In this document: one piece after another, positions 1 through 64,000 of the stretch
Position numbering within the stretch: position 1 is the first letter of the stretch
Layout of the letters: every line of letters starts with the position of its first letter
From: a virus
IMG/VR virus record: IMGVR_UViG_3300028898_000117
Strand: one strand, 5' to 3'
Length of the DNA stretch: 64,000 bases
Program-made: the position numbers and the translations under genes
Notes under the pieces: model-generated
The model's input: the letters and a program-made list of their open reading frames with translations, nothing else
Told to the model about the DNA's origin: nothing
Databases searched by the model: none

Positions 1-1
1 A

Positions 2-295
2 TACGATATTAGGATTGTACTTTGTGTTTCTATCCTGCTGGGGGCGCTTTTAGCGAAGCCGATTCTTAAATTAAAAGCATTACTAGTTAATGTTATAGTT
101 TTTAAACCAGTTGTGAGCAAACTGCTAGAAAAAATTGAAGATCCATTTTATTTTAAAAATATAAAAGTGTGGTGCTATTATACCCATAAAAATGCAACAA
201 TATCAGAGCTGTATGAGCGCCATGAGGACATGATTAAGGCTCTTAAGAAAGAGATTGAAGAGCTTAAAAAAACAAAGGAGAAAATTAATGGATGA
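2..295 (+). CDS. hypothetical membrane-anchored protein, 5'-partial
   Basis: The frame of track ORF 113..295 stays open back to nt 2 (YDIRIVLCVSILLGALLAKPILKLK...). This gives a hydrophobic helix followed by a K/E-rich coiled-coil tail. The GTG at 113 has no RBS, so the true start probably lies upstream of the window. Confidence 0.4.
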   Translation, partial: YDIRIVLCVSILLGALLAKPILKLKALLVNVIVFKPVVSKLLEKIEDPFYFKNIKVWCYYTHKNATISELYERHEDMIKALKKEIEELKKTKEKING

Positions 296-524
296 ACTAC
301 TTAGTAAAATGGCGGAGCATATTCAGTGTTGTGTTCATTTACATATGCAGGGCATGGGCGAGACACTGGTTGAAATGAATGAAATCGTTAAAAAATTAAA
401 AACAGAGGGGGTTGATTTTGATAAATTTTCGATATTTTCTTCTGAAAAATTTAAAATTTCTAAAGAAGAATTTGAACAAGACCCCATTGTTAAAAAAGTA
501 AAAGACCTCTTTATGATGGAGTGA
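288..524 (+). CDS. hypothetical protein
   Basis: AAGGAG lies about 8 nt upstream of ATG 288, which is in frame with track ORF 255..524. No recognisable domain. Confidence 0.5.
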   Translation: MDELLSKMAEHIQCCVHLHMQGMGETLVEMNEIVKKLKTEGVDFDKFSIFSSEKFKISKEEFEQDPIVKKVKDLFMME

Positions 525-528
525 ATAA

Positions 529-795
529 ATGAAATATATATTTCTACTTTTACTTCTAACAGGCTGTAATCATCTTGGTCTTTACACTAAAAAAGATGTT
601 GTCCGCATCAATACGGCAATTCTAAAACTTCATCAAGACGTGTGTGGTGACACTATTTGCGAGTCGTCAGAGGATATAAATAGGCCCGAGATAATGCTAC
701 GGCTTGCGGCGCAGACTCTTGAATGGGAATGGATGGATAGTGTTGGTACAGAGTTTTATGACGTAGAATATGAAACAAGGGAGTGGCAGGAGTGA
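529..795 (+). CDS. lipoprotein (lipobox LLTGC)
   Basis: N-terminus MKYIFLLLLLTGCNH is a signal peptide plus lipobox cysteine. It is a paralog of 1127..1453. Confidence 0.65.
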   Translation: MKYIFLLLLLTGCNHLGLYTKKDVVRINTAILKLHQDVCGDTICESSEDINRPEIMLRLAAQTLEWEWMDSVGTEFYDVEYETREWQE

Positions 796-1130
796 ACACA
801 TTAGTTATCGCAATTTTATTGGCTATTTATTTCGTAGGGGTATTTTTTGGGTATTTGTGGCGATATGTGGCTTTATTGGCCATGAAGAATCCGACGGCAG
901 GCACAACCAACGGTGTTACTTTTAAAGAGAATCTTCGTATTCTGTTAGCCGCATCGCTTTGGCCTGTAAGATGGTTTGGTTACTACATACAAGGATTGAA
1001 AAATAATCGAGATGGCCTTAAATGGTATGAGGCCCGATATGAAGATTGTATATATGTGTGGCCGCTTTCATTTCCAGTATTGTTAGTCGTGGCAATCATA
1101 ATAATTATCATTGGGATGTATCTTAAATGA
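783..1130 (+). CDS. multi-pass membrane protein
   Basis: Three hydrophobic segments are visible: TLVIAILLAIYFVGVFFGYLW, ILLAASLWPVRWFGYYI and PLSFPVLLVVAIIIIIIGMYL. The gene is sandwiched between the two lipoprotein paralogs. Confidence 0.6.
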   Translation: MAGVNTLVIAILLAIYFVGVFFGYLWRYVALLAMKNPTAGTTNGVTFKENLRILLAASLWPVRWFGYYIQGLKNNRDGLKWYEARYEDCIYVWPLSFPVLLVVAIIIIIIGMYLK

Positions 1131-1453
1131 AATACTTATTCGCTCTACTCATTTTAACTGGGTGCAATCACTTTGGATATTATTCGAAAAGTGACGTTGT
1201 GAATATGAATCGAGCATATCGAGAGGTCTTCACGGTGATTTATTATCACGACAACAAGTGTGAGACTAAATCGAAGCAAAGATTAAATCCTCAAAAGGTT
1301 TTAAAGCACTTTGATCTCGGTCTTGAAATGTTGTGGCGAAACATTCCGAATGGGGATATTGGGGATTTTATTGATGCTTACATAGAGGAGCAGAAGTCGA
1401 TTTATTATGACCGTGATTTTGATTGTAAGTGGGACAACTTAGATAGGTGGTAA
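1127..1453 (+). CDS. lipoprotein (lipobox ILTGC), paralog of 529..795
   Basis: N-terminus MKYLFALLILTGCNHFGYYSKSDVV aligns with MKYIFLLLLLTGCNHLGLYTKKDVV of 529..795. Confidence 0.65.
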   Translation: MKYLFALLILTGCNHFGYYSKSDVVNMNRAYREVFTVIYYHDNKCETKSKQRLNPQKVLKHFDLGLEMLWRNIPNGDIGDFIDAYIEEQKSIYYDRDFDCKWDNLDRW

Positions 1454-1455
1454 AA

Positions 1456-1698
1456 ATGGTAGGAAATAATAGTTGGAATTATGAAGACAGAGAAGTTTTT
1501 GATAAGGGGCGAAAAGAAAAGATTATATTTGCGTGGAAGCCATATAAGACAGATAAAGGATGGCGCTGGCTTACTAATATTAGGAGAGTTTCAACGATTG
1601 AGTGGGTTAAAGACACTTCAGTTTTAAATTCCATTACATCATTTCTTGGACTTGATTTATCGGGTGATCAAGAAGTTATAAGATATGAAAGTCTTTAG
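1456..1698 (+). CDS. hypothetical protein
   Basis: ATG 1456 is preceded by TAGGTGG. The track ORF starts at GTG 1447 in the same frame. No domain recognised. Confidence 0.5.
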   Translation: MVGNNSWNYEDREVFDKGRKEKIIFAWKPYKTDKGWRWLTNIRRVSTIEWVKDTSVLNSITSFLGLDLSGDQEVIRYESL

Positions 1699-1710
1699 AG
1701 AGGCGACAAG

Positions 1711-1962
1711 ATGACATTAGATACTGAGACACAAGTTTTTATTTTACTTCTTGGGGGATTTTTGGGGGCATGCTTTACTTACCCAATCTATAAACTATTC
1801 TCAGAATACAAAATTCATGAAAGAGTGTTTAATGCGCTCACATTTGCTGTAATAGTAACACTCTTTTTCATTGGGTTGTTAATAGTTTCTCCTCTGCTAT
1901 TTCCGATTTATCTTCTTGCTGGAATGTTTGAAGCAATTAAAAATAATGAAGTACCACTCTAG
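1711..1962 (+). CDS. small multi-pass membrane protein (holin-sized)
   Basis: 83 aa with 2-3 hydrophobic helices (FILLLGGFLGACFTYPIY, FNALTFAVIVTLFFIGLLIV, SPLLFPIYLLAGMF). Confidence 0.6.
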   Translation: MTLDTETQVFILLLGGFLGACFTYPIYKLFSEYKIHERVFNALTFAVIVTLFFIGLLIVSPLLFPIYLLAGMFEAIKNNEVPL

Positions 1963-1971
1963 GGAGGAAAT

Positions 1972-2532
1972 ATGAAATTAAACATAGTTAGTGATTATCA
2001 TCTTGGCGCACCGAACGCGCTCGGGAGCCTTAAAGATTTTTTGGATGAGTTGAAAAAATACGAGTCACTTTATTCCATAGGAGACAATTTTGACTTTGCG
2101 AATATGAAGAAAAAACATATTGAAGGCTACAAGATTCACTATGAAACCCTAAAAAAAGTATTTGTTCATATAGATGGCAATCACGAGCGTTTTAGCAAAA
2201 CCAATGATACAATAAAAGTTGATGGCGTCTTACTTGCTCATGGGGACTTTGAATTTTGGGGAGAGGAAAAAGCAGTAGCATACCGATCTGAGCCTCAAGG
2301 TGCTGGGCTGTTTAAAAGGGCATTTATTGTAAATGCCATCGAGTCGTTTGAGAGATTTAGGACTGCTAAGATAGAAGAGGACTTTTTAAATCGCGCCTCA
2401 ACCTTGGCAAAGCTAAATGGGTGTCACACCTACATTTGTGGGCATAAGCATCCTGATAAGCGCATTGAGACCAAATACAACGGCGTCAGAATTATTGTGC
2501 TTGAGCGTGGTTTTAGTGAGATTGAGGTATGA
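1972..2532 (+). CDS. calcineurin-like metallophosphoesterase
   Basis: The ordered motifs are SDYHLG (DxH), GDNFDF (GD), DGNHER (GNHE), LAHGD and CGHKHP (GHxH). A GGGAGG RBS precedes the start. Confidence 0.7.
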   Translation: MKLNIVSDYHLGAPNALGSLKDFLDELKKYESLYSIGDNFDFANMKKKHIEGYKIHYETLKKVFVHIDGNHERFSKTNDTIKVDGVLLAHGDFEFWGEEKAVAYRSEPQGAGLFKRAFIVNAIESFERFRTAKIEEDFLNRASTLAKLNGCHTYICGHKHPDKRIETKYNGVRIIVLERGFSEIEV

Positions 2533-3164
2533 TTTTTGATTCAATGGGACTGGTACAAGATAACGGAGCTAGTGACTGGGCTGATAGCGCAAGATTGGCT
2601 GGACTCATGGCACTATTTGATCATCCAAATGCTCCAGATTGCTCAAAGTATTTTGTGAAAACTGAAAATGGATTTTTTCCAGTAAGGCACCCGACTCAAA
2701 CTAAGTACCCAGAAAATGAACCACGATGCATGAGTGGTGATCAAATAGCATGCTTATCTGCTGGGCTATGGAAACAAGGGTATATTACAAAAGCTCGTAG
2801 GATTTATGATCTGTGCGGCTGGTGGGCACCGAACAACATGAATGAAAAGACCAAGAAATGGAAAGTTCCTGACTTTATTCAACCGAATATGAAAAACCAC
2901 CTCGCTCTGTGCGCTCACAGGAAGGGATTTTGGTTTGGTTACAAATGGCTTGAGTGGAGCATTAAAATGAATGCGAAGTTCTCTCCGTTTCGCGAACCAA
3001 ATCAGTTAATAGCCATGTGCAGTATTGCTGGACTTGAATATTTAAAAATGTACAAGAGTAGCTGTGACTGGAAATTGGCAATTAAGCTTTACTGGGCATC
3101 AAGCTACAGGAAAGAATCGGACTGGGCTGATTTTATGATCAATCAAATGGAGACAGTTAAGTGA
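2529..3164 (+). CDS. hypothetical protein
   Basis: 211-aa ORF with ATGA coupling to the upstream gene. No domain recognised. Confidence 0.6.
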   Translation: MIFDSMGLVQDNGASDWADSARLAGLMALFDHPNAPDCSKYFVKTENGFFPVRHPTQTKYPENEPRCMSGDQIACLSAGLWKQGYITKARRIYDLCGWWAPNNMNEKTKKWKVPDFIQPNMKNHLALCAHRKGFWFGYKWLEWSIKMNAKFSPFREPNQLIAMCSIAGLEYLKMYKSSCDWKLAIKLYWASSYRKESDWADFMINQMETVK

Positions 3165-3505
3165 AGGCACTAAGTATTCGTCAACCATGGGCATATTTAA
3201 TCGTGCATGCTGGTAAAGACATTGAGAACAGGAAATGGAACACAAAGTTTCGCGGAAAATTTTTAATTCACGCATCAAAGCAAGTCGATAAAGAGGCAAT
3301 TAAAAAGTACAGGCATTTGCTACCTAAGTCCTTGGATCTGGGTGGAATAATTGGCGAGGCTAAACTCGTTGATGTTGTCCAGAGGAGTAATAGCGAATGG
3401 TTTCAAGGGCCGCATGGATTTGTTTTGAGAGATGCTAAACCTTTGCCTTTTAAATCATGTGTTGGGCAATTACGATTTTTTGATGTGACTGATGAGCAAA
3501 ATTGA
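3161..3505 (+). CDS. ASCH (PUA-like) domain protein
   Basis: N-terminus MKALSIRQPWAYLIVHAGKDIENRKW matches the ASCH signature (SIrqPWa..I..G.K.iEnR). Confidence 0.65.
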   Translation: MKALSIRQPWAYLIVHAGKDIENRKWNTKFRGKFLIHASKQVDKEAIKKYRHLLPKSLDLGGIIGEAKLVDVVQRSNSEWFQGPHGFVLRDAKPLPFKSCVGQLRFFDVTDEQN

Positions 3506-3590
3506 AAATTTTATTGTTATTGTGTTGTCGATATGCTTACTTCTTATGTGTTCGGCTATAGTGATTCAACTTACAACTGGTAGGTGTTAA
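3492..3590 (+). CDS. possible 32-aa hydrophobic peptide (not in ORF track)
   Basis: ATG 3492 opens MSKIENFIVIVLSICLLLMCSAIVIQLTTGRC. Its TAA abuts ATG 3591 of the next gene and fills an otherwise non-coding gap. Confidence 0.3.
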   Translation: MSKIENFIVIVLSICLLLMCSAIVIQLTTGRC

Positions 3591-3920
3591 ATGAAAGATT
3601 GCGCGATCATAATTAAAAACTCAGTGGACCCAGAGACAGGTAAAAGCGGCATTGAACTCCAGCTTGTATTCACCCGCAAGGAAAGTGACAAGTCAGCTCC
3701 AAGTGAGGCTGAAGAGTTTGGCCAATTCGCATTTAAAGCTGTGTGCAACCTTTATGAAACAGTGACAAACCCACCAGATAAGCCACAACCAAAATTAACA
3801 GGTGTTGGTTCAGAATTAGGACACAATCGTTTTGGCGCTCCAGTGCCACAAGCTCAGTTCACGCCGCCCACAATTTTGCCTGGTGATGAGAGAGATTTAA
3901 AGTCCACAGGAAAAAGCTAG
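3591..3920 (+). CDS. hypothetical protein
   Basis: 109-aa ORF with GGTAGGTG upstream. No domain recognised. Confidence 0.55.
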   Translation: MKDCAIIIKNSVDPETGKSGIELQLVFTRKESDKSAPSEAEEFGQFAFKAVCNLYETVTNPPDKPQPKLTGVGSELGHNRFGAPVPQAQFTPPTILPGDERDLKSTGKS

Positions 3921-3926
3921 GCTCTT

Positions 3927-3996
3927 TCTTTCTGGTGAGAATCGAACTCACGCTCCCCCGATATACTCGGGACTTTACCAATTAAGCTACAGAAAC
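3927..3996 (-). tRNA. tRNA-like gene with aberrant anticodon arm (anticodon undetermined, possibly TAT)
   Basis: The reverse complement folds with acceptor GTTTCTG/CAGAAAG, D arm GCTT-AATTGGTA-AAGT and T arm GTGAG-TTCGATT-CTCAC. However, 1:72 is G:G, and the anticodon arm CCCGA-GTATA-TCGGG gives a non-canonical loop. Confidence 0.5.
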
Positions 3997-4106
3997 GAGA
4001 TATGCGCATTTACCCCTGCATGATGGCCACCATGTGCGACGATGCAACCAATTTACATGCTTCTGTGGACCACATCAGCTTATCATTTTAAAATTATAAT
4101 TTAATA

Positions 4107-4169
4107 ATTATATCAGATCGGGTATGAAATCACGACCATGGTGTTGATATTATATCAGATCGGGTATGA
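4107..4169. repeat. two perfect 21-bp direct repeats ATTATATCAGATCGGGTATGA (4107..4127 and 4149..4169)
   Basis: Read directly from the sequence. The repeats sit 42 bp apart centre to centre and flank the palindrome ACCATGGT (4135..4142). They lie in the gap between the leftward phosphoesterase gene and the tRNA-like gene. Confidence 0.9.
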
Positions 4170-4191
4170 TTTTTATAGCTGACTTGATACT

Positions 4192-4944
4192 TTAGCCCTT
4201 GAACATCTTGCCTTGAAAAACTGTTGTGAAGTCCTCACTGATTTCACAGATGTCGTATTCCCATTGATTTGTGTGTGGGTCGATTAAAACTATTGTAAAG
4301 CCCATTTGCCATGAGAAGTGGCCTTTGACGTAACCGAAAACCTCATCCTTGCGCTTGTCACCAAGCCAACCATCAGACCAGCACCTTAATTCGTTTATAA
4401 GGCCCTTTACTCGGGCCTCCTCGATGCGATGAGTGTGTCCCCAAGATAATGAGCACATGCCCTTTTTAAGCGTCGCCAGGGCTGTTGAGGCAAGAGGTTC
4501 GTGTCGAAGGTAAAGGTCAGTGTCCATCACTTGGAGTTTTTGATCTGGCCAATAACGATGCCAACTCCAGTTAGGACGCCCTTCAATCTCAAGAAGTTGT
4601 TGTGCAGTGATGAAACCAAACAAATCAGCAGCTTTATTTTGGATGTACCTTGCAAGACGGTACTCGTGATTGCCTTCGACGTAGTATTTCCTTGCATCGG
4701 GAAACAAGTGATCAAGTTCATTGAGAGCAAAACGAGTGTCAGCGACTTCATCCTCGAGGGACTTAAATATTCTTGGGTCTTTAGCTCCATGCTGATGTAA
4801 ATTATAAAAATCAGCGAAGTCACCCTTGATGTAGATGCGTTTCACTCCAACATAGGATGCGACTTCGAGCATGATATTGTATGCTCTTTGGGAGTGGAAT
4901 GGCCTGTGAACATCGGGTATTAGTAGAACAGGTATTAAATCCAT
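4192..4944 (-). CDS. calcineurin-like metallophosphoesterase (phage protein-phosphatase-like)
   Basis: Motifs are IPDVHRPFH, KGDFADF, EGNHEYR and WGHTHR. It is one of only two protein-coding genes on the minus strand in the window. Confidence 0.7.
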   Translation of the reverse strand: MDLIPVLLIPDVHRPFHSQRAYNIMLEVASYVGVKRIYIKGDFADFYNLHQHGAKDPRIFKSLEDEVADTRFALNELDHLFPDARKYYVEGNHEYRLARYIQNKAADLFGFITAQQLLEIEGRPNWSWHRYWPDQKLQVMDTDLYLRHEPLASTALATLKKGMCSLSWGHTHRIEEARVKGLINELRCWSDGWLGDKRKDEVFGYVKGHFSWQMGFTIVLIDPHTNQWEYDICEISEDFTTVFQGKMFKG

Positions 4945-5078
4945 TGCTTACATGTTACTCGAAAAATTTAAGGAAATTTCACTCAGTCCGAAAAACTGGA
5001 CTCAGGGGTTTCTTCCGCATATTTAATTTTACAGTTGATAATTTGCTTTTAAAGTCCAGATATTTTGTTTTTGAACGG

Positions 5079-5106
5079 TTGACAAGTTTTCCTTGCTTGT
5101 TACTGT
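5079..5106 (+). promoter_or_regulatory. candidate sigma70-like promoter for the rightward KH-domain operon
   Basis: A perfect TTGACA sits at 5079..5084, with a weak -10 TACTGT after a 16-nt spacer. It lies in the divergent gap between the leftward and rightward genes. Confidence 0.3.
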
Positions 5107-5128
5107 CAGAGCACACATTGGAGGTAAA

Positions 5129-5446
5129 ATGCTAGGAAATTTATTTAAAGAAAAAAACAAAACACCTAAGCTCGAAATGAATGAGGAAAAGGCTGAAGAG
5201 ATTGCTGACAATATTCACGACATTGTGAAAAAGTTTGTACGCCATCCAGATGCAGCACTTGTGAAGGTTGACCGTGGCGATCAAGCATACTTGCTAACCG
5301 TATGCGTAGCAGAGGAAGATCGAGGGCAAGTTATTGGCAAAAAGGGCGCAATGTCTGAGGCCCTGCGAGTAATTGCCAGAGCGCAGTCAGTTAAGCTTGG
5401 CGTTCGTGTGGTATTAACCATCGAAGGAAATGGGAGAGATCAATGA
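5129..5446 (+). CDS. KH-domain RNA-binding protein (KhpA/YlqC-like)
   Basis: The stretch HPDAALVKVDRGDQAYLLTVCVAEEDRGQVIGKKGAMSEALRVIARA matches the UPF0109/KhpA layout with the VIGKxG loop. A GGAGG RBS lies 5 nt before ATG 5129. Confidence 0.7.
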   Translation: MLGNLFKEKNKTPKLEMNEEKAEEIADNIHDIVKKFVRHPDAALVKVDRGDQAYLLTVCVAEEDRGQVIGKKGAMSEALRVIARAQSVKLGVRVVLTIEGNGRDQ

Positions 5447-6156
5447 AAATCGTACTCTGGCACTACATTCTTATTAGCTTGGTTGCTTTATCCACGCTTG
5501 TCGCTTTCAAGGACCCATGGCAAGACGATGGAAGTGTGGCGCCCCTTCCGGTTTTAATAGCTCCGCAACCGCTACAAGGATGGGTGCCAGAGTACGATGA
5601 GTTTATTAAATATGAGGTTCGTGATGAAGTAAGTCTCATGCATTTTCCAGGGAGACTTATGGACTTATGCCCACATTGGGGGCGACTCAATGAGCAGCAT
5701 CGAACACAGTTCTATGCAGACTTGCTGTACTCAATTGCTGGTCCTGAAAGTACATGGACAAGGACTGCTATGCACAGAGAGCCAAGGCTTGGAGTGGATG
5801 CCATCACTGGCATGCCCCTTGTGAGCGAGGGACTGCTTCAGATGAGCTATCAGGATGCAAAATGGTATCACTGTAATTTCGACTATGAAAAGGATGAAAA
5901 AGCTTATCTTGATGACTGGAATGCCAGGACTGAAAACCGATCATGGGTGTCGAATCATCCAGAGAGATCAACTTTAAATGCATACAACAATTTGCAATGC
6001 GGTTTGCTTGTGATGAGCAGATTAGCAAGTCGCAAGCTTGGTGAGTCGTTCACAAAACTGATGGGCAGATATTGGGCCGTGATGCGAAGTGAGCGTCCAG
6101 GCTATCAACGAGTTGTGGAAACAATGCAAGACAGGGCAAAATACTGCTATGAGTGA
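5443..6156 (+). CDS. exported protein, possible lytic transglycosylase (SLT-like)
   Basis: It has an N-terminal hydrophobic signal/anchor. It also carries GPESTW...SEGLLQMSYQD and AYNNLQCGLLVM, which resemble the ES...GLMQ...AYN motifs of SLT domains. Confidence 0.45.
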   Translation: MKIVLWHYILISLVALSTLVAFKDPWQDDGSVAPLPVLIAPQPLQGWVPEYDEFIKYEVRDEVSLMHFPGRLMDLCPHWGRLNEQHRTQFYADLLYSIAGPESTWTRTAMHREPRLGVDAITGMPLVSEGLLQMSYQDAKWYHCNFDYEKDEKAYLDDWNARTENRSWVSNHPERSTLNAYNNLQCGLLVMSRLASRKLGESFTKLMGRYWAVMRSERPGYQRVVETMQDRAKYCYE

Positions 6157-6186
6157 TTTTAAGTATTACTTATCAAGGCAGAAGAT

Positions 6187-6243
6187 TTGAAATTTGAATT
6201 TCAATAATTAAACCCTTGAAAAACAAATTTTCCTGTATAAGAT
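6187..6243 (+). promoter_or_regulatory. 8-bp inverted repeat plus promoter-like element
   Basis: The inverted repeat is TTGAAATT-tg-AATTTCAA at 6187..6204. It is followed by TTGAAA (6216..6221), a 16-nt spacer and TAAGAT (6238..6243), upstream of GTG 6269. Confidence 0.3.
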
Positions 6244-6268
6244 TTACAAACAAAGTACAGGGGGATGT

Positions 6269-7279
6269 GTGCAAAAATGGGTTATTGAAATCGCAGGACC
6301 TTTAGTTCAAGACAAAACATATATCAGCAAATCGTCGAATGGTTTTCACAAAACCTTATCACTATTAGTGGCGACAAAATTTGATAGCGACACAGAGGCG
6401 TCAACATTCATGATGGAAAATGCTCACGCTATTGATGCAGTCTGTGGCAATGGCGAGACATATAAAATTTCGACCATTACTATCGGTGAAACAAAACCAA
6501 TGTACCAGCCAAAATCAACCCCGAAAGATAATGTTGGGTACATGATAGCTGGGTCATTCAGAGATGTCGCAAACGACACTGAAATCATTTTATATTTGCT
6601 TGAGAGTGAAGCCTTGCAGGGTGGTACTTGGATAAAAGTAAAATGGAGTGCTAATCCAACAATTTGCAGGGTGTTTAAGACAGAAGATAGTGCTTGGGAT
6701 GCAGGGAAATCAGTGTACACAAGGATGTTGGCTATAGACTCGAATAAACAAATGGTTCGCTTGGCTGTGGTAACTCGTGATGAGGTGATTGAGAATGCGA
6801 GCAAAAACAAACGAGAATCGTATTCGACACTTGGATTTGAAGGACCTATGGAAAAGCCTTCGATTAAGAAACAATTGGAACCGATCATAAGTTTTAAAAT
6901 AGAAAAGGAACAAGATCGAGATATGGAATTTCTACCTAATTCTGAGGAGCTTGCAAAAAGCGTAGTTCAAAAACATGAATACCTTGAAAACAAAGTTTCA
7001 AAATCAGTCACTCATCCGGCGCATTACAATCAAGGAAAAATCGAGGTCTTAGAATTCATTATTGATAAGCAGTTATCGTACAATGTTGGCCAAGTGGTGA
7101 AGTATGTTGCTCGGGCTGGCAAGAAGGATAAAGACGCGCACATGCAGGACCTTGAAAAAGCTTTGTTTTACCTGGCAAATGAAATCAACCTTGTGAATGC
7201 ATCAAGGGGGCAAGTAGCCCTAAGACCAAACCAGTTGGGTGATCGTATTGACAACTTTTTAAAGGATTTGAAGAAATGA
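6269..7279 (+). CDS. DUF3310-domain protein with unknown N-terminal domain
   Basis: The C-terminus HPAHYNQGKIEVLEFIIDKQLSYNVGQVVKYVARAGKKDKDAHMQDLEKALFYL matches the DUF3310 signature. The start is GTG with a GGGGGA RBS. Confidence 0.65.
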   Translation: MQKWVIEIAGPLVQDKTYISKSSNGFHKTLSLLVATKFDSDTEASTFMMENAHAIDAVCGNGETYKISTITIGETKPMYQPKSTPKDNVGYMIAGSFRDVANDTEIILYLLESEALQGGTWIKVKWSANPTICRVFKTEDSAWDAGKSVYTRMLAIDSNKQMVRLAVVTRDEVIENASKNKRESYSTLGFEGPMEKPSIKKQLEPIISFKIEKEQDRDMEFLPNSEELAKSVVQKHEYLENKVSKSVTHPAHYNQGKIEVLEFIIDKQLSYNVGQVVKYVARAGKKDKDAHMQDLEKALFYLANEINLVNASRGQVALRPNQLGDRIDNFLKDLKK

Positions 7280-7809
7280 ACCCAATAATTTATTTGGACT
7301 ACGATGGAGTCTGCGCAAGTCACCAAAGGTGGTCAATCATTGATGCGAATGATACTGGCGATAGGGACACTTCTGAGATTTTGATTTATCAGGCGTGTCC
7401 GTGGGCTATGAGAAACCTCAAGATGTTAGTTGAAAATACAAAGGCAAGCATTGTTATTTCATCCAGCAGACGAAGGAAAACTGCATTGCAGGACTGGCGA
7501 TATTTTTTAAATCACTTTGAAGTTCTTCATAATAGTAAAGTAATTAGCGAAGTAATTGGCATGACAAATCCTGATCTGGACAAAGCCAATGCGATTGTTG
7601 ACTGGCATCGCGAGCATGATAAGGACATCTCTGCTGGCCTTGTGATTGACGATAGCTCATCACTTGAAAAAGCGTTGATGCAAAAAGGAATGGGGCCAAG
7701 CCTAATGTTTTGCAAAACAGACCCCAGAAATGGTTTTTCGTTTAGCGATATGAATTATGCTGCGATGAAATTAAACCCATTGTACAAGTCACCTTTGATT
7801 TTAATGTGA
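7276..7809 (+). CDS. HAD-superfamily protein (HAD_SAK-like)
   Basis: Motifs IIYLDYDGV (DxDGV), IVISSSRRR and LVIDDS resemble the HAD domain associated with RNA-repair proteins. Confidence 0.5.
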   Translation: MNPIIYLDYDGVCASHQRWSIIDANDTGDRDTSEILIYQACPWAMRNLKMLVENTKASIVISSSRRRKTALQDWRYFLNHFEVLHNSKVISEVIGMTNPDLDKANAIVDWHREHDKDISAGLVIDDSSSLEKALMQKGMGPSLMFCKTDPRNGFSFSDMNYAAMKLNPLYKSPLILM

Positions 7810-7816
7810 GGATTGA

Positions 7817-8089
7817 ATGGAAAATACTATTTTGCCATACAAAGGCATGAAAACAGATGGGACTGTCGATGTGGTGATTGAAACTCCAGTCGATCAGAAA
7901 AATTGGCTTACAATTGAAGGCCATGTGACATTGGCAGAACTTGAAAAAAGATACATTGATTACTTGTTAACTTATCACAAGGGACACAAGGCAAAGGTCG
8001 CTCGAATACTTTCTGTATCGACGAAAACCCTGTACAACAAAATCCATGAGTACGGACTATTTGAAAAATACAAAAGAGATCAAATTTAA
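7817..8089 (+). CDS. Fis-type HTH DNA-binding protein
   Basis: The C-terminus LAELEKRYIDYLLTYHKGHKAKVARILSVSTKTLYNKIHEYGL matches the HTH_8 module found at the end of NtrC-type activators. Confidence 0.6.
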   Translation: MENTILPYKGMKTDGTVDVVIETPVDQKNWLTIEGHVTLAELEKRYIDYLLTYHKGHKAKVARILSVSTKTLYNKIHEYGLFEKYKRDQI

Positions 8090-8158
8090 TAACGCATAAA
8101 GCCTACGGTTGAATTTTATTTTTATCCATACCAACATCCTGTTTTAAGGGGAGTGAGT

Positions 8159-8371
8159 ATGAGTAAGAAAAAAGTAACTGCTGCATTTGTTATTGTCAGG
8201 AAAATTGGTGATGAAATTTACGTTCAACGTCACACAGATAGTGGTGCTATTCATTGCAGCGCAAAGCTATCCGAGGCCGAGAGATTTTCAACATTTTTAG
8301 ATGCAAAAGATGTGGTAGAAAAACTGAAATTAGACACGACTATTTGGACAGTCGAAGCAAGGGAGTTTTAA
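8159..8371 (+). CDS. hypothetical protein
   Basis: ATG 8159 lies 6 nt after AAGGGGA, and the stop overlaps the next start as TAATG. Confidence 0.5.
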   Translation: MSKKKVTAAFVIVRKIGDEIYVQRHTDSGAIHCSAKLSEAERFSTFLDAKDVVEKLKLDTTIWTVEAREF

Positions 8372-9012
8372 TGTACGCAGAATGGGCAAGGAAAATTCAT
8401 GAATGCGCGAAGGCAAAAGGATGGTGGGAAAATTATATAACGCCATCAGAATTGGCAATGTTGGTTGTCACTGAGGCAGCGGAGGCCAGTGAAGAGGTTA
8501 GAAACAAAATGCCTGATGTTTATGTGTATGAACAATCTGGCATCAGCCCCCTCAATCCAAAAGGAACAGTTGTAAAAATCGAGGACGTAGATTTTAAGAG
8601 CTTTGTTTATGTGGATGGTGACAAAACTATGCTTAAACCTCATGGTGAGCTATCAGAAATTGCTGATGTAGTTATTCGAGCACTAAATTGGCTTCAATAT
8701 TTGAACACAACCAGAGTGAATTTTGAAAACCTTGATTATTTGATGGGTAAAGTTAGCAGCATGATTGGTGAAGAAGATGAGGAGAGATTACGAAAATTAA
8801 AACCATTGGAAATTCACGGAGTAATTTCCGCATCGGCATTGACTATTGCAAACCCTTTTGAATCAGATATTGATGTTGGGGCTATTGCTGGCTGTATTTT
8901 GATTTGCGAGAAGTACTGCAAAATAAAAGGCTGGGATTTGTGGAATATGGTCAACATTAAGCATGAGTACAATTTAACTCGTGAGCAAAGACATGGAGGG
9001 AAGGCTTTATGA
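8371..9012 (+). CDS. MazG-like nucleotide pyrophosphohydrolase
   Basis: The stretch AKAKGWWEN...ELAMLVVTEAAEASEEVR matches the MazG EExxE helix. ATG 8371 is in frame with track ORF 8254 and avoids overlap with 8159..8371. Confidence 0.6.
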   Translation: MYAEWARKIHECAKAKGWWENYITPSELAMLVVTEAAEASEEVRNKMPDVYVYEQSGISPLNPKGTVVKIEDVDFKSFVYVDGDKTMLKPHGELSEIADVVIRALNWLQYLNTTRVNFENLDYLMGKVSSMIGEEDEERLRKLKPLEIHGVISASALTIANPFESDIDVGAIAGCILICEKYCKIKGWDLWNMVNIKHEYNLTREQRHGGKAL

Positions 9013-9332
9013 AATACCACGTTACTTATAAGCACAGACAGGTTGTGACCATGGTTGCAACAGTTGAGGCGAATTCACCAGAAGAGGCTGTCGCTGCTGT
9101 TCACACTGGCGACATTATTGATGAGAATGAAACCAATACAGAAGGCGAGGAAATTTTCGATGAAAGTGCTGTCCTTGCTCCAGCAGAAGAAGAAGGATTG
9201 CCATTGGGCGATGAAGGCGAGGAAGTGGATGCATCTTACACTGTAGTTGACGACGATGATGCTTTTGAAGATGTTGACGACGACGATGATGATGATGATG
9301 ATGATGATTGCGATGATGAAGGCTGCTTTTAA
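9009..9332 (+). CDS. highly acidic protein with poly-Asp tail
   Basis: 107 aa. The C-terminal half is almost entirely D/E and ends DVDDDDDDDDDDDCDDEGCF. Confidence 0.6.
   Translation: MKYHVTYKHRQVVTMVATVEANSPEEAVAAVHTGDIIDENETNTEGEEIFDESAVLAPAEEEGLPLGDEGEEVDASYTVVDDDDAFEDVDDDDDDDDDDDCDDEGCF
9276..9308 (+). repeat. (GAC)3(GAT)8 trinucleotide tract encoding Asp11
   Basis: Read directly from the sequence. The eight consecutive GAT units span 9285..9308. Confidence 0.9.
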
Positions 9333-9583
9333 TGGCACAGAAGTATTCAGATGTGCAGTACATGGACCCATTGAGCGAGGCTGAAGTTAAAGTCGCAGCT
9401 CTTGTGGTCACTGGAATGTCCAATCATGAAATTGCAAGTCAGCTAAAGATCACAGAGAAAACGGTTAAGTTTCATTTGACCAGGATTTATAAAAAAACAG
9501 GACACAATACAACCTTGAGTCCAAGATCAAAGTTCATTGTGCATTTTAAAGATCATGGTAGCTATTATTTGGAGGGGAAATGA
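9332..9583 (+). CDS. LuxR/GerE-type HTH regulator (stand-alone)
   Basis: The stretch LSEAEVKVAALVVTGMSNHEIASQLKITEKTVKFHLTRIYKK is a canonical GerE HTH. Confidence 0.7.
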   Translation: MAQKYSDVQYMDPLSEAEVKVAALVVTGMSNHEIASQLKITEKTVKFHLTRIYKKTGHNTTLSPRSKFIVHFKDHGSYYLEGK

Positions 9584-9813
9584 GCGAAGAACAAGTGTCA
9601 CCGGAAGAACAAAAAAAGCGCGAGGCACAAGCTGGAGCTGTGTTTGATATGATCATTGCTGGTATGCTGGATGCAGCTACTACAAGACATTTGTCGCAGT
9701 TTAAAACAATAATTGTCCCGCCATGGATGACAAGACCAGTTCCGGTCAGGATTATCATAGTTCCTGAAACAATGGACATGGAATATTCAAAGCCTTTGGA
9801 GAGAAAAACTTGA
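9580..9813 (+). CDS. hypothetical protein
   Basis: 77-aa ORF with ATGA coupling to the LuxR-type gene. Confidence 0.5.
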   Translation: MSEEQVSPEEQKKREAQAGAVFDMIIAGMLDAATTRHLSQFKTIIVPPWMTRPVPVRIIIVPETMDMEYSKPLERKT

Positions 9814-9941
9814 GTCGATGCACAGGACAGTGCTGCAAGGATTTTATTTTACCTTTTAGCCCAGAGGACATTGAGCGGTACAAAAAAGGTCTAGCAGCTA
9901 GGGAGTTTGCCGTTCATCCATAGTACCATTAAGCATGGACA

Positions 9942-10208
9942 ATGGAGATTTGCCCTGGCCAAAAAAAAGCAGTACATTTTGAGCAATATGTTGTCGTGAA
10001 ATGCTTTGTTGGCAACAGACTGGCTGGGTTTATTAAAATCATTCAAAACGAAGATGCTACCTATGACTGGCGCGTGTACCGAGCGTACATGAGTAACGAG
10101 CAGCTTATGATGCCAGAAGGAATGTATTTAACCAGTAACAAAATCCCGCATAAACACTTGATTGACGCTCTCATTGAGGCTAAAGCTATGGCATTGGACT
10201 GGCTTTAG
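9942..10208 (+). CDS. hypothetical protein
   Basis: 88-aa ORF with no domain recognised. Confidence 0.5.
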   Translation: MEICPGQKKAVHFEQYVVVKCFVGNRLAGFIKIIQNEDATYDWRVYRAYMSNEQLMMPEGMYLTSNKIPHKHLIDALIEAKAMALDWL

Positions 10209-10213
10209 GGGGA

Positions 10214-10867
10214 ATGATGAAGGGCTTTCAGAGAAAAGATTTTTTTCAGTGGTTAAGTGAGTGCGGCATTGATACTCAGCAGGTTGTCGATGAGTGCAAA
10301 AAGCATCCAGATGTGTTCATGGGCTTTGACTATGAGGTAACTGATGAAAGTCTTAGCACCTTGCCAATGCAGGTGATGTTTCACGCAAAATATGTCTCAG
10401 AAAGTCAGCTTTTGAAAATGCAGGACGTGACAGTTACCTATATCAATAAAGACAAGGACGGCAACAAAAAGCCAGGACCACCACATCATGCAGTTCAACT
10501 GGTAAAGAGAAAAGACGGTTCATTTGTTGCGAAAATGGACGCTGAAATACAGGGGCATCCGTTTCATGGCTACCCTAGAAATGCACCTTGTTTTTGCGGG
10601 AGCGGAAAAAAGTATAAAAAGTGCCATTTCTTAGAGATTCCAGCCTATTGCTTGAACAAGGACTACAAAAATTTAAAAGCATATTTTGACATGATGATAC
10701 AGAAATTGGAGACTTTAAATCATGAGCAATTTAACGAATACTGCCGCAGCCTCTACCAAGCAACCAATAGTGGTAAACCTAGTGGAGAGAGCATGCGTGG
10801 TGTGCAAGACGAGAAAGTTTCGGGTGTCCCAGACAAGCAAGCAGGTGACGTGCAGCAGTCTGTGTGA
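10214..10867 (+). CDS. SEC-C motif protein
   Basis: It contains the CFCGSGKKYKKCH metal-binding SEC-C motif and has a GGGGGA RBS. Its last ~48 codons overlap the next gene. Confidence 0.55.
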   Translation: MMKGFQRKDFFQWLSECGIDTQQVVDECKKHPDVFMGFDYEVTDESLSTLPMQVMFHAKYVSESQLLKMQDVTVTYINKDKDGNKKPGPPHHAVQLVKRKDGSFVAKMDAEIQGHPFHGYPRNAPCFCGSGKKYKKCHFLEIPAYCLNKDYKNLKAYFDMMIQKLETLNHEQFNEYCRSLYQATNSGKPSGESMRGVQDEKVSGVPDKQAGDVQQSV

Positions 10868-11894
10868 GCGTGAGTTATCAGAAGCACATAATGAAAAAAT
10901 CTTAAAAGAAAATAAACGAGTCGTCGTATCAAAAAACTTCAGGACTGCTCATAAGCGTCAACAGCCATTAAAGTTCAATGCAGAGGGCGATGTTGTAGAT
11001 GATGCTGGACAGGACCTCACCGAACCTGTTTACCATTACAGGCCAGAGTACGCGATCAGTGAATCGTTAGCTAAAGGCAAGAAGGAGAACGAGGACTTTA
11101 TGGAAAATGTACAGATCAATATTGGCGATAAGGTTATAAAACCAGCATTTACAAAAACCGAAAAAATTTCCAAAATCGTAAACAAAATTGACGTAACTAC
11201 GCGAAGACAGGTCGAAGAGAACAATAAAATTGCTAAAGATTCGCAACAAATAAAGCCAACTATTTTCGCGAAAAAAGCTGTATCTGAAGAACTCACTGTG
11301 CATGGAAATCCAAAGCGTCGTCGAGGCGATGAAGTATTATTTAAGCACGACGATAAGGACAGCCTTGAAAAGAAGTGGTTATTTTATGTCGAGCAGGGGC
11401 AAAAAATCGTTGAGAGCATGGGGCAAGATAGGCTTAAGGTTGCCGAGCTTGCAATTGCAGCTTGCGATATAGCTCATGGCGGCGGCAATCACTGGAAGAA
11501 GTTTGAGGGCGTTTATACGCTCAATCGTTTTGCAAAAGAAATTGGCGTGTCTTACAAAACCTTACACAACTGGGTGAGGATTAAGCGAAACGTGTACGAC
11601 AAACTTGTCGAGGTTGGAGCGAAGCCAGATGCCACAACTCAATGGCATGTGATGAGTTCGGTCGCAAGCAGGTGCAAGGCTGATGAAAAACCAAAAGAGG
11701 TTCTTGCTAAGTTTGAAAAATGGGACGTGAAAAAGGACTTCAATCACCAAAGATACCTCATGCAAGCCTTGAGGAAATTTCGCACGTTCAGGTTTTATGT
11801 TGAAAAGAAAAGCCCTGACAAAAAATTATTTGATGCTGGGGATTTAGCTGAAATGAAAGATCACATTGCAGTAATAGGTAAATGGATTAAGTGA
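10722..11894 (+). CDS. zinc-ribbon plus HTH DNA-binding protein
   Basis: A zinc ribbon CVVCKTRKF...CSSLC sits near the N-terminus. An HTH-like segment YTLNRFAKEIGVSYKTLHNWVRIK sits in the C-terminal half. Confidence 0.55.
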   Translation: MSNLTNTAAASTKQPIVVNLVERACVVCKTRKFRVSQTSKQVTCSSLCERELSEAHNEKILKENKRVVVSKNFRTAHKRQQPLKFNAEGDVVDDAGQDLTEPVYHYRPEYAISESLAKGKKENEDFMENVQINIGDKVIKPAFTKTEKISKIVNKIDVTTRRQVEENNKIAKDSQQIKPTIFAKKAVSEELTVHGNPKRRRGDEVLFKHDDKDSLEKKWLFYVEQGQKIVESMGQDRLKVAELAIAACDIAHGGGNHWKKFEGVYTLNRFAKEIGVSYKTLHNWVRIKRNVYDKLVEVGAKPDATTQWHVMSSVASRCKADEKPKEVLAKFEKWDVKKDFNHQRYLMQALRKFRTFRFYVEKKSPDKKLFDAGDLAEMKDHIAVIGKWIK

Positions 11895-12436
11895 CTCTCG
11901 AAGAGGCTTTGAAATTAGTCACTCCAGCAAAACTTGTGATGCCAGGAGAGATGGCAAGATCAATACTCGATAAGCATATACACCAAAGGCACCTTAATCT
12001 GTCAGAGCTTGAGGTGTATAATAATACATGTGCTTGGTGTAACGAAAATCGCATCAAACCACCGAAAAAGAAGTACTGCTCAGAAGTATGCATAGAATCA
12101 GCACTGGTTTATTGCCAACCTCAATCACCAAAAACAAAAGCCCTACTCTTTATTCATTGGCAACAGTGTGCATGCGCCATGTGTGGGACCTCGTATGAGG
12201 ATGAAATTATTCAAATTATTAAGGAAAAGTATGAACACGTTTTGTATTGGAAAAGGCGCGGGTATTATAACTGGACCGATCTTGTTACTTTCCACATGAT
12301 CGGAGATAATACAGGACATCTGTGGCAAGTTGATCATAAGGTCCCGATTTTTAAGGGCGGCGAAGGAATAGGGCTTAGGAACCTTCAGATACTTTGTGTT
12401 GATTGCCACAAGAAAAAAACCGTGGAGGAAAGATGA
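11891..12436 (+). CDS. HNH endonuclease
   Basis: The stretch WQVDHKVPIFKGGEGIGLRNLQILCVDCHKKKT is an HNH core, with upstream Cys pairs CAWC and CAMC. Confidence 0.75.
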   Translation: MTLEEALKLVTPAKLVMPGEMARSILDKHIHQRHLNLSELEVYNNTCAWCNENRIKPPKKKYCSEVCIESALVYCQPQSPKTKALLFIHWQQCACAMCGTSYEDEIIQIIKEKYEHVLYWKRRGYYNWTDLVTFHMIGDNTGHLWQVDHKVPIFKGGEGIGLRNLQILCVDCHKKKTVEER

Positions 12437-13107
12437 GCACTAAATTAAAGCATTGGATAAGATTTCATTTACTTCGTTTAGCACAACCTGTTTTGGAGCA
12501 AATTTCGCATTATGCATTTCGCATCGGCAACACTGAACCAGAGGTCACTGGGGAGTTTTACGAATTCGTGCGAACAGTTTTAAAGCCAGGGGACATTTTT
12601 GTGTCCAGAGAAGATGGTAAGCCTATTAATGTTTTAATCCCTGGTTTCTGGTCTCATGTCGCATTGTGGGCATACGATCAAAAAGGACGACCAAAAGTTA
12701 TCGAGGCAGTTGGAGTGGGAGTCAGACCACAACACTTATCGCAATGGATACTCCAGAAAGATCATGTGCTTGTTTTGCGTGATGAAAATTACACTGATGA
12801 GCTTGGTGAAGAAGTAGCAGAAGAGGCCGTTAACACAATTGGTGCGCCATACGACTACGATCTCTTGAGTGGAAATAAAGCTTGGTATTGCGCTGAAATT
12901 GGATGGTTCTTCTGGGATAAAGTAAAAGCAATTCATGGGATAGTGAATCGTTTCGTGCCACGCGAAACATTCGGAGTACTCACTGTCAGCCCTCAAGACT
13001 TCGCAAGCGCAGCAAAGGACGGAAAATTCAAAGTCATTGCTTTGTTTGGTGGAGAAAAGGATAAAAACGGAAATCCAGTGCTTGTTGCGCCTTCTTACGA
13101 CGCATAA
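12433..13107 (+). CDS. YiiX/YaeF-like permuted papain-fold peptidase
   Basis: Motifs are PGDIFVSRE, WSHVALW, IEAVGVGV and YDYDL...WYCAEIGW. A GGAGGA RBS precedes ATG 12433. Confidence 0.5.
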   Translation: MSTKLKHWIRFHLLRLAQPVLEQISHYAFRIGNTEPEVTGEFYEFVRTVLKPGDIFVSREDGKPINVLIPGFWSHVALWAYDQKGRPKVIEAVGVGVRPQHLSQWILQKDHVLVLRDENYTDELGEEVAEEAVNTIGAPYDYDLLSGNKAWYCAEIGWFFWDKVKAIHGIVNRFVPRETFGVLTVSPQDFASAAKDGKFKVIALFGGEKDKNGNPVLVAPSYDA

Positions 13108-13169
13108 GCTAAATGCTTGCTTCATTCGCCCTTCTTGATACTGTTTGACTGCAATACGAAGGAGGACGA

Positions 13170-13715
13170 ATGAAGAAAACAAGTATTGACCGTCTTGATG
13201 GAACCAAAGGGTACAAATTAACCAACACAAAAGAAATGTCAGAGGAAGTGGTTGAAGAATCACTCGAGTTTGTTTTGACTGAAGAGGACTTTTCAGAAAA
13301 AGGCAAAGAGGCTGGTAAGCTTGGTGGTGAGCTGAACAAGATCAACAATGATTTTGATTTGGTAAAAAAGGAATGGAAGGACAAAATTGAAAGCAAAGAG
13401 CATGAGCTTGAGTCAGTCCTTCGCACTATCCGTGATGGTAAAGAAAAACGAAAAGTGAAGTGCGTTAAGCAAAAAGACTTCCAGAATTACACAGTGAATT
13501 GGATTTTTGATGGTGAAGTAATGCATTCACGACCAATGGAGCTGCATGAGCGCCAGATGGAGTTAAAAGTAGTCAATGCTGGAGCAGCGACAAGCAGAGA
13601 GACAGAGAAAAAGGCAATCGCCGAGCAGCTTGTAGTTGGCCAGGCAAATGATGTTCGAGATGTGATGAGAGAGGAAACAAACCGCAAAACCAAGCGCGAT
13701 CACAGCACAGGTTGA
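13170..13715 (+). CDS. coiled-coil protein
   Basis: 181 aa, E/K-rich with heptad-like stretches, and an AGGAGG RBS. Confidence 0.55.
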   Translation: MKKTSIDRLDGTKGYKLTNTKEMSEEVVEESLEFVLTEEDFSEKGKEAGKLGGELNKINNDFDLVKKEWKDKIESKEHELESVLRTIRDGKEKRKVKCVKQKDFQNYTVNWIFDGEVMHSRPMELHERQMELKVVNAGAATSRETEKKAIAEQLVVGQANDVRDVMREETNRKTKRDHSTG

Positions 13716-13716
13716 T

Positions 13717-13944
13717 ATGTGGAATAAACTTTCACGGAAGAAACCAAAACCTAATCAAAGGGTCCTCATTTTCAGAGAAGGAGTGGGGGCCGTCGGAAAC
13801 AAATGGGAACACATTGATATTGCTTTTTACACAAGGCACCCATCAGATAAACGACAAATGTGTTTTGCAAATCAAATAGAAGATCATAGCGCCTGGGTGT
13901 ACGACAGCGTGACCTATTGGCAGGAGCTACCGGAGAGACCATGA
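13717..13944 (+). CDS. DUF551-like protein
   Basis: The sequence MWNKLSRKKPKPNQRVLIF...VTYWQELPERP follows the DUF551 pattern (W...P...vL...thWmpLPepP). Confidence 0.45.
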   Translation: MWNKLSRKKPKPNQRVLIFREGVGAVGNKWEHIDIAFYTRHPSDKRQMCFANQIEDHSAWVYDSVTYWQELPERP

Positions 13945-14495
13945 GTAAACTTTTACGACAAATTGATCGGAAAAATATTGTTATACAAGATGATTTTCTC
14001 GATCTAAACGACAGCCTTCGCATTGCAAGGTATGTACGAGAGGAAGAGAAGTTTCAACCAGCGACAAACGATTGGAACTCGTTAAAGTATTGGCATCCTC
14101 TTGATGGAAACGTAATGAAATCAAAACCTTACACTGAATATGAGCACATGCCAGCTATCTATCAAAAAGTAGTAGATATACTCCAAAAAGAAGTAGGTAC
14201 AAATTTGTTCAAATTCACATTTTCAGCCTTCGCTTATACGGCTGGATCTGGATTTAATTATCATGATGATGGCAACGCTATCCTTGCTTGTGTGCTTTAT
14301 TTGAATGATTGGAAACCAGAATGGGGCGGGGAGCTTGTTACATACTCACCTGATGAAAAAATTGGGATGAGTATTGTACCTAAAAAAAATCGCATGGTGT
14401 TTATCAGAAAAGGTGTAAAGCATAAAATTGTGCCAGTTCATCCAAGTGCTGGTTACAACACAAGATATGCATTAGCTGGGTTTTTCCATGAATGA
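13941..14495 (+). CDS. 2OG-Fe(II) oxygenase (prolyl-4-hydroxylase-like)
   Basis: Motifs are YHDDG (HxD), WGGEL, VKHKIVPV (distal His) and RYALAGFF. ATG 13941 has a GGAGAG RBS and ATGA coupling. Confidence 0.6.
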   Translation: MSKLLRQIDRKNIVIQDDFLDLNDSLRIARYVREEEKFQPATNDWNSLKYWHPLDGNVMKSKPYTEYEHMPAIYQKVVDILQKEVGTNLFKFTFSAFAYTAGSGFNYHDDGNAILACVLYLNDWKPEWGGELVTYSPDEKIGMSIVPKKNRMVFIRKGVKHKIVPVHPSAGYNTRYALAGFFHE

Positions 14496-14856
14496 AATGA
14501 AATTCACAGTTTTAATCATGGACGGCAAGCATTCAGAGAAAGAAATCGTTATCACAAAGGATAATGTGAAATTTTCGCCGTATGTGCATGTCTTACGGAA
14601 CTTTAGGGCAAATGTAATACAGGATAGGCTTGGTCTTGCTAAATTGCATGTCGAGGGCGATAACCTCATTGCTAGTTGGACACCGCCAGGAAAATTGCCG
14701 AAGGATTTTTATTTGTACGCCTCTGTTGGAGGGGTGATTGATGCGGCAAACAAAACATTTCACATCAAGGAAATCGGCATAACCACTGAAAAGAACCAGG
14801 ATGAGAGAATTGGTCCAATTAATCCCGAGGCGACAAATGGCAAGCCAACCACCTGA
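14488..14856 (+). CDS. hypothetical protein
   Basis: 122-aa ORF with no domain recognised. Confidence 0.55.
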   Translation: MNEMKFTVLIMDGKHSEKEIVITKDNVKFSPYVHVLRNFRANVIQDRLGLAKLHVEGDNLIASWTPPGKLPKDFYLYASVGGVIDAANKTFHIKEIGITTEKNQDERIGPINPEATNGKPTT

Positions 14857-15139
14857 TGAAAAGACGTTTAAATATTTCCACGACAGCGTAATGAATAGCC
14901 TTAAATCAGTACAAAAAAAGCCATTAACTGAAGAAATGGTTGTTTTGTGCGAGGAAATAGCCCAGTCACAATGGATGTGTAGGAAATTATTAGTTGCTCT
15001 TGATGAGCAAAAGCATAAAATAGTTGAGTTGGAGGAAAAATATGCCGCAATGGTTAGACAGTTTGCTCAAGATAGCCGACACCCTTCTAGCTCCGAGTCC
15101 AGCGCAATCGCAACAGATCAATCAAGCAATAAATCCTAA
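14837..15139 (+). CDS. hypothetical protein
   Basis: This uses an internal ATG of track ORF 14801..15139. The start is uncertain, and the 3' end overlaps the next gene by about 98 nt. Confidence 0.4.
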   Translation: MASQPPDEKTFKYFHDSVMNSLKSVQKKPLTEEMVVLCEEIAQSQWMCRKLLVALDEQKHKIVELEEKYAAMVRQFAQDSRHPSSSESSAIATDQSSNKS

Positions 15140-15767
15140 CGGCAAGCCATGGGAGCAGAGAGGTTTATCGACCGACACTGCTATTGAAATGCTTGGCAAG
15201 CTCAGTGATTATTTATCATCACTCAATATTCATGAAGAAGGTGGAGACAACAAAGGCCCTTGGGTTGAGCGTTTTCAAAAAGCCGTTGATGGTAAAGCGC
15301 AGGGAGAGCCGTGGTGCTTGGCCGCTGTGCAATTTCAATTTAATCCTCAGTCGTGGAAGGATAGTTTTTTTTCGTCAAACCCTTTAGCTAGCATCTTATT
15401 GGGGTATTCGCCCGATCAAATTGGGGTATTATTGGACTGCTTTTTACCCTATTGTCATAAGAATCTAAAGCAGACAGAGCTTTGTATGGACCTTTGGCAA
15501 TCAACTCCAGAGCAGTTTAAATCAGCGACTCCAGTGAAGGGGGCAATCTGTATCTGGCAATTTAATCAATCAATGCAAGGCCATGCTGGGCGCGTGAGGG
15601 CTATTGATGAGAATGGTCCTGGTTGGATGATGACTTGGGAGGGAAATACCAGCCCATCTAATGCAACGATTGAACGCGAAGGCGATGGTTTTTACACAAA
15701 GCTTCGCAGATATGATATTGTAAATCCGAAAATGACACTTAAAGGTTTTATTGTTCCTTGGAGGTAA
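15042..15767 (+). CDS. CHAP/NlpC-P60-like cell-wall hydrolase (TIGR02594-like, endolysin candidate)
   Basis: The motifs EEGGDNKGPWVERFQ...GEPWCLAAVQF (catalytic Cys context) and MQGHAGRVRAI (His) are present. A GGAGGA RBS precedes ATG 15042. Confidence 0.5.
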   Translation: MPQWLDSLLKIADTLLAPSPAQSQQINQAINPNGKPWEQRGLSTDTAIEMLGKLSDYLSSLNIHEEGGDNKGPWVERFQKAVDGKAQGEPWCLAAVQFQFNPQSWKDSFFSSNPLASILLGYSPDQIGVLLDCFLPYCHKNLKQTELCMDLWQSTPEQFKSATPVKGAICIWQFNQSMQGHAGRVRAIDENGPGWMMTWEGNTSPSNATIEREGDGFYTKLRRYDIVNPKMTLKGFIVPWR

Positions 15768-15768
15768 C

Positions 15769-16026
15769 ATGGGTAAGAGAAAGAAGGGCTTAACATCAGT
15801 TTTGCCGCAAAATACTGAGAATGGATATTACTGGACCGCACACATTTTAACCAAAAGTGGCGCAGAAAAGATCACAGTATACAAGGACCCAAATGCGGTT
15901 CCAAAACCCAAGCATGATGAGAATGTTAAAGTCATTCGACTGAATAAAGTTGATCACGACAAAGTAGTAAATAGCAAAACTGACACAGTAGAATTGCCAG
16001 CAAAAAATTATCCAGGGCTTTTTTAG
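15769..16026 (+). CDS. hypothetical protein
   Basis: A GGAGG RBS precedes ATG 15769, which is in frame with track ORF 15751. Confidence 0.5.
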   Translation: MGKRKKGLTSVLPQNTENGYYWTAHILTKSGAEKITVYKDPNAVPKPKHDENVKVIRLNKVDHDKVVNSKTDTVELPAKNYPGLF

Positions 16027-16034
16027 GGGGACAT

Positions 16035-16202
16035 GTGACAAAGGAAAAAGTGATTGTTCTCATCAAACAGCTACCAAAAGAAGCTTTACCAGCAGTGCTC
16101 ATGGCAATTGTTCGCGAGTGTTTGGTTAAAAAAGTTTATCATGGGCGCGAAGTGTCGGATATAGTCGCAACTCTCGAAAAAAATTGTAAAGGCGAAAAGT
16201 AA
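16035..16202 (+). CDS. possible 55-aa protein (not in ORF track)
   Basis: GTG 16035 after TAGGGGGA opens VTKEKVIVLIKQLPKEALPAVLMAIVRECL...CKGEK. It fills an otherwise empty gap. Confidence 0.35.
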   Translation: MTKEKVIVLIKQLPKEALPAVLMAIVRECLVKKVYHGREVSDIVATLEKNCKGEK

Positions 16203-16283
16203 AGTCCAGTCTAGCATTTTTTGTGCTTGCCAGTCCTAACACCTTATGGAACAGTTTCGATGTCAGATCAAGGTGGAGGGAAT

Positions 16284-16919
16284 ATGAATGGACCACTAAA
16301 AGTCCTTATCGAATTAGACCTGTCTCGCGATGAAGACAGGCAACTCATGGAATTAGTTACTAAATTTAAAGCAGCTCAAGCTCAAGGTTTACCGATCAGT
16401 CTCCCAAGCATTGTGCATCAAGTGTCGAATGAAAAACCAAAATTTCCTTCGAGCATGGCAAAGATGCAAGCAAGCAAAGAGGCCAGTGAACAGGCGCATG
16501 AATTAGCGAAAAAAATCGGCGATGAAAGTGGTAAGCTATCCTACAAGGAACGAGCTAAGGTAGCAGCAGACGCAAGATGGGCAAAATGGCGAGCGGCAAA
16601 GGAAGGCTTGCCAGAACCAACTAAACCCGCAAAACAAAAAATCAAAAAAGTAAAAGCAAGCAAGTTGGATTTTTCTAAAGCAGAAGAAGATGGCGGCGAG
16701 TTTGCTACCGAGGATGCTGAAGAGTTCAATTTAGCATTCAATGGCACTAGATTTAAGAGTAAGTCACAGGTTGAACCAATCGTGGATGCTCGTGACATAA
16801 TGGAAGAAAATTATGAAGACCCAGAAGAGGAAGAGGATGAAATTCAGGACGATGAAACGTCTGATGACGATGATGTCAGGAGGATAAATGAGCGAGCAGC
16901 AGCGCACAGAGAAGACTAA
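16284..16919 (+). CDS. acidic-tailed hypothetical protein
   Basis: ATG 16284 follows GGTGGAGGG. The C-terminus is EENYEDPEEEEDEIQDDETSDDDD. Confidence 0.5.
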   Translation: MNGPLKVLIELDLSRDEDRQLMELVTKFKAAQAQGLPISLPSIVHQVSNEKPKFPSSMAKMQASKEASEQAHELAKKIGDESGKLSYKERAKVAADARWAKWRAAKEGLPEPTKPAKQKIKKVKASKLDFSKAEEDGGEFATEDAEEFNLAFNGTRFKSKSQVEPIVDARDIMEENYEDPEEEEDEIQDDETSDDDDVRRINERAAAHRED

Positions 16920-17070
16920 GTTTACCGACGAGGAAGTCGAAAAGGAACTTAAAGAGGCGAAAGAAAAAAACGGCGATCAAGATGCAGTTTGGAAATCACA
17001 ACAAAAACCAAAAACTGATTCACTCCAAAAGGTTTTAAATACTGACTCTTTTGATTTAAAAAAGGGTTAG
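16888..17070 (+). CDS. hypothetical K/E-rich protein
   Basis: AGGAGG RBS, 60 aa. Confidence 0.45.
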   Translation: MSEQQRTEKTKFTDEEVEKELKEAKEKNGDQDAVWKSQQKPKTDSLQKVLNTDSFDLKKG

Positions 17071-17072
17071 CT

Positions 17073-17291
17073 GTGAAACATGGCCATGGAAAAGTTTTAG
17101 TCGATGCGTTTATCACAATAGAGCAGAGAATGGCTTTATGTGTGAGATGTGGGACAAGGTACACTGGTCCTAAGAAAGAAGTGAAATGCAAAGGCTGTGG
17201 GGCAATGCTTGAGTCAGGTGATGTTTCCTGTGTGAAAAAGGTCCCTTCTGGAATGTGGCAAATCACTACTATGAAAAAAGGAAAGCCGTAA
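17073..17291 (+). CDS. zinc-ribbon protein
   Basis: It carries the CVRCGTRY...CKGCGAM four-Cys ribbon and lies immediately upstream of the large terminase gene. Confidence 0.5.
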   Translation: MKHGHGKVLVDAFITIEQRMALCVRCGTRYTGPKKEVKCKGCGAMLESGDVSCVKKVPSGMWQITTMKKGKP

Positions 17292-17294
17292 GGC

Positions 17295-19094
17295 ATGTCA
17301 GGCAAAGAAAAAGATTTCTCTGATTTATTCGCTCAAGCGTATTATGCTCGCATTGCCGCACTGGACCCCGCTTTAAAAAAATATCCAAGATTGTTTTTTG
17401 CAATCGCATACCATCGAAACATTTATGCAAAGCCGATGGAGTTCCACGACAAGCCCTATCTGATGGATATTTATAGGGACGATGCACATGAAATTGTACT
17501 GAAATCGTCGGTACAAACTGGTAAGTCTGAGTTTCTCATCATTTCTGCTCACAGTTGGGCCGAGCGTGGTTTGCAGGTTTTATATTGTCTGCCGACTATT
17601 GATATTCGTAACCTGTTCGTGGCAAATCGCGTTGACAGATTGTATAAGGAAGTCCCTCACTACTATGAAAGTGTCAGAGGAACAGATCAGCGCGGGTTGA
17701 AACAGTTCGGTGATAAAAACGGTTCGATATTTTTCCTTGGATCTAACTCCAGCACAACATTCATTGAAAAGCCTATTGACTTAATTATAGGTGACGAGAC
17801 CGACCGATTTGACCAGGCAAACTATGAAAAAGCTCCAGACAGGATGACCGCATCGCCTTACAAATTGTGGTATGAGGCAAGTAACCCGACTGTTGATAAC
17901 TATGGCATTGATTTTCGCTGGAGAAAGTCAGATCAGCGTGAATGGTTTGTAAAATGCCAGTCGTGCAATAAATGGCAAGCCCTTGATTGGTTCAGAAACA
18001 TCGTTGAACCGACTGACGACAATAGCTACCAGTTGATTGATACTGAATGGCAACCAGGAATGACAAGAGAGCCGAATATTTTTTGCATCCGATGTGGGTC
18101 ACCGTTAAATCGGTATGATATTCGCGGTTGTTGGGTTGCAAGACACCCATCGAGAGACAAGACACATGGCTATCATATTCATCAGTTACTTTCATCGTTC
18201 GTTTTAATTTCCTCAATGTGGGAAAAGTTTTTGGATGGTCTGCAATCCGATATTAAAATGCAGGTATTTTACAACTCACAGTTGGGACTCACCTATTCTG
18301 GTAAGGGTTCAAAAATTACCGATAGCATTTTAAATGCATGTAAAGACGACTACTTTATGCCAGTGCAAGCAGACGGATGTTTCATGGGCGTTGACGTTGG
18401 TAAAGTTTTACACGTCGTTATTTGGCAGCTTGTCCATGGCGGCAGAATGAGGCTTGTGTTTGCTGGTACCGTGAAGGAATTTGAGGATCTTGATTATTTA
18501 TTCGCCAGATTTAATATAATTTCATATTGCCTGGATGCGATGCCAGAAACTCGTAAATCAATGGAGTATGCAAAAAAACACATCGGGCGCGGGTGGGTTT
18601 GTCGTTATCATAATGGACTGACTGAAATTAAAAAAGATGAAGAAGAACGTGTGCTTAGTGCTGATCGAACGATGATCATGGACCGAGTTATGAGCTGGTT
18701 TGTTGGCAGAAACTTTATTTTGCCACAAAATGCCCACACGCTCGATAAAGGTGATTTTTATTCGATGCTGACAACTCCAACGAGATTTTTTGAAGAGGAA
18801 AAGCAGCAGTATTCATGGCAAGGGGACCCAGATCACTATTTCCATGCTATCGTTTACTCATTGCTTGCTTATATAGCTCGTGGTGATTTTGCGACGTTAT
18901 CTGTCGATATTCACTCACCGCTATCAAGTGCTAGACCACAAATGGACCCAGACAAATTACCAAAAAATTTCGAGCAAGCAGTTCCAGGGGCATTATTTCC
19001 ACCAGGAACGCCAGAGCATTTAATAAAGCATTATCAAAATCTTTTTAAAGAGATGCAGGATAGAGTAGCAGCGAGTAAAATAGTTAAAGAATAA
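17295..19094 (+). CDS. terL: terminase large subunit (GpA-type)
   Basis: It has Walker A-like SSVQTGKSEF, Walker B LIIGDETDRF and the internal zinc ribbon CQSCNKW...CIRCGSPL typical of lambda GpA-family terminases. It is followed by the portal gene. Confidence 0.85.
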   Translation: MSGKEKDFSDLFAQAYYARIAALDPALKKYPRLFFAIAYHRNIYAKPMEFHDKPYLMDIYRDDAHEIVLKSSVQTGKSEFLIISAHSWAERGLQVLYCLPTIDIRNLFVANRVDRLYKEVPHYYESVRGTDQRGLKQFGDKNGSIFFLGSNSSTTFIEKPIDLIIGDETDRFDQANYEKAPDRMTASPYKLWYEASNPTVDNYGIDFRWRKSDQREWFVKCQSCNKWQALDWFRNIVEPTDDNSYQLIDTEWQPGMTREPNIFCIRCGSPLNRYDIRGCWVARHPSRDKTHGYHIHQLLSSFVLISSMWEKFLDGLQSDIKMQVFYNSQLGLTYSGKGSKITDSILNACKDDYFMPVQADGCFMGVDVGKVLHVVIWQLVHGGRMRLVFAGTVKEFEDLDYLFARFNIISYCLDAMPETRKSMEYAKKHIGRGWVCRYHNGLTEIKKDEEERVLSADRTMIMDRVMSWFVGRNFILPQNAHTLDKGDFYSMLTTPTRFFEEEKQQYSWQGDPDHYFHAIVYSLLAYIARGDFATLSVDIHSPLSSARPQMDPDKLPKNFEQAVPGALFPPGTPEHLIKHYQNLFKEMQDRVAASKIVKE

Positions 19095-19108
19095 CTAGCA
19101 GGGAAAGT

Positions 19109-20878
19109 ATGGCAAAAAAACAAGTTCAAAGCACAGAGCTACCAACAATACCAAACCCAGCAGATATGGAAGCACAGAGGCAGCAGAAGCTTCAGAGCAT
19201 GATCGGATTTGACGATGTGCTTAAATGGTATGCATTGGGCCTGGCACCTACTTCACCGAGAATACCAGAGCAAGCTACACATTACGGTAGCATGTTTGGT
19301 GCCTATCCAAAGGGTTTTACCAATAAGACTGGTGCAAAGGGTACAATAAATTTTTATAGCCTTCGCGAAGTGTTCAGAAGATCGCCATTGCTATCGGCAA
19401 TCATCAGTCGAAGGAAACATCAGGGCGTAAGACATGCGAGAACTGCAAGCAAAACTCAGCGTGGTGATGTTGGCTTTAGGGTAACACACAGACACTCAGG
19501 GGAGCGAGGCTTTAAAATTCCTGAAGGATTTAAAGCATTAATGCGCGAAAGCGAACAAATGATTTTGCGACCATGGCGAGTGTTCTGGGACGATGGGATT
19601 GTTTTTCAGGATGTTGAACCAAACATGGCTGGGTTCATGTCTAAAGTTATCGAGGATTTACTTGTCATCAATCGACCATGTATTGAGCTTGGACTTGATG
19701 CTTTAAATACTCCCAGAGCCTTTGGTGCAATTGATGGCGCGAATGTTGTTCCTACTTTTTCGGCGCTGAAATACCTTGCGACAATTAATAAGGACATGCC
19801 TAGAGATTTCATGAATAACTGGTCGAATTATCGACGAAATTTACAAATGATGTCTGATAAATACAAGGTCGATTTGGACGAGAGAACTGAATATATTTAT
19901 TTGACCAATGGACGACCGACAGCAGGTTTTCGTCACAATGAATTGATTGTTGCTCCGCAATTTCCAACAACAGATGTGAAGTATGTTGGTTACCCGCCAA
20001 GTATGGTTGAGGCATCTATTCACATTATTTTGGCTGAAATTTTAGCCATGAAGGGTAACTCAGTATTTTTCGAGTACGGTCAGATGGCCGAAGTTATTAT
20101 TGCGGCAAAGGGAAATCAAAAAGACCAGCACATCACTAATCTGGTGGATATTTTAAAATCCAACATGAGTGGTGTTATGGGAATGCACAGAGTCCCAGTG
20201 ATCGCAACACCTGGCGGTAAAGAGGACATTGACGTTATTCCTCTGAAGAAAAATGCCAACGATATGCTTTTTGATATTTATATTCAAAAGCTTACAAACT
20301 TGGCCTGCGCCGTATTTTCCATGCACCCGAGCGAAATCAATGAAGCTCCAAGAGCAGGTGACAATAGCGGTTCATTAAATCAGGCGAGTCAAAGTAAACA
20401 AATCAACATGGCACAAGAGCAAGGCCTTGAGGCAATGCTTGAACACATTAAGACTTCTATTTTCGACCCAATACTTGAGAGAATAGACCCAGATTTGTGT
20501 CTTGAGTGGGAGTATGGTGAATCGGAAGCTGAAAAACTTGATCTTGTCACAAAATATGGGACTATCTCAACAGTAAACGAAAGACGCACAATGATGGGGC
20601 TTGACCCTATTTCAGAGGAGGACGGCGGCAATGTCATCGACAATCAATTTATCCAACAACAAAAGCAGCAAGAGCAACAGGCAGAACAAGCCTCGCAAGC
20701 AGAGGGGTCTACTCAACCTGGGGGAAGCCCTGAAGTCTCTGGATCTAAAGGAAAATCCAAAGCTGGCAAAAATGATAAGCAAAAGCGAGCAGAAGAGGAA
20801 GTGGATTATGAATCAGAAACACCAGAAGAACGAATCGAAAGACTCGTTAGACGAAATTCGTCCAAGACACAAAGGTAA
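19109..20878 (+). CDS. portal protein
   Basis: 589 aa, directly downstream of terL, with an acidic/basic disordered C-terminal tail. The call rests on position and size. Confidence 0.7.
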   Translation: MAKKQVQSTELPTIPNPADMEAQRQQKLQSMIGFDDVLKWYALGLAPTSPRIPEQATHYGSMFGAYPKGFTNKTGAKGTINFYSLREVFRRSPLLSAIISRRKHQGVRHARTASKTQRGDVGFRVTHRHSGERGFKIPEGFKALMRESEQMILRPWRVFWDDGIVFQDVEPNMAGFMSKVIEDLLVINRPCIELGLDALNTPRAFGAIDGANVVPTFSALKYLATINKDMPRDFMNNWSNYRRNLQMMSDKYKVDLDERTEYIYLTNGRPTAGFRHNELIVAPQFPTTDVKYVGYPPSMVEASIHIILAEILAMKGNSVFFEYGQMAEVIIAAKGNQKDQHITNLVDILKSNMSGVMGMHRVPVIATPGGKEDIDVIPLKKNANDMLFDIYIQKLTNLACAVFSMHPSEINEAPRAGDNSGSLNQASQSKQINMAQEQGLEAMLEHIKTSIFDPILERIDPDLCLEWEYGESEAEKLDLVTKYGTISTVNERRTMMGLDPISEEDGGNVIDNQFIQQQKQQEQQAEQASQAEGSTQPGGSPEVSGSKGKSKAGKNDKQKRAEEEVDYESETPEERIERLVRRNSSKTQR

Positions 20879-21128
20879 AGTTGTCTGGTTCGATGGGGTG
20901 AAGGGATTTGGGTTTATCAAGCCAGATGATGGCGCTTTAAATGATAACAAGGATTTGTTTGTTCATTATCATCACATCGTAAACAGACAGTCGTATAAAT
21001 CATTAAAGCAAGGCGATGAAGTTGAATTTTATTTGGGACAAAACTCAAAAGGTAAATGTGCTTCAGAGGTAAAAATCATCAAGCCAATTGAGCTTGTGGA
21101 GGAAAAAAGTGAGGCTGTTCAAGTCTAA
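20808..21128 (+). CDS. cold-shock domain protein (CspA family) with basic N-terminal extension
   Basis: The stretch GKVVWFDGVKGFGFIKPDDG...DLFVHYHHI contains the RNP1 (KGFGFI) and RNP2 (FVHY) motifs. ATG 20808 follows GAGGAAGTGG and overlaps the portal 3' end by 71 nt. Confidence 0.8.
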   Translation: MNQKHQKNESKDSLDEIRPRHKGKVVWFDGVKGFGFIKPDDGALNDNKDLFVHYHHIVNRQSYKSLKQGDEVEFYLGQNSKGKCASEVKIIKPIELVEEKSEAVQV

Positions 21129-21828
21129 GGACATGCAGAAACATTTGTTATTGATTTCGCGGAAACCTAAAAAAAAGTACGCAAATCAGGAGCAGAAGCA
21201 TCATTATGTTGAGGCTGTGAAACACTATCGCTCATACAAAAATGCGATGAAGTCTCGTGATGAGCACAAGGCTGAATTGCATGCACAAGCTGTGCGTGAT
21301 CATATCGCATCAGGGAAATTGACAAACTGGCATAGAGATCAAATGCAGCACGACTCCAGGTATTCAAAAGAGGCATCTGGACACAACTTCACTCCGTATA
21401 AAAAAATACCAAGGAGCAAAAGATTGAAAAAAGGTCTTTTGGGTGACTATCGAAAATTTCATGAAGACAGGATAGATCATCATTTATCAAAACTGAAAAA
21501 CGCCAAGGTTGGCTCTCCCGAGCATTGGTACGCTCACGATATGGTAAAGCATCATCGACGAATGTTGTCTCGAATAGGGGTGAATAAATTGAAAAAAAGC
21601 ATACTTTTAAAGGCCAAAAAGCCAAGCATGATGGAGAGGTACAGACACCACAGGCGATTAACAGTAGAGCATTTTAAAAAGCACGTTAAGGACCCACACA
21701 ATAAAGAGCACATGAAAAATGCAAAACATCACTCGAAAAAAGCCCAGCAGATTTGGGATAAGTTAAACAGCATGACTCCAGCAAGAGTTGTGGTTAAAAA
21801 AGTGACTAGGAAATTGAGGAAACCATGA
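21109..21828 (+). CDS. very basic His/Lys-rich helical protein
   Basis: Stretches such as KHHYVEAVKHYRSYK, DEHKAELHAQAVRDH, RYRHHRRLTVEHFKKHVKDPHNKEHMKNAKHHSKK show the composition. The start is uncertain: TTG 21088, GTG 21109 after GGAGG, or ATG 21133. Confidence 0.55.
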   Translation: MRLFKSKDMQKHLLLISRKPKKKYANQEQKHHYVEAVKHYRSYKNAMKSRDEHKAELHAQAVRDHIASGKLTNWHRDQMQHDSRYSKEASGHNFTPYKKIPRSKRLKKGLLGDYRKFHEDRIDHHLSKLKNAKVGSPEHWYAHDMVKHHRRMLSRIGVNKLKKSILLKAKKPSMMERYRHHRRLTVEHFKKHVKDPHNKEHMKNAKHHSKKAQQIWDKLNSMTPARVVVKKVTRKLRKP

Positions 21829-22229
21829 TTGGAAATTTTGCTATTGTACAAAATGCATCTATTCCTTGGCTTGAGGTAAATCTCACCAAGAATGGTATTT
21901 TGCCAATGCAATTTCAAGCGCCATCATTTGGCTGCTCTGATAAAACATTGGACCCTAATTGGGTGGATTTAACTGATGCTGAGAATGTGATTTTTGAAAT
22001 GTATAAATGCGGCAGGACTCCACTGAAAATTGGTCTTTCTGGACAGGCTGAAATAGTTGACTTGGGTGGTGACCTTGGAAAGAAAACAGGGCTTGTTCGC
22101 TATAAATGGCATCCAAACGACACATCTGTTCAAGGTTGTTATTATGGTCGGTTTGTTGTGACATTCAAGGATGGAACTATTTTTAAGTGGCCCTATGCTT
22201 TAGAATCAATGACAATCGAAGTAAAATAG
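21825..22229 (+). CDS. hypothetical beta-rich protein
   Basis: 134 aa with ATGA coupling. No domain recognised. Confidence 0.55.
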   Translation: MIGNFAIVQNASIPWLEVNLTKNGILPMQFQAPSFGCSDKTLDPNWVDLTDAENVIFEMYKCGRTPLKIGLSGQAEIVDLGGDLGKKTGLVRYKWHPNDTSVQGCYYGRFVVTFKDGTIFKWPYALESMTIEVK

Positions 22230-22235
22230 GTGTTT

Positions 22236-22538
22236 ATGTTTCCGAGTTGGTTTGAGAAGGCAGAAAAAAACAAATTGCAACAAGTTACTGACGATCAAAA
22301 CGCCAGCATGCAAGGCTCTTACGTTGATCATGATTTTACCCCATACCAATTGAGGCAATCGCTTGAACCTCTTCACGGAGAAGAACTTGAGGCTTTTAAT
22401 TGGGTGATTGCTAAAATGGAAAAAGATCATCCAGGTCTGGACTCATTGAAGGATTTGATTGATGCGGCTTTTGATGCTGGCTGGTTTACTTATGGTGACC
22501 AGGGAGAACTTCGAGTTGTTAATGAGGCACCAGAATGA
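22236..22538 (+). CDS. hypothetical protein
   Basis: The start is ATG 22236, or GTG 22230 as in the track. About 100 aa. Confidence 0.5.
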   Translation: MFPSWFEKAEKNKLQQVTDDQNASMQGSYVDHDFTPYQLRQSLEPLHGEELEAFNWVIAKMEKDHPGLDSLKDLIDAAFDAGWFTYGDQGELRVVNEAPE

Positions 22539-22540
22539 AG

Positions 22541-23329
22541 TTAATTAACTTTATTTCTTATTTTAACTGGAGTAGTAAGAGCTTTTTCAATAGACCATTT
22601 TCCAATGCGTATTCTATTAAGAAGAGTCATATATGGAATTCCTGTTTCTTCAGACCATCTTTGAAGATTTTGAGATTTGCCATTAAAGTAAATGGATTTT
22701 CTATCATGAAGTTTGATTTTCTTAAAAAGATGTACGGACAAAACCTTGTCAATTGGCCATTTTGCTTTTATTCTGTGATAAATAATTTCTCTAGGTATAC
22801 CAATTTCTTTAGACCATTCGGTTACAGTTTGTTTTTTTCCGTTAAATTCAATAATTACATTACTTCTACGGTTCAAGCACTGCTTGTCATTTGGTATCCA
22901 GCAACAATTATCAGGAGTGTAATTTCCGTCCACATTACGACGCTCGATGGTATGTCCAGGTGGTCTCGGACCCATGTCATTGATAAAATTTTCAAAACTA
23001 TTTTGCCATCGTTGGCAAACAGAAATACCTCGACCTCCGTATCTATCGAAGGCAATGTTTTTTGGATTGGAACATCGTTGTTTCATTGCCATCCATGTTC
23101 TGTAAGTAGGACTATTGGTGTTATTATGTCCATGGCTAGATTTTCCTGGGTTGATACATCCACACGATTGAGTAGGATTTTTCTTTCTCAAAGAATGTCC
23201 CCTGACAGCAACTATAACTCCACAATCACATCTACAGGTCCAAACGGAACCATGTTTGTAAGATTTTGCAGGGGCAATAACCAACAATTGTCCAATTTTT
23301 TGTCCTATCATATTTTTAGAGGTAGCCAT
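22541..23329 (-). CDS. homing-endonuclease-like DNA-binding protein (degenerate HNH/AP2-type core plus two C-terminal HTH repeats)
   Basis: The sequence CRCDCG...SCGC, SPTYRTWMAMKQRCSNP...YGGRGISVCQRWQNSFENFINDMGPRPPGHTIERRNVDGNYTPDNCCW is a recurrent phage family. The tandem C-terminal repeats are FNGKKQTVTEWSKEIGIPREIIYHRIKAKW and FNGKSQNLQRWSEETGIPYMTLLNRIRIGKW. The gene has its own GGAGAG RBS and sits on the opposite strand to all its neighbours. Confidence 0.65.
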   Translation of the reverse strand: MATSKNMIGQKIGQLLVIAPAKSYKHGSVWTCRCDCGVIVAVRGHSLRKKNPTQSCGCINPGKSSHGHNNTNSPTYRTWMAMKQRCSNPKNIAFDRYGGRGISVCQRWQNSFENFINDMGPRPPGHTIERRNVDGNYTPDNCCWIPNDKQCLNRRSNVIIEFNGKKQTVTEWSKEIGIPREIIYHRIKAKWPIDKVLSVHLFKKIKLHDRKSIYFNGKSQNLQRWSEETGIPYMTLLNRIRIGKWSIEKALTTPVKIRNKVN

Positions 23330-23352
23330 GAACTCTCCATGTGTGGTGCATT

Positions 23353-26300
23353 ATGATTATATTAGATTTATATAAGTCTAGAGTTAGGCACCATTTCCGT
23401 AGACTTCCAAATGGTAAGATAGTAGCCGTAAAAGAATATTTCAATAAAAAACAAGCCGCAAAAAAGGAACCAAAAAAATTTCGCCATAAAGTAGTCCATG
23501 CTGATGAAGAGTCAACTACCTATGTGAATCATGAAGGTGAGATGAAAACATATCCTCACCGATCACACATGGAGTTAACTCAAGACGACATTCACGGAAA
23601 ATTAAATTCGGCCATGCACATTGATGAAGGACTTGCATTTAAAGTCTGGGCCAATGAGCAGGGCATTACTGACATGAACAAGTTTCTTGACGACATGGTT
23701 TCCGATGAAAAAAAGCGTTCGCAGGAAACTGGCGAGGACCCAGAATTTACAAATCGAACAACGGCCATGAAATATTTGTCCAAAAATACTTTAAAAGAAG
23801 TATTGAAGGACCTGCATGGAACTTACGGCGAAGTTACCACATACGCTAGAGCTGGGACACAATCTGAAGGCGGTAGAGGAAGGCTGGCTGAATATTTTCA
23901 CGATATGGCCGATGCCGAGCATGCAAATGATGAAGATAGAGCGATTGGCAAAATGGTTTCGCAACATGCTGACACTGCAATTAAAGCTGCCGAAGAAGAA
24001 ATTGCCTCGATCAAGCAAGCTCAAAAAGCAAAGCCTGAAGATTGTCCAAAGATCGACTCAATTTCACCTGATTTAAAGTTTTTCGGACATCAAGCCCATA
24101 CTCTTGCGTACACTGACAAATTAAAAAAGGCGATCATGGACGTTGATATGGGTGGTGGTAAAGGACTTTTGCTACCAGCAGATGCCTTAAATTTCATGTC
24201 AAAAGGATTAGTGAAAAAACCTATCATAGTTGTCCCAGGCGCGACCCTTGAGCAGAATGCAAAAAAAATCCTTGAGTACACTAATGGTGAAGTGAATGTG
24301 TTCAATATTTCAAACTCTCGCATCAAAGAGCACTATGAAGGCGACATGGATAGGTTACTTGAGGACATTCACAACGCTCCTCCAAATACAATTTTCATGG
24401 CATCTTATGATGTGTTTCCATACCAGGATAAAAGCAAAAAAGCGCAGCAGAGTGACGATATTGAAATGGCAATGGATTTCCCTCGAGCAAAAGCTCTAGG
24501 AGCTGCTGGATTTGATTACATTGCTTGTGATGAATCACACAACATCAAGAATACGCAGTCGCAGCGATTTAAGGCTATGCAGTACATGACTCATCTGCCT
24601 TATAAGAGATGTGCGTCTGGTACATTCCTATCGAACAATCCAAAGGATGTTCTTGGTCAGCTCATGTTTTTACACCCACACATGGCCATGCGTGAGGCTG
24701 AATTTCTTCGCATGTATGGAATGGAAGAAACTGGCGGCGTAGGTGGTGGTATTAAATGGGATAAGGACAAATTAAAACAACTTCGAGAAGACCTGAAAAA
24801 CATGGGTATGATTTCCCTTAGAAGGTCAGCTTGGATGCACCTTTTACCAAAACGAAATGAAATTCCTAGAATTGTTAAAATGACTCCAAGCCATGAAAAA
24901 ATCCATGAGGCTATTTTAAATGAAGTTATCGACGACATTGAAGAGGAAATGAAAAAAAATCCTCGCATTAAAAAGTTTTTCGACGACGACAACGACTTTG
25001 ACGATGATGAGATGCCGCCACAAGTGTTGGGGCCATTGAATTTACTTCAATCAGTCACCGATCATCCAGATGAGCTTGCAAAAATGATTGAGGAAAAACT
25101 TGAGGCCGTTCACACAAAACGAAAAGAACTTCGCAAAAAAGGAATCACTGGCCAAGAGGCTGTTGAGGCCATGGAAGAAGAAGATCCAGAAGTAGCTTTA
25201 ATGCGTGAACAATTAGCACGAATGAAACCTGAAGTGAAAAAAGCTGTCTTATCTTTGAAGGGTATTGTTAGCCCGAAGGCAGTCGATTGCTATAAGGCCA
25301 TGGATGAGCATTTTGCCAATAAGAAGAACGGCAAATTTATGGTTTTCGTGCAAAGGAAAGCGTCAGCTAGGCACATTATGGACAATATGCCAGAAAAGCA
25401 CAAAAAAAATGCCATGTACTTCGATGCAAGCCAAATGCACAAGCTACCAGAATTTACTCAAGACCCAAATGGTCCGAAAATATTAGTCGCAGTCGATGCC
25501 TCGATCAAAGAGGGCATGAATATGCAAATCGCAAACGGCCAATATCGCTACGATCATCACTATGTCCCAGGCAACCAAGAACAGGGCTACGCTCGTATAT
25601 GGCGCTTTGGTCAGGATAAGGATGCAAATATTCATCTTGGCATTGTTGATAACGGAATAGATGTCACAAAGTACGCAAGACTGATTTCAAAACTTCACAC
25701 GAATATGATGGTTATTTCCGACATGGAAGATGACGACACATTCCTGGCCTACAAGCTTAACCTCGACAATATCCGAAACAATCGACACGCATCAGTTCTT
25801 GATGATTATTTCGATATGAACAAAAAGATTTTGGATTTCCAGAAGGGTGAAAATAAGGACCTGCAAAAGCTATATGGAAATAAAACTTATCAGCGGTCTA
25901 GTGGAAAACAAATAGGCGGTAAAAAGGCACAACCAAAGCATGGAATGGGCACATATCAAAGCGATGAAAAATTTGAAACAGAGTCGGGTGATGTGAAGGT
26001 TACTCCAAAGGAAATGGATAGCTTGCTTGGTCACTTGCGAGATCAGCACTATAAAGCTGGGCGACCTGATGTGATTTATGATGATGAATTTACTTTTGAT
26101 TTTTTAAATCACGCCTTCAAATTACTTCTTCGTCACAAGGCGCGTGGCGGTGGTGAAAAATTGGACCCATTCACTATGGAAAAATATAACTCCGATCTTG
26201 GGGGAGAATTATCAGATAGGGAACAAAAAACCCTCGAGGGAGCTATCAATGCTCACTTGTCTGGAAAGAAACACACGCCCCACACGAAACACGACACGAA

Positions 26301-26607
26301 ACCAGCCGTCGATGCTTACCTGAACACATTCAATATGAAACTACCAGCATCGGCCAAGAAAGAAGTGCATGATGATGCCGTGGAACTTTCTAAATGGATG
26401 GAGAGCAAAAAGATAAAGCCTGAGTTTGATAAAAATGGAAATGCCACGCCTTCATTCGCTGCGAAATTAAAGCCTTTCTTTAAAGGTGAAATGCCGAGTG
26501 CGAAGGGACTTAAATTGGTTGCCAGTATTGCTGGAAAGATCAATGAGGTTAAGGGCGGCTTTGCACCATTGAAGGAATATTTTGAGGATTGGGTAGAGGA
26601 GGAGTAA
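23353..26607 (+). CDS. SNF2-family helicase/ATPase with long N- and C-terminal extensions
   Basis: Motif I is DMGGGKG, II is ACDESHNIKN, III is SGTFLSNNPKDVLGQLMFL, V is EGMNMQ and VI is YARIWRFGQ. The start is ATG 23353 or GTG 23341. Confidence 0.8.
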   Translation: MIILDLYKSRVRHHFRRLPNGKIVAVKEYFNKKQAAKKEPKKFRHKVVHADEESTTYVNHEGEMKTYPHRSHMELTQDDIHGKLNSAMHIDEGLAFKVWANEQGITDMNKFLDDMVSDEKKRSQETGEDPEFTNRTTAMKYLSKNTLKEVLKDLHGTYGEVTTYARAGTQSEGGRGRLAEYFHDMADAEHANDEDRAIGKMVSQHADTAIKAAEEEIASIKQAQKAKPEDCPKIDSISPDLKFFGHQAHTLAYTDKLKKAIMDVDMGGGKGLLLPADALNFMSKGLVKKPIIVVPGATLEQNAKKILEYTNGEVNVFNISNSRIKEHYEGDMDRLLEDIHNAPPNTIFMASYDVFPYQDKSKKAQQSDDIEMAMDFPRAKALGAAGFDYIACDESHNIKNTQSQRFKAMQYMTHLPYKRCASGTFLSNNPKDVLGQLMFLHPHMAMREAEFLRMYGMEETGGVGGGIKWDKDKLKQLREDLKNMGMISLRRSAWMHLLPKRNEIPRIVKMTPSHEKIHEAILNEVIDDIEEEMKKNPRIKKFFDDDNDFDDDEMPPQVLGPLNLLQSVTDHPDELAKMIEEKLEAVHTKRKELRKKGITGQEAVEAMEEEDPEVALMREQLARMKPEVKKAVLSLKGIVSPKAVDCYKAMDEHFANKKNGKFMVFVQRKASARHIMDNMPEKHKKNAMYFDASQMHKLPEFTQDPNGPKILVAVDASIKEGMNMQIANGQYRYDHHYVPGNQEQGYARIWRFGQDKDANIHLGIVDNGIDVTKYARLISKLHTNMMVISDMEDDDTFLAYKLNLDNIRNNRHASVLDDYFDMNKKILDFQKGENKDLQKLYGNKTYQRSSGKQIGGKKAQPKHGMGTYQSDEKFETESGDVKVTPKEMDSLLGHLRDQHYKAGRPDVIYDDEFTFDFLNHAFKLLLRHKARGGGEKLDPFTMEKYNSDLGGELSDREQKTLEGAINAHLSGKKHTPHTKHDTKPAVDAYLNTFNMKLPASAKKEVHDDAVELSKWMESKKIKPEFDKNGNATPSFAAKLKPFFKGEMPSAKGLKLVASIAGKINEVKGGFAPLKEYFEDWVEEE

Positions 26608-27617
26608 TGAGCTTACTCAAGCCTTTAACTAAGCGTGAAGTATTGATTTCTGGTGGTTCAAAAATTACCTCAATGGGTTCGCAACGAAAAATAAAAATGA
26701 ACAAAATCATTTCTGATTCTCTTGGTTCGTCGAGCGTGGAGCAGGTTGCACATCGTTTAAAAAAAGAAGTTGGTTCTAGGTCTGACAAAAAGCGCGACTG
26801 GGTGAATGTTGCGATCACTGAAAAAACAAATGCACAATCAAAGGCAAGCCTAGATTTAATTGAAAGTGTTTTTGGACCAGAGGCAAAGGTCTACAGAAAA
26901 GCTAATCCAAAATGCTGTCCACAATGTTTATTTGCTTTTGGAAATCCGAAAAAGCCAAAGATTTTTACTATTTCAAAGATACCAGACAAGTTGAGATTCG
27001 CTGTTCATCCAAGGTGCGTATGTGGACCATGGAAGGCAATTGAGGTCCCAGATTTAACCAAGTCGATGAATGATGCATCTTCATACGATCTTGGAGCTGT
27101 TGTTAATGATAATGGCATTTTGATGATTTCTGTCGGCAGTTTTTTTGCCAGCATTGATTCAGTGGTTGGAAAAGCCATGATCAAGTACGTTTTATTGAAT
27201 ACGCCTCTTGTGAAAATCGGAGAGCAAGAAGGTTTTGATATGTTTCGACATGGCACTGTGATGAAAAATGATTTTAAAAATGAAATACCATCAAAAATTC
27301 AAGTGTGTGACATCATGAACATATCCGATCTTAGGTTTTACAAATCAAACACCGAGCTTGATGTGTTGAAAACAAAAACATTCGACGATTATCTGAGCTG
27401 GACCATGGAAATGATACCTCATGTGGCCGCTATGCCTGAAATGTGGTCTAAAGAGAGTATTAGATATGTAAACGACTTCCTTGCGTTTAAAACCATAACT
27501 GACTGGGTGATTGCAGCTCCACACAGGGACAGATCAATGAAAACATTGAAAATTAACGATGCACCGAGGAAAATAATAAAGAAATACGTCGTAAAAAAAC
27601 TCGAGGGTTTAGCATGA
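26607..27617 (+). CDS. possible MuF/SPP1 gp7-like minor head protein
   Basis: The stretch KCCPQCLFAFGN...RFAVHPRCVCGPW resembles the CxxC...HPnCRC signature of gp7-family head morphogenesis proteins. It is TAATG-coupled to the SNF2 gene. Confidence 0.4.
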   Translation: MSLLKPLTKREVLISGGSKITSMGSQRKIKMNKIISDSLGSSSVEQVAHRLKKEVGSRSDKKRDWVNVAITEKTNAQSKASLDLIESVFGPEAKVYRKANPKCCPQCLFAFGNPKKPKIFTISKIPDKLRFAVHPRCVCGPWKAIEVPDLTKSMNDASSYDLGAVVNDNGILMISVGSFFASIDSVVGKAMIKYVLLNTPLVKIGEQEGFDMFRHGTVMKNDFKNEIPSKIQVCDIMNISDLRFYKSNTELDVLKTKTFDDYLSWTMEMIPHVAAMPEMWSKESIRYVNDFLAFKTITDWVIAAPHRDRSMKTLKINDAPRKIIKKYVVKKLEGLA

Positions 27618-28711
27618 TTTTAATGAAGTCAAAATCATATCCAGTTGGAACTGTGAGAAAAAGGAAAACTGGAAAATGGATTAAACGTCAAACTGGACAC
27701 TGGCAATTACTTCGCGAAATTGTGTCAGATATTCATGCTCAAGATGACGTTCATCCAAATTCAAAGTCAGCAAAATTAATGCACACAGCAGCTCGAGATG
27801 TGGTTCGCCACGCAAGCAAGCATCGCATTGGGTACAGTCGTGAAATTGCACATCGTTTTCTTGAAGATAAGTATGGTCACCATGGATTTAAAGCCTTATG
27901 GAAACATCGAACAGTTGAGGCGGCAGAAAGATACATAAAAGAAATGGAGGCCGCTCACGCTGGAAAAACTGTTCACACTGAAAAAGCCAGCGCAATTCAA
28001 AAATGGCTATCTGATGTAAAAAATGAAATGTCCTTATTGAAAACCGATGCCGAACGTGACCAATGGGTTTCTGAGAAATTCGCAGCGAAGAAAAAGCCAA
28101 TTGGACACTTGCTGTATGCTTGCAGACAAATTTTAGGACCAGGAACTCACCTATCGACTGTCCCAGACAGTGGTTTCCGTGGGCTATGCAAAGCCATCAT
28201 CACAAAAGCCTATGAACATGGTCCATCTGGTATTGATAAATTCCAAATTGGAATATGGAATAAAGCCTTCAATACCATGTTTAAAAATGCTGATGTAAAA
28301 GATCAGAGAGTGGTGCCATTGTCGAAGGCTTTATCTTATGGAGATTCCAAGGTTTTTTACAAAAAACATCCAAAATGGTTTGTGTATTGTTGCACCAGAT
28401 TTGCTGGAAAAAATGATGGCATGGTCAACATGGGAGCGATTGAAGGGTACATGAAAAATGCCATGAGAAAACATGGTACTAAAAACCCGCCGTCACCAAC
28501 TTATGATGACCAAGACGGCATCATTCAATCATCAATCAGGATGGGAATGCTCGACCCAAATAAAGTTTTAAAAATGTCTAAAAAGCGTTTTATTCAACGT
28601 AAAAAAGCAATGGAACGAGTTTATCGAAACAAAAAGCGACTGAAAAAGAGCAGTTCTTTATCTTTGGTTATTGAAATTGCACAAAATTTACTTGGGGGCT
28701 TGAATGGGTAA
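27614..28711 (+). CDS. basic Lys/His-rich protein
   Basis: 365 aa with ATGA coupling, containing stretches such as HTAARDVVRHASKHRIGYSREIAHRFLEDKYGHHGF and a KKRFIQRKKAMERVYRNKKRLKK tail. Confidence 0.55.
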   Translation: MILMKSKSYPVGTVRKRKTGKWIKRQTGHWQLLREIVSDIHAQDDVHPNSKSAKLMHTAARDVVRHASKHRIGYSREIAHRFLEDKYGHHGFKALWKHRTVEAAERYIKEMEAAHAGKTVHTEKASAIQKWLSDVKNEMSLLKTDAERDQWVSEKFAAKKKPIGHLLYACRQILGPGTHLSTVPDSGFRGLCKAIITKAYEHGPSGIDKFQIGIWNKAFNTMFKNADVKDQRVVPLSKALSYGDSKVFYKKHPKWFVYCCTRFAGKNDGMVNMGAIEGYMKNAMRKHGTKNPPSPTYDDQDGIIQSSIRMGMLDPNKVLKMSKKRFIQRKKAMERVYRNKKRLKKSSSLSLVIEIAQNLLGGLNG

Positions 28712-29036
28712 AAAAGCAAAATTCGACCTTAAGGAAATGATTGAAGAACATAAGAATTTAATTCGAGTACTTCGCTCACCTAGCCACAAGGATGATTTAA
28801 AAGAGGCGAAGAAACAGTCAAAAGAATTGAAACATTACAAAAAGCTGAATAAATCCATGGATGAAGTGTATTCATACACTGGTCCCATGACCGCAGCAGA
28901 TGTCACCGTTGCCTCATGGAATGAGTACTTTGCTGAAGGCGGGATGCTGAATCAACCAGCACATCTGGCCAACAATCGACTTCATGAAATTCGCAAGCAG
29001 TTTGAACTGCTGTCTAGGTATCATAAAAAGAATTAA
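28704..29036 (+). CDS. small basic helical protein
   Basis: 110 aa containing EEHKNLIRVLRSPSHKDDLKEAKKQSKELKHYKK. Confidence 0.55.
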   Translation: MGKKAKFDLKEMIEEHKNLIRVLRSPSHKDDLKEAKKQSKELKHYKKLNKSMDEVYSYTGPMTAADVTVASWNEYFAEGGMLNQPAHLANNRLHEIRKQFELLSRYHKKN

Positions 29037-29042
29037 AATTTA

Positions 29043-29072
29043 TTGCGGATTAAACATAATAGACCATAAAAT
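29043..29072 (+). promoter_or_regulatory. candidate promoter ahead of protease-scaffold-capsid genes
   Basis: TTGCGG, an 18-nt spacer, then TAAAAT. It lies in one of the few intergenic gaps of the late region. Confidence 0.25.
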
Positions 29073-29105
29073 AAAAGAGTAATGCATGCTTAACTCTAGC
29101 ATAAG

Positions 29106-29879
29106 GTGTTGAAAACAGTGGAAAACCAATTTTTTATTAAACACGACGGTACATTCAATGCCCATTTTGGGGATGTGATTTTGAAGGCCGAGAAAGTCGG
29201 TGACACCGAGGGATGGCATTTTTCAGCCGTTGCCTCAACCTCTGATAAAGATAGAGAGGGCGAAACTTTACTTCAAAAGGGCTTAAACTTCACCCCATTT
29301 ACTGACTCTGGAGAATACAATTGGAATCACATGAGTCACGCGATGGTTGGGGTGCCAGTAGGTAAGAAGGCCTGGTTTGAAAACAATAAGTGGATGTGTG
29401 AAGGAATGATCTTGAAAGATATGCCTATTACAAAGGGCTATTCGACTAATGAGGTTGTCCAGCAACACAATACACTTAAGAAGTCAGGACTTCAGCGTGG
29501 ACTTTGCTGCTCGGTTGAGGGCAAGGTTATTGAGCGAAGTGATGATGGAAAATATGTTAAAAAGGCCGACATCTATAATATTGCGCTCACATTCCGGCCA
29601 GTAAATCCAAACTGTTCATTAACAATGCTTGCAAAAAGTTTGGATAAGGGCGCAGAATTATCAATCAATGATGAATTTTATAAAGCGTTATCAGTGCAAA
29701 ACATTGGTTCGTTTATGAAAGAGGACCTTGAGGGTGCATCCAGTAAAAAGGAAAACCTGGGCCGCAAACTTGTTAAACACCTCGTAAAAAAGGGTTTTAG
29801 TGAGGCAGATGCGACAATTAAGGTCTATGATTTTATGAAAAATAAGCTGCTGGGCATGGGGTCCGGCGGTAAAAAGTAA
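29106..29879 (+). CDS. prohead protease (HK97/S78-like)
   Basis: The motifs FSAVASTSDKDREGETLL, NWNH and IALTFRPVNPNC resemble the prohead serine protease pattern. The gene lies directly upstream of the scaffold and capsid genes. The start codon is uncertain (GTG 29106). Confidence 0.6.
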   Translation: MLKTVENQFFIKHDGTFNAHFGDVILKAEKVGDTEGWHFSAVASTSDKDREGETLLQKGLNFTPFTDSGEYNWNHMSHAMVGVPVGKKAWFENNKWMCEGMILKDMPITKGYSTNEVVQQHNTLKKSGLQRGLCCSVEGKVIERSDDGKYVKKADIYNIALTFRPVNPNCSLTMLAKSLDKGAELSINDEFYKALSVQNIGSFMKEDLEGASSKKENLGRKLVKHLVKKGFSEADATIKVYDFMKNKLLGMGSGGKK

Positions 29880-29891
29880 GAGGAGGCTCTG

Positions 29892-30743
29892 ATGAAAGAA
29901 GAGAATTTCGACGAGCTTGCATCTGAATTGGAACAAAAGCTTGGACAGCAAAAGGAAGAAACTCCTGCGTCTGCTCCAGCCGAAGAACCAAAAAATGATG
30001 CAGGTTTGATGAAAGCTCTCATGGTAGCCGCCAAAGACTATTTTGGAAAAGCACAGTCCTCGGATCTGAAGGCTGAGAAGGACAAACGAGGTTCTCTCAT
30101 CGACTCTTCCGACGACCCTGCTAAATCTCCAAAAAAATCTGGAGCAGGTTATCCTGACTCATCTAAGTACGAAGCTCGAAAAGGGCATGAGGACGAAGAT
30201 GAGGATGAGGAAGAAGAAGAAATGCCAAAGCATTTCAAAAAGAAAAGTCATAAGAAAAAAATGAAAAAATCTTATGACGAGGTTGATGAGAATGAAGAGG
30301 GCGAAGAAGGCGAAGATGAAGTTATCGACGCTACTGAAGTCCTTGAGGACCTTCAAAAGTCCGTTCAGCTTATCGAAGAAGGTATGGCTACATTTGGTGA
30401 GTTACTCACTGCAATGGCTGACCCTCGCCGAGAGAAGAACGAGGCTTTGATTTTGAAGGCTCTTACTTCAATCATTGATCGTCAAGATAAGATCGAAAAA
30501 TCTTTAGCGGAGGTTCAACCTCTTGTTAAGGCGATGTCGAGTTTGCCAGGGGTTCCCAAGGCGGTTCAGTCAATGACTCTAAACAAGTCAGAGACTACTG
30601 AGGGCACAGGTGAGCAGAGTGGTTTGTCTCCAGAAGACAAAAACCGACTGTTCAATGCAGCCGTTAAGGGGAAAATTTCAAAATCTGAGATGAAGAAAGC
30701 AATCGACACGAACGATGCAAGTATTCTTCAGAAGATCAAGTAA
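29892..30743 (+). CDS. scaffolding protein
   Basis: An acidic, helical, low-complexity protein (EDEDEDEEEEEMPKHFKKKSHKKKMKK) lying between the protease and the major capsid gene. Confidence 0.5.
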   Translation: MKEENFDELASELEQKLGQQKEETPASAPAEEPKNDAGLMKALMVAAKDYFGKAQSSDLKAEKDKRGSLIDSSDDPAKSPKKSGAGYPDSSKYEARKGHEDEDEDEEEEEMPKHFKKKSHKKKMKKSYDEVDENEEGEEGEDEVIDATEVLEDLQKSVQLIEEGMATFGELLTAMADPRREKNEALILKALTSIIDRQDKIEKSLAEVQPLVKAMSSLPGVPKAVQSMTLNKSETTEGTGEQSGLSPEDKNRLFNAAVKGKISKSEMKKAIDTNDASILQKIK

Positions 30744-30754
30744 GGGGGTCCTAA

Positions 30755-32341
30755 ATGTTTACAGGACAGGATGCAGAGATTCTTGATCGTGTGAGAAAAG
30801 CCTTATCGGTTGACTCCGCGACAGGAACATCAATTGCTCCCTTCATGAAAGAAGACCTTGAAGCAGAGGCTTATGTACAGCTTTACGCTGATACTGACCG
30901 CGCTGAGATGGCTCTTCTGAAGGATATGCCTCGACAACCAGCAAATCAAGTAAACCACGAGTTTACTCTGGTTGATCGTTACGGTAACCATAAGGCGAAG
31001 GCATCGTTCCGCGCCAATGGCTTGCCTCCGCAATCCAACATTGAGGGAACAAAGAAAAACGTGCAGTTAAAACTGTACGGAAAGACAAGCGCAGTTCAGG
31101 GCTTGACTGTGTTGCAAAACACAATCAAAGCAATGGGCCAACCAGACATCGCGTCAGCTAATGATGCGTCAGTCAAGTTGCTCATGCAGTACCAAATCAA
31201 TGCTGATTTGTACATGGCTGATACTCGCACTACTCTCGATACAAACATCTTTAAAGGATGTTGGCAGCTTATCGACGAGTTGACGAAAGACCCGTCTGCC
31301 ACTGTTCCATTTAGCAATAGTGATATTTTCATCGACATGCGCGGTGAAGCACTTTTGCCAGATGGTCAGAAAGGTATTCGTAAAGCGGCTGTAGGCTTCA
31401 CAAAGCGTCATGGCGTTCTTCGCAGAATTTACATGGCACCTGAAGTGCTCGAGGTTATTGAAGAGAATCTCGACCCAGCAGCTCGTTTCATGATTACTCC
31501 GCAAGACGCGAATCGTGGAATGATTATCGGTAACAGCATTGACGGCATGAGAGTGCAAGGTTCTGTGGTTCACTTCCGCAGAGACTCAGCATTATCAAGC
31601 TTTGTTCGATCTGGTGGACCGAACTCAGACCTGATTCCAGGCGCTCCAGCAGCTTTCACATTCAGTGGAAGTGCAAGTGCTGGTAACTGCTCTCAACCAG
31701 CAGTGAACGTGTCTGGTTCTGGTAAGTTCTTGGCCGCAGAAGGCATCCGTATGACAGGCTTCGTGTACATTGTGTGCGCGGTGAATGAAGTCGGTGAGTC
31801 TGTAGCGTCGAACTTGTCAAACAGCGTGAATGCGTCTGAAGGTAAGACGATTGAGTTTAACATTTATCCTCGAGGCGATGAACTTTCGTTCAGAATTTAT
31901 CGTGGATATGTGTCAGATGTAGCTCAAGCTGACACCTTCAAGGCTCCAATTATTTTGGACCCTCAGTTTATTTTTGAAGTACCAAACGGTACTTCGTTGG
32001 GTAATACCTCAACGATCACAGTAGTTGACTCTAACTTGTTCCTCCCTGGTTCTTCTTGGGCATGGGGAACGGACATTTTCTCAGAGAACGCTGCTGCTCT
32101 TGATCGTGGTGACGCTCCTACAAGCATCACCAATGAGTATGTAGAAGGCCGTTCTTCTGCGGCAGTCGCTCAATTGACAGGAATGTTCGAGTTTGACCTT
32201 GCAAAACTTGGATGGTTGCACTCAAACAAACTTTTCGCACATGTCTTGGCGCCTCAAGTGCCTCGACCTTGGGTGAATGTTGTTTGGTACAATATCGGAG
32301 TTGTGCGTCAGAAGGCATTACTTGATCGTCGTCCGTCATAA
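30755..32341 (+). CDS. major capsid protein
   Basis: 528 aa, positioned after the protease and scaffold genes and followed by a strong terminator. The call rests on position and size. Confidence 0.65.
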   Translation: MFTGQDAEILDRVRKALSVDSATGTSIAPFMKEDLEAEAYVQLYADTDRAEMALLKDMPRQPANQVNHEFTLVDRYGNHKAKASFRANGLPPQSNIEGTKKNVQLKLYGKTSAVQGLTVLQNTIKAMGQPDIASANDASVKLLMQYQINADLYMADTRTTLDTNIFKGCWQLIDELTKDPSATVPFSNSDIFIDMRGEALLPDGQKGIRKAAVGFTKRHGVLRRIYMAPEVLEVIEENLDPAARFMITPQDANRGMIIGNSIDGMRVQGSVVHFRRDSALSSFVRSGGPNSDLIPGAPAAFTFSGSASAGNCSQPAVNVSGSGKFLAAEGIRMTGFVYIVCAVNEVGESVASNLSNSVNASEGKTIEFNIYPRGDELSFRIYRGYVSDVAQADTFKAPIILDPQFIFEVPNGTSLGNTSTITVVDSNLFLPGSSWAWGTDIFSENAAALDRGDAPTSITNEYVEGRSSAAVAQLTGMFEFDLAKLGWLHSNKLFAHVLAPQVPRPWVNVVWYNIGVVRQKALLDRRPS

Positions 32342-32370
32342 TTGACTGAGATGAAATTTTAGAGAGTCGA

Positions 32371-32400
32371 GGGGAGAGAAATCTCCCCTTTACTTTTTCT
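32371..32400 (+). terminator. rho-independent terminator after capsid gene
   Basis: GGGGAGA-gaaa-TCTCCCC hairpin followed by TTTACTTTTTCT. Confidence 0.7.
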
Positions 32401-32447
32401 GGATACGCGCTGATGATGTGTAAAAGTTAGATTTGTCAGGAGGAGAC

Positions 32448-32933
32448 ATGGAATTATTTAGATTTTCAAATGGTGTAACCAGCGAAGATATTTTCACACA
32501 AGATCGACAGAATGCCCCCAATGCGTTTTACGGCAGCATGTGGAAATTCGCCAAAGATAAAGAAAGATCAACAGGCCAAAAACCTGCAAAACTCACCAAA
32601 GAACAAGAGGCCATTGAAAAAGTAAAGGCCGCAAATCAAAAAAAGCACAACGAGCGTTTCTCATTAGCTCCAGGCATTGACCCAAATAGCCACATGGTTT
32701 TAGAGGCCAAAAGGCTAGGTTACCCAGTCCCACAGCAAGACACAGTTGTTCCAGATGCCCATGTACAAGCACAGGCAGAAGCAGAGCTGCAAGCACAAAA
32801 TCCTGGCATGACAAAAGAAGCTCTCGAGGAACTCCCAATTGAAGAACTTCAGCAGGTTGCCGCAGCATTGGGCATTGTTAATTTGAGGATGTCGAAAGAC
32901 AAACTAATTAAGGCTGTGCTGTCAAAACAGTAA
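32448..32933 (+). CDS. hypothetical protein
   Basis: An AGGAGG RBS precedes ATG 32448. The gene is bracketed by two terminators. Confidence 0.55.
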   Translation: MELFRFSNGVTSEDIFTQDRQNAPNAFYGSMWKFAKDKERSTGQKPAKLTKEQEAIEKVKAANQKKHNERFSLAPGIDPNSHMVLEAKRLGYPVPQQDTVVPDAHVQAQAEAELQAQNPGMTKEALEELPIEELQQVAAALGIVNLRMSKDKLIKAVLSKQ

Positions 32934-32964
32934 TTTACAAATTGTGATTTGTGATAAGGTATAG

Positions 32965-32992
32965 GGGAGGCATTTTTGATGTCTCCCTTTTT
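32965..32992 (+). terminator. rho-independent terminator
   Basis: GGGAGGCAT-ttttg-ATGTCTCCC forms 9 bp including one G:U pair, followed by TTTTT. Confidence 0.55.
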
Positions 32993-33026
32993 CATTTGTC
33001 GTACAATAAGTTAAGCAGGAGCTAGT

Positions 33027-33560
33027 ATGAAGATTGCTGTAAAGTTTTATTCGCAAGTTTCTAATCCAGAAAACCTACCTGGCGAATGGCCAGCTATTGT
33101 CCAAGAGTTAGCTGACGATGCCGAAGGACCTGATGATTTCACAATCATGAGCGTGATTCAGTACAAAAATTACTTAACTGAAAAGCAATCTCTCTACGAC
33201 GATTGGTTCAATACCTATAAAAAGCCAAAACTTGATGCGGAAAAAGCATCGGAAGAAAGAAGGGAAGGTATTGACCGCAGACGAATGCATGGAGAACAAA
33301 TTGTAAAAGAATTCCGTGAATTTGCTATTCGATTATCTGAACAAGGACTACTAGACACTCCAACATCAATAGACATGGGTTCACTTCTTCAATCTGCAAA
33401 ATTTTACATTGATATTGGTTATTTAACTGGAGCAATTTATGTCATACAAACTGCTAGTCATGCATTTCTTGATAACCATTATATTGATATTTACGGAACT
33501 GACACTGGTGTTTCGGTGAGAAATTATTTTATCGGAAGACTCAATGAGGGGAATTCTTAA
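33027..33560 (+). CDS. hypothetical structural-module protein
   Basis: 177 aa with a GCAGGAG RBS. No domain recognised. Confidence 0.55.
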   Translation: MKIAVKFYSQVSNPENLPGEWPAIVQELADDAEGPDDFTIMSVIQYKNYLTEKQSLYDDWFNTYKKPKLDAEKASEERREGIDRRRMHGEQIVKEFREFAIRLSEQGLLDTPTSIDMGSLLQSAKFYIDIGYLTGAIYVIQTASHAFLDNHYIDIYGTDTGVSVRNYFIGRLNEGNS

Positions 33561-34240
33561 TGAACATTGCAGGACCAGCACCTTTTAACCCAACAATTAT
33601 GAGTCGCTTGTACGAAGAGTGGCTTTCAAATACTATTGCTGGAAATATGAATTGGGTTGCTGCGAATAGTGGAGCTGGAACTTCGGTTTCCATCACAGCA
33701 ACGCCAGTAGATAAATTTCATCCTGGCTGGATACAACTCTCAACAGGAACTACGGCGGCAGGTCGATCTGGGATAAACCTCGGCGCTGCCAATGCGGTTA
33801 TCACAAATGGAGTTATTTACAACGAATCAGTTATCATGATTCCAAATTTACCAGATGGTATTGATAATTTTGCAATTCGATGGGGATGGGGAAGTGTAAA
33901 TACAGGAGATCATACCAATGGTGTTTATTTTGAATTCGACCCAGCGGTTGGAACAACTTGGTATGCCAAAACAGCAAGAGCATCAACAAGGACTACTCAA
34001 AACACAGGCGTTACTGTTTTAGCGAATAGTTACATAAGACTAGGTATTCAAATTACAAATGGTTCAAAGGCCGAATATTATATCAACGGAAATTTAGTGG
34101 CGACCATTACAGCGACATTCCCAGATTCTTTTACTGGAGTGTTTTTCACCATGAATATCAATAAGAGTTTGGGTACAAATGCGAGATTTTTGTGGGTTGA
34201 TAATTGGTATTACAATCAATCATTCAGTGCGGAGAGATAG
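33560..34240 (+). CDS. beta-rich structural-module protein, paralog A
   Basis: It aligns along its whole length with 34241..34918. Shared blocks are APFNPT, GN.NW, STGTTA.GR.G, RWG.G...TGDH..GVYFE.D, Y.NG.LV.TI and DN.Y.N..FSA.R. Confidence 0.6.
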   Translation: MNIAGPAPFNPTIMSRLYEEWLSNTIAGNMNWVAANSGAGTSVSITATPVDKFHPGWIQLSTGTTAAGRSGINLGAANAVITNGVIYNESVIMIPNLPDGIDNFAIRWGWGSVNTGDHTNGVYFEFDPAVGTTWYAKTARASTRTTQNTGVTVLANSYIRLGIQITNGSKAEYYINGNLVATITATFPDSFTGVFFTMNINKSLGTNARFLWVDNWYYNQSFSAER

Positions 34241-34918
34241 ATGCCACAATCAATAGCTGCTCCATTCAATCCAACCTTCAGAACAATGATGTACGATGAA
34301 TTGATGGCTGGCAGCACTACTGGTAATCAAAATTGGCTGACGTTTAACTCTGGTGGATCTTCTGGGGTTACGAGCGTAATTGGTGATGAAAAGCATCCGA
34401 GCTTATCTCAATTCGCAACTGGAACCACTGCTACTGGCAGAGCAGGTCAGCAATGGGGTTCAACTGCAAATTTAATGATCGGCGGCGGTGAATTAATGAT
34501 TGAGTCGGTTTTGATAGTGCCAACTTTATCGACCTCTGCCCAAAGATTTGCTTGCAGGTGGGGGCTTGGAACTTCTCAAACTGGTGACCATGCTGACGGC
34601 GTTTATTTTGAATATGATGAGTCAGTTTCAGCAAATTTCAGGCTTAAAGCTGCCAACTCATCAGTAAGAACAACAGTCGATAGCGGTGTTGCAGTTCCAG
34701 CTAACACATTTTTTCGGCTTAAGATCGTTATAAACGACACAACCAATGCCCAGTTTTACGTCAATGGCGTTCTTGTAGGTACGATCAGTACAAATTTGCC
34801 AAGCAACACTACTCTATTGCTGGCAATTGTTCATATAATTAAAAGCGTTGGTACTACTAGCAGGACTTTGCAGATGGATAATTTTTATTTCAATGAATAT
34901 TTTAGTGCGGCGAGGTAA
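34241..34918 (+). CDS. beta-rich structural-module protein, paralog B
   Basis: It is a tandem duplicate of 33560..34240 and is almost the same length (225 vs 226 aa). Confidence 0.6.
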   Translation: MPQSIAAPFNPTFRTMMYDELMAGSTTGNQNWLTFNSGGSSGVTSVIGDEKHPSLSQFATGTTATGRAGQQWGSTANLMIGGGELMIESVLIVPTLSTSAQRFACRWGLGTSQTGDHADGVYFEYDESVSANFRLKAANSSVRTTVDSGVAVPANTFFRLKIVINDTTNAQFYVNGVLVGTISTNLPSNTTLLLAIVHIIKSVGTTSRTLQMDNFYFNEYFSAAR

Positions 34919-34920
34919 AC

Positions 34921-36216
34921 ATGGAAGTTAATCAAAATGTTCTTTTAGAACTTGCACTGTATAACAATCGGTCTGACAGAGGAGTTAGGGCGAGAGTTTA
35001 CAATTCGGCAGGTGTCGAGCAATCTGGTTCACCTTTTACCTTATCTCACTTGTTTAATGGGCTTTACACAAATAACTCTTGGGTTCCCACTGTTGAAGGT
35101 AACTATGTTGTCTTTTATCAAGTATTCACAGATGGAACATTTGCAACTCCTGATGTTTCTTACAGTCAGGCGAGTGAAACTATTGAAGTTAGATCAATAG
35201 ATCAGGATTTAAGTTCACTCATCAATGGTGCGATCACGGAGCTTGGAATTCCAGACCTTATTCTTTTACCTGATAGCGGTACAAAGCAATATAAGTTTTT
35301 ATATCGCTTAAGGAATGCGACTGGAGCAACAAAAGACCCAGATTCAAATTCAGTAAACATCAGTTTTGTTGATGTGAGTGGAGCGACAGTTCTGTCTTCT
35401 ACTGCCATGACTAGAATTTCTGCTGGTCGGTATGAATATACGCACACTTTCAATGCGACAGATACAGAAAGACCTTTGATTGTAGTTTTTGATTACAATA
35501 TCAATGCTGTTGCTACACAAAGACGTGGAGTTTTTGAAGTTCAAAAAATTGAACAAACAGTTAATGCGATCAGAGCAGATTATACGACTGTTCGCGCAGC
35601 AAAAATTGATAACCTCGATGTGGTTTTATCAACTCGTGCTCCAGCATCAACAGCTCTTGATAACACAGTATGGACCAATGCAAAGGCGGCATTTATCGAC
35701 GCTGCAATTAGCTCAAGATTGGCAGCGGGAAGTTATACGGCTCCAGATAATTCAAGCATCGCTGCTATTAAAGCGAAAACTGATAATTTGCCAGCATCTC
35801 CAGCAAATGAAGTTACTTCGGCAGCGATTAAAACAAAAACAGATCAGCTCGCGTTTACAAGCAGTAGGGTTGATGCAAATATTTCATCAGCTCAAGAGGA
35901 TAGTATAGTTGATAAGGTTTGGGATGAACCTACCGCTGGTCATGTGACAGCAGGAACAACTGGAAAAGCTCTCACAGATGCATCTTCAGCGTCGAGTCCT
36001 TCAGCTATTGCTGATGCGGTTTGGGATGAACCATTATCTGGACACACTGGAGCTGGTTCTACTGGAAAAGCATTGGGAGATGTGGCTGGTAAGTTTGATG
36101 AAATTAAAGGAACTGGTTTTGATGGTTCTCAAGATACATTGGAAAAAATCAGTGAAAAAGAAGACGATATTAAGGGAGACACTTCAGCCTTATTATCTTC
36201 TGGAAATGGAATATAG
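34921..36216 (+). CDS. fibrous virion protein with internal repeats
   Basis: The repeats are AAIKAKTDNLPAS / AAIKTKTDQLAFT and VWDEPTAGHVTAGTTGKAL / VWDEPLSGHTGAGSTGKAL. These motifs recur in phage fibre proteins. Confidence 0.55.
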   Translation: MEVNQNVLLELALYNNRSDRGVRARVYNSAGVEQSGSPFTLSHLFNGLYTNNSWVPTVEGNYVVFYQVFTDGTFATPDVSYSQASETIEVRSIDQDLSSLINGAITELGIPDLILLPDSGTKQYKFLYRLRNATGATKDPDSNSVNISFVDVSGATVLSSTAMTRISAGRYEYTHTFNATDTERPLIVVFDYNINAVATQRRGVFEVQKIEQTVNAIRADYTTVRAAKIDNLDVVLSTRAPASTALDNTVWTNAKAAFIDAAISSRLAAGSYTAPDNSSIAAIKAKTDNLPASPANEVTSAAIKTKTDQLAFTSSRVDANISSAQEDSIVDKVWDEPTAGHVTAGTTGKALTDASSASSPSAIADAVWDEPLSGHTGAGSTGKALGDVAGKFDEIKGTGFDGSQDTLEKISEKEDDIKGDTSALLSSGNGI

Positions 36217-37389
36217 ATGGGACGTGAGCAGGTCATTGTAAATCAAAGTGTTCAACTTGGAATACGGCATTTTTACAACAAGCTGCTTGCAGACGTGTAT
36301 CAATTCATTGATGTGAAAATTCAAAACCCTCAAGGCGTGGTTGTTCACACTATTCCAGCATCAGAAATAGTTCATGATGACCTTGGAGTTTACCACGTCA
36401 CTGTACCTGGAACTGTGTTCAATGCGCCTGGTATTTATCGAGACGTTTGGGAGTTATATCCAGTGGTGGGAGCGCATCAGAGAAATCTTGCGTTTGACAT
36501 CAATGTAGTGACGACTCCAACGGCAGCACCTACAAATTATTCGCAAGCTTTGAGTTTTTCTTTGGATGATCTTGATGCTTGCCTGATGAAAAAAGTTTAT
36601 TTGTGGCCAGTGTGGAGCGTTTTATCGAATGGATATTATCTTGGTGATTTTAACCTTCAATATTCGATTGATAACGCTATCACATGGATGCAGAGACAAC
36701 TTGATATGCCACTGAGACGTATTCGAGTAAGAACTCAACCATTCGCAGCAGGTTCGCCAAATTTAGTTTTGGGACAAGATTATGATGAAGTTGGCAGATT
36801 GATTGATTGGAATGTTCAAGACTCAATGAATTGGTCGCAAGTAAAATTGCCTCACACTGGAATCATGAAGGTGTGGGCGCTCAGAGGCATTTATGGTGGA
36901 CATATTGTTTATGATATTCCTAGCGATTGGGTAAGTCGAAACGAATTGCAAAATGGAGTTATTAGAATTCGTCCTACAACCGCAGGAAGTATTGCAAATA
37001 TCGTTGATGGATCTGGAAGATTTTTGGATGTGACTTTACTTGAGAGCATTGGAATGAATAACGTGCCTGGATTTTGGTGCGTTGATTATGATTACGGCCC
37101 GATTGGTACAGATGAATACGGCACTGGCAAATTTCCGCGAGAAATTGGCGATGTGATCATGAAAAAAGCCACGATTGATATTCTTGACCAGATTGGTATG
37201 GCGATTGGCAGAGGCTTATCCTCAAGAGCAGCATCGGTTGATGGATTAAGTTCATCAATCGGGAATGTGGCAAATGCAGAGAGAACAATTTTTGGTGCCC
37301 TAGTAACCTCTTATCAAAGAGATTTGGTTCCAGAAAATTTGATGGACTTGAGAAGGTATTATAAAGGTCCTAGTATTTGGATATGTTAA
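36217..37389 (+). CDS. hypothetical structural-module protein
   Basis: 390 aa, abutting the previous gene's stop codon. Confidence 0.55.
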   Translation: MGREQVIVNQSVQLGIRHFYNKLLADVYQFIDVKIQNPQGVVVHTIPASEIVHDDLGVYHVTVPGTVFNAPGIYRDVWELYPVVGAHQRNLAFDINVVTTPTAAPTNYSQALSFSLDDLDACLMKKVYLWPVWSVLSNGYYLGDFNLQYSIDNAITWMQRQLDMPLRRIRVRTQPFAAGSPNLVLGQDYDEVGRLIDWNVQDSMNWSQVKLPHTGIMKVWALRGIYGGHIVYDIPSDWVSRNELQNGVIRIRPTTAGSIANIVDGSGRFLDVTLLESIGMNNVPGFWCVDYDYGPIGTDEYGTGKFPREIGDVIMKKATIDILDQIGMAIGRGLSSRAASVDGLSSSIGNVANAERTIFGALVTSYQRDLVPENLMDLRRYYKGPSIWIC

Positions 37390-37424
37390 CAATACGCTTT
37401 TAGCGTTAATGAAAGGAGAAAAAT

Positions 37425-37802
37425 ATGGGAGCAGCAGCAGGTTTCAAGAGATTATCTCAAGACCAAGTTGATGCAATCAACAGAGTGGAGGGCGGCTACC
37501 ACGGAAAGAAAAAGTTAGCCTCAATTATTGACGACGCATTAGATGTTGCGGTGTCGGAGTTACCAACTGGTATTCCACAAGCAAACGTCACAAACTTAGT
37601 TTCAAATCTTGCAGCTAAGTTGACAGCATCTCAAGGCGCGGCGGTTGCTAACATTGGAGTTACATCCAATTTAGTTGGAGTCGATGGAACAGGCAGTAAC
37701 GCTGCTCCACTTGTTGGAACAGAGGCTAGACTTGATGCTATTGAGGCAAAAGTTGATGCACTACTTGGATCATTGAGAACTGCTGGCATTATTGCTCCGT
37801 AA
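37425..37802 (+). CDS. small Ala/Gly-rich coiled-coil fibre-like protein
   Basis: It ends EARLDAIEAKVDALLGSLRTAGIIAP, and AGGAGA precedes the start. Confidence 0.5.
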   Translation: MGAAAGFKRLSQDQVDAINRVEGGYHGKKKLASIIDDALDVAVSELPTGIPQANVTNLVSNLAAKLTASQGAAVANIGVTSNLVGVDGTGSNAAPLVGTEARLDAIEAKVDALLGSLRTAGIIAP

Positions 37803-37814
37803 TCGAGGTAGAAA

Positions 37815-38675
37815 ATGTTTGGAAATCAACCAGGGTCACCAGGGAACGGAACAGGTTCTCGCGCATGGCCAACAAGCAATATGCTTTTTCCACAACTTGA
37901 CCACAAGGCTGTCAGCGATTTTGTTGATCAGTTCTCAGTGGCTATCAAGTATTGGAAGGCTATGCAGTGTCCCTGTGTGACTCCTGAGACTGGTCAGCCA
38001 AACATTTCATGCTTCTCTTGCAGAGGATTAGGATTTACATACGGTGAAACTGAATTAAATCCTATTTATCAAAGGGCACAAGTTCATAGCAGACGAAGTG
38101 AATCTCAAAGTGGCAAAGCTGGTCGTCTTATCCCAGGGTCCTGCTCGGTAACTTTTAAGCCAGGGGTTATACCTGGCGATGGTGATTTAATACAGATTTG
38201 CCAAGACAAAGAGGTTATCAACAATGAATATCACGTTGTTGGTTCAACATTGAACAATGGGGCCACAGCCGAGAGGTTGAGGTTTCGTGATATTGTTTGC
38301 GTCGAAAATGTGATCGTGTGGGACAAAGATCAAAGACAAGCATTGCCAGTTAATCAAAGTGACTGGAGTTTCGACAAAGATCAGCGTCGAATTGTTTGGA
38401 AAAATGGTCTGCCAGAAGGCTCAAAATATAGCGTCAGATACATTGCTACGCCTGAGTACATTGTTCTTGGAGAAACCTCAAAGCCATTGCTTAGGGTAGC
38501 TCACGATGACAATGAACCAGACCCAGCAAGCTACAGAAAAGACATTGTTTATCCGTACAATGTGATTGCATCGAGATTAGATCGTGCAATTTTGCAAAGA
38601 AACAGGGAAAATACAAGTAATCCTAAAGAGAATTTGTTTGATAAGAAGCAGGGTAAAAAAGGCATTTTTGCGTGA
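37815..38675 (+). CDS. structural-module protein with CxC...CxxCxGxG zinc knuckle
   Basis: It contains MQCPCVTPETGQPNISCFSCRGLGFTY. Confidence 0.55.
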   Translation: MFGNQPGSPGNGTGSRAWPTSNMLFPQLDHKAVSDFVDQFSVAIKYWKAMQCPCVTPETGQPNISCFSCRGLGFTYGETELNPIYQRAQVHSRRSESQSGKAGRLIPGSCSVTFKPGVIPGDGDLIQICQDKEVINNEYHVVGSTLNNGATAERLRFRDIVCVENVIVWDKDQRQALPVNQSDWSFDKDQRRIVWKNGLPEGSKYSVRYIATPEYIVLGETSKPLLRVAHDDNEPDPASYRKDIVYPYNVIASRLDRAILQRNRENTSNPKENLFDKKQGKKGIFA

Positions 38676-38681
38676 GGTTTT

Positions 38682-39449
38682 ATGTACATTGGATTTAAAA
38701 AATTAAAATCAAAACTTGCTCACAAAAAAGGTAAATCTAAGGTGGATAACCCTGCGGCTGTAGCTGCTGCCATTGGAATAAAAAAATATGGAAAAAAGAA
38801 AATGATGGAGGCAGCTCATTCTCATCATAAATTGAAAAAGGCTGTGCATTCTGCTCATGTAGCAGTAGTAAGCATGGGCGGCGGCAAGCATGGATTATCT
38901 GCCAGCCCGAAGGCGACTGGCGTTGCTGGAAAATTTAGTCTAGGTAAAACTGGAGGCGGCCACGCTGTTTCCAGCTATTCACATAAAGAATCAAATAAGG
39001 GGTGGAGCAAGAAAGACCACATGGATGCATACCGCGCACATTTTAAGCACGTCTCATCATTGTCTCAAGATTCAACAGTTCATAAAGACCTGTTAACACA
39101 CCATAAAGAGGCAATGCAGCATCACTGGAAAGCGGCAAATGCAGATGATGTGAAAAAGGCTTTGATTGAATGGCTTTTTAAGGCAAAACGAAAAAAATAT
39201 CGAAATAAAGTCATCGGTAAGACCGTGAGTGGAAAAGCTGTGTACAGTCATCATAAACATCACGAACACAAACATTTCTCAGAACAGGACCATAAAGAGG
39301 CAGCTCACATTCATCACGAGAAAGTTTTAAAATTATTGGATAAAATGATGCATAGTAAGGGACATATTCATGCTTTGCTTGGAAAACTTCTTAAGCATCA
39401 TGGAGAGGGAGCTTATCATCATCACCACCACGGCCATAAGGAGGGATAA
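38682..39449 (+). CDS. His/Lys-rich protein ending in HHHHHGHKEG
   Basis: Stretches include AAHSHHKLKKAVHSAHVA, KKDHMDAYRAHFKH, THHKEAMQHHWKAA and YSHHKHHEHKHFSEQDHKEAAHIHHEKV. The C-terminus is AYHHHHHGHKEG. Confidence 0.6.
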   Translation: MYIGFKKLKSKLAHKKGKSKVDNPAAVAAAIGIKKYGKKKMMEAAHSHHKLKKAVHSAHVAVVSMGGGKHGLSASPKATGVAGKFSLGKTGGGHAVSSYSHKESNKGWSKKDHMDAYRAHFKHVSSLSQDSTVHKDLLTHHKEAMQHHWKAANADDVKKALIEWLFKAKRKKYRNKVIGKTVSGKAVYSHHKHHEHKHFSEQDHKEAAHIHHEKVLKLLDKMMHSKGHIHALLGKLLKHHGEGAYHHHHHGHKEG

Positions 39450-39838
39450 TGGCAGATTTACTATTTAAACAAAATATTTCTTCGAGTATTTCAAAAGCCC
39501 CTGCTACGGCTGGAGCGGCGATCACTGAAAAATATTTCGAGGCATCTGAGGTCCTTGAGGACAATACCAGCTACAATGAAGTCATGAACTCCAGGTTTCT
39601 TGTTGCTGCAAGTGTTACTGATCAAGTTATTGGCATGGGCACTGTTGCTCTTGGTAAGGTTTTGATTTTAAAACCCAGTGCAGACCTTGGTATTAAATTG
39701 ACAAATGGAGCTGGCGAGAGTCAGCTTATTGCTGTTAAGGCAAATAAACTTACCATTTTACATGCGGAGTTTACTGGATTAAAATTTACGACAGACACGG
39801 TTGATGTTAAAGGTCAACTTTGCATAGCGGGAGATTAA
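39449..39838 (+). CDS. hypothetical beta-rich protein
   Basis: 129 aa with TAATG coupling. Confidence 0.55.
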   Translation: MADLLFKQNISSSISKAPATAGAAITEKYFEASEVLEDNTSYNEVMNSRFLVAASVTDQVIGMGTVALGKVLILKPSADLGIKLTNGAGESQLIAVKANKLTILHAEFTGLKFTTDTVDVKGQLCIAGD

Positions 39839-39839
39839 G

Positions 39840-40046
39840 ATGGCTTCACGAACAAAGGATGAAATAACCAAAGAAGCTCAAGTGATTGCAAAGCAATTCA
39901 ACATCACTGTTGATTCGACGCATGCAGGAAAGACGGGAGCTTTGGGTACTAATCCGTCGATGACTTGGGAACAGGCAATGATTCGATTGCAATTACTTCA
40001 GATTGAGTTATTGCAAAATATTCGTCAAAACGAAACCAATCCGTAG
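39840..40046 (+). CDS. hypothetical protein
   Basis: 68-aa ORF, tightly packed against its neighbours. Confidence 0.5.
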   Translation: MASRTKDEITKEAQVIAKQFNITVDSTHAGKTGALGTNPSMTWEQAMIRLQLLQIELLQNIRQNETNP

Positions 40047-40054
40047 GAGGATTT

Positions 40055-40732
40055 ATGATTTTAAGAATTGCACAGATAACACCATCAACTTTGCCGAAAA
40101 ATATTATTATTTTGGCAAAAGGCATGAACCAAACCAAAAAAACTGGCGGCGAGCAGTTTCAAAAGGTTCCAATCGAGAGCGCACATCATCAGGGTATTAA
40201 GCCTTCGAGTGTTGCTGGCGTTTCTTGGGTGGACTTTGTTGAGGTGTTTGCAGGTGGACCAGTAGAAGGTCGTAATGAAGTACAGACGATCACTCCAGAT
40301 GCAGCTCCCACCGCTGGAAACTTCAAGCTTACCTTCAGTGGTATTCAGACTGGAAATATCGCGTACAACGCAAGTGCAGCGACAATTCAATCAGCTCTTG
40401 AGGGCTTAAGCTCTGTAGGCGCTGGAAATGTTTCAGTTAGCGGAACGCTTGCGACAGCACTGGTTATCACATTTATCAATGCTCTTGGTAAAAAAGATCA
40501 ATCAGCATTGTCAATTGATGTGAGTGGATTAACCACAACAACTTCAGCAACAGTTGTTGAGACGGTAAAAGGTAAAGTTGAAACTGAGTTGAAACCAGAA
40601 TTGGATATGACTGGCGTTTTCCAAGTGAAAATGTACCCAGGAACAACAAATCCTATTCAGGAAACAACAGACGCAGGAAATGTTCTTTACCAACTTGAGG
40701 CCGTTGAATTTGTAAGAAATCAAGGTGTGTAA
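40055..40732 (+). CDS. virion-module protein with TAGNFKLTFSG...YNASAATIQSALEGL domain
   Basis: It has a strong AGGAGG RBS. The domain pattern recurs in phage structural proteins, but I cannot name its function. Confidence 0.55.
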   Translation: MILRIAQITPSTLPKNIIILAKGMNQTKKTGGEQFQKVPIESAHHQGIKPSSVAGVSWVDFVEVFAGGPVEGRNEVQTITPDAAPTAGNFKLTFSGIQTGNIAYNASAATIQSALEGLSSVGAGNVSVSGTLATALVITFINALGKKDQSALSIDVSGLTTTTSATVVETVKGKVETELKPELDMTGVFQVKMYPGTTNPIQETTDAGNVLYQLEAVEFVRNQGV

Positions 40733-41247
40733 TGAGTAAGTTAGCAAGCGTTATCGCAAAAGCGAAACACATGAGGCATCCTGAAAAGCCTGAGAAGAAA
40801 GCGAAGAAGTGTTATGGCAGTTTGGAAAAAGCGATTCAATTCGCTAAAGAAAGAATTGAGAACGACACTTTGGAAAAAGGTTGCTTGGATGCTATGTATC
40901 ATCATGCTCTGCATGCCAAAGCCGCCGATAGTGCTTGCTATCAGTCTCTTGATGGAAAATCCAAGCCAGTTAGTCCAGAGGAAGTTGAAAAATGCAAGAA
41001 GGCAGCGTCGAAGCATGAATTCATGATGTTGAGACACGCGCTTGAGATGGCACGAAAAAAGGGTGAAGGTTCATGGCGCGGTAACATGACTTCAAAACTT
41101 CGCAAGTACATTGATTTCATGGAGAGTGAAGGCTGGGATATGGAAAAAGACCCAGACTACCAGAAGGCTTTAAAACACTATCAAAAAGGTGGTGAGTTTA
41201 AGCATCACGAAGACGACGGGGATTTCAAAGAAGACTACAAGGAGTAG
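40732..41247 (+). CDS. Lys/His-rich helical protein
   Basis: Stretches include KAKHMRHPEKPEKKAKK, MYHHALHAKAA, SKHEFMMLRHALEMARKKG and EFKHHEDDGD. Confidence 0.55.
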   Translation: MSKLASVIAKAKHMRHPEKPEKKAKKCYGSLEKAIQFAKERIENDTLEKGCLDAMYHHALHAKAADSACYQSLDGKSKPVSPEEVEKCKKAASKHEFMMLRHALEMARKKGEGSWRGNMTSKLRKYIDFMESEGWDMEKDPDYQKALKHYQKGGEFKHHEDDGDFKEDYKE

Positions 41248-41248
41248 T

Positions 41249-41647
41249 ATGCCTGGATTTATCAAGACCGCAGCACAAGAGGCAAAATGGAAACGTGCCA
41301 AACGTGCTGTGAGTCGATCTAGGCATAAAAAGAAAAAAGATTTTCAAAAACGTGACTGGGGACTTGTGACACACATTTATCAAGGAATAAAAAAAGCCAT
41401 AAATGTTCTTCAGCAACCACATCTTCAGTATGTGGTTTATTCCGTTGTCGCTAAAAGTGGAAAAAAAGTTTATCACCAATCGTATGAGGATATGTCTGAT
41501 GCTCAAGAGCACAAAAAAAATCTTCAGAGATTGTACAAGGGGTACATTCAGGTTGGCATCGAGGAAAAAATAGGAAAGTTCAAATCATCAGTGATGAAGG
41601 CATCTCTTGAGCTTGAGGAAAAGCTCAATGGTAAAAATCGTTTTTAA
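41249..41647 (+). CDS. basic protein
   Basis: AGGAGTAGT precedes ATG 41249. The sequence includes AKWKRAKRAVSRSRHKKKKDFQKRDW. Confidence 0.5.
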   Translation: MPGFIKTAAQEAKWKRAKRAVSRSRHKKKKDFQKRDWGLVTHIYQGIKKAINVLQQPHLQYVVYSVVAKSGKKVYHQSYEDMSDAQEHKKNLQRLYKGYIQVGIEEKIGKFKSSVMKASLELEEKLNGKNRF

Positions 41648-42389
41648 TTATCCAAAATCATTAGGAAGAAATGTTACCGTGATGAATGCCATCAAGGACT
41701 CGGCTGAATTTATTAGAGATTTGTGGCTTGCAAGATCGCCATACGTCAGCGGTGACTATGCTAACGGCTTACTTCATTCTGGTTCTGTTCGAGTTCGAGA
41801 TGGGAAAATTGAAATCACAAATTTTTCAAAGCATGCAGCTATCATTGAGAATGGATTTTCTGCTTATAACTGGGGAATGAAGGTTTTATTGGGCGGGAAA
41901 AATGTAAAGGTTAGCAAAGAGGGAAATCGGTACAAAATTATTCACATTAAACAGGCCACACAAACAAAATTTAGAAAAGAAAGTGTTTCACAAAGAATTA
42001 TGAGTTCATATCAAAAACTCATTCCAATTGGCATGAAAACAAATTTAGCAACAAAATATGGAAATGTTCGCAGATATGAGCCAAAGAGGGCGCTGCGTAG
42101 GCCATTAAAGCCAGGCAAGGCCAAATCTGGGACTCCGAGAGGATTTTTCGTTGTCAGCGAGAAGGCTATAAGGGAAAATCCCTCTAAATGGACGATGCCT
42201 CAAAGGGCTGGGCGAAAATTAGGTGAGCAAGTTCAAAAAGAGTCTTCGCCATTGATAAAACAAGCAATCGCAAAAGCGGTTCAATTTGAAAGAAATCGTC
42301 AGTATAGACTGCGTGGGGGAAATCCTAAATGGTACAAGCCAAGCATGAGCAGAAATCCCATCCAAACAGTCCCAGTCAGGAGTAAGTAA
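41628..42389 (+). CDS. HK97 gp10-like head-tail/tail-completion protein
   Basis: The stretch AIKDSAEFIRDLWLARSPYVSGDYANGL...HAAIIENG resembles the gp10-family pattern. GAGGAA precedes ATG 41628. Confidence 0.45.
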   Translation: MVKIVFNYPKSLGRNVTVMNAIKDSAEFIRDLWLARSPYVSGDYANGLLHSGSVRVRDGKIEITNFSKHAAIIENGFSAYNWGMKVLLGGKNVKVSKEGNRYKIIHIKQATQTKFRKESVSQRIMSSYQKLIPIGMKTNLATKYGNVRRYEPKRALRRPLKPGKAKSGTPRGFFVVSEKAIRENPSKWTMPQRAGRKLGEQVQKESSPLIKQAIAKAVQFERNRQYRLRGGNPKWYKPSMSRNPIQTVPVRSK

Positions 42390-43183
42390 TGGGTCTTATT
42401 TATGCAGAGCGTTTAATTGAGTATGCGATCAGGGTCGGGGTTGATGATTTACAAAATGATAAAGAGTTGGTTCGTCTTGCATTCCCTGTCGATAAAAAAA
42501 TCAATGCTGGGGCTGACGTTACTCCAGATGGGGCCGAGCAAAAAGTTTTTGAACCACTGCCTATGGATTATTTTCAAACCAGATTATCTGAAATCCCAAA
42601 GGTGAAGGGTGAAACTGGTAAGCAGGATATTTTCGCGAATTCAATGCCTGGTATTGATGATGTTTACTCTTATTTGAATAAGGACGATTTAAGTTTCAAA
42701 ATCACTCATGGTTTTCCTAGAGAGCCAGGCGACTTGCCAGCCATTGCTATCACACTAGGAAATGAGGACGAGAGTCAGTACTTGGGTGGGCAAAAGGGAC
42801 GCATTGGAAAATATGTTATTGTTGGATCTGATTTTTCATCACAATATCAAGTTCACATTTTAACTCCAAACTACGATGAAACAATAATTTGGTATTTTAT
42901 TTTGAAATACTGCTTTCTTAGATACCGTCCAATTATGGAAATTTATGGAATGAGGCAAATTAAAATTTCATTTCTGGACCCAGAACCAGCTCCCGAATAT
43001 TTGCAAGCTGGTATTTTTATTTACCAAAGGACTTGCATTCTGGCTTGCGTGAAGGATGAGGATATTCCGATTGAAGAAAAGGGATACACAGAGCTTATCG
43101 GTAAGGTCACAAGTCAGGATACACAGACCACGATAGTACCGACCGATGCTGAAGGGGAAGACCCAGAAGTGGTAGGTCCGTGA
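42389..43183 (+). CDS. hypothetical head-tail module protein
   Basis: 264 aa with TAATG coupling. Confidence 0.55.
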   Translation: MGLIYAERLIEYAIRVGVDDLQNDKELVRLAFPVDKKINAGADVTPDGAEQKVFEPLPMDYFQTRLSEIPKVKGETGKQDIFANSMPGIDDVYSYLNKDDLSFKITHGFPREPGDLPAIAITLGNEDESQYLGGQKGRIGKYVIVGSDFSSQYQVHILTPNYDETIIWYFILKYCFLRYRPIMEIYGMRQIKISFLDPEPAPEYLQAGIFIYQRTCILACVKDEDIPIEEKGYTELIGKVTSQDTQTTIVPTDAEGEDPEVVGP

Positions 43184-43560
43184 TGGATATGAAGGATTTA
43201 AAACAAAGCACATACGCCCAAAGCCTTACTGCTGATGAAATTGCCATATTTAATGCGATTGCAGAGAAAGAGGCTATTCATAACGAATTGGGTAAGTTTT
43301 TAAGCCAATACCGAGAAAGCATAACTGAGACCAGGAACGAATTTGTCGTGAGATTGTGCCAAAAATACCGCATTGAGAAGCCTTCAGAGGTTATGTACGA
43401 CCAAATTTCTCAAAGATTGGTTTCGATCTATCATACTGGAGTAAAAGCGCATAAAATTACTATGAGACCTTATGCTTTTACCGAGTTAGCACAAGCATTG
43501 TTTTTGGATGCAGTGAAGAAGTTGGGAGAAATGTTAAGGCAAACGAAAGGTAATGTATGA
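43180..43560 (+). CDS. hypothetical protein
   Basis: 126 aa with GTGA coupling (GTG start overlapping the upstream TGA stop). Confidence 0.55.
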   Translation: MMDMKDLKQSTYAQSLTADEIAIFNAIAEKEAIHNELGKFLSQYRESITETRNEFVVRLCQKYRIEKPSEVMYDQISQRLVSIYHTGVKAHKITMRPYAFTELAQALFLDAVKKLGEMLRQTKGNV

Positions 43561-43805
43561 CAAGCCAGACAAAGACAAGACTGTATAGGATGAACGAAAA
43601 ACCGAACTACAACGACAAACCCATCCCACCTGCTGTGACGATGAAAGATGGTGATGCGAAGATAAAAAAAGTTCATATCGAGCTTTTTTTGAGAACGAAA
43701 GATGTTCCGTTGTGGGAAAGAGGAGGCAAAATAGCATTTGCCAAATCAAACGGTAAAGAGTTCGCAACCGATGCAGAGTTTGAAGAATTGTTTAAGAAAT
43801 ATTAA
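43557..43805 (+). CDS. hypothetical protein
   Basis: 82 aa with ATGA coupling. Confidence 0.5.
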   Translation: MTSQTKTRLYRMNEKPNYNDKPIPPAVTMKDGDAKIKKVHIELFLRTKDVPLWERGGKIAFAKSNGKEFATDAEFEELFKKY

Positions 43806-43825
43806 TTTTTTAAGGAGGTATTGAA

Positions 43826-45976
43826 ATGGGTAGAACGGCTGTATTTAACGGTCTGGAACTCGTCATACCTGATGCGTACTCAGCACTGGATGTTAGCCGA
43901 CTTCTCACTCCCACGAGCGGTGGAGTTGGTATCGTCGCTCTGGTTGGGGAAGCTGACGGAGGCAAGCCTGGACTTCATATTTTCCCTGGTGGTGCATCGC
44001 CACAAGTGGTTAAGAACGAGTTGAAGTCAGGTCCACTAGCAGACATGTGTCGATTGGCACTTCGTTCTGGTTCTGACAATCTTGTTCAGGCTGGCGCATC
44101 GACTGTGCTTGCTTTTAAAACAAATAATTCGACTCAATCTACACTAGATATGGGTGGTGTAGCGACTGGCGTTGCTGAAGTTCGACAATTCACTACTCGC
44201 GCAGATGTGAGTGGGGATTTGAACAACACTTATTTGGACAATTTGTATGATGGCCTTGGAAACGGCTACTACATCTGGTTCAACATCAATGGCGCTGGAG
44301 TGGACCCTGCCTTGGCTGGTAAGACTGGCATCATGATAGCTGGTGCGACAAATGCATCTGCGAATTTTTTCGCAACTACTATCAGATCAACCGTCGCAGC
44401 TATTTCAGGAGGAACAAAGTTTGCAACCAGCGGATCTGTAGCACAAGTTATTATCACTAACTTGAATACTGGAGCAGCAGTTGACCTCGTAGATGGCGCG
44501 GTTCCTACAGGATTTACTGGAATTTCAACAACCGTTCAAGGTGTGACAGCAGATTCAGTTGGAGCGATAAAACTTCGCACAAAGCAGTATGGTTTATTTA
44601 CTGCTCAATACACTGGAGAAGCTGCAACAAGTAGCGGTAAGAAATTCGTTACAGTTCGTGACGAAAAAGGTATTCCTGAAATTTCGGTTGGAGTTGGTTC
44701 AGACATTTATGCAAGTTTGCAATACACCGGAAACGGAAGTGCTGCGACTGCAACGCTGAAATATGTTTCAAGTGATTTGAAACTTCAATCGACATTGACT
44801 GGTCAGTCAGATGGTTCTGAGAATTTAGATGTTGTCGTTACTTTGATGACACTCACTCAGTTGAAAAATTATCTGTCTACTTTGATCGGATATACCTTGG
44901 ACATCACTCCAGGCAAAGAGCAATTTTTGGTGAAGGATTTGGATTTAACCTTATCTGCAACCAGCATTAAGTCACCTGCGAAAATAGATCATAAAGCAAG
45001 TATTTATGAGCTTATTCAGTGGGGAAATAGTCAGTCAAAACTTGTGACTGTAGAGCGTGGTGCCTTGAATGAAGGTGACACAGTTCCAGGCACATTTGAC
45101 ATTGCTCAATTCGCGGGTGGAACTCGAGGAAGTACTGCGAACTCAGATGTTCAAGATGCGCTCAACGAATTGTTGAATGTGCGTATTAACATTTTGGTTC
45201 CTTTATTTAGCTCAGATAGCCAAGATGGTTCAACGGTAACTATCTCTGCGATCAATGCTCAAGTAAAAGACCATGTTCAGTCTCGATCAAGCATTCTTGG
45301 TCGAAGTGAAGCTCAATCGTATGTGAGTGTGAAGGGCAGTAAAGCTGACTTTATCACTATGATTCAGTCGATGAACTCAAGACGTGTTGCTGTCACATCA
45401 CAGATCGTCACTGATCTTGATATTGATGGAAACGTCAAGGTGTTCGATGAGTACGCATTCGCAGTTGTGTGCGCTCAAACACAAGCTGGTAGCCCGATTG
45501 GTACAGATTTAACTTACCGATCATTGCCAGTAATTGGCTTGAGTCAGGATGTTTCGTGGGACCCAGTACAAGATGGACCTGAGTTAATCAAAAAAGGTGC
45601 ATTGATTGGTGGACCAGACGAGAACAACACTTTGCGAGTGATAGCTGGTTACACAAGCTGGTTGCAGGATGATAACAATGCCAACATCTACATTGAAACT
45701 GTGGAATCGTTGGATATTTTCTCTTTCAATCATCGCAAGTTCATGAAACAGCGTTTCCTTGGAAAAACAACATTCACTCGTCAAGACGTGGTGGATGCAA
45801 TCGAGGAGTCGTTGCAAGTGGAGCGAGACACAACCAAGTCAATCAAGGGATTTGATAAAACTTTAATCAAGATTGTCTCTGCAACCGCAGGTCGATTGGA
45901 GTATGAAGTAGCTGTTGTACCTTTCGAGGGCATCAAGTTCATCCTTCCAACCGTTGTGGCAATCAGAGAGTCTTAA
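43826..45976 (+). CDS. contractile tail sheath protein
   Basis: 716 aa with a strong AAGGAGG RBS. It is followed by a ~165-aa tube-sized gene, two chaperone-sized genes and the tape measure gene. The N-terminus is VGIVALVGEADGG. Confidence 0.7.
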   Translation: MGRTAVFNGLELVIPDAYSALDVSRLLTPTSGGVGIVALVGEADGGKPGLHIFPGGASPQVVKNELKSGPLADMCRLALRSGSDNLVQAGASTVLAFKTNNSTQSTLDMGGVATGVAEVRQFTTRADVSGDLNNTYLDNLYDGLGNGYYIWFNINGAGVDPALAGKTGIMIAGATNASANFFATTIRSTVAAISGGTKFATSGSVAQVIITNLNTGAAVDLVDGAVPTGFTGISTTVQGVTADSVGAIKLRTKQYGLFTAQYTGEAATSSGKKFVTVRDEKGIPEISVGVGSDIYASLQYTGNGSAATATLKYVSSDLKLQSTLTGQSDGSENLDVVVTLMTLTQLKNYLSTLIGYTLDITPGKEQFLVKDLDLTLSATSIKSPAKIDHKASIYELIQWGNSQSKLVTVERGALNEGDTVPGTFDIAQFAGGTRGSTANSDVQDALNELLNVRINILVPLFSSDSQDGSTVTISAINAQVKDHVQSRSSILGRSEAQSYVSVKGSKADFITMIQSMNSRRVAVTSQIVTDLDIDGNVKVFDEYAFAVVCAQTQAGSPIGTDLTYRSLPVIGLSQDVSWDPVQDGPELIKKGALIGGPDENNTLRVIAGYTSWLQDDNNANIYIETVESLDIFSFNHRKFMKQRFLGKTTFTRQDVVDAIEESLQVERDTTKSIKGFDKTLIKIVSATAGRLEYEVAVVPFEGIKFILPTVVAIRES

Positions 45977-45988
45977 TAGGGAGGGCTA

Positions 45989-46489
45989 ATGCAATCAGAA
46001 GTTTTTTCAGGCGCACGATGCGTCTTCAAAGCAGACGGTAAGCCCGTAGGATACGCACTAGGCGTCAGTGGCTCCTCTGCTATTAATTATCAACCTCTGA
46101 GTGTTTTAGGACACTTGGAAGTTGTAGAGCATGTACCTGTTGGATATGCGGTTGAATTGTCAGCGAATCTTGCGCGAATTGCGAGAGCGACTCGAGTAGG
46201 AAATTTTGCCAATTTTCCAGGCCTACGTTCGGATGTTGAAGGCGGTCTTGAGTCACCTCAGATCATGCCAGCATTTGGAGCGAATGGCTTAAGTATTCTT
46301 CAGTCTGGTGAATTGAGTGCGGTCATTTATGACGTGGTGACTCAATCGAGTTTGTACACTATCAGTGGTGTCAAGTGCTCTAATAAAGCATGGGACATTC
46401 AAGCTGGAGGCATGGTAGCAGAGAATTGCACATTTGTTGCCAGAATCTTAGCAGAGGGTGGACAAAACGAAGGAACTATCGGACAATAA
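45989..46489 (+). CDS. tail tube protein
   Basis: 166 aa, directly after the sheath gene and followed by a terminator. The call rests on position and size. Confidence 0.55.
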   Translation: MQSEVFSGARCVFKADGKPVGYALGVSGSSAINYQPLSVLGHLEVVEHVPVGYAVELSANLARIARATRVGNFANFPGLRSDVEGGLESPQIMPAFGANGLSILQSGELSAVIYDVVTQSSLYTISGVKCSNKAWDIQAGGMVAENCTFVARILAEGGQNEGTIGQ

Positions 46490-46513
46490 TTTTAATTATC
46501 GACAATGGTAATG

Positions 46514-46542
46514 GGGGGAGTTTCGCTCCCCCTGAATTTTTT
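46514..46542 (+). terminator. rho-independent terminator after sheath-tube genes
   Basis: GGGGGAG-tttcg-CTCCCCC hairpin, then TGAATTTTTT. Confidence 0.7.
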
Positions 46543-46558
46543 GTAAGACGAGGTAAGT

Positions 46559-46945
46559 ATGTCGAAGGTAGAAAAAGAAACAATCATCAATTATAAATTT
46601 GAATCGAAAATGAAGGATGTTGGGACATTTGAAATCCCTCGCCTCAAACTTCGCAGACGATCACCAAGGCTTGATGCTGGTCTTGTGACTACAAAATCAG
46701 CCTTGACTGGCGGTTTGCCTCCAATCACCAGAGGAGAACAGGTTTTGATTGATGCTATCGCGACACTGACAGTTTACATGGAACCAGTGAATGAAAAGGG
46801 AGAATCTGACCCAAAAATCAGTTCAAATTGGGTTGACGATATTCTCGATCAAGACATTGTTTTTGATCTTTTCAACAAATGGATGGACTATCAAAATAGT
46901 TTTTATGTGACGGAGGATAAGAATGCTCCTCCAGCGCAAGCCTAA
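46559..46945 (+). CDS. tail assembly chaperone candidate
   Basis: 128 aa, in the canonical slot between the tube and tape measure genes. Confidence 0.45.
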   Translation: MSKVEKETIINYKFESKMKDVGTFEIPRLKLRRRSPRLDAGLVTTKSALTGGLPPITRGEQVLIDAIATLTVYMEPVNEKGESDPKISSNWVDDILDQDIVFDLFNKWMDYQNSFYVTEDKNAPPAQA

Positions 46946-47585
46946 ACTTCCTTTTAAGCCTCTACATCAAGAGCAAGCCGAGAAAAAACAACGGCAGGAA
47001 TTTGAGATAGAGGCTAAAAAATATCAAGAAACCCACATCTTGTGGGTAGAATCCATCAAAAAATTAGCTCGTCAAAACATCAATAACGACATGCAGTACA
47101 TGAGAATTGCATGGACGAATCGTTTTGGCATACCAAAATACCAAGCGCCCGATGAATACACCCCAGAAGAAATGCTGCTTGAAACCTGGGAGCAGTATTA
47201 CTATGAAAATCCTGCAAACCTTGAAATGAATGGAATTTTTCAGAGGAAAAACTCGGCGACTGGGTACAAGTATTACGTCACTGGAGACCCAGTTATTGAT
47301 GCGTTGGAAAAAGAATTTGCTGAAGGAAAGGTCCCTGATCTCGAAAAAGCCTTTGGACACATCAAAAATGGTCCTGATTTTTTCCGTTCCTACTATCGAA
47401 ACAACATTCCAGCAGAAAAGTTATATCAGGACGTGAAAAAAAATGAGAAAGGGGAGAAAATATCAGAAGCAGGGACAAAAGTGGAAGTTGACCAGTACAA
47501 AGGTTCAGATGAGTGGGTAAAAGATGCTTTGACCGAAGACCCTGTGATGAAATTGATGGCCGAAAAATTGGGAGTTAAACCGTAA
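46923..47585 (+). CDS. second tail assembly/chaperone-slot protein
   Basis: 220 aa with its own GGAGGA RBS and ATG. It overlaps the upstream gene by 23 nt. Confidence 0.45.
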   Translation: MLLQRKPKLPFKPLHQEQAEKKQRQEFEIEAKKYQETHILWVESIKKLARQNINNDMQYMRIAWTNRFGIPKYQAPDEYTPEEMLLETWEQYYYENPANLEMNGIFQRKNSATGYKYYVTGDPVIDALEKEFAEGKVPDLEKAFGHIKNGPDFFRSYYRNNIPAEKLYQDVKKNEKGEKISEAGTKVEVDQYKGSDEWVKDALTEDPVMKLMAEKLGVKP

Positions 47586-49879
47586 TGCCTAAATACGAAG
47601 AGGATATTGGAGCAGGTGACGTTTCTGGAGCAATAGGGGCCAATACGCAGCAAATCGCCTCAATGCAGGTCCAGATGGATAAGATCAATCATTCGCTTGA
47701 TCGCATGCTCAATTTGTTCGGAAAAACCCGTGATCTGACAAGAAGTGAAATTACTGAATTAAAAGCATTTCGTGAAGAGATAAGCAGAGCTGCTCAAGAA
47801 TTTCATTCAATGAACGATGCCAATATCAAAGGCATGTCGGATTTTTCTATTTATCAAAAAAAACTTGAAGAAAATATCGAGAGCTACAAAAAGAAAGCTT
47901 TAGATGCTGAATCACAAATCAAAAAAGCTCGTGAGCAAAATCAAAAAATCGAGGCAAATGTAACTGGGCGTTTCGCTAAAGATAAAAACAAAATGCTCCG
48001 TGATGAATTGCAAACACAGGAAAAAAATTCAGCTCGCCTTCGTCAAATGGCAAAAGAGCGATTGGATGAAAACAAAAAAATCATCGACCAAAATGCTCAA
48101 ATTGCAAAAACATCCAAGCAGCAAGCAGAATCAAATAGCGTTTCGCTCAAAAAAGCCGAGGAAATGTCGAAAAGATATAAAGATATTCGGCAAGAGCAAT
48201 CGCGAAGTGTTGACTTACTTGAGGTAGCTGCTGACCTTCACCTTCCAGGCGTTTCTCATGCTGCAACGGTAGCGAAATATGCTCGTCGTGGATATGAGAG
48301 TATGGTCCCAGCCGAAGATGAGGCAGGTGGACTCGGTGCCTTGGGAGGCATGGCTGGAAGAGGACTTGGATTAGCTGGCGGCGCTCTTGCTGGTGGAGCT
48401 ATTGCATTCGGTGGTTACACTGCCTTGCAAGGTTACAGAGCCTACAATATGGCAAATCAAATGGCACCGATGGCAAGGACTCTTGCTGGGCAGATGGGTC
48501 CTGGTTCCGTTGCTGGTAGACAGCAGGCCGTACAAGCTTATGGCGGTTACGGCGGTATGGAACAATTGCCAACTCTCATGAATCTTAACCGCGCAATAGG
48601 CGGTCAATACGGCATCCAAAACATGAGAAATATCACTGACGCTGCAAATCGCTTTGGAATATCGAGAGAAGAGGCAATAGGCGGTGCTGGCGAATTAACT
48701 AGGGCGGGTGTAGCTCCAGGCCAAGCAGTAGAGCAGCAAGCGAAAATTTTAAGCGAAGGCGTGAAATCTGGAATGGATAGAGCGCGAGCTACTGAATTTT
48801 TACAACAAGTCACAAACTTGCAAAAAGAAATTTTCAGATTAACAGGTGAGCAGTCTCCAGAAAATATCGCAAAATCTTTGGGCGCATTGATGAGCGCAAG
48901 CGGCATGGGAGCACGTTTCGCACAAGGACCAGCTATGCAAGCTGTTTCTGGCATAGATCAGGCAATTAAAGCTACCGGAATGGGTAGGATGCAAGGATCT
49001 GCCGCTGGAACACTCATGCGAGCATTCGGTTTTGGCCAAGGCGGTCAAACTGGAATGGAATCTCTCTATCAAACAAATAAAATGATGGAGGGTGGTGTGT
49101 TCTCAGGAAAACCTGGAGAACAGATCGGAAAAATCAATAAAGTATTTGAGCAATACATGATGGAGGCTGGCGGCGAAAAAAATAAGCATGCCGCATTCGA
49201 GAGAATGTCTAAAGAGCTTGGGATTGGTAGAAACCAACTCGAATCTTTGGATGCAATTCGCAAAAAAGCTCCAGGTGAATTGACTAAAAAGGACATGAGC
49301 GACCTTAAAAAACTTCAAGAGGAGTCTAAAGATCCATTATTGCAATTGCTTGATATTAATAAAAAAATGGATGCCAACCTTGCTATTCTCGCTGGTTCAA
49401 ACTCAGGCGTAGGAAGTTTTATTAAAATTGCAAATATGCAATTGAGTGTTCAGCAACAATCTCTTGAGGTTTTAAAAACCATGGCTGGGATTGCATCTCC
49501 AGACGAAACAAAGGGTGAGTCTTTCCTTGGAAACATGGCCGATTTTGCTGGCGGCGCAATGAAAAACGTCATGAAGATGATACCAGGAATGAATACAGGT
49601 GTTCAGGCTTACGATGTTTTAAAATATGGTTCAGAAAAATTAGGCATGGACAAATACGTCGATAAGGCGAAATCATTTGTTAAAGATAAAATTGGCTTGG
49701 GTGGTTCTTCTGATGCATCTGGTGGTTCATCAAAATCGGAAATGGATAATACTCGAGCTACACATGAAAACACAAAAGAGTTGAGAGAACTAAGAAAACA
49801 ACTTGCAAACTCAGGCGGTCAAAGTAGTTATTCAGTGTCAGCAAAAAAACCACAGATGAAACCAGCTCACGCGAGGTAG
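47585..49879 (+). CDS. tail tape measure protein
   Basis: 764 aa. A long coiled-coil N-terminal third is followed by Gly/Ala-rich hydrophobic segments (GGLGALGGMAGRGLGLAGGALAGGAIAFGG). The position is canonical. Confidence 0.7.
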   Translation: MPKYEEDIGAGDVSGAIGANTQQIASMQVQMDKINHSLDRMLNLFGKTRDLTRSEITELKAFREEISRAAQEFHSMNDANIKGMSDFSIYQKKLEENIESYKKKALDAESQIKKAREQNQKIEANVTGRFAKDKNKMLRDELQTQEKNSARLRQMAKERLDENKKIIDQNAQIAKTSKQQAESNSVSLKKAEEMSKRYKDIRQEQSRSVDLLEVAADLHLPGVSHAATVAKYARRGYESMVPAEDEAGGLGALGGMAGRGLGLAGGALAGGAIAFGGYTALQGYRAYNMANQMAPMARTLAGQMGPGSVAGRQQAVQAYGGYGGMEQLPTLMNLNRAIGGQYGIQNMRNITDAANRFGISREEAIGGAGELTRAGVAPGQAVEQQAKILSEGVKSGMDRARATEFLQQVTNLQKEIFRLTGEQSPENIAKSLGALMSASGMGARFAQGPAMQAVSGIDQAIKATGMGRMQGSAAGTLMRAFGFGQGGQTGMESLYQTNKMMEGGVFSGKPGEQIGKINKVFEQYMMEAGGEKNKHAAFERMSKELGIGRNQLESLDAIRKKAPGELTKKDMSDLKKLQEESKDPLLQLLDINKKMDANLAILAGSNSGVGSFIKIANMQLSVQQQSLEVLKTMAGIASPDETKGESFLGNMADFAGGAMKNVMKMIPGMNTGVQAYDVLKYGSEKLGMDKYVDKAKSFVKDKIGLGGSSDASGGSSKSEMDNTRATHENTKELRELRKQLANSGGQSSYSVSAKKPQMKPAHAR

Positions 49880-49880
49880 T

Positions 49881-51941
49881 ATGGGATTTTTCGATAATTC
49901 ATTAATACCAGATCGCGTAAGTTCAATTTTTCGTCCATCAAACAACAATATCAACGACGATGCCGTTAAATACATAGCAGAACAGCAATGTGGGTGTGGC
50001 GTTCGCGTTTATCCAAACGGTGGGTCGGCACGAGAGACAATGAATTTATTCTACGAGATTTTGTCGTGCAGTATTGACACTTCAATTGGAGACATTAACG
50101 GCAGTTTTCAAATCACATTAGCCGCCACTGAACCTTGGGATGAAATTTTACAACCAGACGACTATGTTCGCATTTTCATGGGCGATCACATGGTTTCTTT
50201 TTCAAACAATCAGGGAGCAGTGAATTTTGCGTCTGGAAAATACAAACAATCCGAGGCTGGAGTTAAATTAAATAATTCTGATAAGCTACCAGACTCAACC
50301 GTCGCAGTTCCATTGACTACTGAAAATTGGTCTAGACAGGGCGATGGTAGAATTAAATATGATTCTTTAAAAAAAGTTCCAATGCTTATCATGTTTGAAA
50401 AAATGCTTGGAAAAATTGATCGAGTTCAAAAAAATGAAAGTCCTGGTTCTGCAAGCAGTGGGGCACAAGTTACTTACACAGTTACAGGGCGATCTTTTGG
50501 TTCAATTATTCAAGATGTTTCTGTGTATTATAACACAGCAATACCTGGCCTTAATCCTTACACTCTTTTTAGTGCTATCATTCAGAGTAAGCAGCAAGCT
50601 CAAAATGCCTTTGGCTTTTCTGGAAGCCCTGACTTTTTTGTGTCACAGTATTTAGCATTTTTCCTTAGCCTTATTCCTTTACCACAATGGCAATTGCCAG
50701 AATCATTAGTTAGAGATTTGGATTTGCCAACAGTGAGAGAAAAAAACGCTGCTACTGCTGGAAACTTAATAAATGTAAATGCATTCCTGACAGCTCTCAA
50801 TGCTAGTTATGCAAATGTTAACAAATTTCCTGGTCTTGATGTTTGGGTGCAGAATTTAACTCAAGCTGCAAAAGGAATAGCAAATAAAACAACCAATCCT
50901 TCGCCATTTAGCGTTCTGTCTTTGGCTGGTATTGAGTCAACTATTGGCGAGGTTATCGACACATCATCTTTGAATTCAACTACGCAAGGCTTGTATGAAA
51001 TTTTGAAATATTTTTCAAATCCAACTTGGAATGAATTTTTTTACGATCTGTGTCCAAACGGTTTAAGCAAAGGAAATTTGTTATCAAATGCTCCAGTGCC
51101 AACAATTGTTATGAGACAAAGGCCATACGACATCACCACAGACATGACCAGAAGGCTGTGCAAAGCTCAACAGTTTTATGGAAATAAAATTTCAAATTTT
51201 CCACGTTTCACAGATGCTTTAGGTAAATCATTATTGGATTTGAATGACTCCGCGATTACTGTTTTTGGTAGAACACAAAATCCTAATGTGAATTCAATCA
51301 CTCAAGCTTTATCTGGATTTCCAGAAGAGCTAAAGGGTGTAAAAACAGCAATACCAATGAGCGTTGGATATGAAGTCGGAGTGTCGTCACACGACAGAAT
51401 AAACGCTTACTCGTGTCTCCCAGAAGGCCATGGTTCAATGAAGGATATTTATAGCAGAACAGCTATGGTCGAACAGGGCATTTTTGGATTTGATGTTGAA
51501 GATATTTTGCATCACGGATTTAGAATGATGGAAGTTTCAACAATATATTGTGGTGGTCAGGGTGGAAAACTTAAAAATGCCAATTTCTATGCTCAATTAA
51601 AGGCTTTTAGTAAGCTATTGCAAAATTGGTACTTTATGAACCCTGGATTTTTCAATGGCAGAATTACTACTCGTTTTATGCCAGAGGCGAGACTTGGGGT
51701 CCCTCTTAAGTATTATGAAACCAGAATTGACCCATGGAACCCATATCCTAAAATGGAACTATTTTACATTCAGGGAGTGAGTCACTCTTATAAAGTCGGC
51801 CAGATGTTGACAACACAATACACAGTAATTCGTGGACTTCGCTTTGATTTGACAGGTTCAAATGTTGATCAACAGCAAGAGGTTGCATCTTTAAGGAACA
51901 GGGTATTAACTTATTTCTCTGCTGGGGGAACTAAGGCATGA
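49881..51941 (+). CDS. baseplate hub / distal tail protein candidate
   Basis: 686 aa, immediately after the tape measure gene and before the spike gene. The call rests on position only. Confidence 0.4.
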   Translation: MGFFDNSLIPDRVSSIFRPSNNNINDDAVKYIAEQQCGCGVRVYPNGGSARETMNLFYEILSCSIDTSIGDINGSFQITLAATEPWDEILQPDDYVRIFMGDHMVSFSNNQGAVNFASGKYKQSEAGVKLNNSDKLPDSTVAVPLTTENWSRQGDGRIKYDSLKKVPMLIMFEKMLGKIDRVQKNESPGSASSGAQVTYTVTGRSFGSIIQDVSVYYNTAIPGLNPYTLFSAIIQSKQQAQNAFGFSGSPDFFVSQYLAFFLSLIPLPQWQLPESLVRDLDLPTVREKNAATAGNLINVNAFLTALNASYANVNKFPGLDVWVQNLTQAAKGIANKTTNPSPFSVLSLAGIESTIGEVIDTSSLNSTTQGLYEILKYFSNPTWNEFFYDLCPNGLSKGNLLSNAPVPTIVMRQRPYDITTDMTRRLCKAQQFYGNKISNFPRFTDALGKSLLDLNDSAITVFGRTQNPNVNSITQALSGFPEELKGVKTAIPMSVGYEVGVSSHDRINAYSCLPEGHGSMKDIYSRTAMVEQGIFGFDVEDILHHGFRMMEVSTIYCGGQGGKLKNANFYAQLKAFSKLLQNWYFMNPGFFNGRITTRFMPEARLGVPLKYYETRIDPWNPYPKMELFYIQGVSHSYKVGQMLTTQYTVIRGLRFDLTGSNVDQQQEVASLRNRVLTYFSAGGTKA

Positions 51942-53068
51942 TGGAAAATGATGATGGTCATATATTCCAAGATGGCATGCGAGTGGTCCCAAAATCGGAT
52001 GCCCCTGGACAAAATACAAGCGACATTTATTATCCAGTAAGAGCGGTTGTTAGAAAAGTTTACTTTGTTGACGACGATCAAAATGGTCCTGGGGACACTA
52101 TACTGTGCGACTGTTATTGTATAGATCAAGGATTGATTTTACCGAAGGTGCCATTGCTTGGCTCTAGGATAAGCTACGACAACTACATTTATCATTCACT
52201 CAAAGAGCCAACCAGAAGGCTTGATGGAAAACAATTCGATTCAAATGATCGAAGGCCTTACATAGAAGATGGCGATAGTGTTTTGATTCTTTTTGCCAAC
52301 GGAAAAATTCAATTTCCTTACATAATTGCGACAGTTCCACACCCTCAATCTGGATTTGATGGCAATACATTTGAAGGAAAAGAAATTTTTTGTCCAGACC
52401 CGAGACCAACAAGAGCTGATGGCGACTGCTATAAAATCAGGATGAATGGAACTGTATTTTTAATCGACAAAGATGGGATGGTTACTTGGTACACAACCAA
52501 TACGGTCGATAAAAATATTCCTAAAAGAAAAAAGTTTTTACTTACTCTTAATGAAAAAGACGACAGTGACGCTCCAAAAACTCAAAAATGTGAGATGGAA
52601 ATTGATGACACTGGCGAAGGTAAGTTTTGTATTCGAGTTGTGAAGGCAGATGGAAAAACAAATTCATATTGCATTGATGCGCAAAATAATAAGGTTGAAA
52701 TTGTCAATACCAATGCCACTGGCACTCAGAAAATCACACTTGATGATAGTGGATTGAAGTTCGACGTTAAGGGCGATATAGTTTACACCGCAACAGGAAA
52801 TCTAACCTTTACAGTTAATACGACAGTGTTTAACGTGACAGGTGATTTAACCATGACAGCTAGCGGGAATGCAAAATTTTCTGGTAGTGGAGGTACGACA
52901 GTTGGAAGCTCTGGCAGCACTACAAAGGTTGATGGCTCATCAGTTGAATTAGCTGGTGGTGGACAACCTGTTGCAAGACTTGGAGACCAAGCAGTAGGCA
53001 CTGGAAATCTTGGTGCTCCAGTAATTTCAAATATAACGCAGGGTTCGGCAAAGTGTACTTCGGGGTAA
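51938..53068 (+). CDS. baseplate central spike (gpV/gp45/VgrG-like) with beta-helix
   Basis: It has the OB-fold-like motif EDGDSVLILFANGKIQFPYIIATVPHP. This is followed by a repetitive beta-helix, TATGNLTFTVNTTVFNVTGDLTMTASGNAKFSGSGGTTVGSSGSTTKVDGSSVELAGGG. Confidence 0.55.
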   Translation: MMENDDGHIFQDGMRVVPKSDAPGQNTSDIYYPVRAVVRKVYFVDDDQNGPGDTILCDCYCIDQGLILPKVPLLGSRISYDNYIYHSLKEPTRRLDGKQFDSNDRRPYIEDGDSVLILFANGKIQFPYIIATVPHPQSGFDGNTFEGKEIFCPDPRPTRADGDCYKIRMNGTVFLIDKDGMVTWYTTNTVDKNIPKRKKFLLTLNEKDDSDAPKTQKCEMEIDDTGEGKFCIRVVKADGKTNSYCIDAQNNKVEIVNTNATGTQKITLDDSGLKFDVKGDIVYTATGNLTFTVNTTVFNVTGDLTMTASGNAKFSGSGGTTVGSSGSTTKVDGSSVELAGGGQPVARLGDQAVGTGNLGAPVISNITQGSAKCTSG

Positions 53069-53069
53069 T

Positions 53070-53555
53070 ATGAAAAAGACGTGCTTAGTATGTAAAATTG
53101 AAAAAGAAATTACTGAATTTTGGAGAAATCCAAACTACGAAGATGGATATTTGCGTAAATGTCGATTATGCATGAAGGCTGATAAAAAAAGTAAAAAGTC
53201 ACGATATGATGCAACAGCGAGATGGAGAAAAAAAAATCCAGATAAAAACAGAGTTTATCAAAGAAATTACTTTGATTCAATTCATGGTAGGTTCAAGCGT
53301 TATCAATATGATGCCTACAGGAGAAATTACTCTTTTTCAATTACACTGGAGCAATTTAAAGTCTTAATAGAACAAGATTGTTTTTATTGTGGTCAGGAAA
53401 AGTCAATGGGTGTCGATAGACACCAAAACAACATCGGATACCAACTAGAAAACTGTGTACCATGTTGTCAAATTTGCAATAGAATGAAAAATGATTTCAA
53501 TGGTGAAGATTTTCTCGATCATGTAAGAAAGATATTGGTGCATAGTGGCTTTTAA
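53070..53555 (+). CDS. free-standing HNH homing endonuclease
   Basis: It has an N-terminal zinc finger (CLVCKIEK...CRLC) and a C-terminal GVDRHQNNIGYQLENCVPCCQICNRMK HNH core. The gene looks AT-rich by eye and contains an A9 tract. Confidence 0.7.
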   Translation: MKKTCLVCKIEKEITEFWRNPNYEDGYLRKCRLCMKADKKSKKSRYDATARWRKKNPDKNRVYQRNYFDSIHGRFKRYQYDAYRRNYSFSITLEQFKVLIEQDCFYCGQEKSMGVDRHQNNIGYQLENCVPCCQICNRMKNDFNGEDFLDHVRKILVHSGF

Positions 53556-54987
53556 TTTTACTGACGAACAGATTCGAGAATTGACAGGACAGGTGCTCGC
53601 AGCTCCGCAAAAAATTGCTGACTTGAACAACAACAAAACGAAAGCAATTCAATTAAAAAATGATTATCTTGATCTTGATAATGCAAACAAAGTTTACACC
53701 GATGGGTATTTGGCTTTTGTTTCCTCTTATCACACAGAGCTGAAATACTTAAATGGTGAAGATAGGACTTTGTATGATACGGCAAATATAGACCCTGCTG
53801 GAAGACTCACTGACGGAAATATTCATTTTCCAAGTAGTCCAGTGTGGGTCAACATGCAACCAAAGAAGCATCCGAGCAATGAAGGATTGCCGTTTGGTTC
53901 TTGGGTGGACAGAGAAGACACATCAATCAATAACATCAACACTCTTATTGATTTGATGAAAAATGGATTTGCAAGTGGAGCAACAACATCAAGTACGGCG
54001 ACGGCATTTGTCGGAAACACTGTAGAAGTAAACTCAACAGCATTTTCAAATGGACAAACTGTTTTATTTTATAATGGAACAAATTTTTTATATGGGACCA
54101 TCACATCAATAGATTCACCTCCTCCGATGACTGGCGTGAGAACATTGGGAATATCAATTATTTACAGTTCTGCTGGGTTTGGTGGAATTTCTATCGGCTC
54201 GACTGTTAAAAATTTCCATTCAGGTTTTAACAATGCACAGAGAGAGGAAACGGTTATTCCTCCAGATGTGGCTTACTTGCATGGCCTTAAGGACCAAATT
54301 GATTTTTTGGTTGGGCTTTGGGAAACCATTTTGGGTTCAGAGGAAACGGCACTTAATTCAAATGATGCTCCAGAAACTTCTGAAATTGCATCAGCAATAG
54401 CAAATATCAACACATCTCAGTCTGCGATTGATACTTGGCAAGCACAGCCAAGCACTGGTTCTGGGGTTAGTAGGTTTGGGGACACATACTTAAACCCACT
54501 GATTTCAGCTATGAGCACAAGGCTTACGCAGATCACAGCAAGGGCAGCTCAAATAATTTCAAGGCTTGGTTCCATAACGCAAAATCCAGATGGCAGCTAT
54601 ACTGACAGTGGTCATTACTTTAGTTTTTTCGACAATTTGAACCTTCGCATAAATAAAGCATCTGGGACCTTGAGAAATTTTTATCAGCAAGATTTGATAA
54701 TTTCAGTGATTGACCAGCAAATAGCCACTGCTCAAGCCGCAGCAGACAGAGATTCGGCAACATTTGATATTAAGCAGTTTACCGCCGATGCGAATGGAAC
54801 AAACGTCGTGAGTCTTGATAATGTGTCTGGCCTAAGTATCTCTCAATCGGTTAAAATCATGAGTAATGCTCAGACCACAATCAATGCAGTGATAACTGAT
54901 ATTATGAGTCTGGACGTTGAGCTAGACATAATCATTCCAAGTACTTACAAGGTTGCTGATAAAGCGAGATTGGTTGTGCAAAATTAA
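53545..54987 (+). CDS. baseplate-module protein
   Basis: 480 aa with a GTG start overlapping the HNH gene stop. No domain recognised. Confidence 0.5.
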   Translation: MAFNFTDEQIRELTGQVLAAPQKIADLNNNKTKAIQLKNDYLDLDNANKVYTDGYLAFVSSYHTELKYLNGEDRTLYDTANIDPAGRLTDGNIHFPSSPVWVNMQPKKHPSNEGLPFGSWVDREDTSINNINTLIDLMKNGFASGATTSSTATAFVGNTVEVNSTAFSNGQTVLFYNGTNFLYGTITSIDSPPPMTGVRTLGISIIYSSAGFGGISIGSTVKNFHSGFNNAQREETVIPPDVAYLHGLKDQIDFLVGLWETILGSEETALNSNDAPETSEIASAIANINTSQSAIDTWQAQPSTGSGVSRFGDTYLNPLISAMSTRLTQITARAAQIISRLGSITQNPDGSYTDSGHYFSFFDNLNLRINKASGTLRNFYQQDLIISVIDQQIATAQAAADRDSATFDIKQFTADANGTNVVSLDNVSGLSISQSVKIMSNAQTTINAVITDIMSLDVELDIIIPSTYKVADKARLVVQN

Positions 54988-54995
54988 GGGGAAGT

Positions 54996-57128
54996 ATGGC
55001 TTTTAGTTTTGGTTTTCCATCAAGCGTTCCTGGGACTGGAGATTTACTTCAGAATACAGGTGCCATTGTCGATTCAGTGATCGGTGATTTTCTCGACACA
55101 TTGACTGGAAATGATAAATTTAAGCAGCTTTATAGCCAAGATGAAACTCCGAATGATGGAGTAAAGCAATTCACAACAACTGCGGCAGATCGAAGGCTTT
55201 GGCATACAATTCAAACTGATCAGAGTCAGCCAGATTATTTTTTCCTTTTGAAATACAAGGGTAAAATTGTACAAATTCCATTTAACATCAATCCTACTCG
55301 CGAAACTGTGTCAGAACCTACTGGGACAACAATCACATACATGCAAGGTGGTGCTAAACAAATCACATCTGAAGGTATGACCACAAAGGACATCAATATC
55401 AGTGGATTTTGCGGCTTGTACCCAGGTGATCGCAGAAAAAGATTGCCAGATAGTGGTATTGGTTCAGGTTTTGAGGCATTTAAAAATCTTCAAAATACTT
55501 TTAGACGATATGCTTTTTTAAAAAGGTACGGCGATTTAACAAAAGGTTTGTCGCTGATTTACGTCAATCGCAGAAAACAAGAATCTTGGGTTGTTGAACC
55601 AATTTCGTTCCAATCAGAGGATGCAGTTGAGCATAATTTTAATTTTAGCTACAACATTCAGCTCCAAACTTTATATCCATACGACGGTCAAGAGTCTAAG
55701 GGGTTGGCTGAAAGATTGCTCGATAGCATTCCAGGCTGGAGACAGTTTGATGCCGTTGTGCAAAGATTTTCAGAAGCCGTAGACCAATTGAATGCATCGG
55801 CTGGTCGAATTTCATCAATTGTCGCTGGTTTCTCAACGACAACTTTGTCTAGGGTAAACCAGTTCGCGAATTCTCTTGCCGACGTGGTAGCTGGTAGACT
55901 TCCAAACTTGGCTAATTTTAAAAGAGATTCTGTCAAGGGTGTGGTTTTAGAGCTTAGAGGTATTGCATCAGCTCTTGAGCTTGCTGGGGCAGCAGGATTA
56001 GCTTCGCAGGTCGCAAAAACAGAACGATCTATGCGTGACACTCTTTTACAGGACCATTTGTATGATCGCACTCCAGTAAATAACGCGAATTCTATAACGC
56101 AAACACAGGCAAATCAGCTCACCAATTACACTGATTCAAGGGGAGCATCTGTCAGTCCCGCTGATGCATCTGCGGCTGGAAACGTAGGGCAGAGACCAGA
56201 CTCATCTGCTCAATTTAGTGGCACTCAATCAGCTCCTACATCTGTCCCTGGTTCGGCAGTCAACTTAGCGCAGTTCGCAGCAAGACAAGGAGCATCGACT
56301 CAAACTGTAGCAACAATCGGTGGTTCTGCCCTTGACCCTAACGGAAAATTTCAGGTCGTTCGCTATCAGCCAACAGATGAGGCTGGCAATGCTTTGCCGC
56401 CATCAACATCATCATTCGAGAGCCAATTGAATTGGGACCAATCATGGTCACAATACTTGGACAATATTTCGCCAGCAAATGCAGATTATTTAACGGCAAA
56501 GGTTAACATTAATGATTCTATTCAAACCTTAGCATTCAGATTGCTTGGAGATCATGCAAGATGGCCAGAACTTGTGATGCTAAATAACTTGAAATATCCA
56601 TACGTTGCAGATCAAGCGTACATTTTGTCGAATGGGTTATCGAATGTCATTCCTTGGGGTGGGACTATTCTTTATCCAGTTCCAAAAGTACAACCTGGCA
56701 GCAAGGTTCGAGTATGGAGAAATGAATCTTTTCAAAGCTTAAATTTGAGTCCATTTGAGCGTTCTCTTGGCAGTGATATTTTGGTTGATGCTGAAACTGG
56801 GGACGTGGTTTGGGGTGCTAACGATTTAGCCCTAGCATACGGAGTTCAAAATATAGAGCAATTCATCAGAAAACGAGTTTTAACCAGAAAGAATATGTTA
56901 CGACGATCATTGAGGCTTGGGTTTAGCCAATTTTTAGGTATTTCGACTGGAGCTAGTGAGGCAATTATTAAAGCGGAAGCTAGAAATTTATTTTTTGGCG
57001 ACGAGCGCATTGTTTCATCAGAGTGTGTTCAAATACAAGAAAATGCTGGTAAACTTTTAATAGCAATAGCAGTGATTGTAAAAGACTCTCAGCAACCGAT
57101 TGTTGTTACTGAAGAGATAGAACCATAG
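54996..57128 (+). CDS. baseplate protein with LysM/gpX-like segment and gp25/XkdS-like C-terminal domain
   Basis: LAFRLLGDHARWPELVMLNNLKYPYV resembles the LysM-like fold of tail protein X. The C-terminal stretch GVQNIEQFIRKRVLTRKN...DERIVSSECVQIQENAGKLLIAIAVIV resembles gp25-family wedge proteins. Confidence 0.45.
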   Translation: MAFSFGFPSSVPGTGDLLQNTGAIVDSVIGDFLDTLTGNDKFKQLYSQDETPNDGVKQFTTTAADRRLWHTIQTDQSQPDYFFLLKYKGKIVQIPFNINPTRETVSEPTGTTITYMQGGAKQITSEGMTTKDINISGFCGLYPGDRRKRLPDSGIGSGFEAFKNLQNTFRRYAFLKRYGDLTKGLSLIYVNRRKQESWVVEPISFQSEDAVEHNFNFSYNIQLQTLYPYDGQESKGLAERLLDSIPGWRQFDAVVQRFSEAVDQLNASAGRISSIVAGFSTTTLSRVNQFANSLADVVAGRLPNLANFKRDSVKGVVLELRGIASALELAGAAGLASQVAKTERSMRDTLLQDHLYDRTPVNNANSITQTQANQLTNYTDSRGASVSPADASAAGNVGQRPDSSAQFSGTQSAPTSVPGSAVNLAQFAARQGASTQTVATIGGSALDPNGKFQVVRYQPTDEAGNALPPSTSSFESQLNWDQSWSQYLDNISPANADYLTAKVNINDSIQTLAFRLLGDHARWPELVMLNNLKYPYVADQAYILSNGLSNVIPWGGTILYPVPKVQPGSKVRVWRNESFQSLNLSPFERSLGSDILVDAETGDVVWGANDLALAYGVQNIEQFIRKRVLTRKNMLRRSLRLGFSQFLGISTGASEAIIKAEARNLFFGDERIVSSECVQIQENAGKLLIAIAVIVKDSQQPIVVTEEIEP

Positions 57129-57138
57129 TGGAGGGATA

Positions 57139-58773
57139 ATGCCAGCATTCGCGCCCAAACAAAGAACAGAGATTTATGCGAACATTACAGCCCAGGTGCT
57201 TGCCAATGCTCCAATCACAAGCTCAGAGCTTGGTGAGGTTGTTGATAACCTTTCCTTCGGCGTGTCTGACCAAATTTACGAATTGTACGTTGAAATTCAA
57301 AATGCATTAGCTTTGTTGAAATTGGACACGACAACTGGTTCTGACCTTGATTTAGTGGCAAGCGAATATCCTGACCTACACCCTAGATTCGAGGCGAGCA
57401 CAGCAACGGGAGCGGTGCAAGTTTCTGACCCTGCCATCACAAAAATTTCCGACATTGTTGACACTGGCGGAGCGAACTCTGGAGACACTTTTTTAAATCT
57501 TGATGATGCCTCGACATTCCCAACATCTGGAACAGTGTTGATAGGCGTTCGTGGTTCTTCAGTTTTTGAACAAAAAGCATATACTGGAAAATCTGGCAAT
57601 CAACTTACTGGAGTAACTGCTTTAGATTTTGACCATGGTTCAGGAGAGCCTGTGGTCTTAACAACGGTTGGGGACCGAGTTTTTCCTGGTCCATTCACTG
57701 TATCAACAGAGGCAACTGCACAAACTCCAGCAAAACAATATACGAGCACAACACCTCTTGAAATTTTTGATGGAGAAGAAACTGGTTCTATGGATATTGA
57801 GGCAACGATAGCTGGTCTGTCTGGAAATACGCCTTCAAATACAATAGTGAAATTCATAGGTACAGATCCATTCGCAGGTGCGGTTGTTAATAATGGTGCG
57901 CCGATTAATAATGGCGTTGCAAGAGAGAAGGACCCTGATTTAAGACAGCGTATTCGTCAGCAGAAACAAGCTTTATCAACTGGCAATATTGATGCTGTAA
58001 CTTCAAAACTTTTCAATGCAAATTTCCAAGGGCAGCGAGTAGTTTTCGGTCAGGTTGTTGAAGACCCAGACCCAACTTTACCAAGCCTTGCTTACATTGA
58101 TGACGGTTCTGGATTTGTACCTACTCAAGTTACTCATACGGACCCAATTATACTTGTGGATGCAGCCCTTGGAGGGGAGAGAAGATTTTATATTCCATCC
58201 GAATTTAGGCCAATGGTGACAACTGATCTGGAGAATGCAGCTTATGTATTTGCAAATATCACTTTAGAGTTGAATGCAGTTCCATTAGTTCAAGGAACAG
58301 GCGCAGGTCAGTACCAAATTCATCCAGATCGTGGACTTATTCGATTGAATGCAGCATTAGCGCCAGGCGATCACTTAGAGATTACGTCGATCAAATTTTT
58401 CTCAGGACTTGTGCAAGAAACTAATTTTCAAGTTTATGGAAAAAGAGAGGATAGGGTGAATTATCCTGGTATTTCAGCACTTGGTTCATGGGTTCAGGTG
58501 AGAAACCCTGCCGCTCAATTCGTTACTGTTCAAGGCAATGTGGTCTTGGATGGTTCTAGGCCAATCAATGATGTGGTGAATGAAGTTAAACAAAATATGC
58601 TCGACTACATCAATAGCTTGGGTATTGGAAATACAGTCGTTAAAAACAGACTTGTGGCATTGGCATTTGTTCCAGGGGTGAAAGATTTTACATTGGTTCT
58701 TCCTGTCAGTGACGTAATTATTCCAGACGGAACTCTCGCAAGAGCTTTGTCTGGCAATATCACAATTTCGTGA
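57139..58773 (+). CDS. baseplate J-like protein
   Basis: VAREKDPDLRQRIRQQKQALSTGNIDAV matches the conserved E.D..lR.Ri motif of gpJ/gp47. The size (544 aa) and position also fit. Confidence 0.65.
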   Translation: MPAFAPKQRTEIYANITAQVLANAPITSSELGEVVDNLSFGVSDQIYELYVEIQNALALLKLDTTTGSDLDLVASEYPDLHPRFEASTATGAVQVSDPAITKISDIVDTGGANSGDTFLNLDDASTFPTSGTVLIGVRGSSVFEQKAYTGKSGNQLTGVTALDFDHGSGEPVVLTTVGDRVFPGPFTVSTEATAQTPAKQYTSTTPLEIFDGEETGSMDIEATIAGLSGNTPSNTIVKFIGTDPFAGAVVNNGAPINNGVAREKDPDLRQRIRQQKQALSTGNIDAVTSKLFNANFQGQRVVFGQVVEDPDPTLPSLAYIDDGSGFVPTQVTHTDPIILVDAALGGERRFYIPSEFRPMVTTDLENAAYVFANITLELNAVPLVQGTGAGQYQIHPDRGLIRLNAALAPGDHLEITSIKFFSGLVQETNFQVYGKREDRVNYPGISALGSWVQVRNPAAQFVTVQGNVVLDGSRPINDVVNEVKQNMLDYINSLGIGNTVVKNRLVALAFVPGVKDFTLVLPVSDVIIPDGTLARALSGNITIS

Positions 58774-58779
58774 GGTTAA

Positions 58780-60159
58780 ATGGGTAACTTTGTTGATAAA
58801 AAACAAGAATTGCTTAGATACTTTCCTTCGCCTTTTTATCAACTTCAGTCAGGGCAAGGTTTATCTATTCTTCTTGAAATTATAGGTGACGAGTTAAACG
58901 ATGCCGCTCAACAAACACTCAATGCTAGAAGTCAGTTTTTATTGGCTACAGCTCTCGGTAGATATTTAAACGACATCGGTGTGAATCTTGATGTTTTTCG
59001 TCCTCGTGGATATAAAATGTCAGACAACACATATCGTGAATTGATTAAAATTGTCACAAATTCGCCAAAAAATATCGAGAGGGTTTTTGAAAGAATTTTG
59101 GCATTGTATTTTGGTCCTAATGCTGTCGCTGATGGCATCGCTGATGTCTATTCATACCGACCAAATGAAATTGTTGTAGAAATTAAAGCTCAAGCTCTAA
59201 TTATTGCCAGCAATCGTGATTTATATGGAACTCACTACTTACATGAAACTCATGATGCGTTCGATGGTGATTCGATTGATCTTTTTTCTGGGACATTGCC
59301 TGTAAATTTATCTGAAGGTGACACTGGCTTTACTTTGGCAAGCATTCCATCTGGTATGCCAGATCATGGAGCATTGTATTTGCCAAGCGCCGCATCGCCT
59401 GTTGAAGTAGTGAGATATTCCAGGTCTGGAACGACTGTTACTTTTCGCTCACCATTAGATAACGACTGGTCAATGGGGGCCACATTTCAAGGGGCAAAAT
59501 TTCCAGAGGATTATCCAAGTGGGTACATATACGATGCAGAGGTTAGGTCTGATCTTGTTGGAACCTATGTTGGGGGAGAGACAAGCATAACTATCGGCGT
59601 ATTCCCTGAGAAATTTCCATTAGTTGGAACAATTTATGTAGGCAATCCAACAGCCTCAAATTTCGAGGCAAAAGGATTTAGTAGAGGTTCTTTGACCTCA
59701 ACTACTTTTACACTGAAAGGGCCTTTAAACTTCGCTCATGCATCTGGCGACCCAGTTCTTATCCCGACCATTCCAAGATCAATCAACACAACACTCAATC
59801 AATCCATAACGGCTGGTAACACATATTCAGAACTTACGGTTGTGAATGGTGCTGATTTTCCATTGGAGCGTGGCGCAATAAGACTAGCTCAAAGTTTTGG
59901 AAATGTTGAATTGGTTCCTTTTACGTCACGAAAAATAAGTGACAATACAAAATTGCTCATAGACCCAAATTATACGTTTGTATTCGACCACAGCTCATCT
60001 GAGAAGGTCCAATTGATGGCAAGAAAGACAAGCCCCAGCACTGATGGCCTTAATTGGCCATTTTATTTGAATGATACTGATTCATTGAGGGCACAATTTT
60101 TTAATCTTTTAAAGAGACTGAAAGCGACTGGCATGAAAATGGTTTTCGAGATCGTGTAG
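58780..60159 (+). CDS. baseplate protein (gpI / Mu gp48 / XkdU-like)
   Basis: The N-terminus LLRYFPSPFYQ...LLATALGRYLNDIGVNL resembles the DUF2313 pattern. The gene follows the J-like gene. Confidence 0.4.
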   Translation: MGNFVDKKQELLRYFPSPFYQLQSGQGLSILLEIIGDELNDAAQQTLNARSQFLLATALGRYLNDIGVNLDVFRPRGYKMSDNTYRELIKIVTNSPKNIERVFERILALYFGPNAVADGIADVYSYRPNEIVVEIKAQALIIASNRDLYGTHYLHETHDAFDGDSIDLFSGTLPVNLSEGDTGFTLASIPSGMPDHGALYLPSAASPVEVVRYSRSGTTVTFRSPLDNDWSMGATFQGAKFPEDYPSGYIYDAEVRSDLVGTYVGGETSITIGVFPEKFPLVGTIYVGNPTASNFEAKGFSRGSLTSTTFTLKGPLNFAHASGDPVLIPTIPRSINTTLNQSITAGNTYSELTVVNGADFPLERGAIRLAQSFGNVELVPFTSRKISDNTKLLIDPNYTFVFDHSSSEKVQLMARKTSPSTDGLNWPFYLNDTDSLRAQFFNLLKRLKATGMKMVFEIV

Positions 60160-60188
60160 TGACGATAAAATGATAAGCAGGAGTTAGC

Positions 60189-62876
60189 ATGGCTTTAAAT
60201 AAATGGCGCGTGAATTTTGAAGGTAACGAGCGAGTTGACCTTCCAGACTTTAAAAATATGATGGCCCGAGCTTTTGCTGACTTTGAGCTTTTAATTCAAT
60301 CATATTTTGATAATGAGGTAACGCCAAGAGTTTTGCGTCGCTATCAAGAGGGTGCTCATACCGTAAACACTTTTAAATTATTAAAAGATGTCAATAGAGC
60401 ATGGACCGACAAACAACAGCAATGGCTGTACGTTAATGCTGACACTGCTGGCTCTACTCAAAATCTTATCGTTACCAGTGGGGCAACAAATTATGTGATG
60501 GTCAGATTAAAGACTACCAACGATGATCTTCAAACTCGAGCTTTTTGGGACACAGACATTGGATTAACAGGCCAAGAATTTTTCGATGAAATAAATGTAA
60601 GGACCAGATTTGATGAAGAGTTTTTGGTTAACACTACTGGTTTCGTCGTTGGATGGATACCTTTATTTACCGTCGTCGTAGATGGTGGTGGAAATATCAC
60701 GACAGTTACTCGTTCAGACGATGCATTTTGGAAACATAGATCATTGTCTTTACCTGCCGCAAATGTGCGTGAAAATGTATACAATTCAACAGTCCAAGAC
60801 CTTAGATCATTTATTGATTTATTGGGTGCAACCATGGGCGAAGTTAAATCTTCGACTGGCGGTACACTTGCGGCAATGCCATGGTCAAACATTAAACTTC
60901 TTCGTGAATATCAAAATATTTTCTACACTGGCGGCGGCAATATCGAATGGGAAGGAACTCAAGGCGCAGATACGTTAGGCTGGGATGATGATATTGAAAT
61001 TGTCCTTGCTGGCAGAGCGGCTGTTTACACCATTTTAGCTGGTTCAGAAGCTCTTCTTGAGGGCGAGTGTTTGTATGTTTCTATCCCAGAAGGTGGTAGT
61101 GCAAACCTCACTCCAGTAATTGATGATTTAGACAATGTACCGACAGACCCGACTGATGTTGGTTTTGACCCAAAAATCATGGTCCTTTTCTATCGCAGAA
61201 ATAACATCATTTATGGAACCATGGACATTCCTGAACTTGAGAGCGGTCAAGCTGTTGTCATTGGCCAAGAATTATCGAATAATTTAAAAGCACGTTTAGG
61301 AATTCTGACGAATACAACTTATGTGGCTTACACTTCGACATTGGTTATCAATGCTAACGATTCTTATGCTGTGGCAATTTCAAAACTTGATGCAGCAGTT
61401 TCGGGAAGCTCAGATACAGCAAACCAAGATCGAAACATGAAACTAGTAAGGGGCGGTGTTTGGGCTTGGAATTCTGGCACAAATTCACTGAGCTTTAGTG
61501 CTGATGCGTTTATTCAAATTGAAAATTTACTTGAGAATAGAAATAAGATCAGCACAGCATCCAGTCCGATTGTTATTGATGATGATGGTAAGGTTGCATT
61601 TGTCGATGTTAACAGAACAGCAGGTGCTCCAGCCACACTAACAGTAAGCGTAGACTACATTGAAAACGTAGTTCCTGGTGACGATAGGCTTATCATTGCT
61701 CGACGAATCGGTGGAGACATGATCGTTGGCAATGGAACCATGAAAATTCTTAATGGTGAGTCCAGAGAGATTGATCGAGGGTTGTCTGAACAAACTAGGA
61801 ATTTAATTGGTGGAATAATAAACCCAATTACAGAGGCTACACAAGACCCTCAATGGGCATCTAGGGGAGCCCCAAGAAGAAACATCACAGACGGCAACAA
61901 AACATTGGATGCTATAGCAAGCCTTGATACAGAACTTGATAAATTTTTTGGTCAGTTAAAAATTCAACCTCATGCAAGTCCATTCAAGGCTAAGATCACT
62001 GGCGTTGACAAAACTATGCTTGATGCTTCTGTTTTAAGCCAAGAATTGAAAAATTTAATTTTGGATTTTGATGGTGCAGTTATTAATTTTTCGACTGGAG
62101 TGATTAACAAGGCAGATGACTCAACTCCGCTTGGAAACAACTTCACCCCATTTTCCATTCCAGTAGGCGAGTATTTTTGGTACGGAGTAGGGATTGTAGA
62201 AGATGTCGCTAATGCCAATAATTCAATGAAGGCAAAAGTGACAATTTCTCAAGCTCTGTCGTCGAATGCTTTGCAATTAAGTGCGCCATATCCTGATTTA
62301 GATGGAGACAAGAAACTTGGTGCAATTTTATTCCAAAACGTGGGCGGCACTATCACATTGCAGCTTATAAGACAGCTCGGTGTTGGTTCAGGCAGTGGTA
62401 GTGGTGGTTCTTTGCCGAAAATGCAAAAAGAAACTCCATCTGGTGCTGTGAATGGTTCAAACGTAACATTTGGATTATCATTGGTTCCAAAATCACCTCA
62501 GAGTGTTGATTTTTTCCTTGATGGATTGCACTTGGAGTATGGTGTTGATTTCACTGTTTCTGGACAAACTGCAACGCTGACAAGCGCACCATCAACAAGT
62601 CAAAGACCTTATGTGAATTATGTGGTTGATACCTCAGTGCCGCTTGAGAGATTTCAAGAATTTATCGGCACTGGCGACGGTTCAACCGACACATTTTCTC
62701 TCAGCGGCATTCCAGAAAGTGTTGAAGGAACTGATGTTTATTTGGAGGGATTGTTCGTTGAAGGAACTGATTGGGGCCTTCTCAAGACAATCAGCAATGC
62801 GTATATTGTATTCCAACCAAGCAATATACCATCATTGGGGCAGAGAATTTTTGTTTCGTATTTTAAACGAGTTTAA
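60189..62876 (+). CDS. tail fibre protein
   Basis: 895 aa, positioned after the baseplate wedge genes. A GSGSGSGG linker is followed by two tandem ~75-aa beta-sandwich-like repeats at the C-terminus. Confidence 0.55.
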   Translation: MALNKWRVNFEGNERVDLPDFKNMMARAFADFELLIQSYFDNEVTPRVLRRYQEGAHTVNTFKLLKDVNRAWTDKQQQWLYVNADTAGSTQNLIVTSGATNYVMVRLKTTNDDLQTRAFWDTDIGLTGQEFFDEINVRTRFDEEFLVNTTGFVVGWIPLFTVVVDGGGNITTVTRSDDAFWKHRSLSLPAANVRENVYNSTVQDLRSFIDLLGATMGEVKSSTGGTLAAMPWSNIKLLREYQNIFYTGGGNIEWEGTQGADTLGWDDDIEIVLAGRAAVYTILAGSEALLEGECLYVSIPEGGSANLTPVIDDLDNVPTDPTDVGFDPKIMVLFYRRNNIIYGTMDIPELESGQAVVIGQELSNNLKARLGILTNTTYVAYTSTLVINANDSYAVAISKLDAAVSGSSDTANQDRNMKLVRGGVWAWNSGTNSLSFSADAFIQIENLLENRNKISTASSPIVIDDDGKVAFVDVNRTAGAPATLTVSVDYIENVVPGDDRLIIARRIGGDMIVGNGTMKILNGESREIDRGLSEQTRNLIGGIINPITEATQDPQWASRGAPRRNITDGNKTLDAIASLDTELDKFFGQLKIQPHASPFKAKITGVDKTMLDASVLSQELKNLILDFDGAVINFSTGVINKADDSTPLGNNFTPFSIPVGEYFWYGVGIVEDVANANNSMKAKVTISQALSSNALQLSAPYPDLDGDKKLGAILFQNVGGTITLQLIRQLGVGSGSGSGGSLPKMQKETPSGAVNGSNVTFGLSLVPKSPQSVDFFLDGLHLEYGVDFTVSGQTATLTSAPSTSQRPYVNYVVDTSVPLERFQEFIGTGDGSTDTFSLSGIPESVEGTDVYLEGLFVEGTDWGLLKTISNAYIVFQPSNIPSLGQRIFVSYFKRV

Positions 62877-62893
62877 GAAAGAAGGAGACAGAC

Positions 62894-64000
62894 ATGAAGA
62901 CATTAATTTTATCAATTTTATTAGCATCGACCGCATGGTCTTTGCCTAAAATTCAAAAGCAGGGGATTAAAACTGAAGCAGAGTGTATAGCTGGTGGAGC
63001 TACGGCAGCGACGTGTTTACCAGAAGACACACAGATTTATATGACCTCTGTTGTTCCAGCTCAGAAGCTATCAACGGCTGTGACGGCTGGTTTGATCGGC
63101 GGTGGTGGTGGTAACTCTGGTAAGAACTACCTAGCAAATGCAGGATTTGAAGGTGGAAACTCTTCTTGGACAATCTCTGGTGCGACAAATGCAGTAAACA
63201 CTTTTGATTTTCATGATGGAGTTCAGGCTTTAACTCTTACTCCGACAGGTGCAGGTTCTATTCTTCAGAGCGCGACTCCTGCTCCTAATCTTTTCAGGAC
63301 TAATTTAGAATCTGGAATGTGGATTAATACTACAAAAACGGATGTTGAGTTGTGTTCATTATCTTCTGGTTCAGAAGTTGAATGTCAGGCTGTTCCAGCC
63401 GTAGGTCAGTGGGTTTATATTCCTGCTAATATGCCAGGTCCGGTTCAAGGTCAGACTATTGGTGTAAAGTTAAAGTGGGGTTCTACGGGTGGTTCGATTA
63501 TTGTCGATCAGGGATGGGTTGGTGGTGCGACTAATTTAACTAAAGTCCAACAAGCAAGTCATACTGGGACTTCGAGAAGTGCGGCTACGGCAAACTGTGA
63601 ATGGTCCGTTACAGCGTCTTCTTACACAAGTTATTCTGCTGATGCCGATTGTCCAACACCAACAGTTACAGGCGCTTTATTAGCTCCAGATACAAAGATT
63701 CCAGCATTTAAAATGAATGTTGCTGCTGGAAAGATATATAGAATCACAGCAAAGGGACAATTTAATCAGCAGGGAAATTTCATAGGCCTGTTTAGATTCT
63801 CTGATGGTACAGATGTTTCTGAAATTGCTGGACTTGGTTCCGCCGTAACTGGCACAATGGAAGGCACTACTGGAGTAATGACGGCTTTGTATAAGCCAAC
63901 AACCTCTGGATTAAAAACAATAGAGATTCAAGGAAAGAGCGATCTTGGAACTTACGCTACAAGAATCCATAATATGTCAACTGATCTTGTTTTCGAAGTT
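62894..64000 (+). CDS. signal-peptide protein with carbohydrate-binding-module-like region, 3'-partial
   Basis: GAAGGAGA precedes ATG 62894. The sequence opens MKTLILSILLASTAWSLP, has a GGGGG linker, then NYLANAGFEGGNSSWTISGA. The frame stays open to the window end, and the ORF is absent from the track because it has no stop. Confidence 0.55.
   Translation, partial: MKTLILSILLASTAWSLPKIQKQGIKTEAECIAGGATAATCLPEDTQIYMTSVVPAQKLSTAVTAGLIGGGGGNSGKNYLANAGFEGGNSSWTISGATNAVNTFDFHDGVQALTLTPTGAGSILQSATPAPNLFRTNLESGMWINTTKTDVELCSLSSGSEVECQAVPAVGQWVYIPANMPGPVQGQTIGVKLKWGSTGGSIIVDQGWVGGATNLTKVQQASHTGTSRSAATANCEWSVTASSYTSYSADADCPTPTVTGALLAPDTKIPAFKMNVAAGKIYRITAKGQFNQQGNFIGLFRFSDGTDVSEIAGLGSAVTGTMEGTTGVMTALYKPTTSGLKTIEIQGKSDLGTYATRIHNMSTDLVFEV

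Follow-up and report, generated by a model that had tools for sequence, protein, structure and literature searches.

A conserved SNF2-MuF gene block in the head module of an uncultured tailed phage encodes a candidate capsid-delivered motor

MuF is a head component that is found fused to delivered effectors; among the hub domains of the polyvalent proteins of phages, whose genes adjoin virion genes, is SWI2/SNF2 (PMC5512222). A predicted helicase is packaged in the heads of phiKZ (PMC13282480). In PaBG, the 221-kDa protein gp202 corresponds to band 1 of the structural proteome (PMC7412058, Table 1), an assignment made by gel-band MALDI, which reports on virion presence and not on head location or ejection.

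The locus described here belongs to an uncultured ∼90-kb tailed phage and lies in a stretch of 64,000 nt (IMGVR_UViG_3300028898_000117), hereafter the window. A sequence-only reading had proposed that an SNF2 helicase, a MuF-like protein and two basic proteins encoded between the portal and prohead protease genes form a split version of a delivered polyvalent module. A re-check of the letters found every element on which this proposal was built: four open reading frames (ORFs), SNF2 motifs, a Cys/His signature and stop codons that overlap the next start. The features of the region are as follows:

19109..20878, + strand: portal protein (PHROG portal families, E-values as low as 1e-16), where the conserved head module starts on its 5' side
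20808..21128, + strand: cold-shock-domain (CSD) protein (Pfam CSD 1.6e-18, phrog_729), overlapping the 3' end of the portal gene; its start is likely the ATG at 20808
21133..21828, + strand: very basic His/Lys-rich protein, 231 aa from the likely ATG (pI 10.6, 10% His, 18% Lys)
21825..22538, + strand: two small conserved genes of 134 aa and 102 aa, recognized by synteny
22541..23329, - strand: HNH homing-type endonuclease, 262 aa (phrog_374 3.6e-66)
23341..26607, + strand: SNF2-family ATPase (Pfam SNF2-rel_dom, phrog_62)
26607..27617, + strand: predicted MuF-like minor head protein, 336 aa (phmmer, hhalign, AF2, Foldseek)
27614..28711, + strand: basic 365-aa protein (orthologs, alignment, module HMM, AF2)
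28704..29036, + strand: basic 110-aa protein (conserved C-terminal motif, synteny)
29106..29879, + strand: prohead maturation protease (phrog_1028 6.4e-28), downstream end of the block
29892..30743, + strand: acidic scaffold-like protein
30755..32341, + strand: major capsid protein (MCP; phrog_752)
32369..32390, + strand: terminator-like hairpin, the strongest on this strand downstream of the terminase start

The SNF2 ORF encodes 1088 aa from its GTG start and 1084 aa from an ATG at 23353, the shorter form being P0002 of the public protein set. Similarly, the MuF-like ORF (26589-27617) gives 342 aa from a TTG and 336 aa from the ATG at 26607. The SNF2 stop overlaps the 336-aa start (GGAGGAG-TAATG) and the 336-aa stop overlaps the 365-aa start (GCATGA), as had been described, and the 365-aa and 110-aa ORFs overlap by 8 nt at ATGGGTAA. 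Conserved orthologs in the same order at 13 independent metagenomic loci rule out chance ORFs. A 273-aa + strand ORF at 22535-23356 was rejected as a gene, since it is a shadow of the minus-strand HNH gene.

The block does lie in the portal-protease interval, but it does not adjoin the portal gene: five ORFs stand between, coding for the CSD protein, the His/Lys-rich protein (231-246 aa), the 134-aa and 102-aa proteins and the minus-strand HNH endonuclease. The CSD gene is kept at the portal 3' end in most relatives and the 134-aa and 102-aa genes, whose products have no PHROG match, are always 5' of the SNF2 gene, while homologs of the 231-aa protein occur only in some relatives (L017, L021). 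The HNH gene, 12-24 nt upstream of the SNF2 start, is missing at this site from all relatives and is a selfish insert outside the module. On the other side, the protease, scaffold-like and MCP genes follow the block directly (phrog_1028 6e-28, an acidic protein and phrog_752). The C-terminal part of the protease (FYKALSV...FMKEDLE) is similar to the MCP N-terminus. No convincing + strand terminator was found from the large terminase gene (TerL) through the 3' end of the MCP gene; because the + strand hairpin candidates 5' of 32369..32390 are minimal stems of 5-7 pairs, the region from TerL to MCP can be read as a single late transcription unit to which the four genes belong.

The 1088-aa translation contains the motifs DMGGGKG, ACDESHNIKN, SGTFLSNNP, EGMNMQ and ARIWRFGQ. 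Pfam SNF2-rel_dom matches aa 260-541 (E 4e-16; 59.4 bits, where 24.9 are required) and phrog_62 matches at 9e-42; Helicase_C scores 17.7 bits here, short of the required 23.5, though many orthologs do receive the call. When the family profile was compared with PDB, SsoRad54 (1z63, 3e-18), DDM1 and ISWI were retrieved, so that the nearest solved relatives are double-stranded-DNA translocases. At E<=1e-10 there are 34 homologs, ∼28 of them family members with 34-63% identity. The protein has motifs I, II, III and VI, and the catalytic residues are invariant in 17 orthologs; it is thus predicted to be an intact DNA motor of the chromatin-remodeller type. Its conserved N-terminal region (aa 1-∼250) begins LYKSRVRHHFRRLPNGKIVAV and precedes the core (aa ∼250-800) and a C-terminal tail (aa ∼880-1088), which is found only in lineages with a separate MuF gene, the boundaries being taken from fused relatives. 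Five relatives carry inteins within the DE^SH motif; such inteins, together with the HNH gene next to the SNF2 gene, are typical of conserved, indispensable genes.

The 336-aa protein is predicted, from profile comparison and a structural model, to carry a divergent MuF/SPP1 gp7-type domain, in agreement with the earlier assignment. This domain covers aa ∼15-145 (nt 26649-27041) and includes the CCxxC...HPxCxC signature, which in the form CCxxC...HP(N/R)CxC(G)PW is invariant or nearly so in 22 orthologs; a family-specific alpha/beta domain follows at aa ∼160-336. The protein itself is below Pfam detection and PF04233 is matched by 3 of the 22 orthologs; profile-profile alignment by hhalign gives 99.6% probability (E 1e-24). 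An exhaustive phmmer search linked aa 20-125 to proteins of MuF-toxin or polyvalent architecture. The distant matches are MuF-effector fusions (InPase, PolyA_pol, Zeta_toxin, ddrB-ParB and ADP-ribosyltransferase), and 4 of these 34 match PF04233. The AlphaFold (AF2) model (pLDDT 87.7) has no PDB neighbour; in Foldseek against BFVD it retrieves 'phage head morphogenesis domain' and 'MuF-like minor capsid protein' entries at probability 1.00. The C-terminal part gave no evidence of a PBECR-type MuF-C domain, and neither the MCP nor the MuF-like protein has a match among 50,697 cultured phage records.

The two remaining proteins are basic, as had been noted (predicted pI 10.1 for the 365-aa and 9.6 for the 110-aa protein, against 9.6 for the MuF-like protein). 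The 365-aa protein consists of an N-terminal basic module of ∼40 aa (aa 1-41, nt 27614-27736; module HMM E 1e-17), a variable, His-rich, helical middle and a conserved C-terminal domain (365C; aa 126-299, nt 27989-28510); its AF2 model is all-alpha (pLDDT 74) and no fold or sequence match was obtained. The 110-aa protein has a conserved C-terminal motif (110C; aa 57-107, GPM..D...SWN.YF.EGG.LN.P.WL). Neither matched a polyvalent-protein domain or LPD family, a weak LPD22 match being seen in the L005 relative only (E 0.14 at full length, 0.098 for the module segment).

The relatives are 13 distinct metagenomic loci with 34-63% SNF2 identity, from uncultured myoviruses of ∼85-96 kb, and their portals are 53-64% identical to that of the window. 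As far as the contigs reach, their order is portal-CSD-134-102-SNF2-MuF-365C-110C-protease-scaffold-MCP, and at every locus where the contig covers the slot, SNF2, MuF, 365C and 110C are never lost and keep their order. By this comparison the four modules are a fixed core of the lineage and not a variable accessory, which fits a basic role in delivery or at the start of infection better than a dispensable anti-restriction add-on. In one clade SNF2 and MuF form a single chain (P0021, P0023, P0024 and P0025), and within it L008 and L009 also fuse 365C to 110C, so that in this sister clade four genes have become two. These fusions argue that the proteins function jointly. The idea of a split giant polyvalent module therefore holds for SNF2 with MuF and for 365C with 110C, and not beyond those pairs.

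These observations bear on whether the SNF2 protein is an ordinary recombination or replication helicase, a late-encoded substitute for UvsW that is not virion-associated and has no functional link to its MuF neighbour. In a comparison of jumbo phages, their SNF2 helicases were proposed to replace UvsW in recombination-dependent replication (PMC7824862), and the more distant homologs have mixed settings: near baseplate genes in L006, near gyrase and baseplate genes in RHEph12, and beside ligase and NUDIX genes in GR11A and Illi-2, some adjoining ligase, gyrase or DNA polymerase genes, while one relative (P0031) has a LigD 3'-phosphoesterase domain. We consider an ordinary helicase of this kind unlikely, given the natural SNF2::MuF fusions in four relatives, the invariant position inside the head module at all 13 loci, and the place of PaBG gp202 in a structural proteome. 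Moreover, as the sequence-only reading had stated, the ORFs scanned around the block included no replication gene, and none of the 10 largest ORFs in the 17 kb upstream is a core replication gene. Where computation could have contradicted that reading, it agreed with it: a MuF fold is predicted and the close SNF2 homologs do not sit in replication modules.

The stretch after the MuF gene varies between relatives, which encode there UvrD-type giants, an alpha/beta hydrolase, a CAP-domain protein (an opposite-strand insert in L015) and several further proteins. Many of these slot genes share the ∼40-aa basic module, and internal copies are present in the giants. An HMM of the module, trained without the window and run on 1,833 six-frame ORFs, matched only slot genes (next best E-value 1.6), and the module is likewise restricted to the slot in the IMG/VR loci. 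The HMM does not recognize the N-terminus of the phage's own SNF2 protein, and a strict regular-expression test of an N-terminal motif, which was defined post hoc, was marginal (p = 0.048). Such a pattern might arise if the portal-protease interval were merely a permissive 'moron' hotspot and the module a locally duplicated DNA-binding motif: slot content differs among relatives, opposite-strand inserts occur (HNH here, the CAP-domain gene in L015), and the module is very basic and repeated inside the giants. However, a coincidental neighbourhood seems quite improbable when four modules are constant in presence and order, two independent fusions join them, and the restriction of the module to the slot is itself evidence for a shared constraint.

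The nearest cultured SNF2 homologs are giants of 1,528-1,969 aa from jumbo myoviruses (phrog_62 / phrog_21391), namely phiRSL1 ORF129, Motura gp182, BcepSaruman gp088 and PaBG gp202. The family profile finds those of phiRSL1 and Motura at 1e-53 to 3e-69 and gp202 at 9.6e-43, and the BcepSaruman giant is linked by BLAST only (E 7e-32). The identity of gp202 to the window protein is ∼25%, in the SNF2 core only.

Taken together, we propose, at a probability of about 0.5, that the products of the four genes form a conserved complex associated with the head, and that its SNF2 motor is taken into the capsid and reaches the host along with the DNA. The 336-aa protein, of a portal-binding family that acts in procapsid assembly, would serve as an adaptor through which the SNF2 double-stranded-DNA translocase (124 kDa) and the 365-aa and 110-aa proteins enter the procapsid. 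All four would be made late, from the transcript that also encodes the portal, protease, scaffold and capsid protein. They would be shut into the head together with the genome and released with it at infection. A difficulty is that a folded ATPase of this size would have to traverse the tail channel, presumably in unfolded form. The motor would then track along the entering DNA in the host cytoplasm, which supplies ATP. Its most likely job would be to clear bound host proteins, for example nucleoid proteins or DNA-tracking restriction complexes, and it may also help to reel the genome in. In relatives, the stretch after MuF could serve as a loading bay for extra cargo enzymes, with the shared basic module as a possible address or DNA-tether tag.

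Late co-expression with head genes equally suits a role on the packaging side, in which the SNF2 protein works during head filling and not after ejection. It might strip proteins from the replicated concatemer, or remodel its branches, ahead of the terminase, or it might organize DNA at the portal while tethered by MuF and remain in the head as a passenger. The unbroken linkage of the gene to those for terminase, portal, protease and MCP and the fixed-core status of the modules are consistent with this, MuF proteins act at the portal (PMC5512222), and the presence of PaBG gp202 in the virion is compatible with a passenger. Against it, the slot enzymes (UvrD helicases, hydrolase, CAP-domain protein) look like cargo, with no obvious packaging role, and MuF fusions elsewhere carry effectors and toxins. 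We also know of no characterised tailed phage that requires an SNF2 ATPase for packaging, and we regard a packaging helper as possible but doubtful.

The sequence-only reading had likened the block to P1 DarB, a packaged methylase-helicase; such a protein would protect the incoming DNA in cis by modification, and an SNF2 ATPase with an N6A-methylase is the commonest polyvalent dyad (PMC5512222). The analogy fails on mechanism: searches with Pfam, NCBIfam and PHROGs detected no methyltransferase domain in the SNF2 protein or its three partners, nor in P0021, one of the fused relatives, or those jumbo giants that were scanned, and the module belongs to the fixed core of the lineage, not to its accessory genes. 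At the level of sequence, protection by methylation is largely refuted, and we hold it to be very improbable.

How, then, does the proposed motor complex compare with described systems? DarB and this SNF2 protein share the generic superfamily 2 (SF2) core. Like the proposed delivered motor, DarB is a large SF2 helicase-type protein of heads that protects or processes incoming DNA and is loaded with the aid of other head-associated proteins; it possesses the N6-adenine methyltransferase that the four proteins lack. The P1 dar genes are located outside the P1 head-gene cluster. As in T4, where Alt and the internal proteins, unrelated but co-encoded, vary between related phages and share a short N-terminal sequence, a short sequence here links unrelated slot proteins. 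However, the T4 capsid-targeting signal is ∼10 aa and is cut off by the prohead protease, whereas the slot module is ∼40 aa, strongly basic and also internal in giants. The jumbo giants of phiRSL1, Motura and BcepSaruman are also encoded between the portal and head maturation protease genes with small flanking genes, but all the giants, PaBG gp202 included, share the SNF2 core only, and nothing in the window is related to their long N- and C-terminal regions; a search around their genes detected neither a MuF-like nor a 365-like gene, and the window portal, protease and MCP have no BLAST-level similarity to theirs. SPP1 gp7 and Mu F (gp30; PF04233) share with the 336-aa protein the fold, as matched by Foldseek, and the C..C...HPNC.C signature; they too are basic, and their genes lie 3' of the portal gene within the head module. 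The 336-aa protein differs in its alpha/beta C-terminal domain, and SNF2 and five further genes stand between its gene and that of the portal. A further close parallel is offered by the polyvalent and MuF-effector fusions (Iyer et al. 2017, PMC5512222), which likewise combine a head-anchoring MuF domain with an enzymatic module, use SWI2/SNF2 as a hub domain, lie beside virion (late) genes and include the distant neighbours of the 336-aa protein. In this phage, however, the modules are separate genes, joined into one chain in the sister clade with MuF C-terminal to SNF2, whereas in the recovered MuF-effector fusions MuF is near the N-terminus, before the effector. The phage has no methylase partner, metallopeptidase or ArdC domain, and while polyvalent sets are patchy accessories, its own set is a fixed head-module core of the whole lineage.

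The four-gene block lies within a long run of plus strand genes that leads from the terminase to the MCP, on a source contig of 93,576 bp.

Genes of the head region, with the family matches that name them
17295-19094, plus strand: gpA-type large terminase (Pfam GpA_ATPase, 1.3e-21)
19109-20878, plus strand: portal (PHROG portal families)
20601-21128, likely start 20808, plus strand: cold-shock-domain (CSD) protein (Pfam CSD, 1.6e-18), overlapping the portal 3' end
21088-21828, probable start 21133, plus strand: very basic His/Lys-rich protein
21825-22229, plus strand: 134-aa protein
22230-22538, plus strand: 102-aa protein
22541-23329, minus strand: HNH endonuclease, 262 aa (phrog_374, 3.6e-66)
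23341-26607, plus strand: SNF2 protein, 1088 aa
26607-27617, plus strand: 336-aa MuF-like protein
27614-28711, plus strand: 365-aa protein
28704-29036, plus strand: 110-aa protein
29106-29879, plus strand: prohead protease (phrog_1028, 6.4e-28)
29892-30743, plus strand: acidic scaffold-like protein
30755-32341, plus strand: MCP (phrog_752)

A sequence-only reading had placed the block between the portal and prohead protease genes; this order stands, but the block does not adjoin the portal, as ∼2.4 kb of other genes part the portal from SNF2. The SNF2 motifs named in that reading were all found in the translation, and the TAATG, ATGA and ATGGGTAA overlaps at the gene junctions were confirmed. 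The strongest terminator-like hairpins on the plus strand, at 32369-32390 and 32963-32989, both lie past the MCP gene, and from the terminase start to those hairpins plus strand stems are minimal (5-7 pairs only), so that the entire gene string reads as one late unit. A contractile tail is encoded downstream (sheath, 43826-45976, and baseplate). Replication genes had been said to be missing nearby; consistent with this, the identifiable genes among the 10 largest upstream ORFs are not core replication genes and comprise nucleotide kinase, pyrophosphatase, endonuclease V and endolysin-like genes. The upstream accessory genes include a metallophosphoesterase (4192-4944, minus strand), a nucleotide kinase domain protein (6269-7279), a pyrophosphatase (8254-9012) and an endonuclease V-like protein (13917-14495).

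The CSD gene overlaps the portal 3' end by ∼70 nt in a different reading frame, and the portal-CSD arrangement, often overlapping, is also present in the metagenomic relative loci L005, L014-L018 and L020-L024. The His/Lys-rich protein that follows (10% His, 18% Lys, pI 10.6) gave no family match; this 246-aa ORF is not specific to the window, as homologs occupy the same position in L017 and L021 only.

The N-lobe of the 1088-aa protein matches PF00176 (SNF2-related) over aa 260-541, with an E-value of 4e-16 and 59.4 bits against a cut-off of 24.9. Its Snf2 catalytic motifs are intact, namely GGGKG (Walker A), DESH, SGT (motif III) and QGYARIWRFGQ (motif VI), and residues K270, D393, E394, R748, R751 and Q754, numbered on P0002, the public form of the protein, are invariant among 17 orthologs. 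The C-terminal RecA-like lobe (Helicase_C) scores 17.7 bits in the window protein, under the 23.5 cut-off; PF00271 is recorded for many SNF2 orthologs, and the family profile aligns to the C-lobes of Rad54 and ERCC6. When the 17-ortholog profile was compared with the PDB, it matched SsoRad54 (3e-18), DDM1, ISWI, INO80, CSB and other dsDNA translocases. The protein is thus classified by its sequence as a Snf2-family SF2 ATPase, with dsDNA translocation as its predicted activity. The family comprises ∼28 metagenomic members, mostly of 1,064-1,236 aa and 34-63% identical, from contigs whose lengths reach 85-96 kb. No credible Pfam match was obtained for the N-terminal ∼250 aa or the C-terminal ∼290 aa (best E-value 0.018, far under cut-off), and the N-terminal part carries a conserved, basic, hairpin-like motif particular to this family, LIKAxVKGHYRxLPNGxIVxI.

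Five SNF2 relatives (P0009, P0019, P0026, P0027 and P0028; also seen in loci L022 and L024) contain inteins with Hint and intein-splicing domains. In P0027 and P0028 the junction, read directly, begins within motif II (VALDE|C...), and BLAST coordinates put the intein of the remaining ones at the same SNF2 position. In the window, a homing-type HNH endonuclease gene is inserted on the opposite strand with its start 12-24 nt from the SNF2 start; at this SNF2-upstream site the HNH gene is absent from all relatives and occurs in this phage only. Inteins at a catalytic motif and an adjoining HNH insert fit a conserved and important SNF2 gene. A 273-aa plus strand ORF at 22535-23356 is a shadow of the HNH gene. 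For one family member, P0013, whose contig is 84 kb long, the database record is titled 'MAG: SNF2-related protein [Pseudobdellovibrionaceae bacterium]', a label that may be a binning artefact or a host clue.

The 336-aa protein gave no direct match to Pfam (E≤10), NCBIfam (E≤1) or PHROGs, PF04233/IPR006528 included, and in a word-indexed protein search it matched only itself. An exhaustive phmmer search of 1.84 billion representatives returned 59 proteins, ∼20 of them full-length orthologs. The tail of this list (E-values of 1e-7 to 1e-3) aligns to aa ∼20-125 and consists of proteins bearing inorganic pyrophosphatase, poly(A) polymerase, Zeta toxin, ddrB-ParB or ADP-ribosyltransferase domains; PF04233 (Phage_Mu_F) is reached by 4 of these 34 proteins, at best with 4e-8. 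Polyvalent proteins and MuF toxins have been described with just such MuF-effector architectures (PMC5512222). Aligned with hhalign, the ortholog family and the distant family matched with 99.6% probability (E-value 1.1e-24) over 126 columns that take in RDWxRVAxTE, CxxC and HPxCxC, and 3 of 22 orthologs match PF04233 by themselves, with E-values down to 4.3e-5. An AlphaFold2 (AF2) model built from 17 sequences (mean pLDDT 87.7) has two domains, and Foldseek matched it to BFVD models with probability 1.00 and E-values of 3e-4 to 2e-2 over ∼160-200 columns, the top annotations being 'phage head morphogenesis domain', 'MuF-like minor capsid protein' and 'capsid maturation protease and MuF-like fusion protein'. 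Foldseek found no PDB neighbour for the model, its alpha/beta C-terminal domain (aa ∼160-336) included. Profile, ortholog and fold matches together support membership at the level of the MuF domain, and the earlier assignment holds on profile homology and predicted fold. With a portal-binding minor head protein present in virions, only the gene position is consistent: the gene follows the portal within the head module.

The 365- and 110-aa proteins are both basic (pI 10.1 and 9.6) and had no usable match in Pfam, NCBIfam or PHROG. The 365-aa protein, which has 12 homologs, consists of a conserved N-terminal basic module of ∼40 aa, a variable His-rich helical part and a conserved C-domain (aa 126-299). 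Its AF2 model is all-helical with a moderate pLDDT of 74 and has no BFVD neighbour (best E-value 0.38), and no PDB sequence-profile match was obtained. In some relatives DUF5661 (2.3e-10) stands ahead of this C-domain, together with a weak LPD22 match. As for the 110-aa protein, its C-terminal 50 aa are kept in every locus covering that position.

Gene order was compared across 13 distinct loci (the window, L004, L005/L020, L008, L009, L014, L015, L016/L018/L019, L017, L021, L022, L023 and L024), whose SNF2 proteins are 34-63% identical. The order portal-CSD-134-102-SNF2 is found in all 13 and, where the contig extends, the MuF-like gene, the conserved C-domains of the 365- and 110-aa proteins, the protease, the scaffold and the MCP come next. 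In one clade (P0021, P0023, P0024, P0025 and the fragment P0043), SNF2, aligned to window aa 13-∼900, runs straight into the MuF-like protein, and in the loci L008 and L009 of this clade both C-domains lie within one protein of 209-216 aa. The four window genes thus correspond to two genes in the fused clade, which indicates that their products act together. The tail of the window SNF2 protein (aa ∼880-1088) is present only where MuF is a separate gene, a distribution compatible with a possible docking role. Several of these loci carry further genes. Upstream of the terminase, L014 (2903-3223, minus strand) and L016 (1170-1577 and 2240-2422) encode known anti-defence or regulatory proteins (Tad2-like, Acb2/Tad1 hairpin protein and CsrA), and a polysaccharide pyruvyl transferase and glycosyltransferase pair is present in L005, L008, L009 and L015.

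Gene content between MuF and the protease, a stretch that we call the slot, varies among relatives.

Slot genes after MuF
Window, L004 and L017: 365- and 110-aa proteins only
L021: additional 508-aa protein
L005/L020: 86-aa protein; 1,637-aa protein with UvrD helicase and weak zincin-like region
L015: 162-aa, 186-aa and 1,218-aa (UvrD) proteins; opposite-strand CAP-domain gene
L016/L018: 592-aa, 520-aa and 323-aa (alpha/beta hydrolase) proteins
L022: 529-aa and 324-aa proteins
L023: 461-aa and 1,751-aa proteins

Many of these otherwise unrelated proteins have in common a module of ∼40 aa, located at the N-terminus or at internal domain borders, with the consensus hhhKAKxxP(V/I)GTxxKxxDGxYxKxxxxxWxK. 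An HMM of 17 instances, none from the window, was run against the six-frame ORFs of nine loci and the window (1,833 ORFs, 194 kaa). It matched slot genes only (next best E-value 1.6), the matches including the window 365-aa protein (1e-17), the N-terminal leader of the L014 SNF2 protein (1e-8) and a third copy in the L005 giant; it did not find the module in the window SNF2, MuF-like and 110-aa proteins. In the IMG/VR loci the module is equally limited to slot genes. It does not correspond to a known Pfam domain, the lone match being a weak one to LPD22 (E-value 0.098), and DUF5661 lies beside the module, not on it. The module is a solid sequence observation, and we hypothesize that it could be an address tag, a DNA tether or a processing site. 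The slot giants, of 1,218-1,751 aa, are encoded at 14619-19532 in L005, 15330-18986 in L015 and 12804-18059 in L023; those of L005 and L015 carry two or three module copies and a C-terminal UvrD/Dda-type helicase (phrog_1967, 6e-100), and that of L005 has a weak zincin/LPD1-like region as well.

A looser motif (hydrophobic-K-A/S-basic) is present close to the N-terminus in the MCP and scaffold and close to the C-terminus in the protease; VRKALSV...FMKEDLE at the MCP N-terminus is similar to FYKALSV...FMKEDLE at the protease C-terminus. The motif common to the MCP N-terminus (VRKALSVDSATGTSIAPFMKEDLE, window 30755-30850) and the protease C-terminal region (FYKALSVQNIGSFMKEDLEG, 29650-29760) is kept in four relatives, and the scaffold has LMKAL at aa 39; these sites may serve maturation cleavage or docking. 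The N-terminal motif hydrophobic-hydrophobic-K-A/S-K/R is enriched in the window, but it was defined post hoc, a stricter test in four other loci was marginal (p = 0.048), and its instance in the 246-aa ORF is probably upstream of the true start. We take it as a lead only for an N-terminal cleavage motif.

Among cultured phages no DNA near-identical to the window was found, and a tblastn comparison with 50,697 phage records gave no match for the 40-aa module, the MuF-like protein or the MCP. The SNF2 protein gave 52 matches in the same records, all of <30% identity, and those listed or inspected all come from large phages (190-314 kb). The matched jumbo-phage proteins are of 1,528-1,969 aa and have only the SNF2 core in common with the window protein, with profile E-values from 2.7e-69 (phiRSL1 ORF129) to 9.6e-43 (PaBG gp202). 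As in the window, the SNF2 giant of phiRSL1, Motura and BcepSaruman is encoded between portal ('head-tail connector') and head maturation protease genes, flanked by small genes and with the MCP a few genes beyond; PaBG_00202 (1,969 aa) is 3.6 kb downstream of a head-to-tail joining protein. PaBG gp202 (221 kDa, 'RuvB helicase-like protein') was identified as band 1 in the structural proteome of CsCl-purified particles (PMC7412058 Table 1), and this band, from a distant homolog, is the sole experimental evidence on virion association. The 336-, 365- and 110-aa proteins are not pieces of the jumbo giants: they have no BLAST similarity to them, the SNF2 profile aligns to the core only, and profiles of MuF, the 365-aa family and the distant MuF-effector fusion set gave zero matches in the jumbo-phage loci. 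A small same-strand HNH endonuclease gene recurs in jumbo phages in the interval that separates the portal region from the giant SNF2 gene (phiRSL1 ORF122, Motura gp179, PaBG_00199, BcepSaruman gp091 and Illi2_00134). No literature was found on phiRSL1 ORF129 in virions (one 'ORF129' match concerned a different phage), and searches on BcepSauron and Y3 gave nothing relevant.

More distant SNF2 homologs occupy other contexts: after baseplate genes in L006, next to a 2,588-aa GNAT-containing giant in L010, between gyrase and baseplate genes in RHEph12, and near ligase and NUDIX genes in GR11A and Illi-2. In L010 (2001-14227) the SNF2 homolog (33% identity) has a C-terminal LigD 3'-phosphoesterase domain, and the giant that precedes it carries a GNAT acetyltransferase domain. 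A comparative study took the SNF2 helicases of jumbo phages as UvsW substitutes (PMC7824862). That the window protein is likewise a recombination helicase unlinked to head proteins is, in our judgement, improbable in a lineage where SNF2 is part of the head module and, in one clade, of the same polypeptide as MuF.

We favour, with a probability of about one half, a reading in which the SNF2 complex is packaged and acts on incoming DNA. The MuF-like protein would be the head/portal adaptor with which the SNF2 motor and the two basic partners would form a conserved complex, built into procapsids as products of the late head operon. The complex would then travel with the genome, as suggested by the PaBG proteome and the known behaviour of MuF and polyvalent proteins. 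The motor's later action may be to clear or draw in the incoming DNA at the start of infection; the nearest solved SNF2 relatives translocate on duplex DNA and displace proteins. A motor expressed with the head genes could also have a packaging-side role, which we consider unlikely, and some residual probability falls on other readings. The block had been proposed as a takeover or anti-restriction module on the analogy of DarB. However, every member of the lineage has the four modules, whereas the genes beside them differ, which favours a basic role at the start of infection and makes a dispensable anti-restriction accessory less likely. Moreover, DarB-type dyads join SNF2 to an N6A methylase, whereas neither the SNF2 protein and its three partners nor the homologs scanned showed a methylase domain, so that a DarB-like modification mechanism is not supported.

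More tentatively, the whole portal-to-protease interval could be a modular cargo-loading system, in which the MuF adaptor and the ∼40-aa address module would send interchangeable enzymes into the capsid for co-injection while the constant SNF2 motor reels in or clears the incoming genome. The cargo, on this rather doubtful extension, would be the SNF2 motor in every member and UvrD helicases, hydrolases or others depending on the phage. If true, this delivery mechanism is undescribed for any tailed phage. Were the 40-aa module an address tag, injected proteins of metagenomic phages could be predicted by a sequence rule, and the module would be a handle with which to load foreign proteins into capsids. 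If the motor acts on incoming DNA, delivery of the genome, or early evasion of defence, would gain a step driven by ATP, a question for which jumbo phages of the phiRSL1, PaBG and Sauron types, with their giant 'helicases', offer cultured systems.

It has already been published that MuF serves as a handle for delivery and that SNF2 is a hub among the phage polyvalent proteins encoded next to virion genes (PMC5512222). What is new is a methylase-free set of SNF2, MuF and two partners as the fixed head-module core of a whole uncultured myovirus lineage, the split and fused forms of the SNF2/MuF set, the positional parallel with virion-associated jumbo-phage giants, and a 40-aa module confined to the slot and borne by interchangeable enzymes. 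Polyvalent proteins (Iyer et al. 2017) hold multiple domains per polypeptide, whereas the window has its modules on four separate ORFs: multidomain chains of the polyvalent type occur in relatives only, as SNF2::MuF (P0021, P0023-25) and as the peptidase-like region plus UvrD of the L005 giant. The gene of a polyvalent protein lies beside late or virion genes of a portal-terminase phage, as in the window. T4-type internal proteins share an N-terminal signal, to which the module may be a counterpart: its HMM matches slot genes only, but misses three of the four window proteins. To our knowledge, proteins that travel with phage DNA, and their selection for packaging, are known for a handful of model phages only, such as the T4 internal proteins and Alt, P1 Dar, the virion RNA polymerases of N4 and phiKZ, and crAss-like cargo. 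The present lineage differs from these cases in that a methylase-free SNF2 motor is fixed in the capsid module, forms one chain with a MuF adaptor in some members, has an echo in the virion-associated giants of jumbo phages, and is adjoined by a variable set of enzymes with a common short sequence module.
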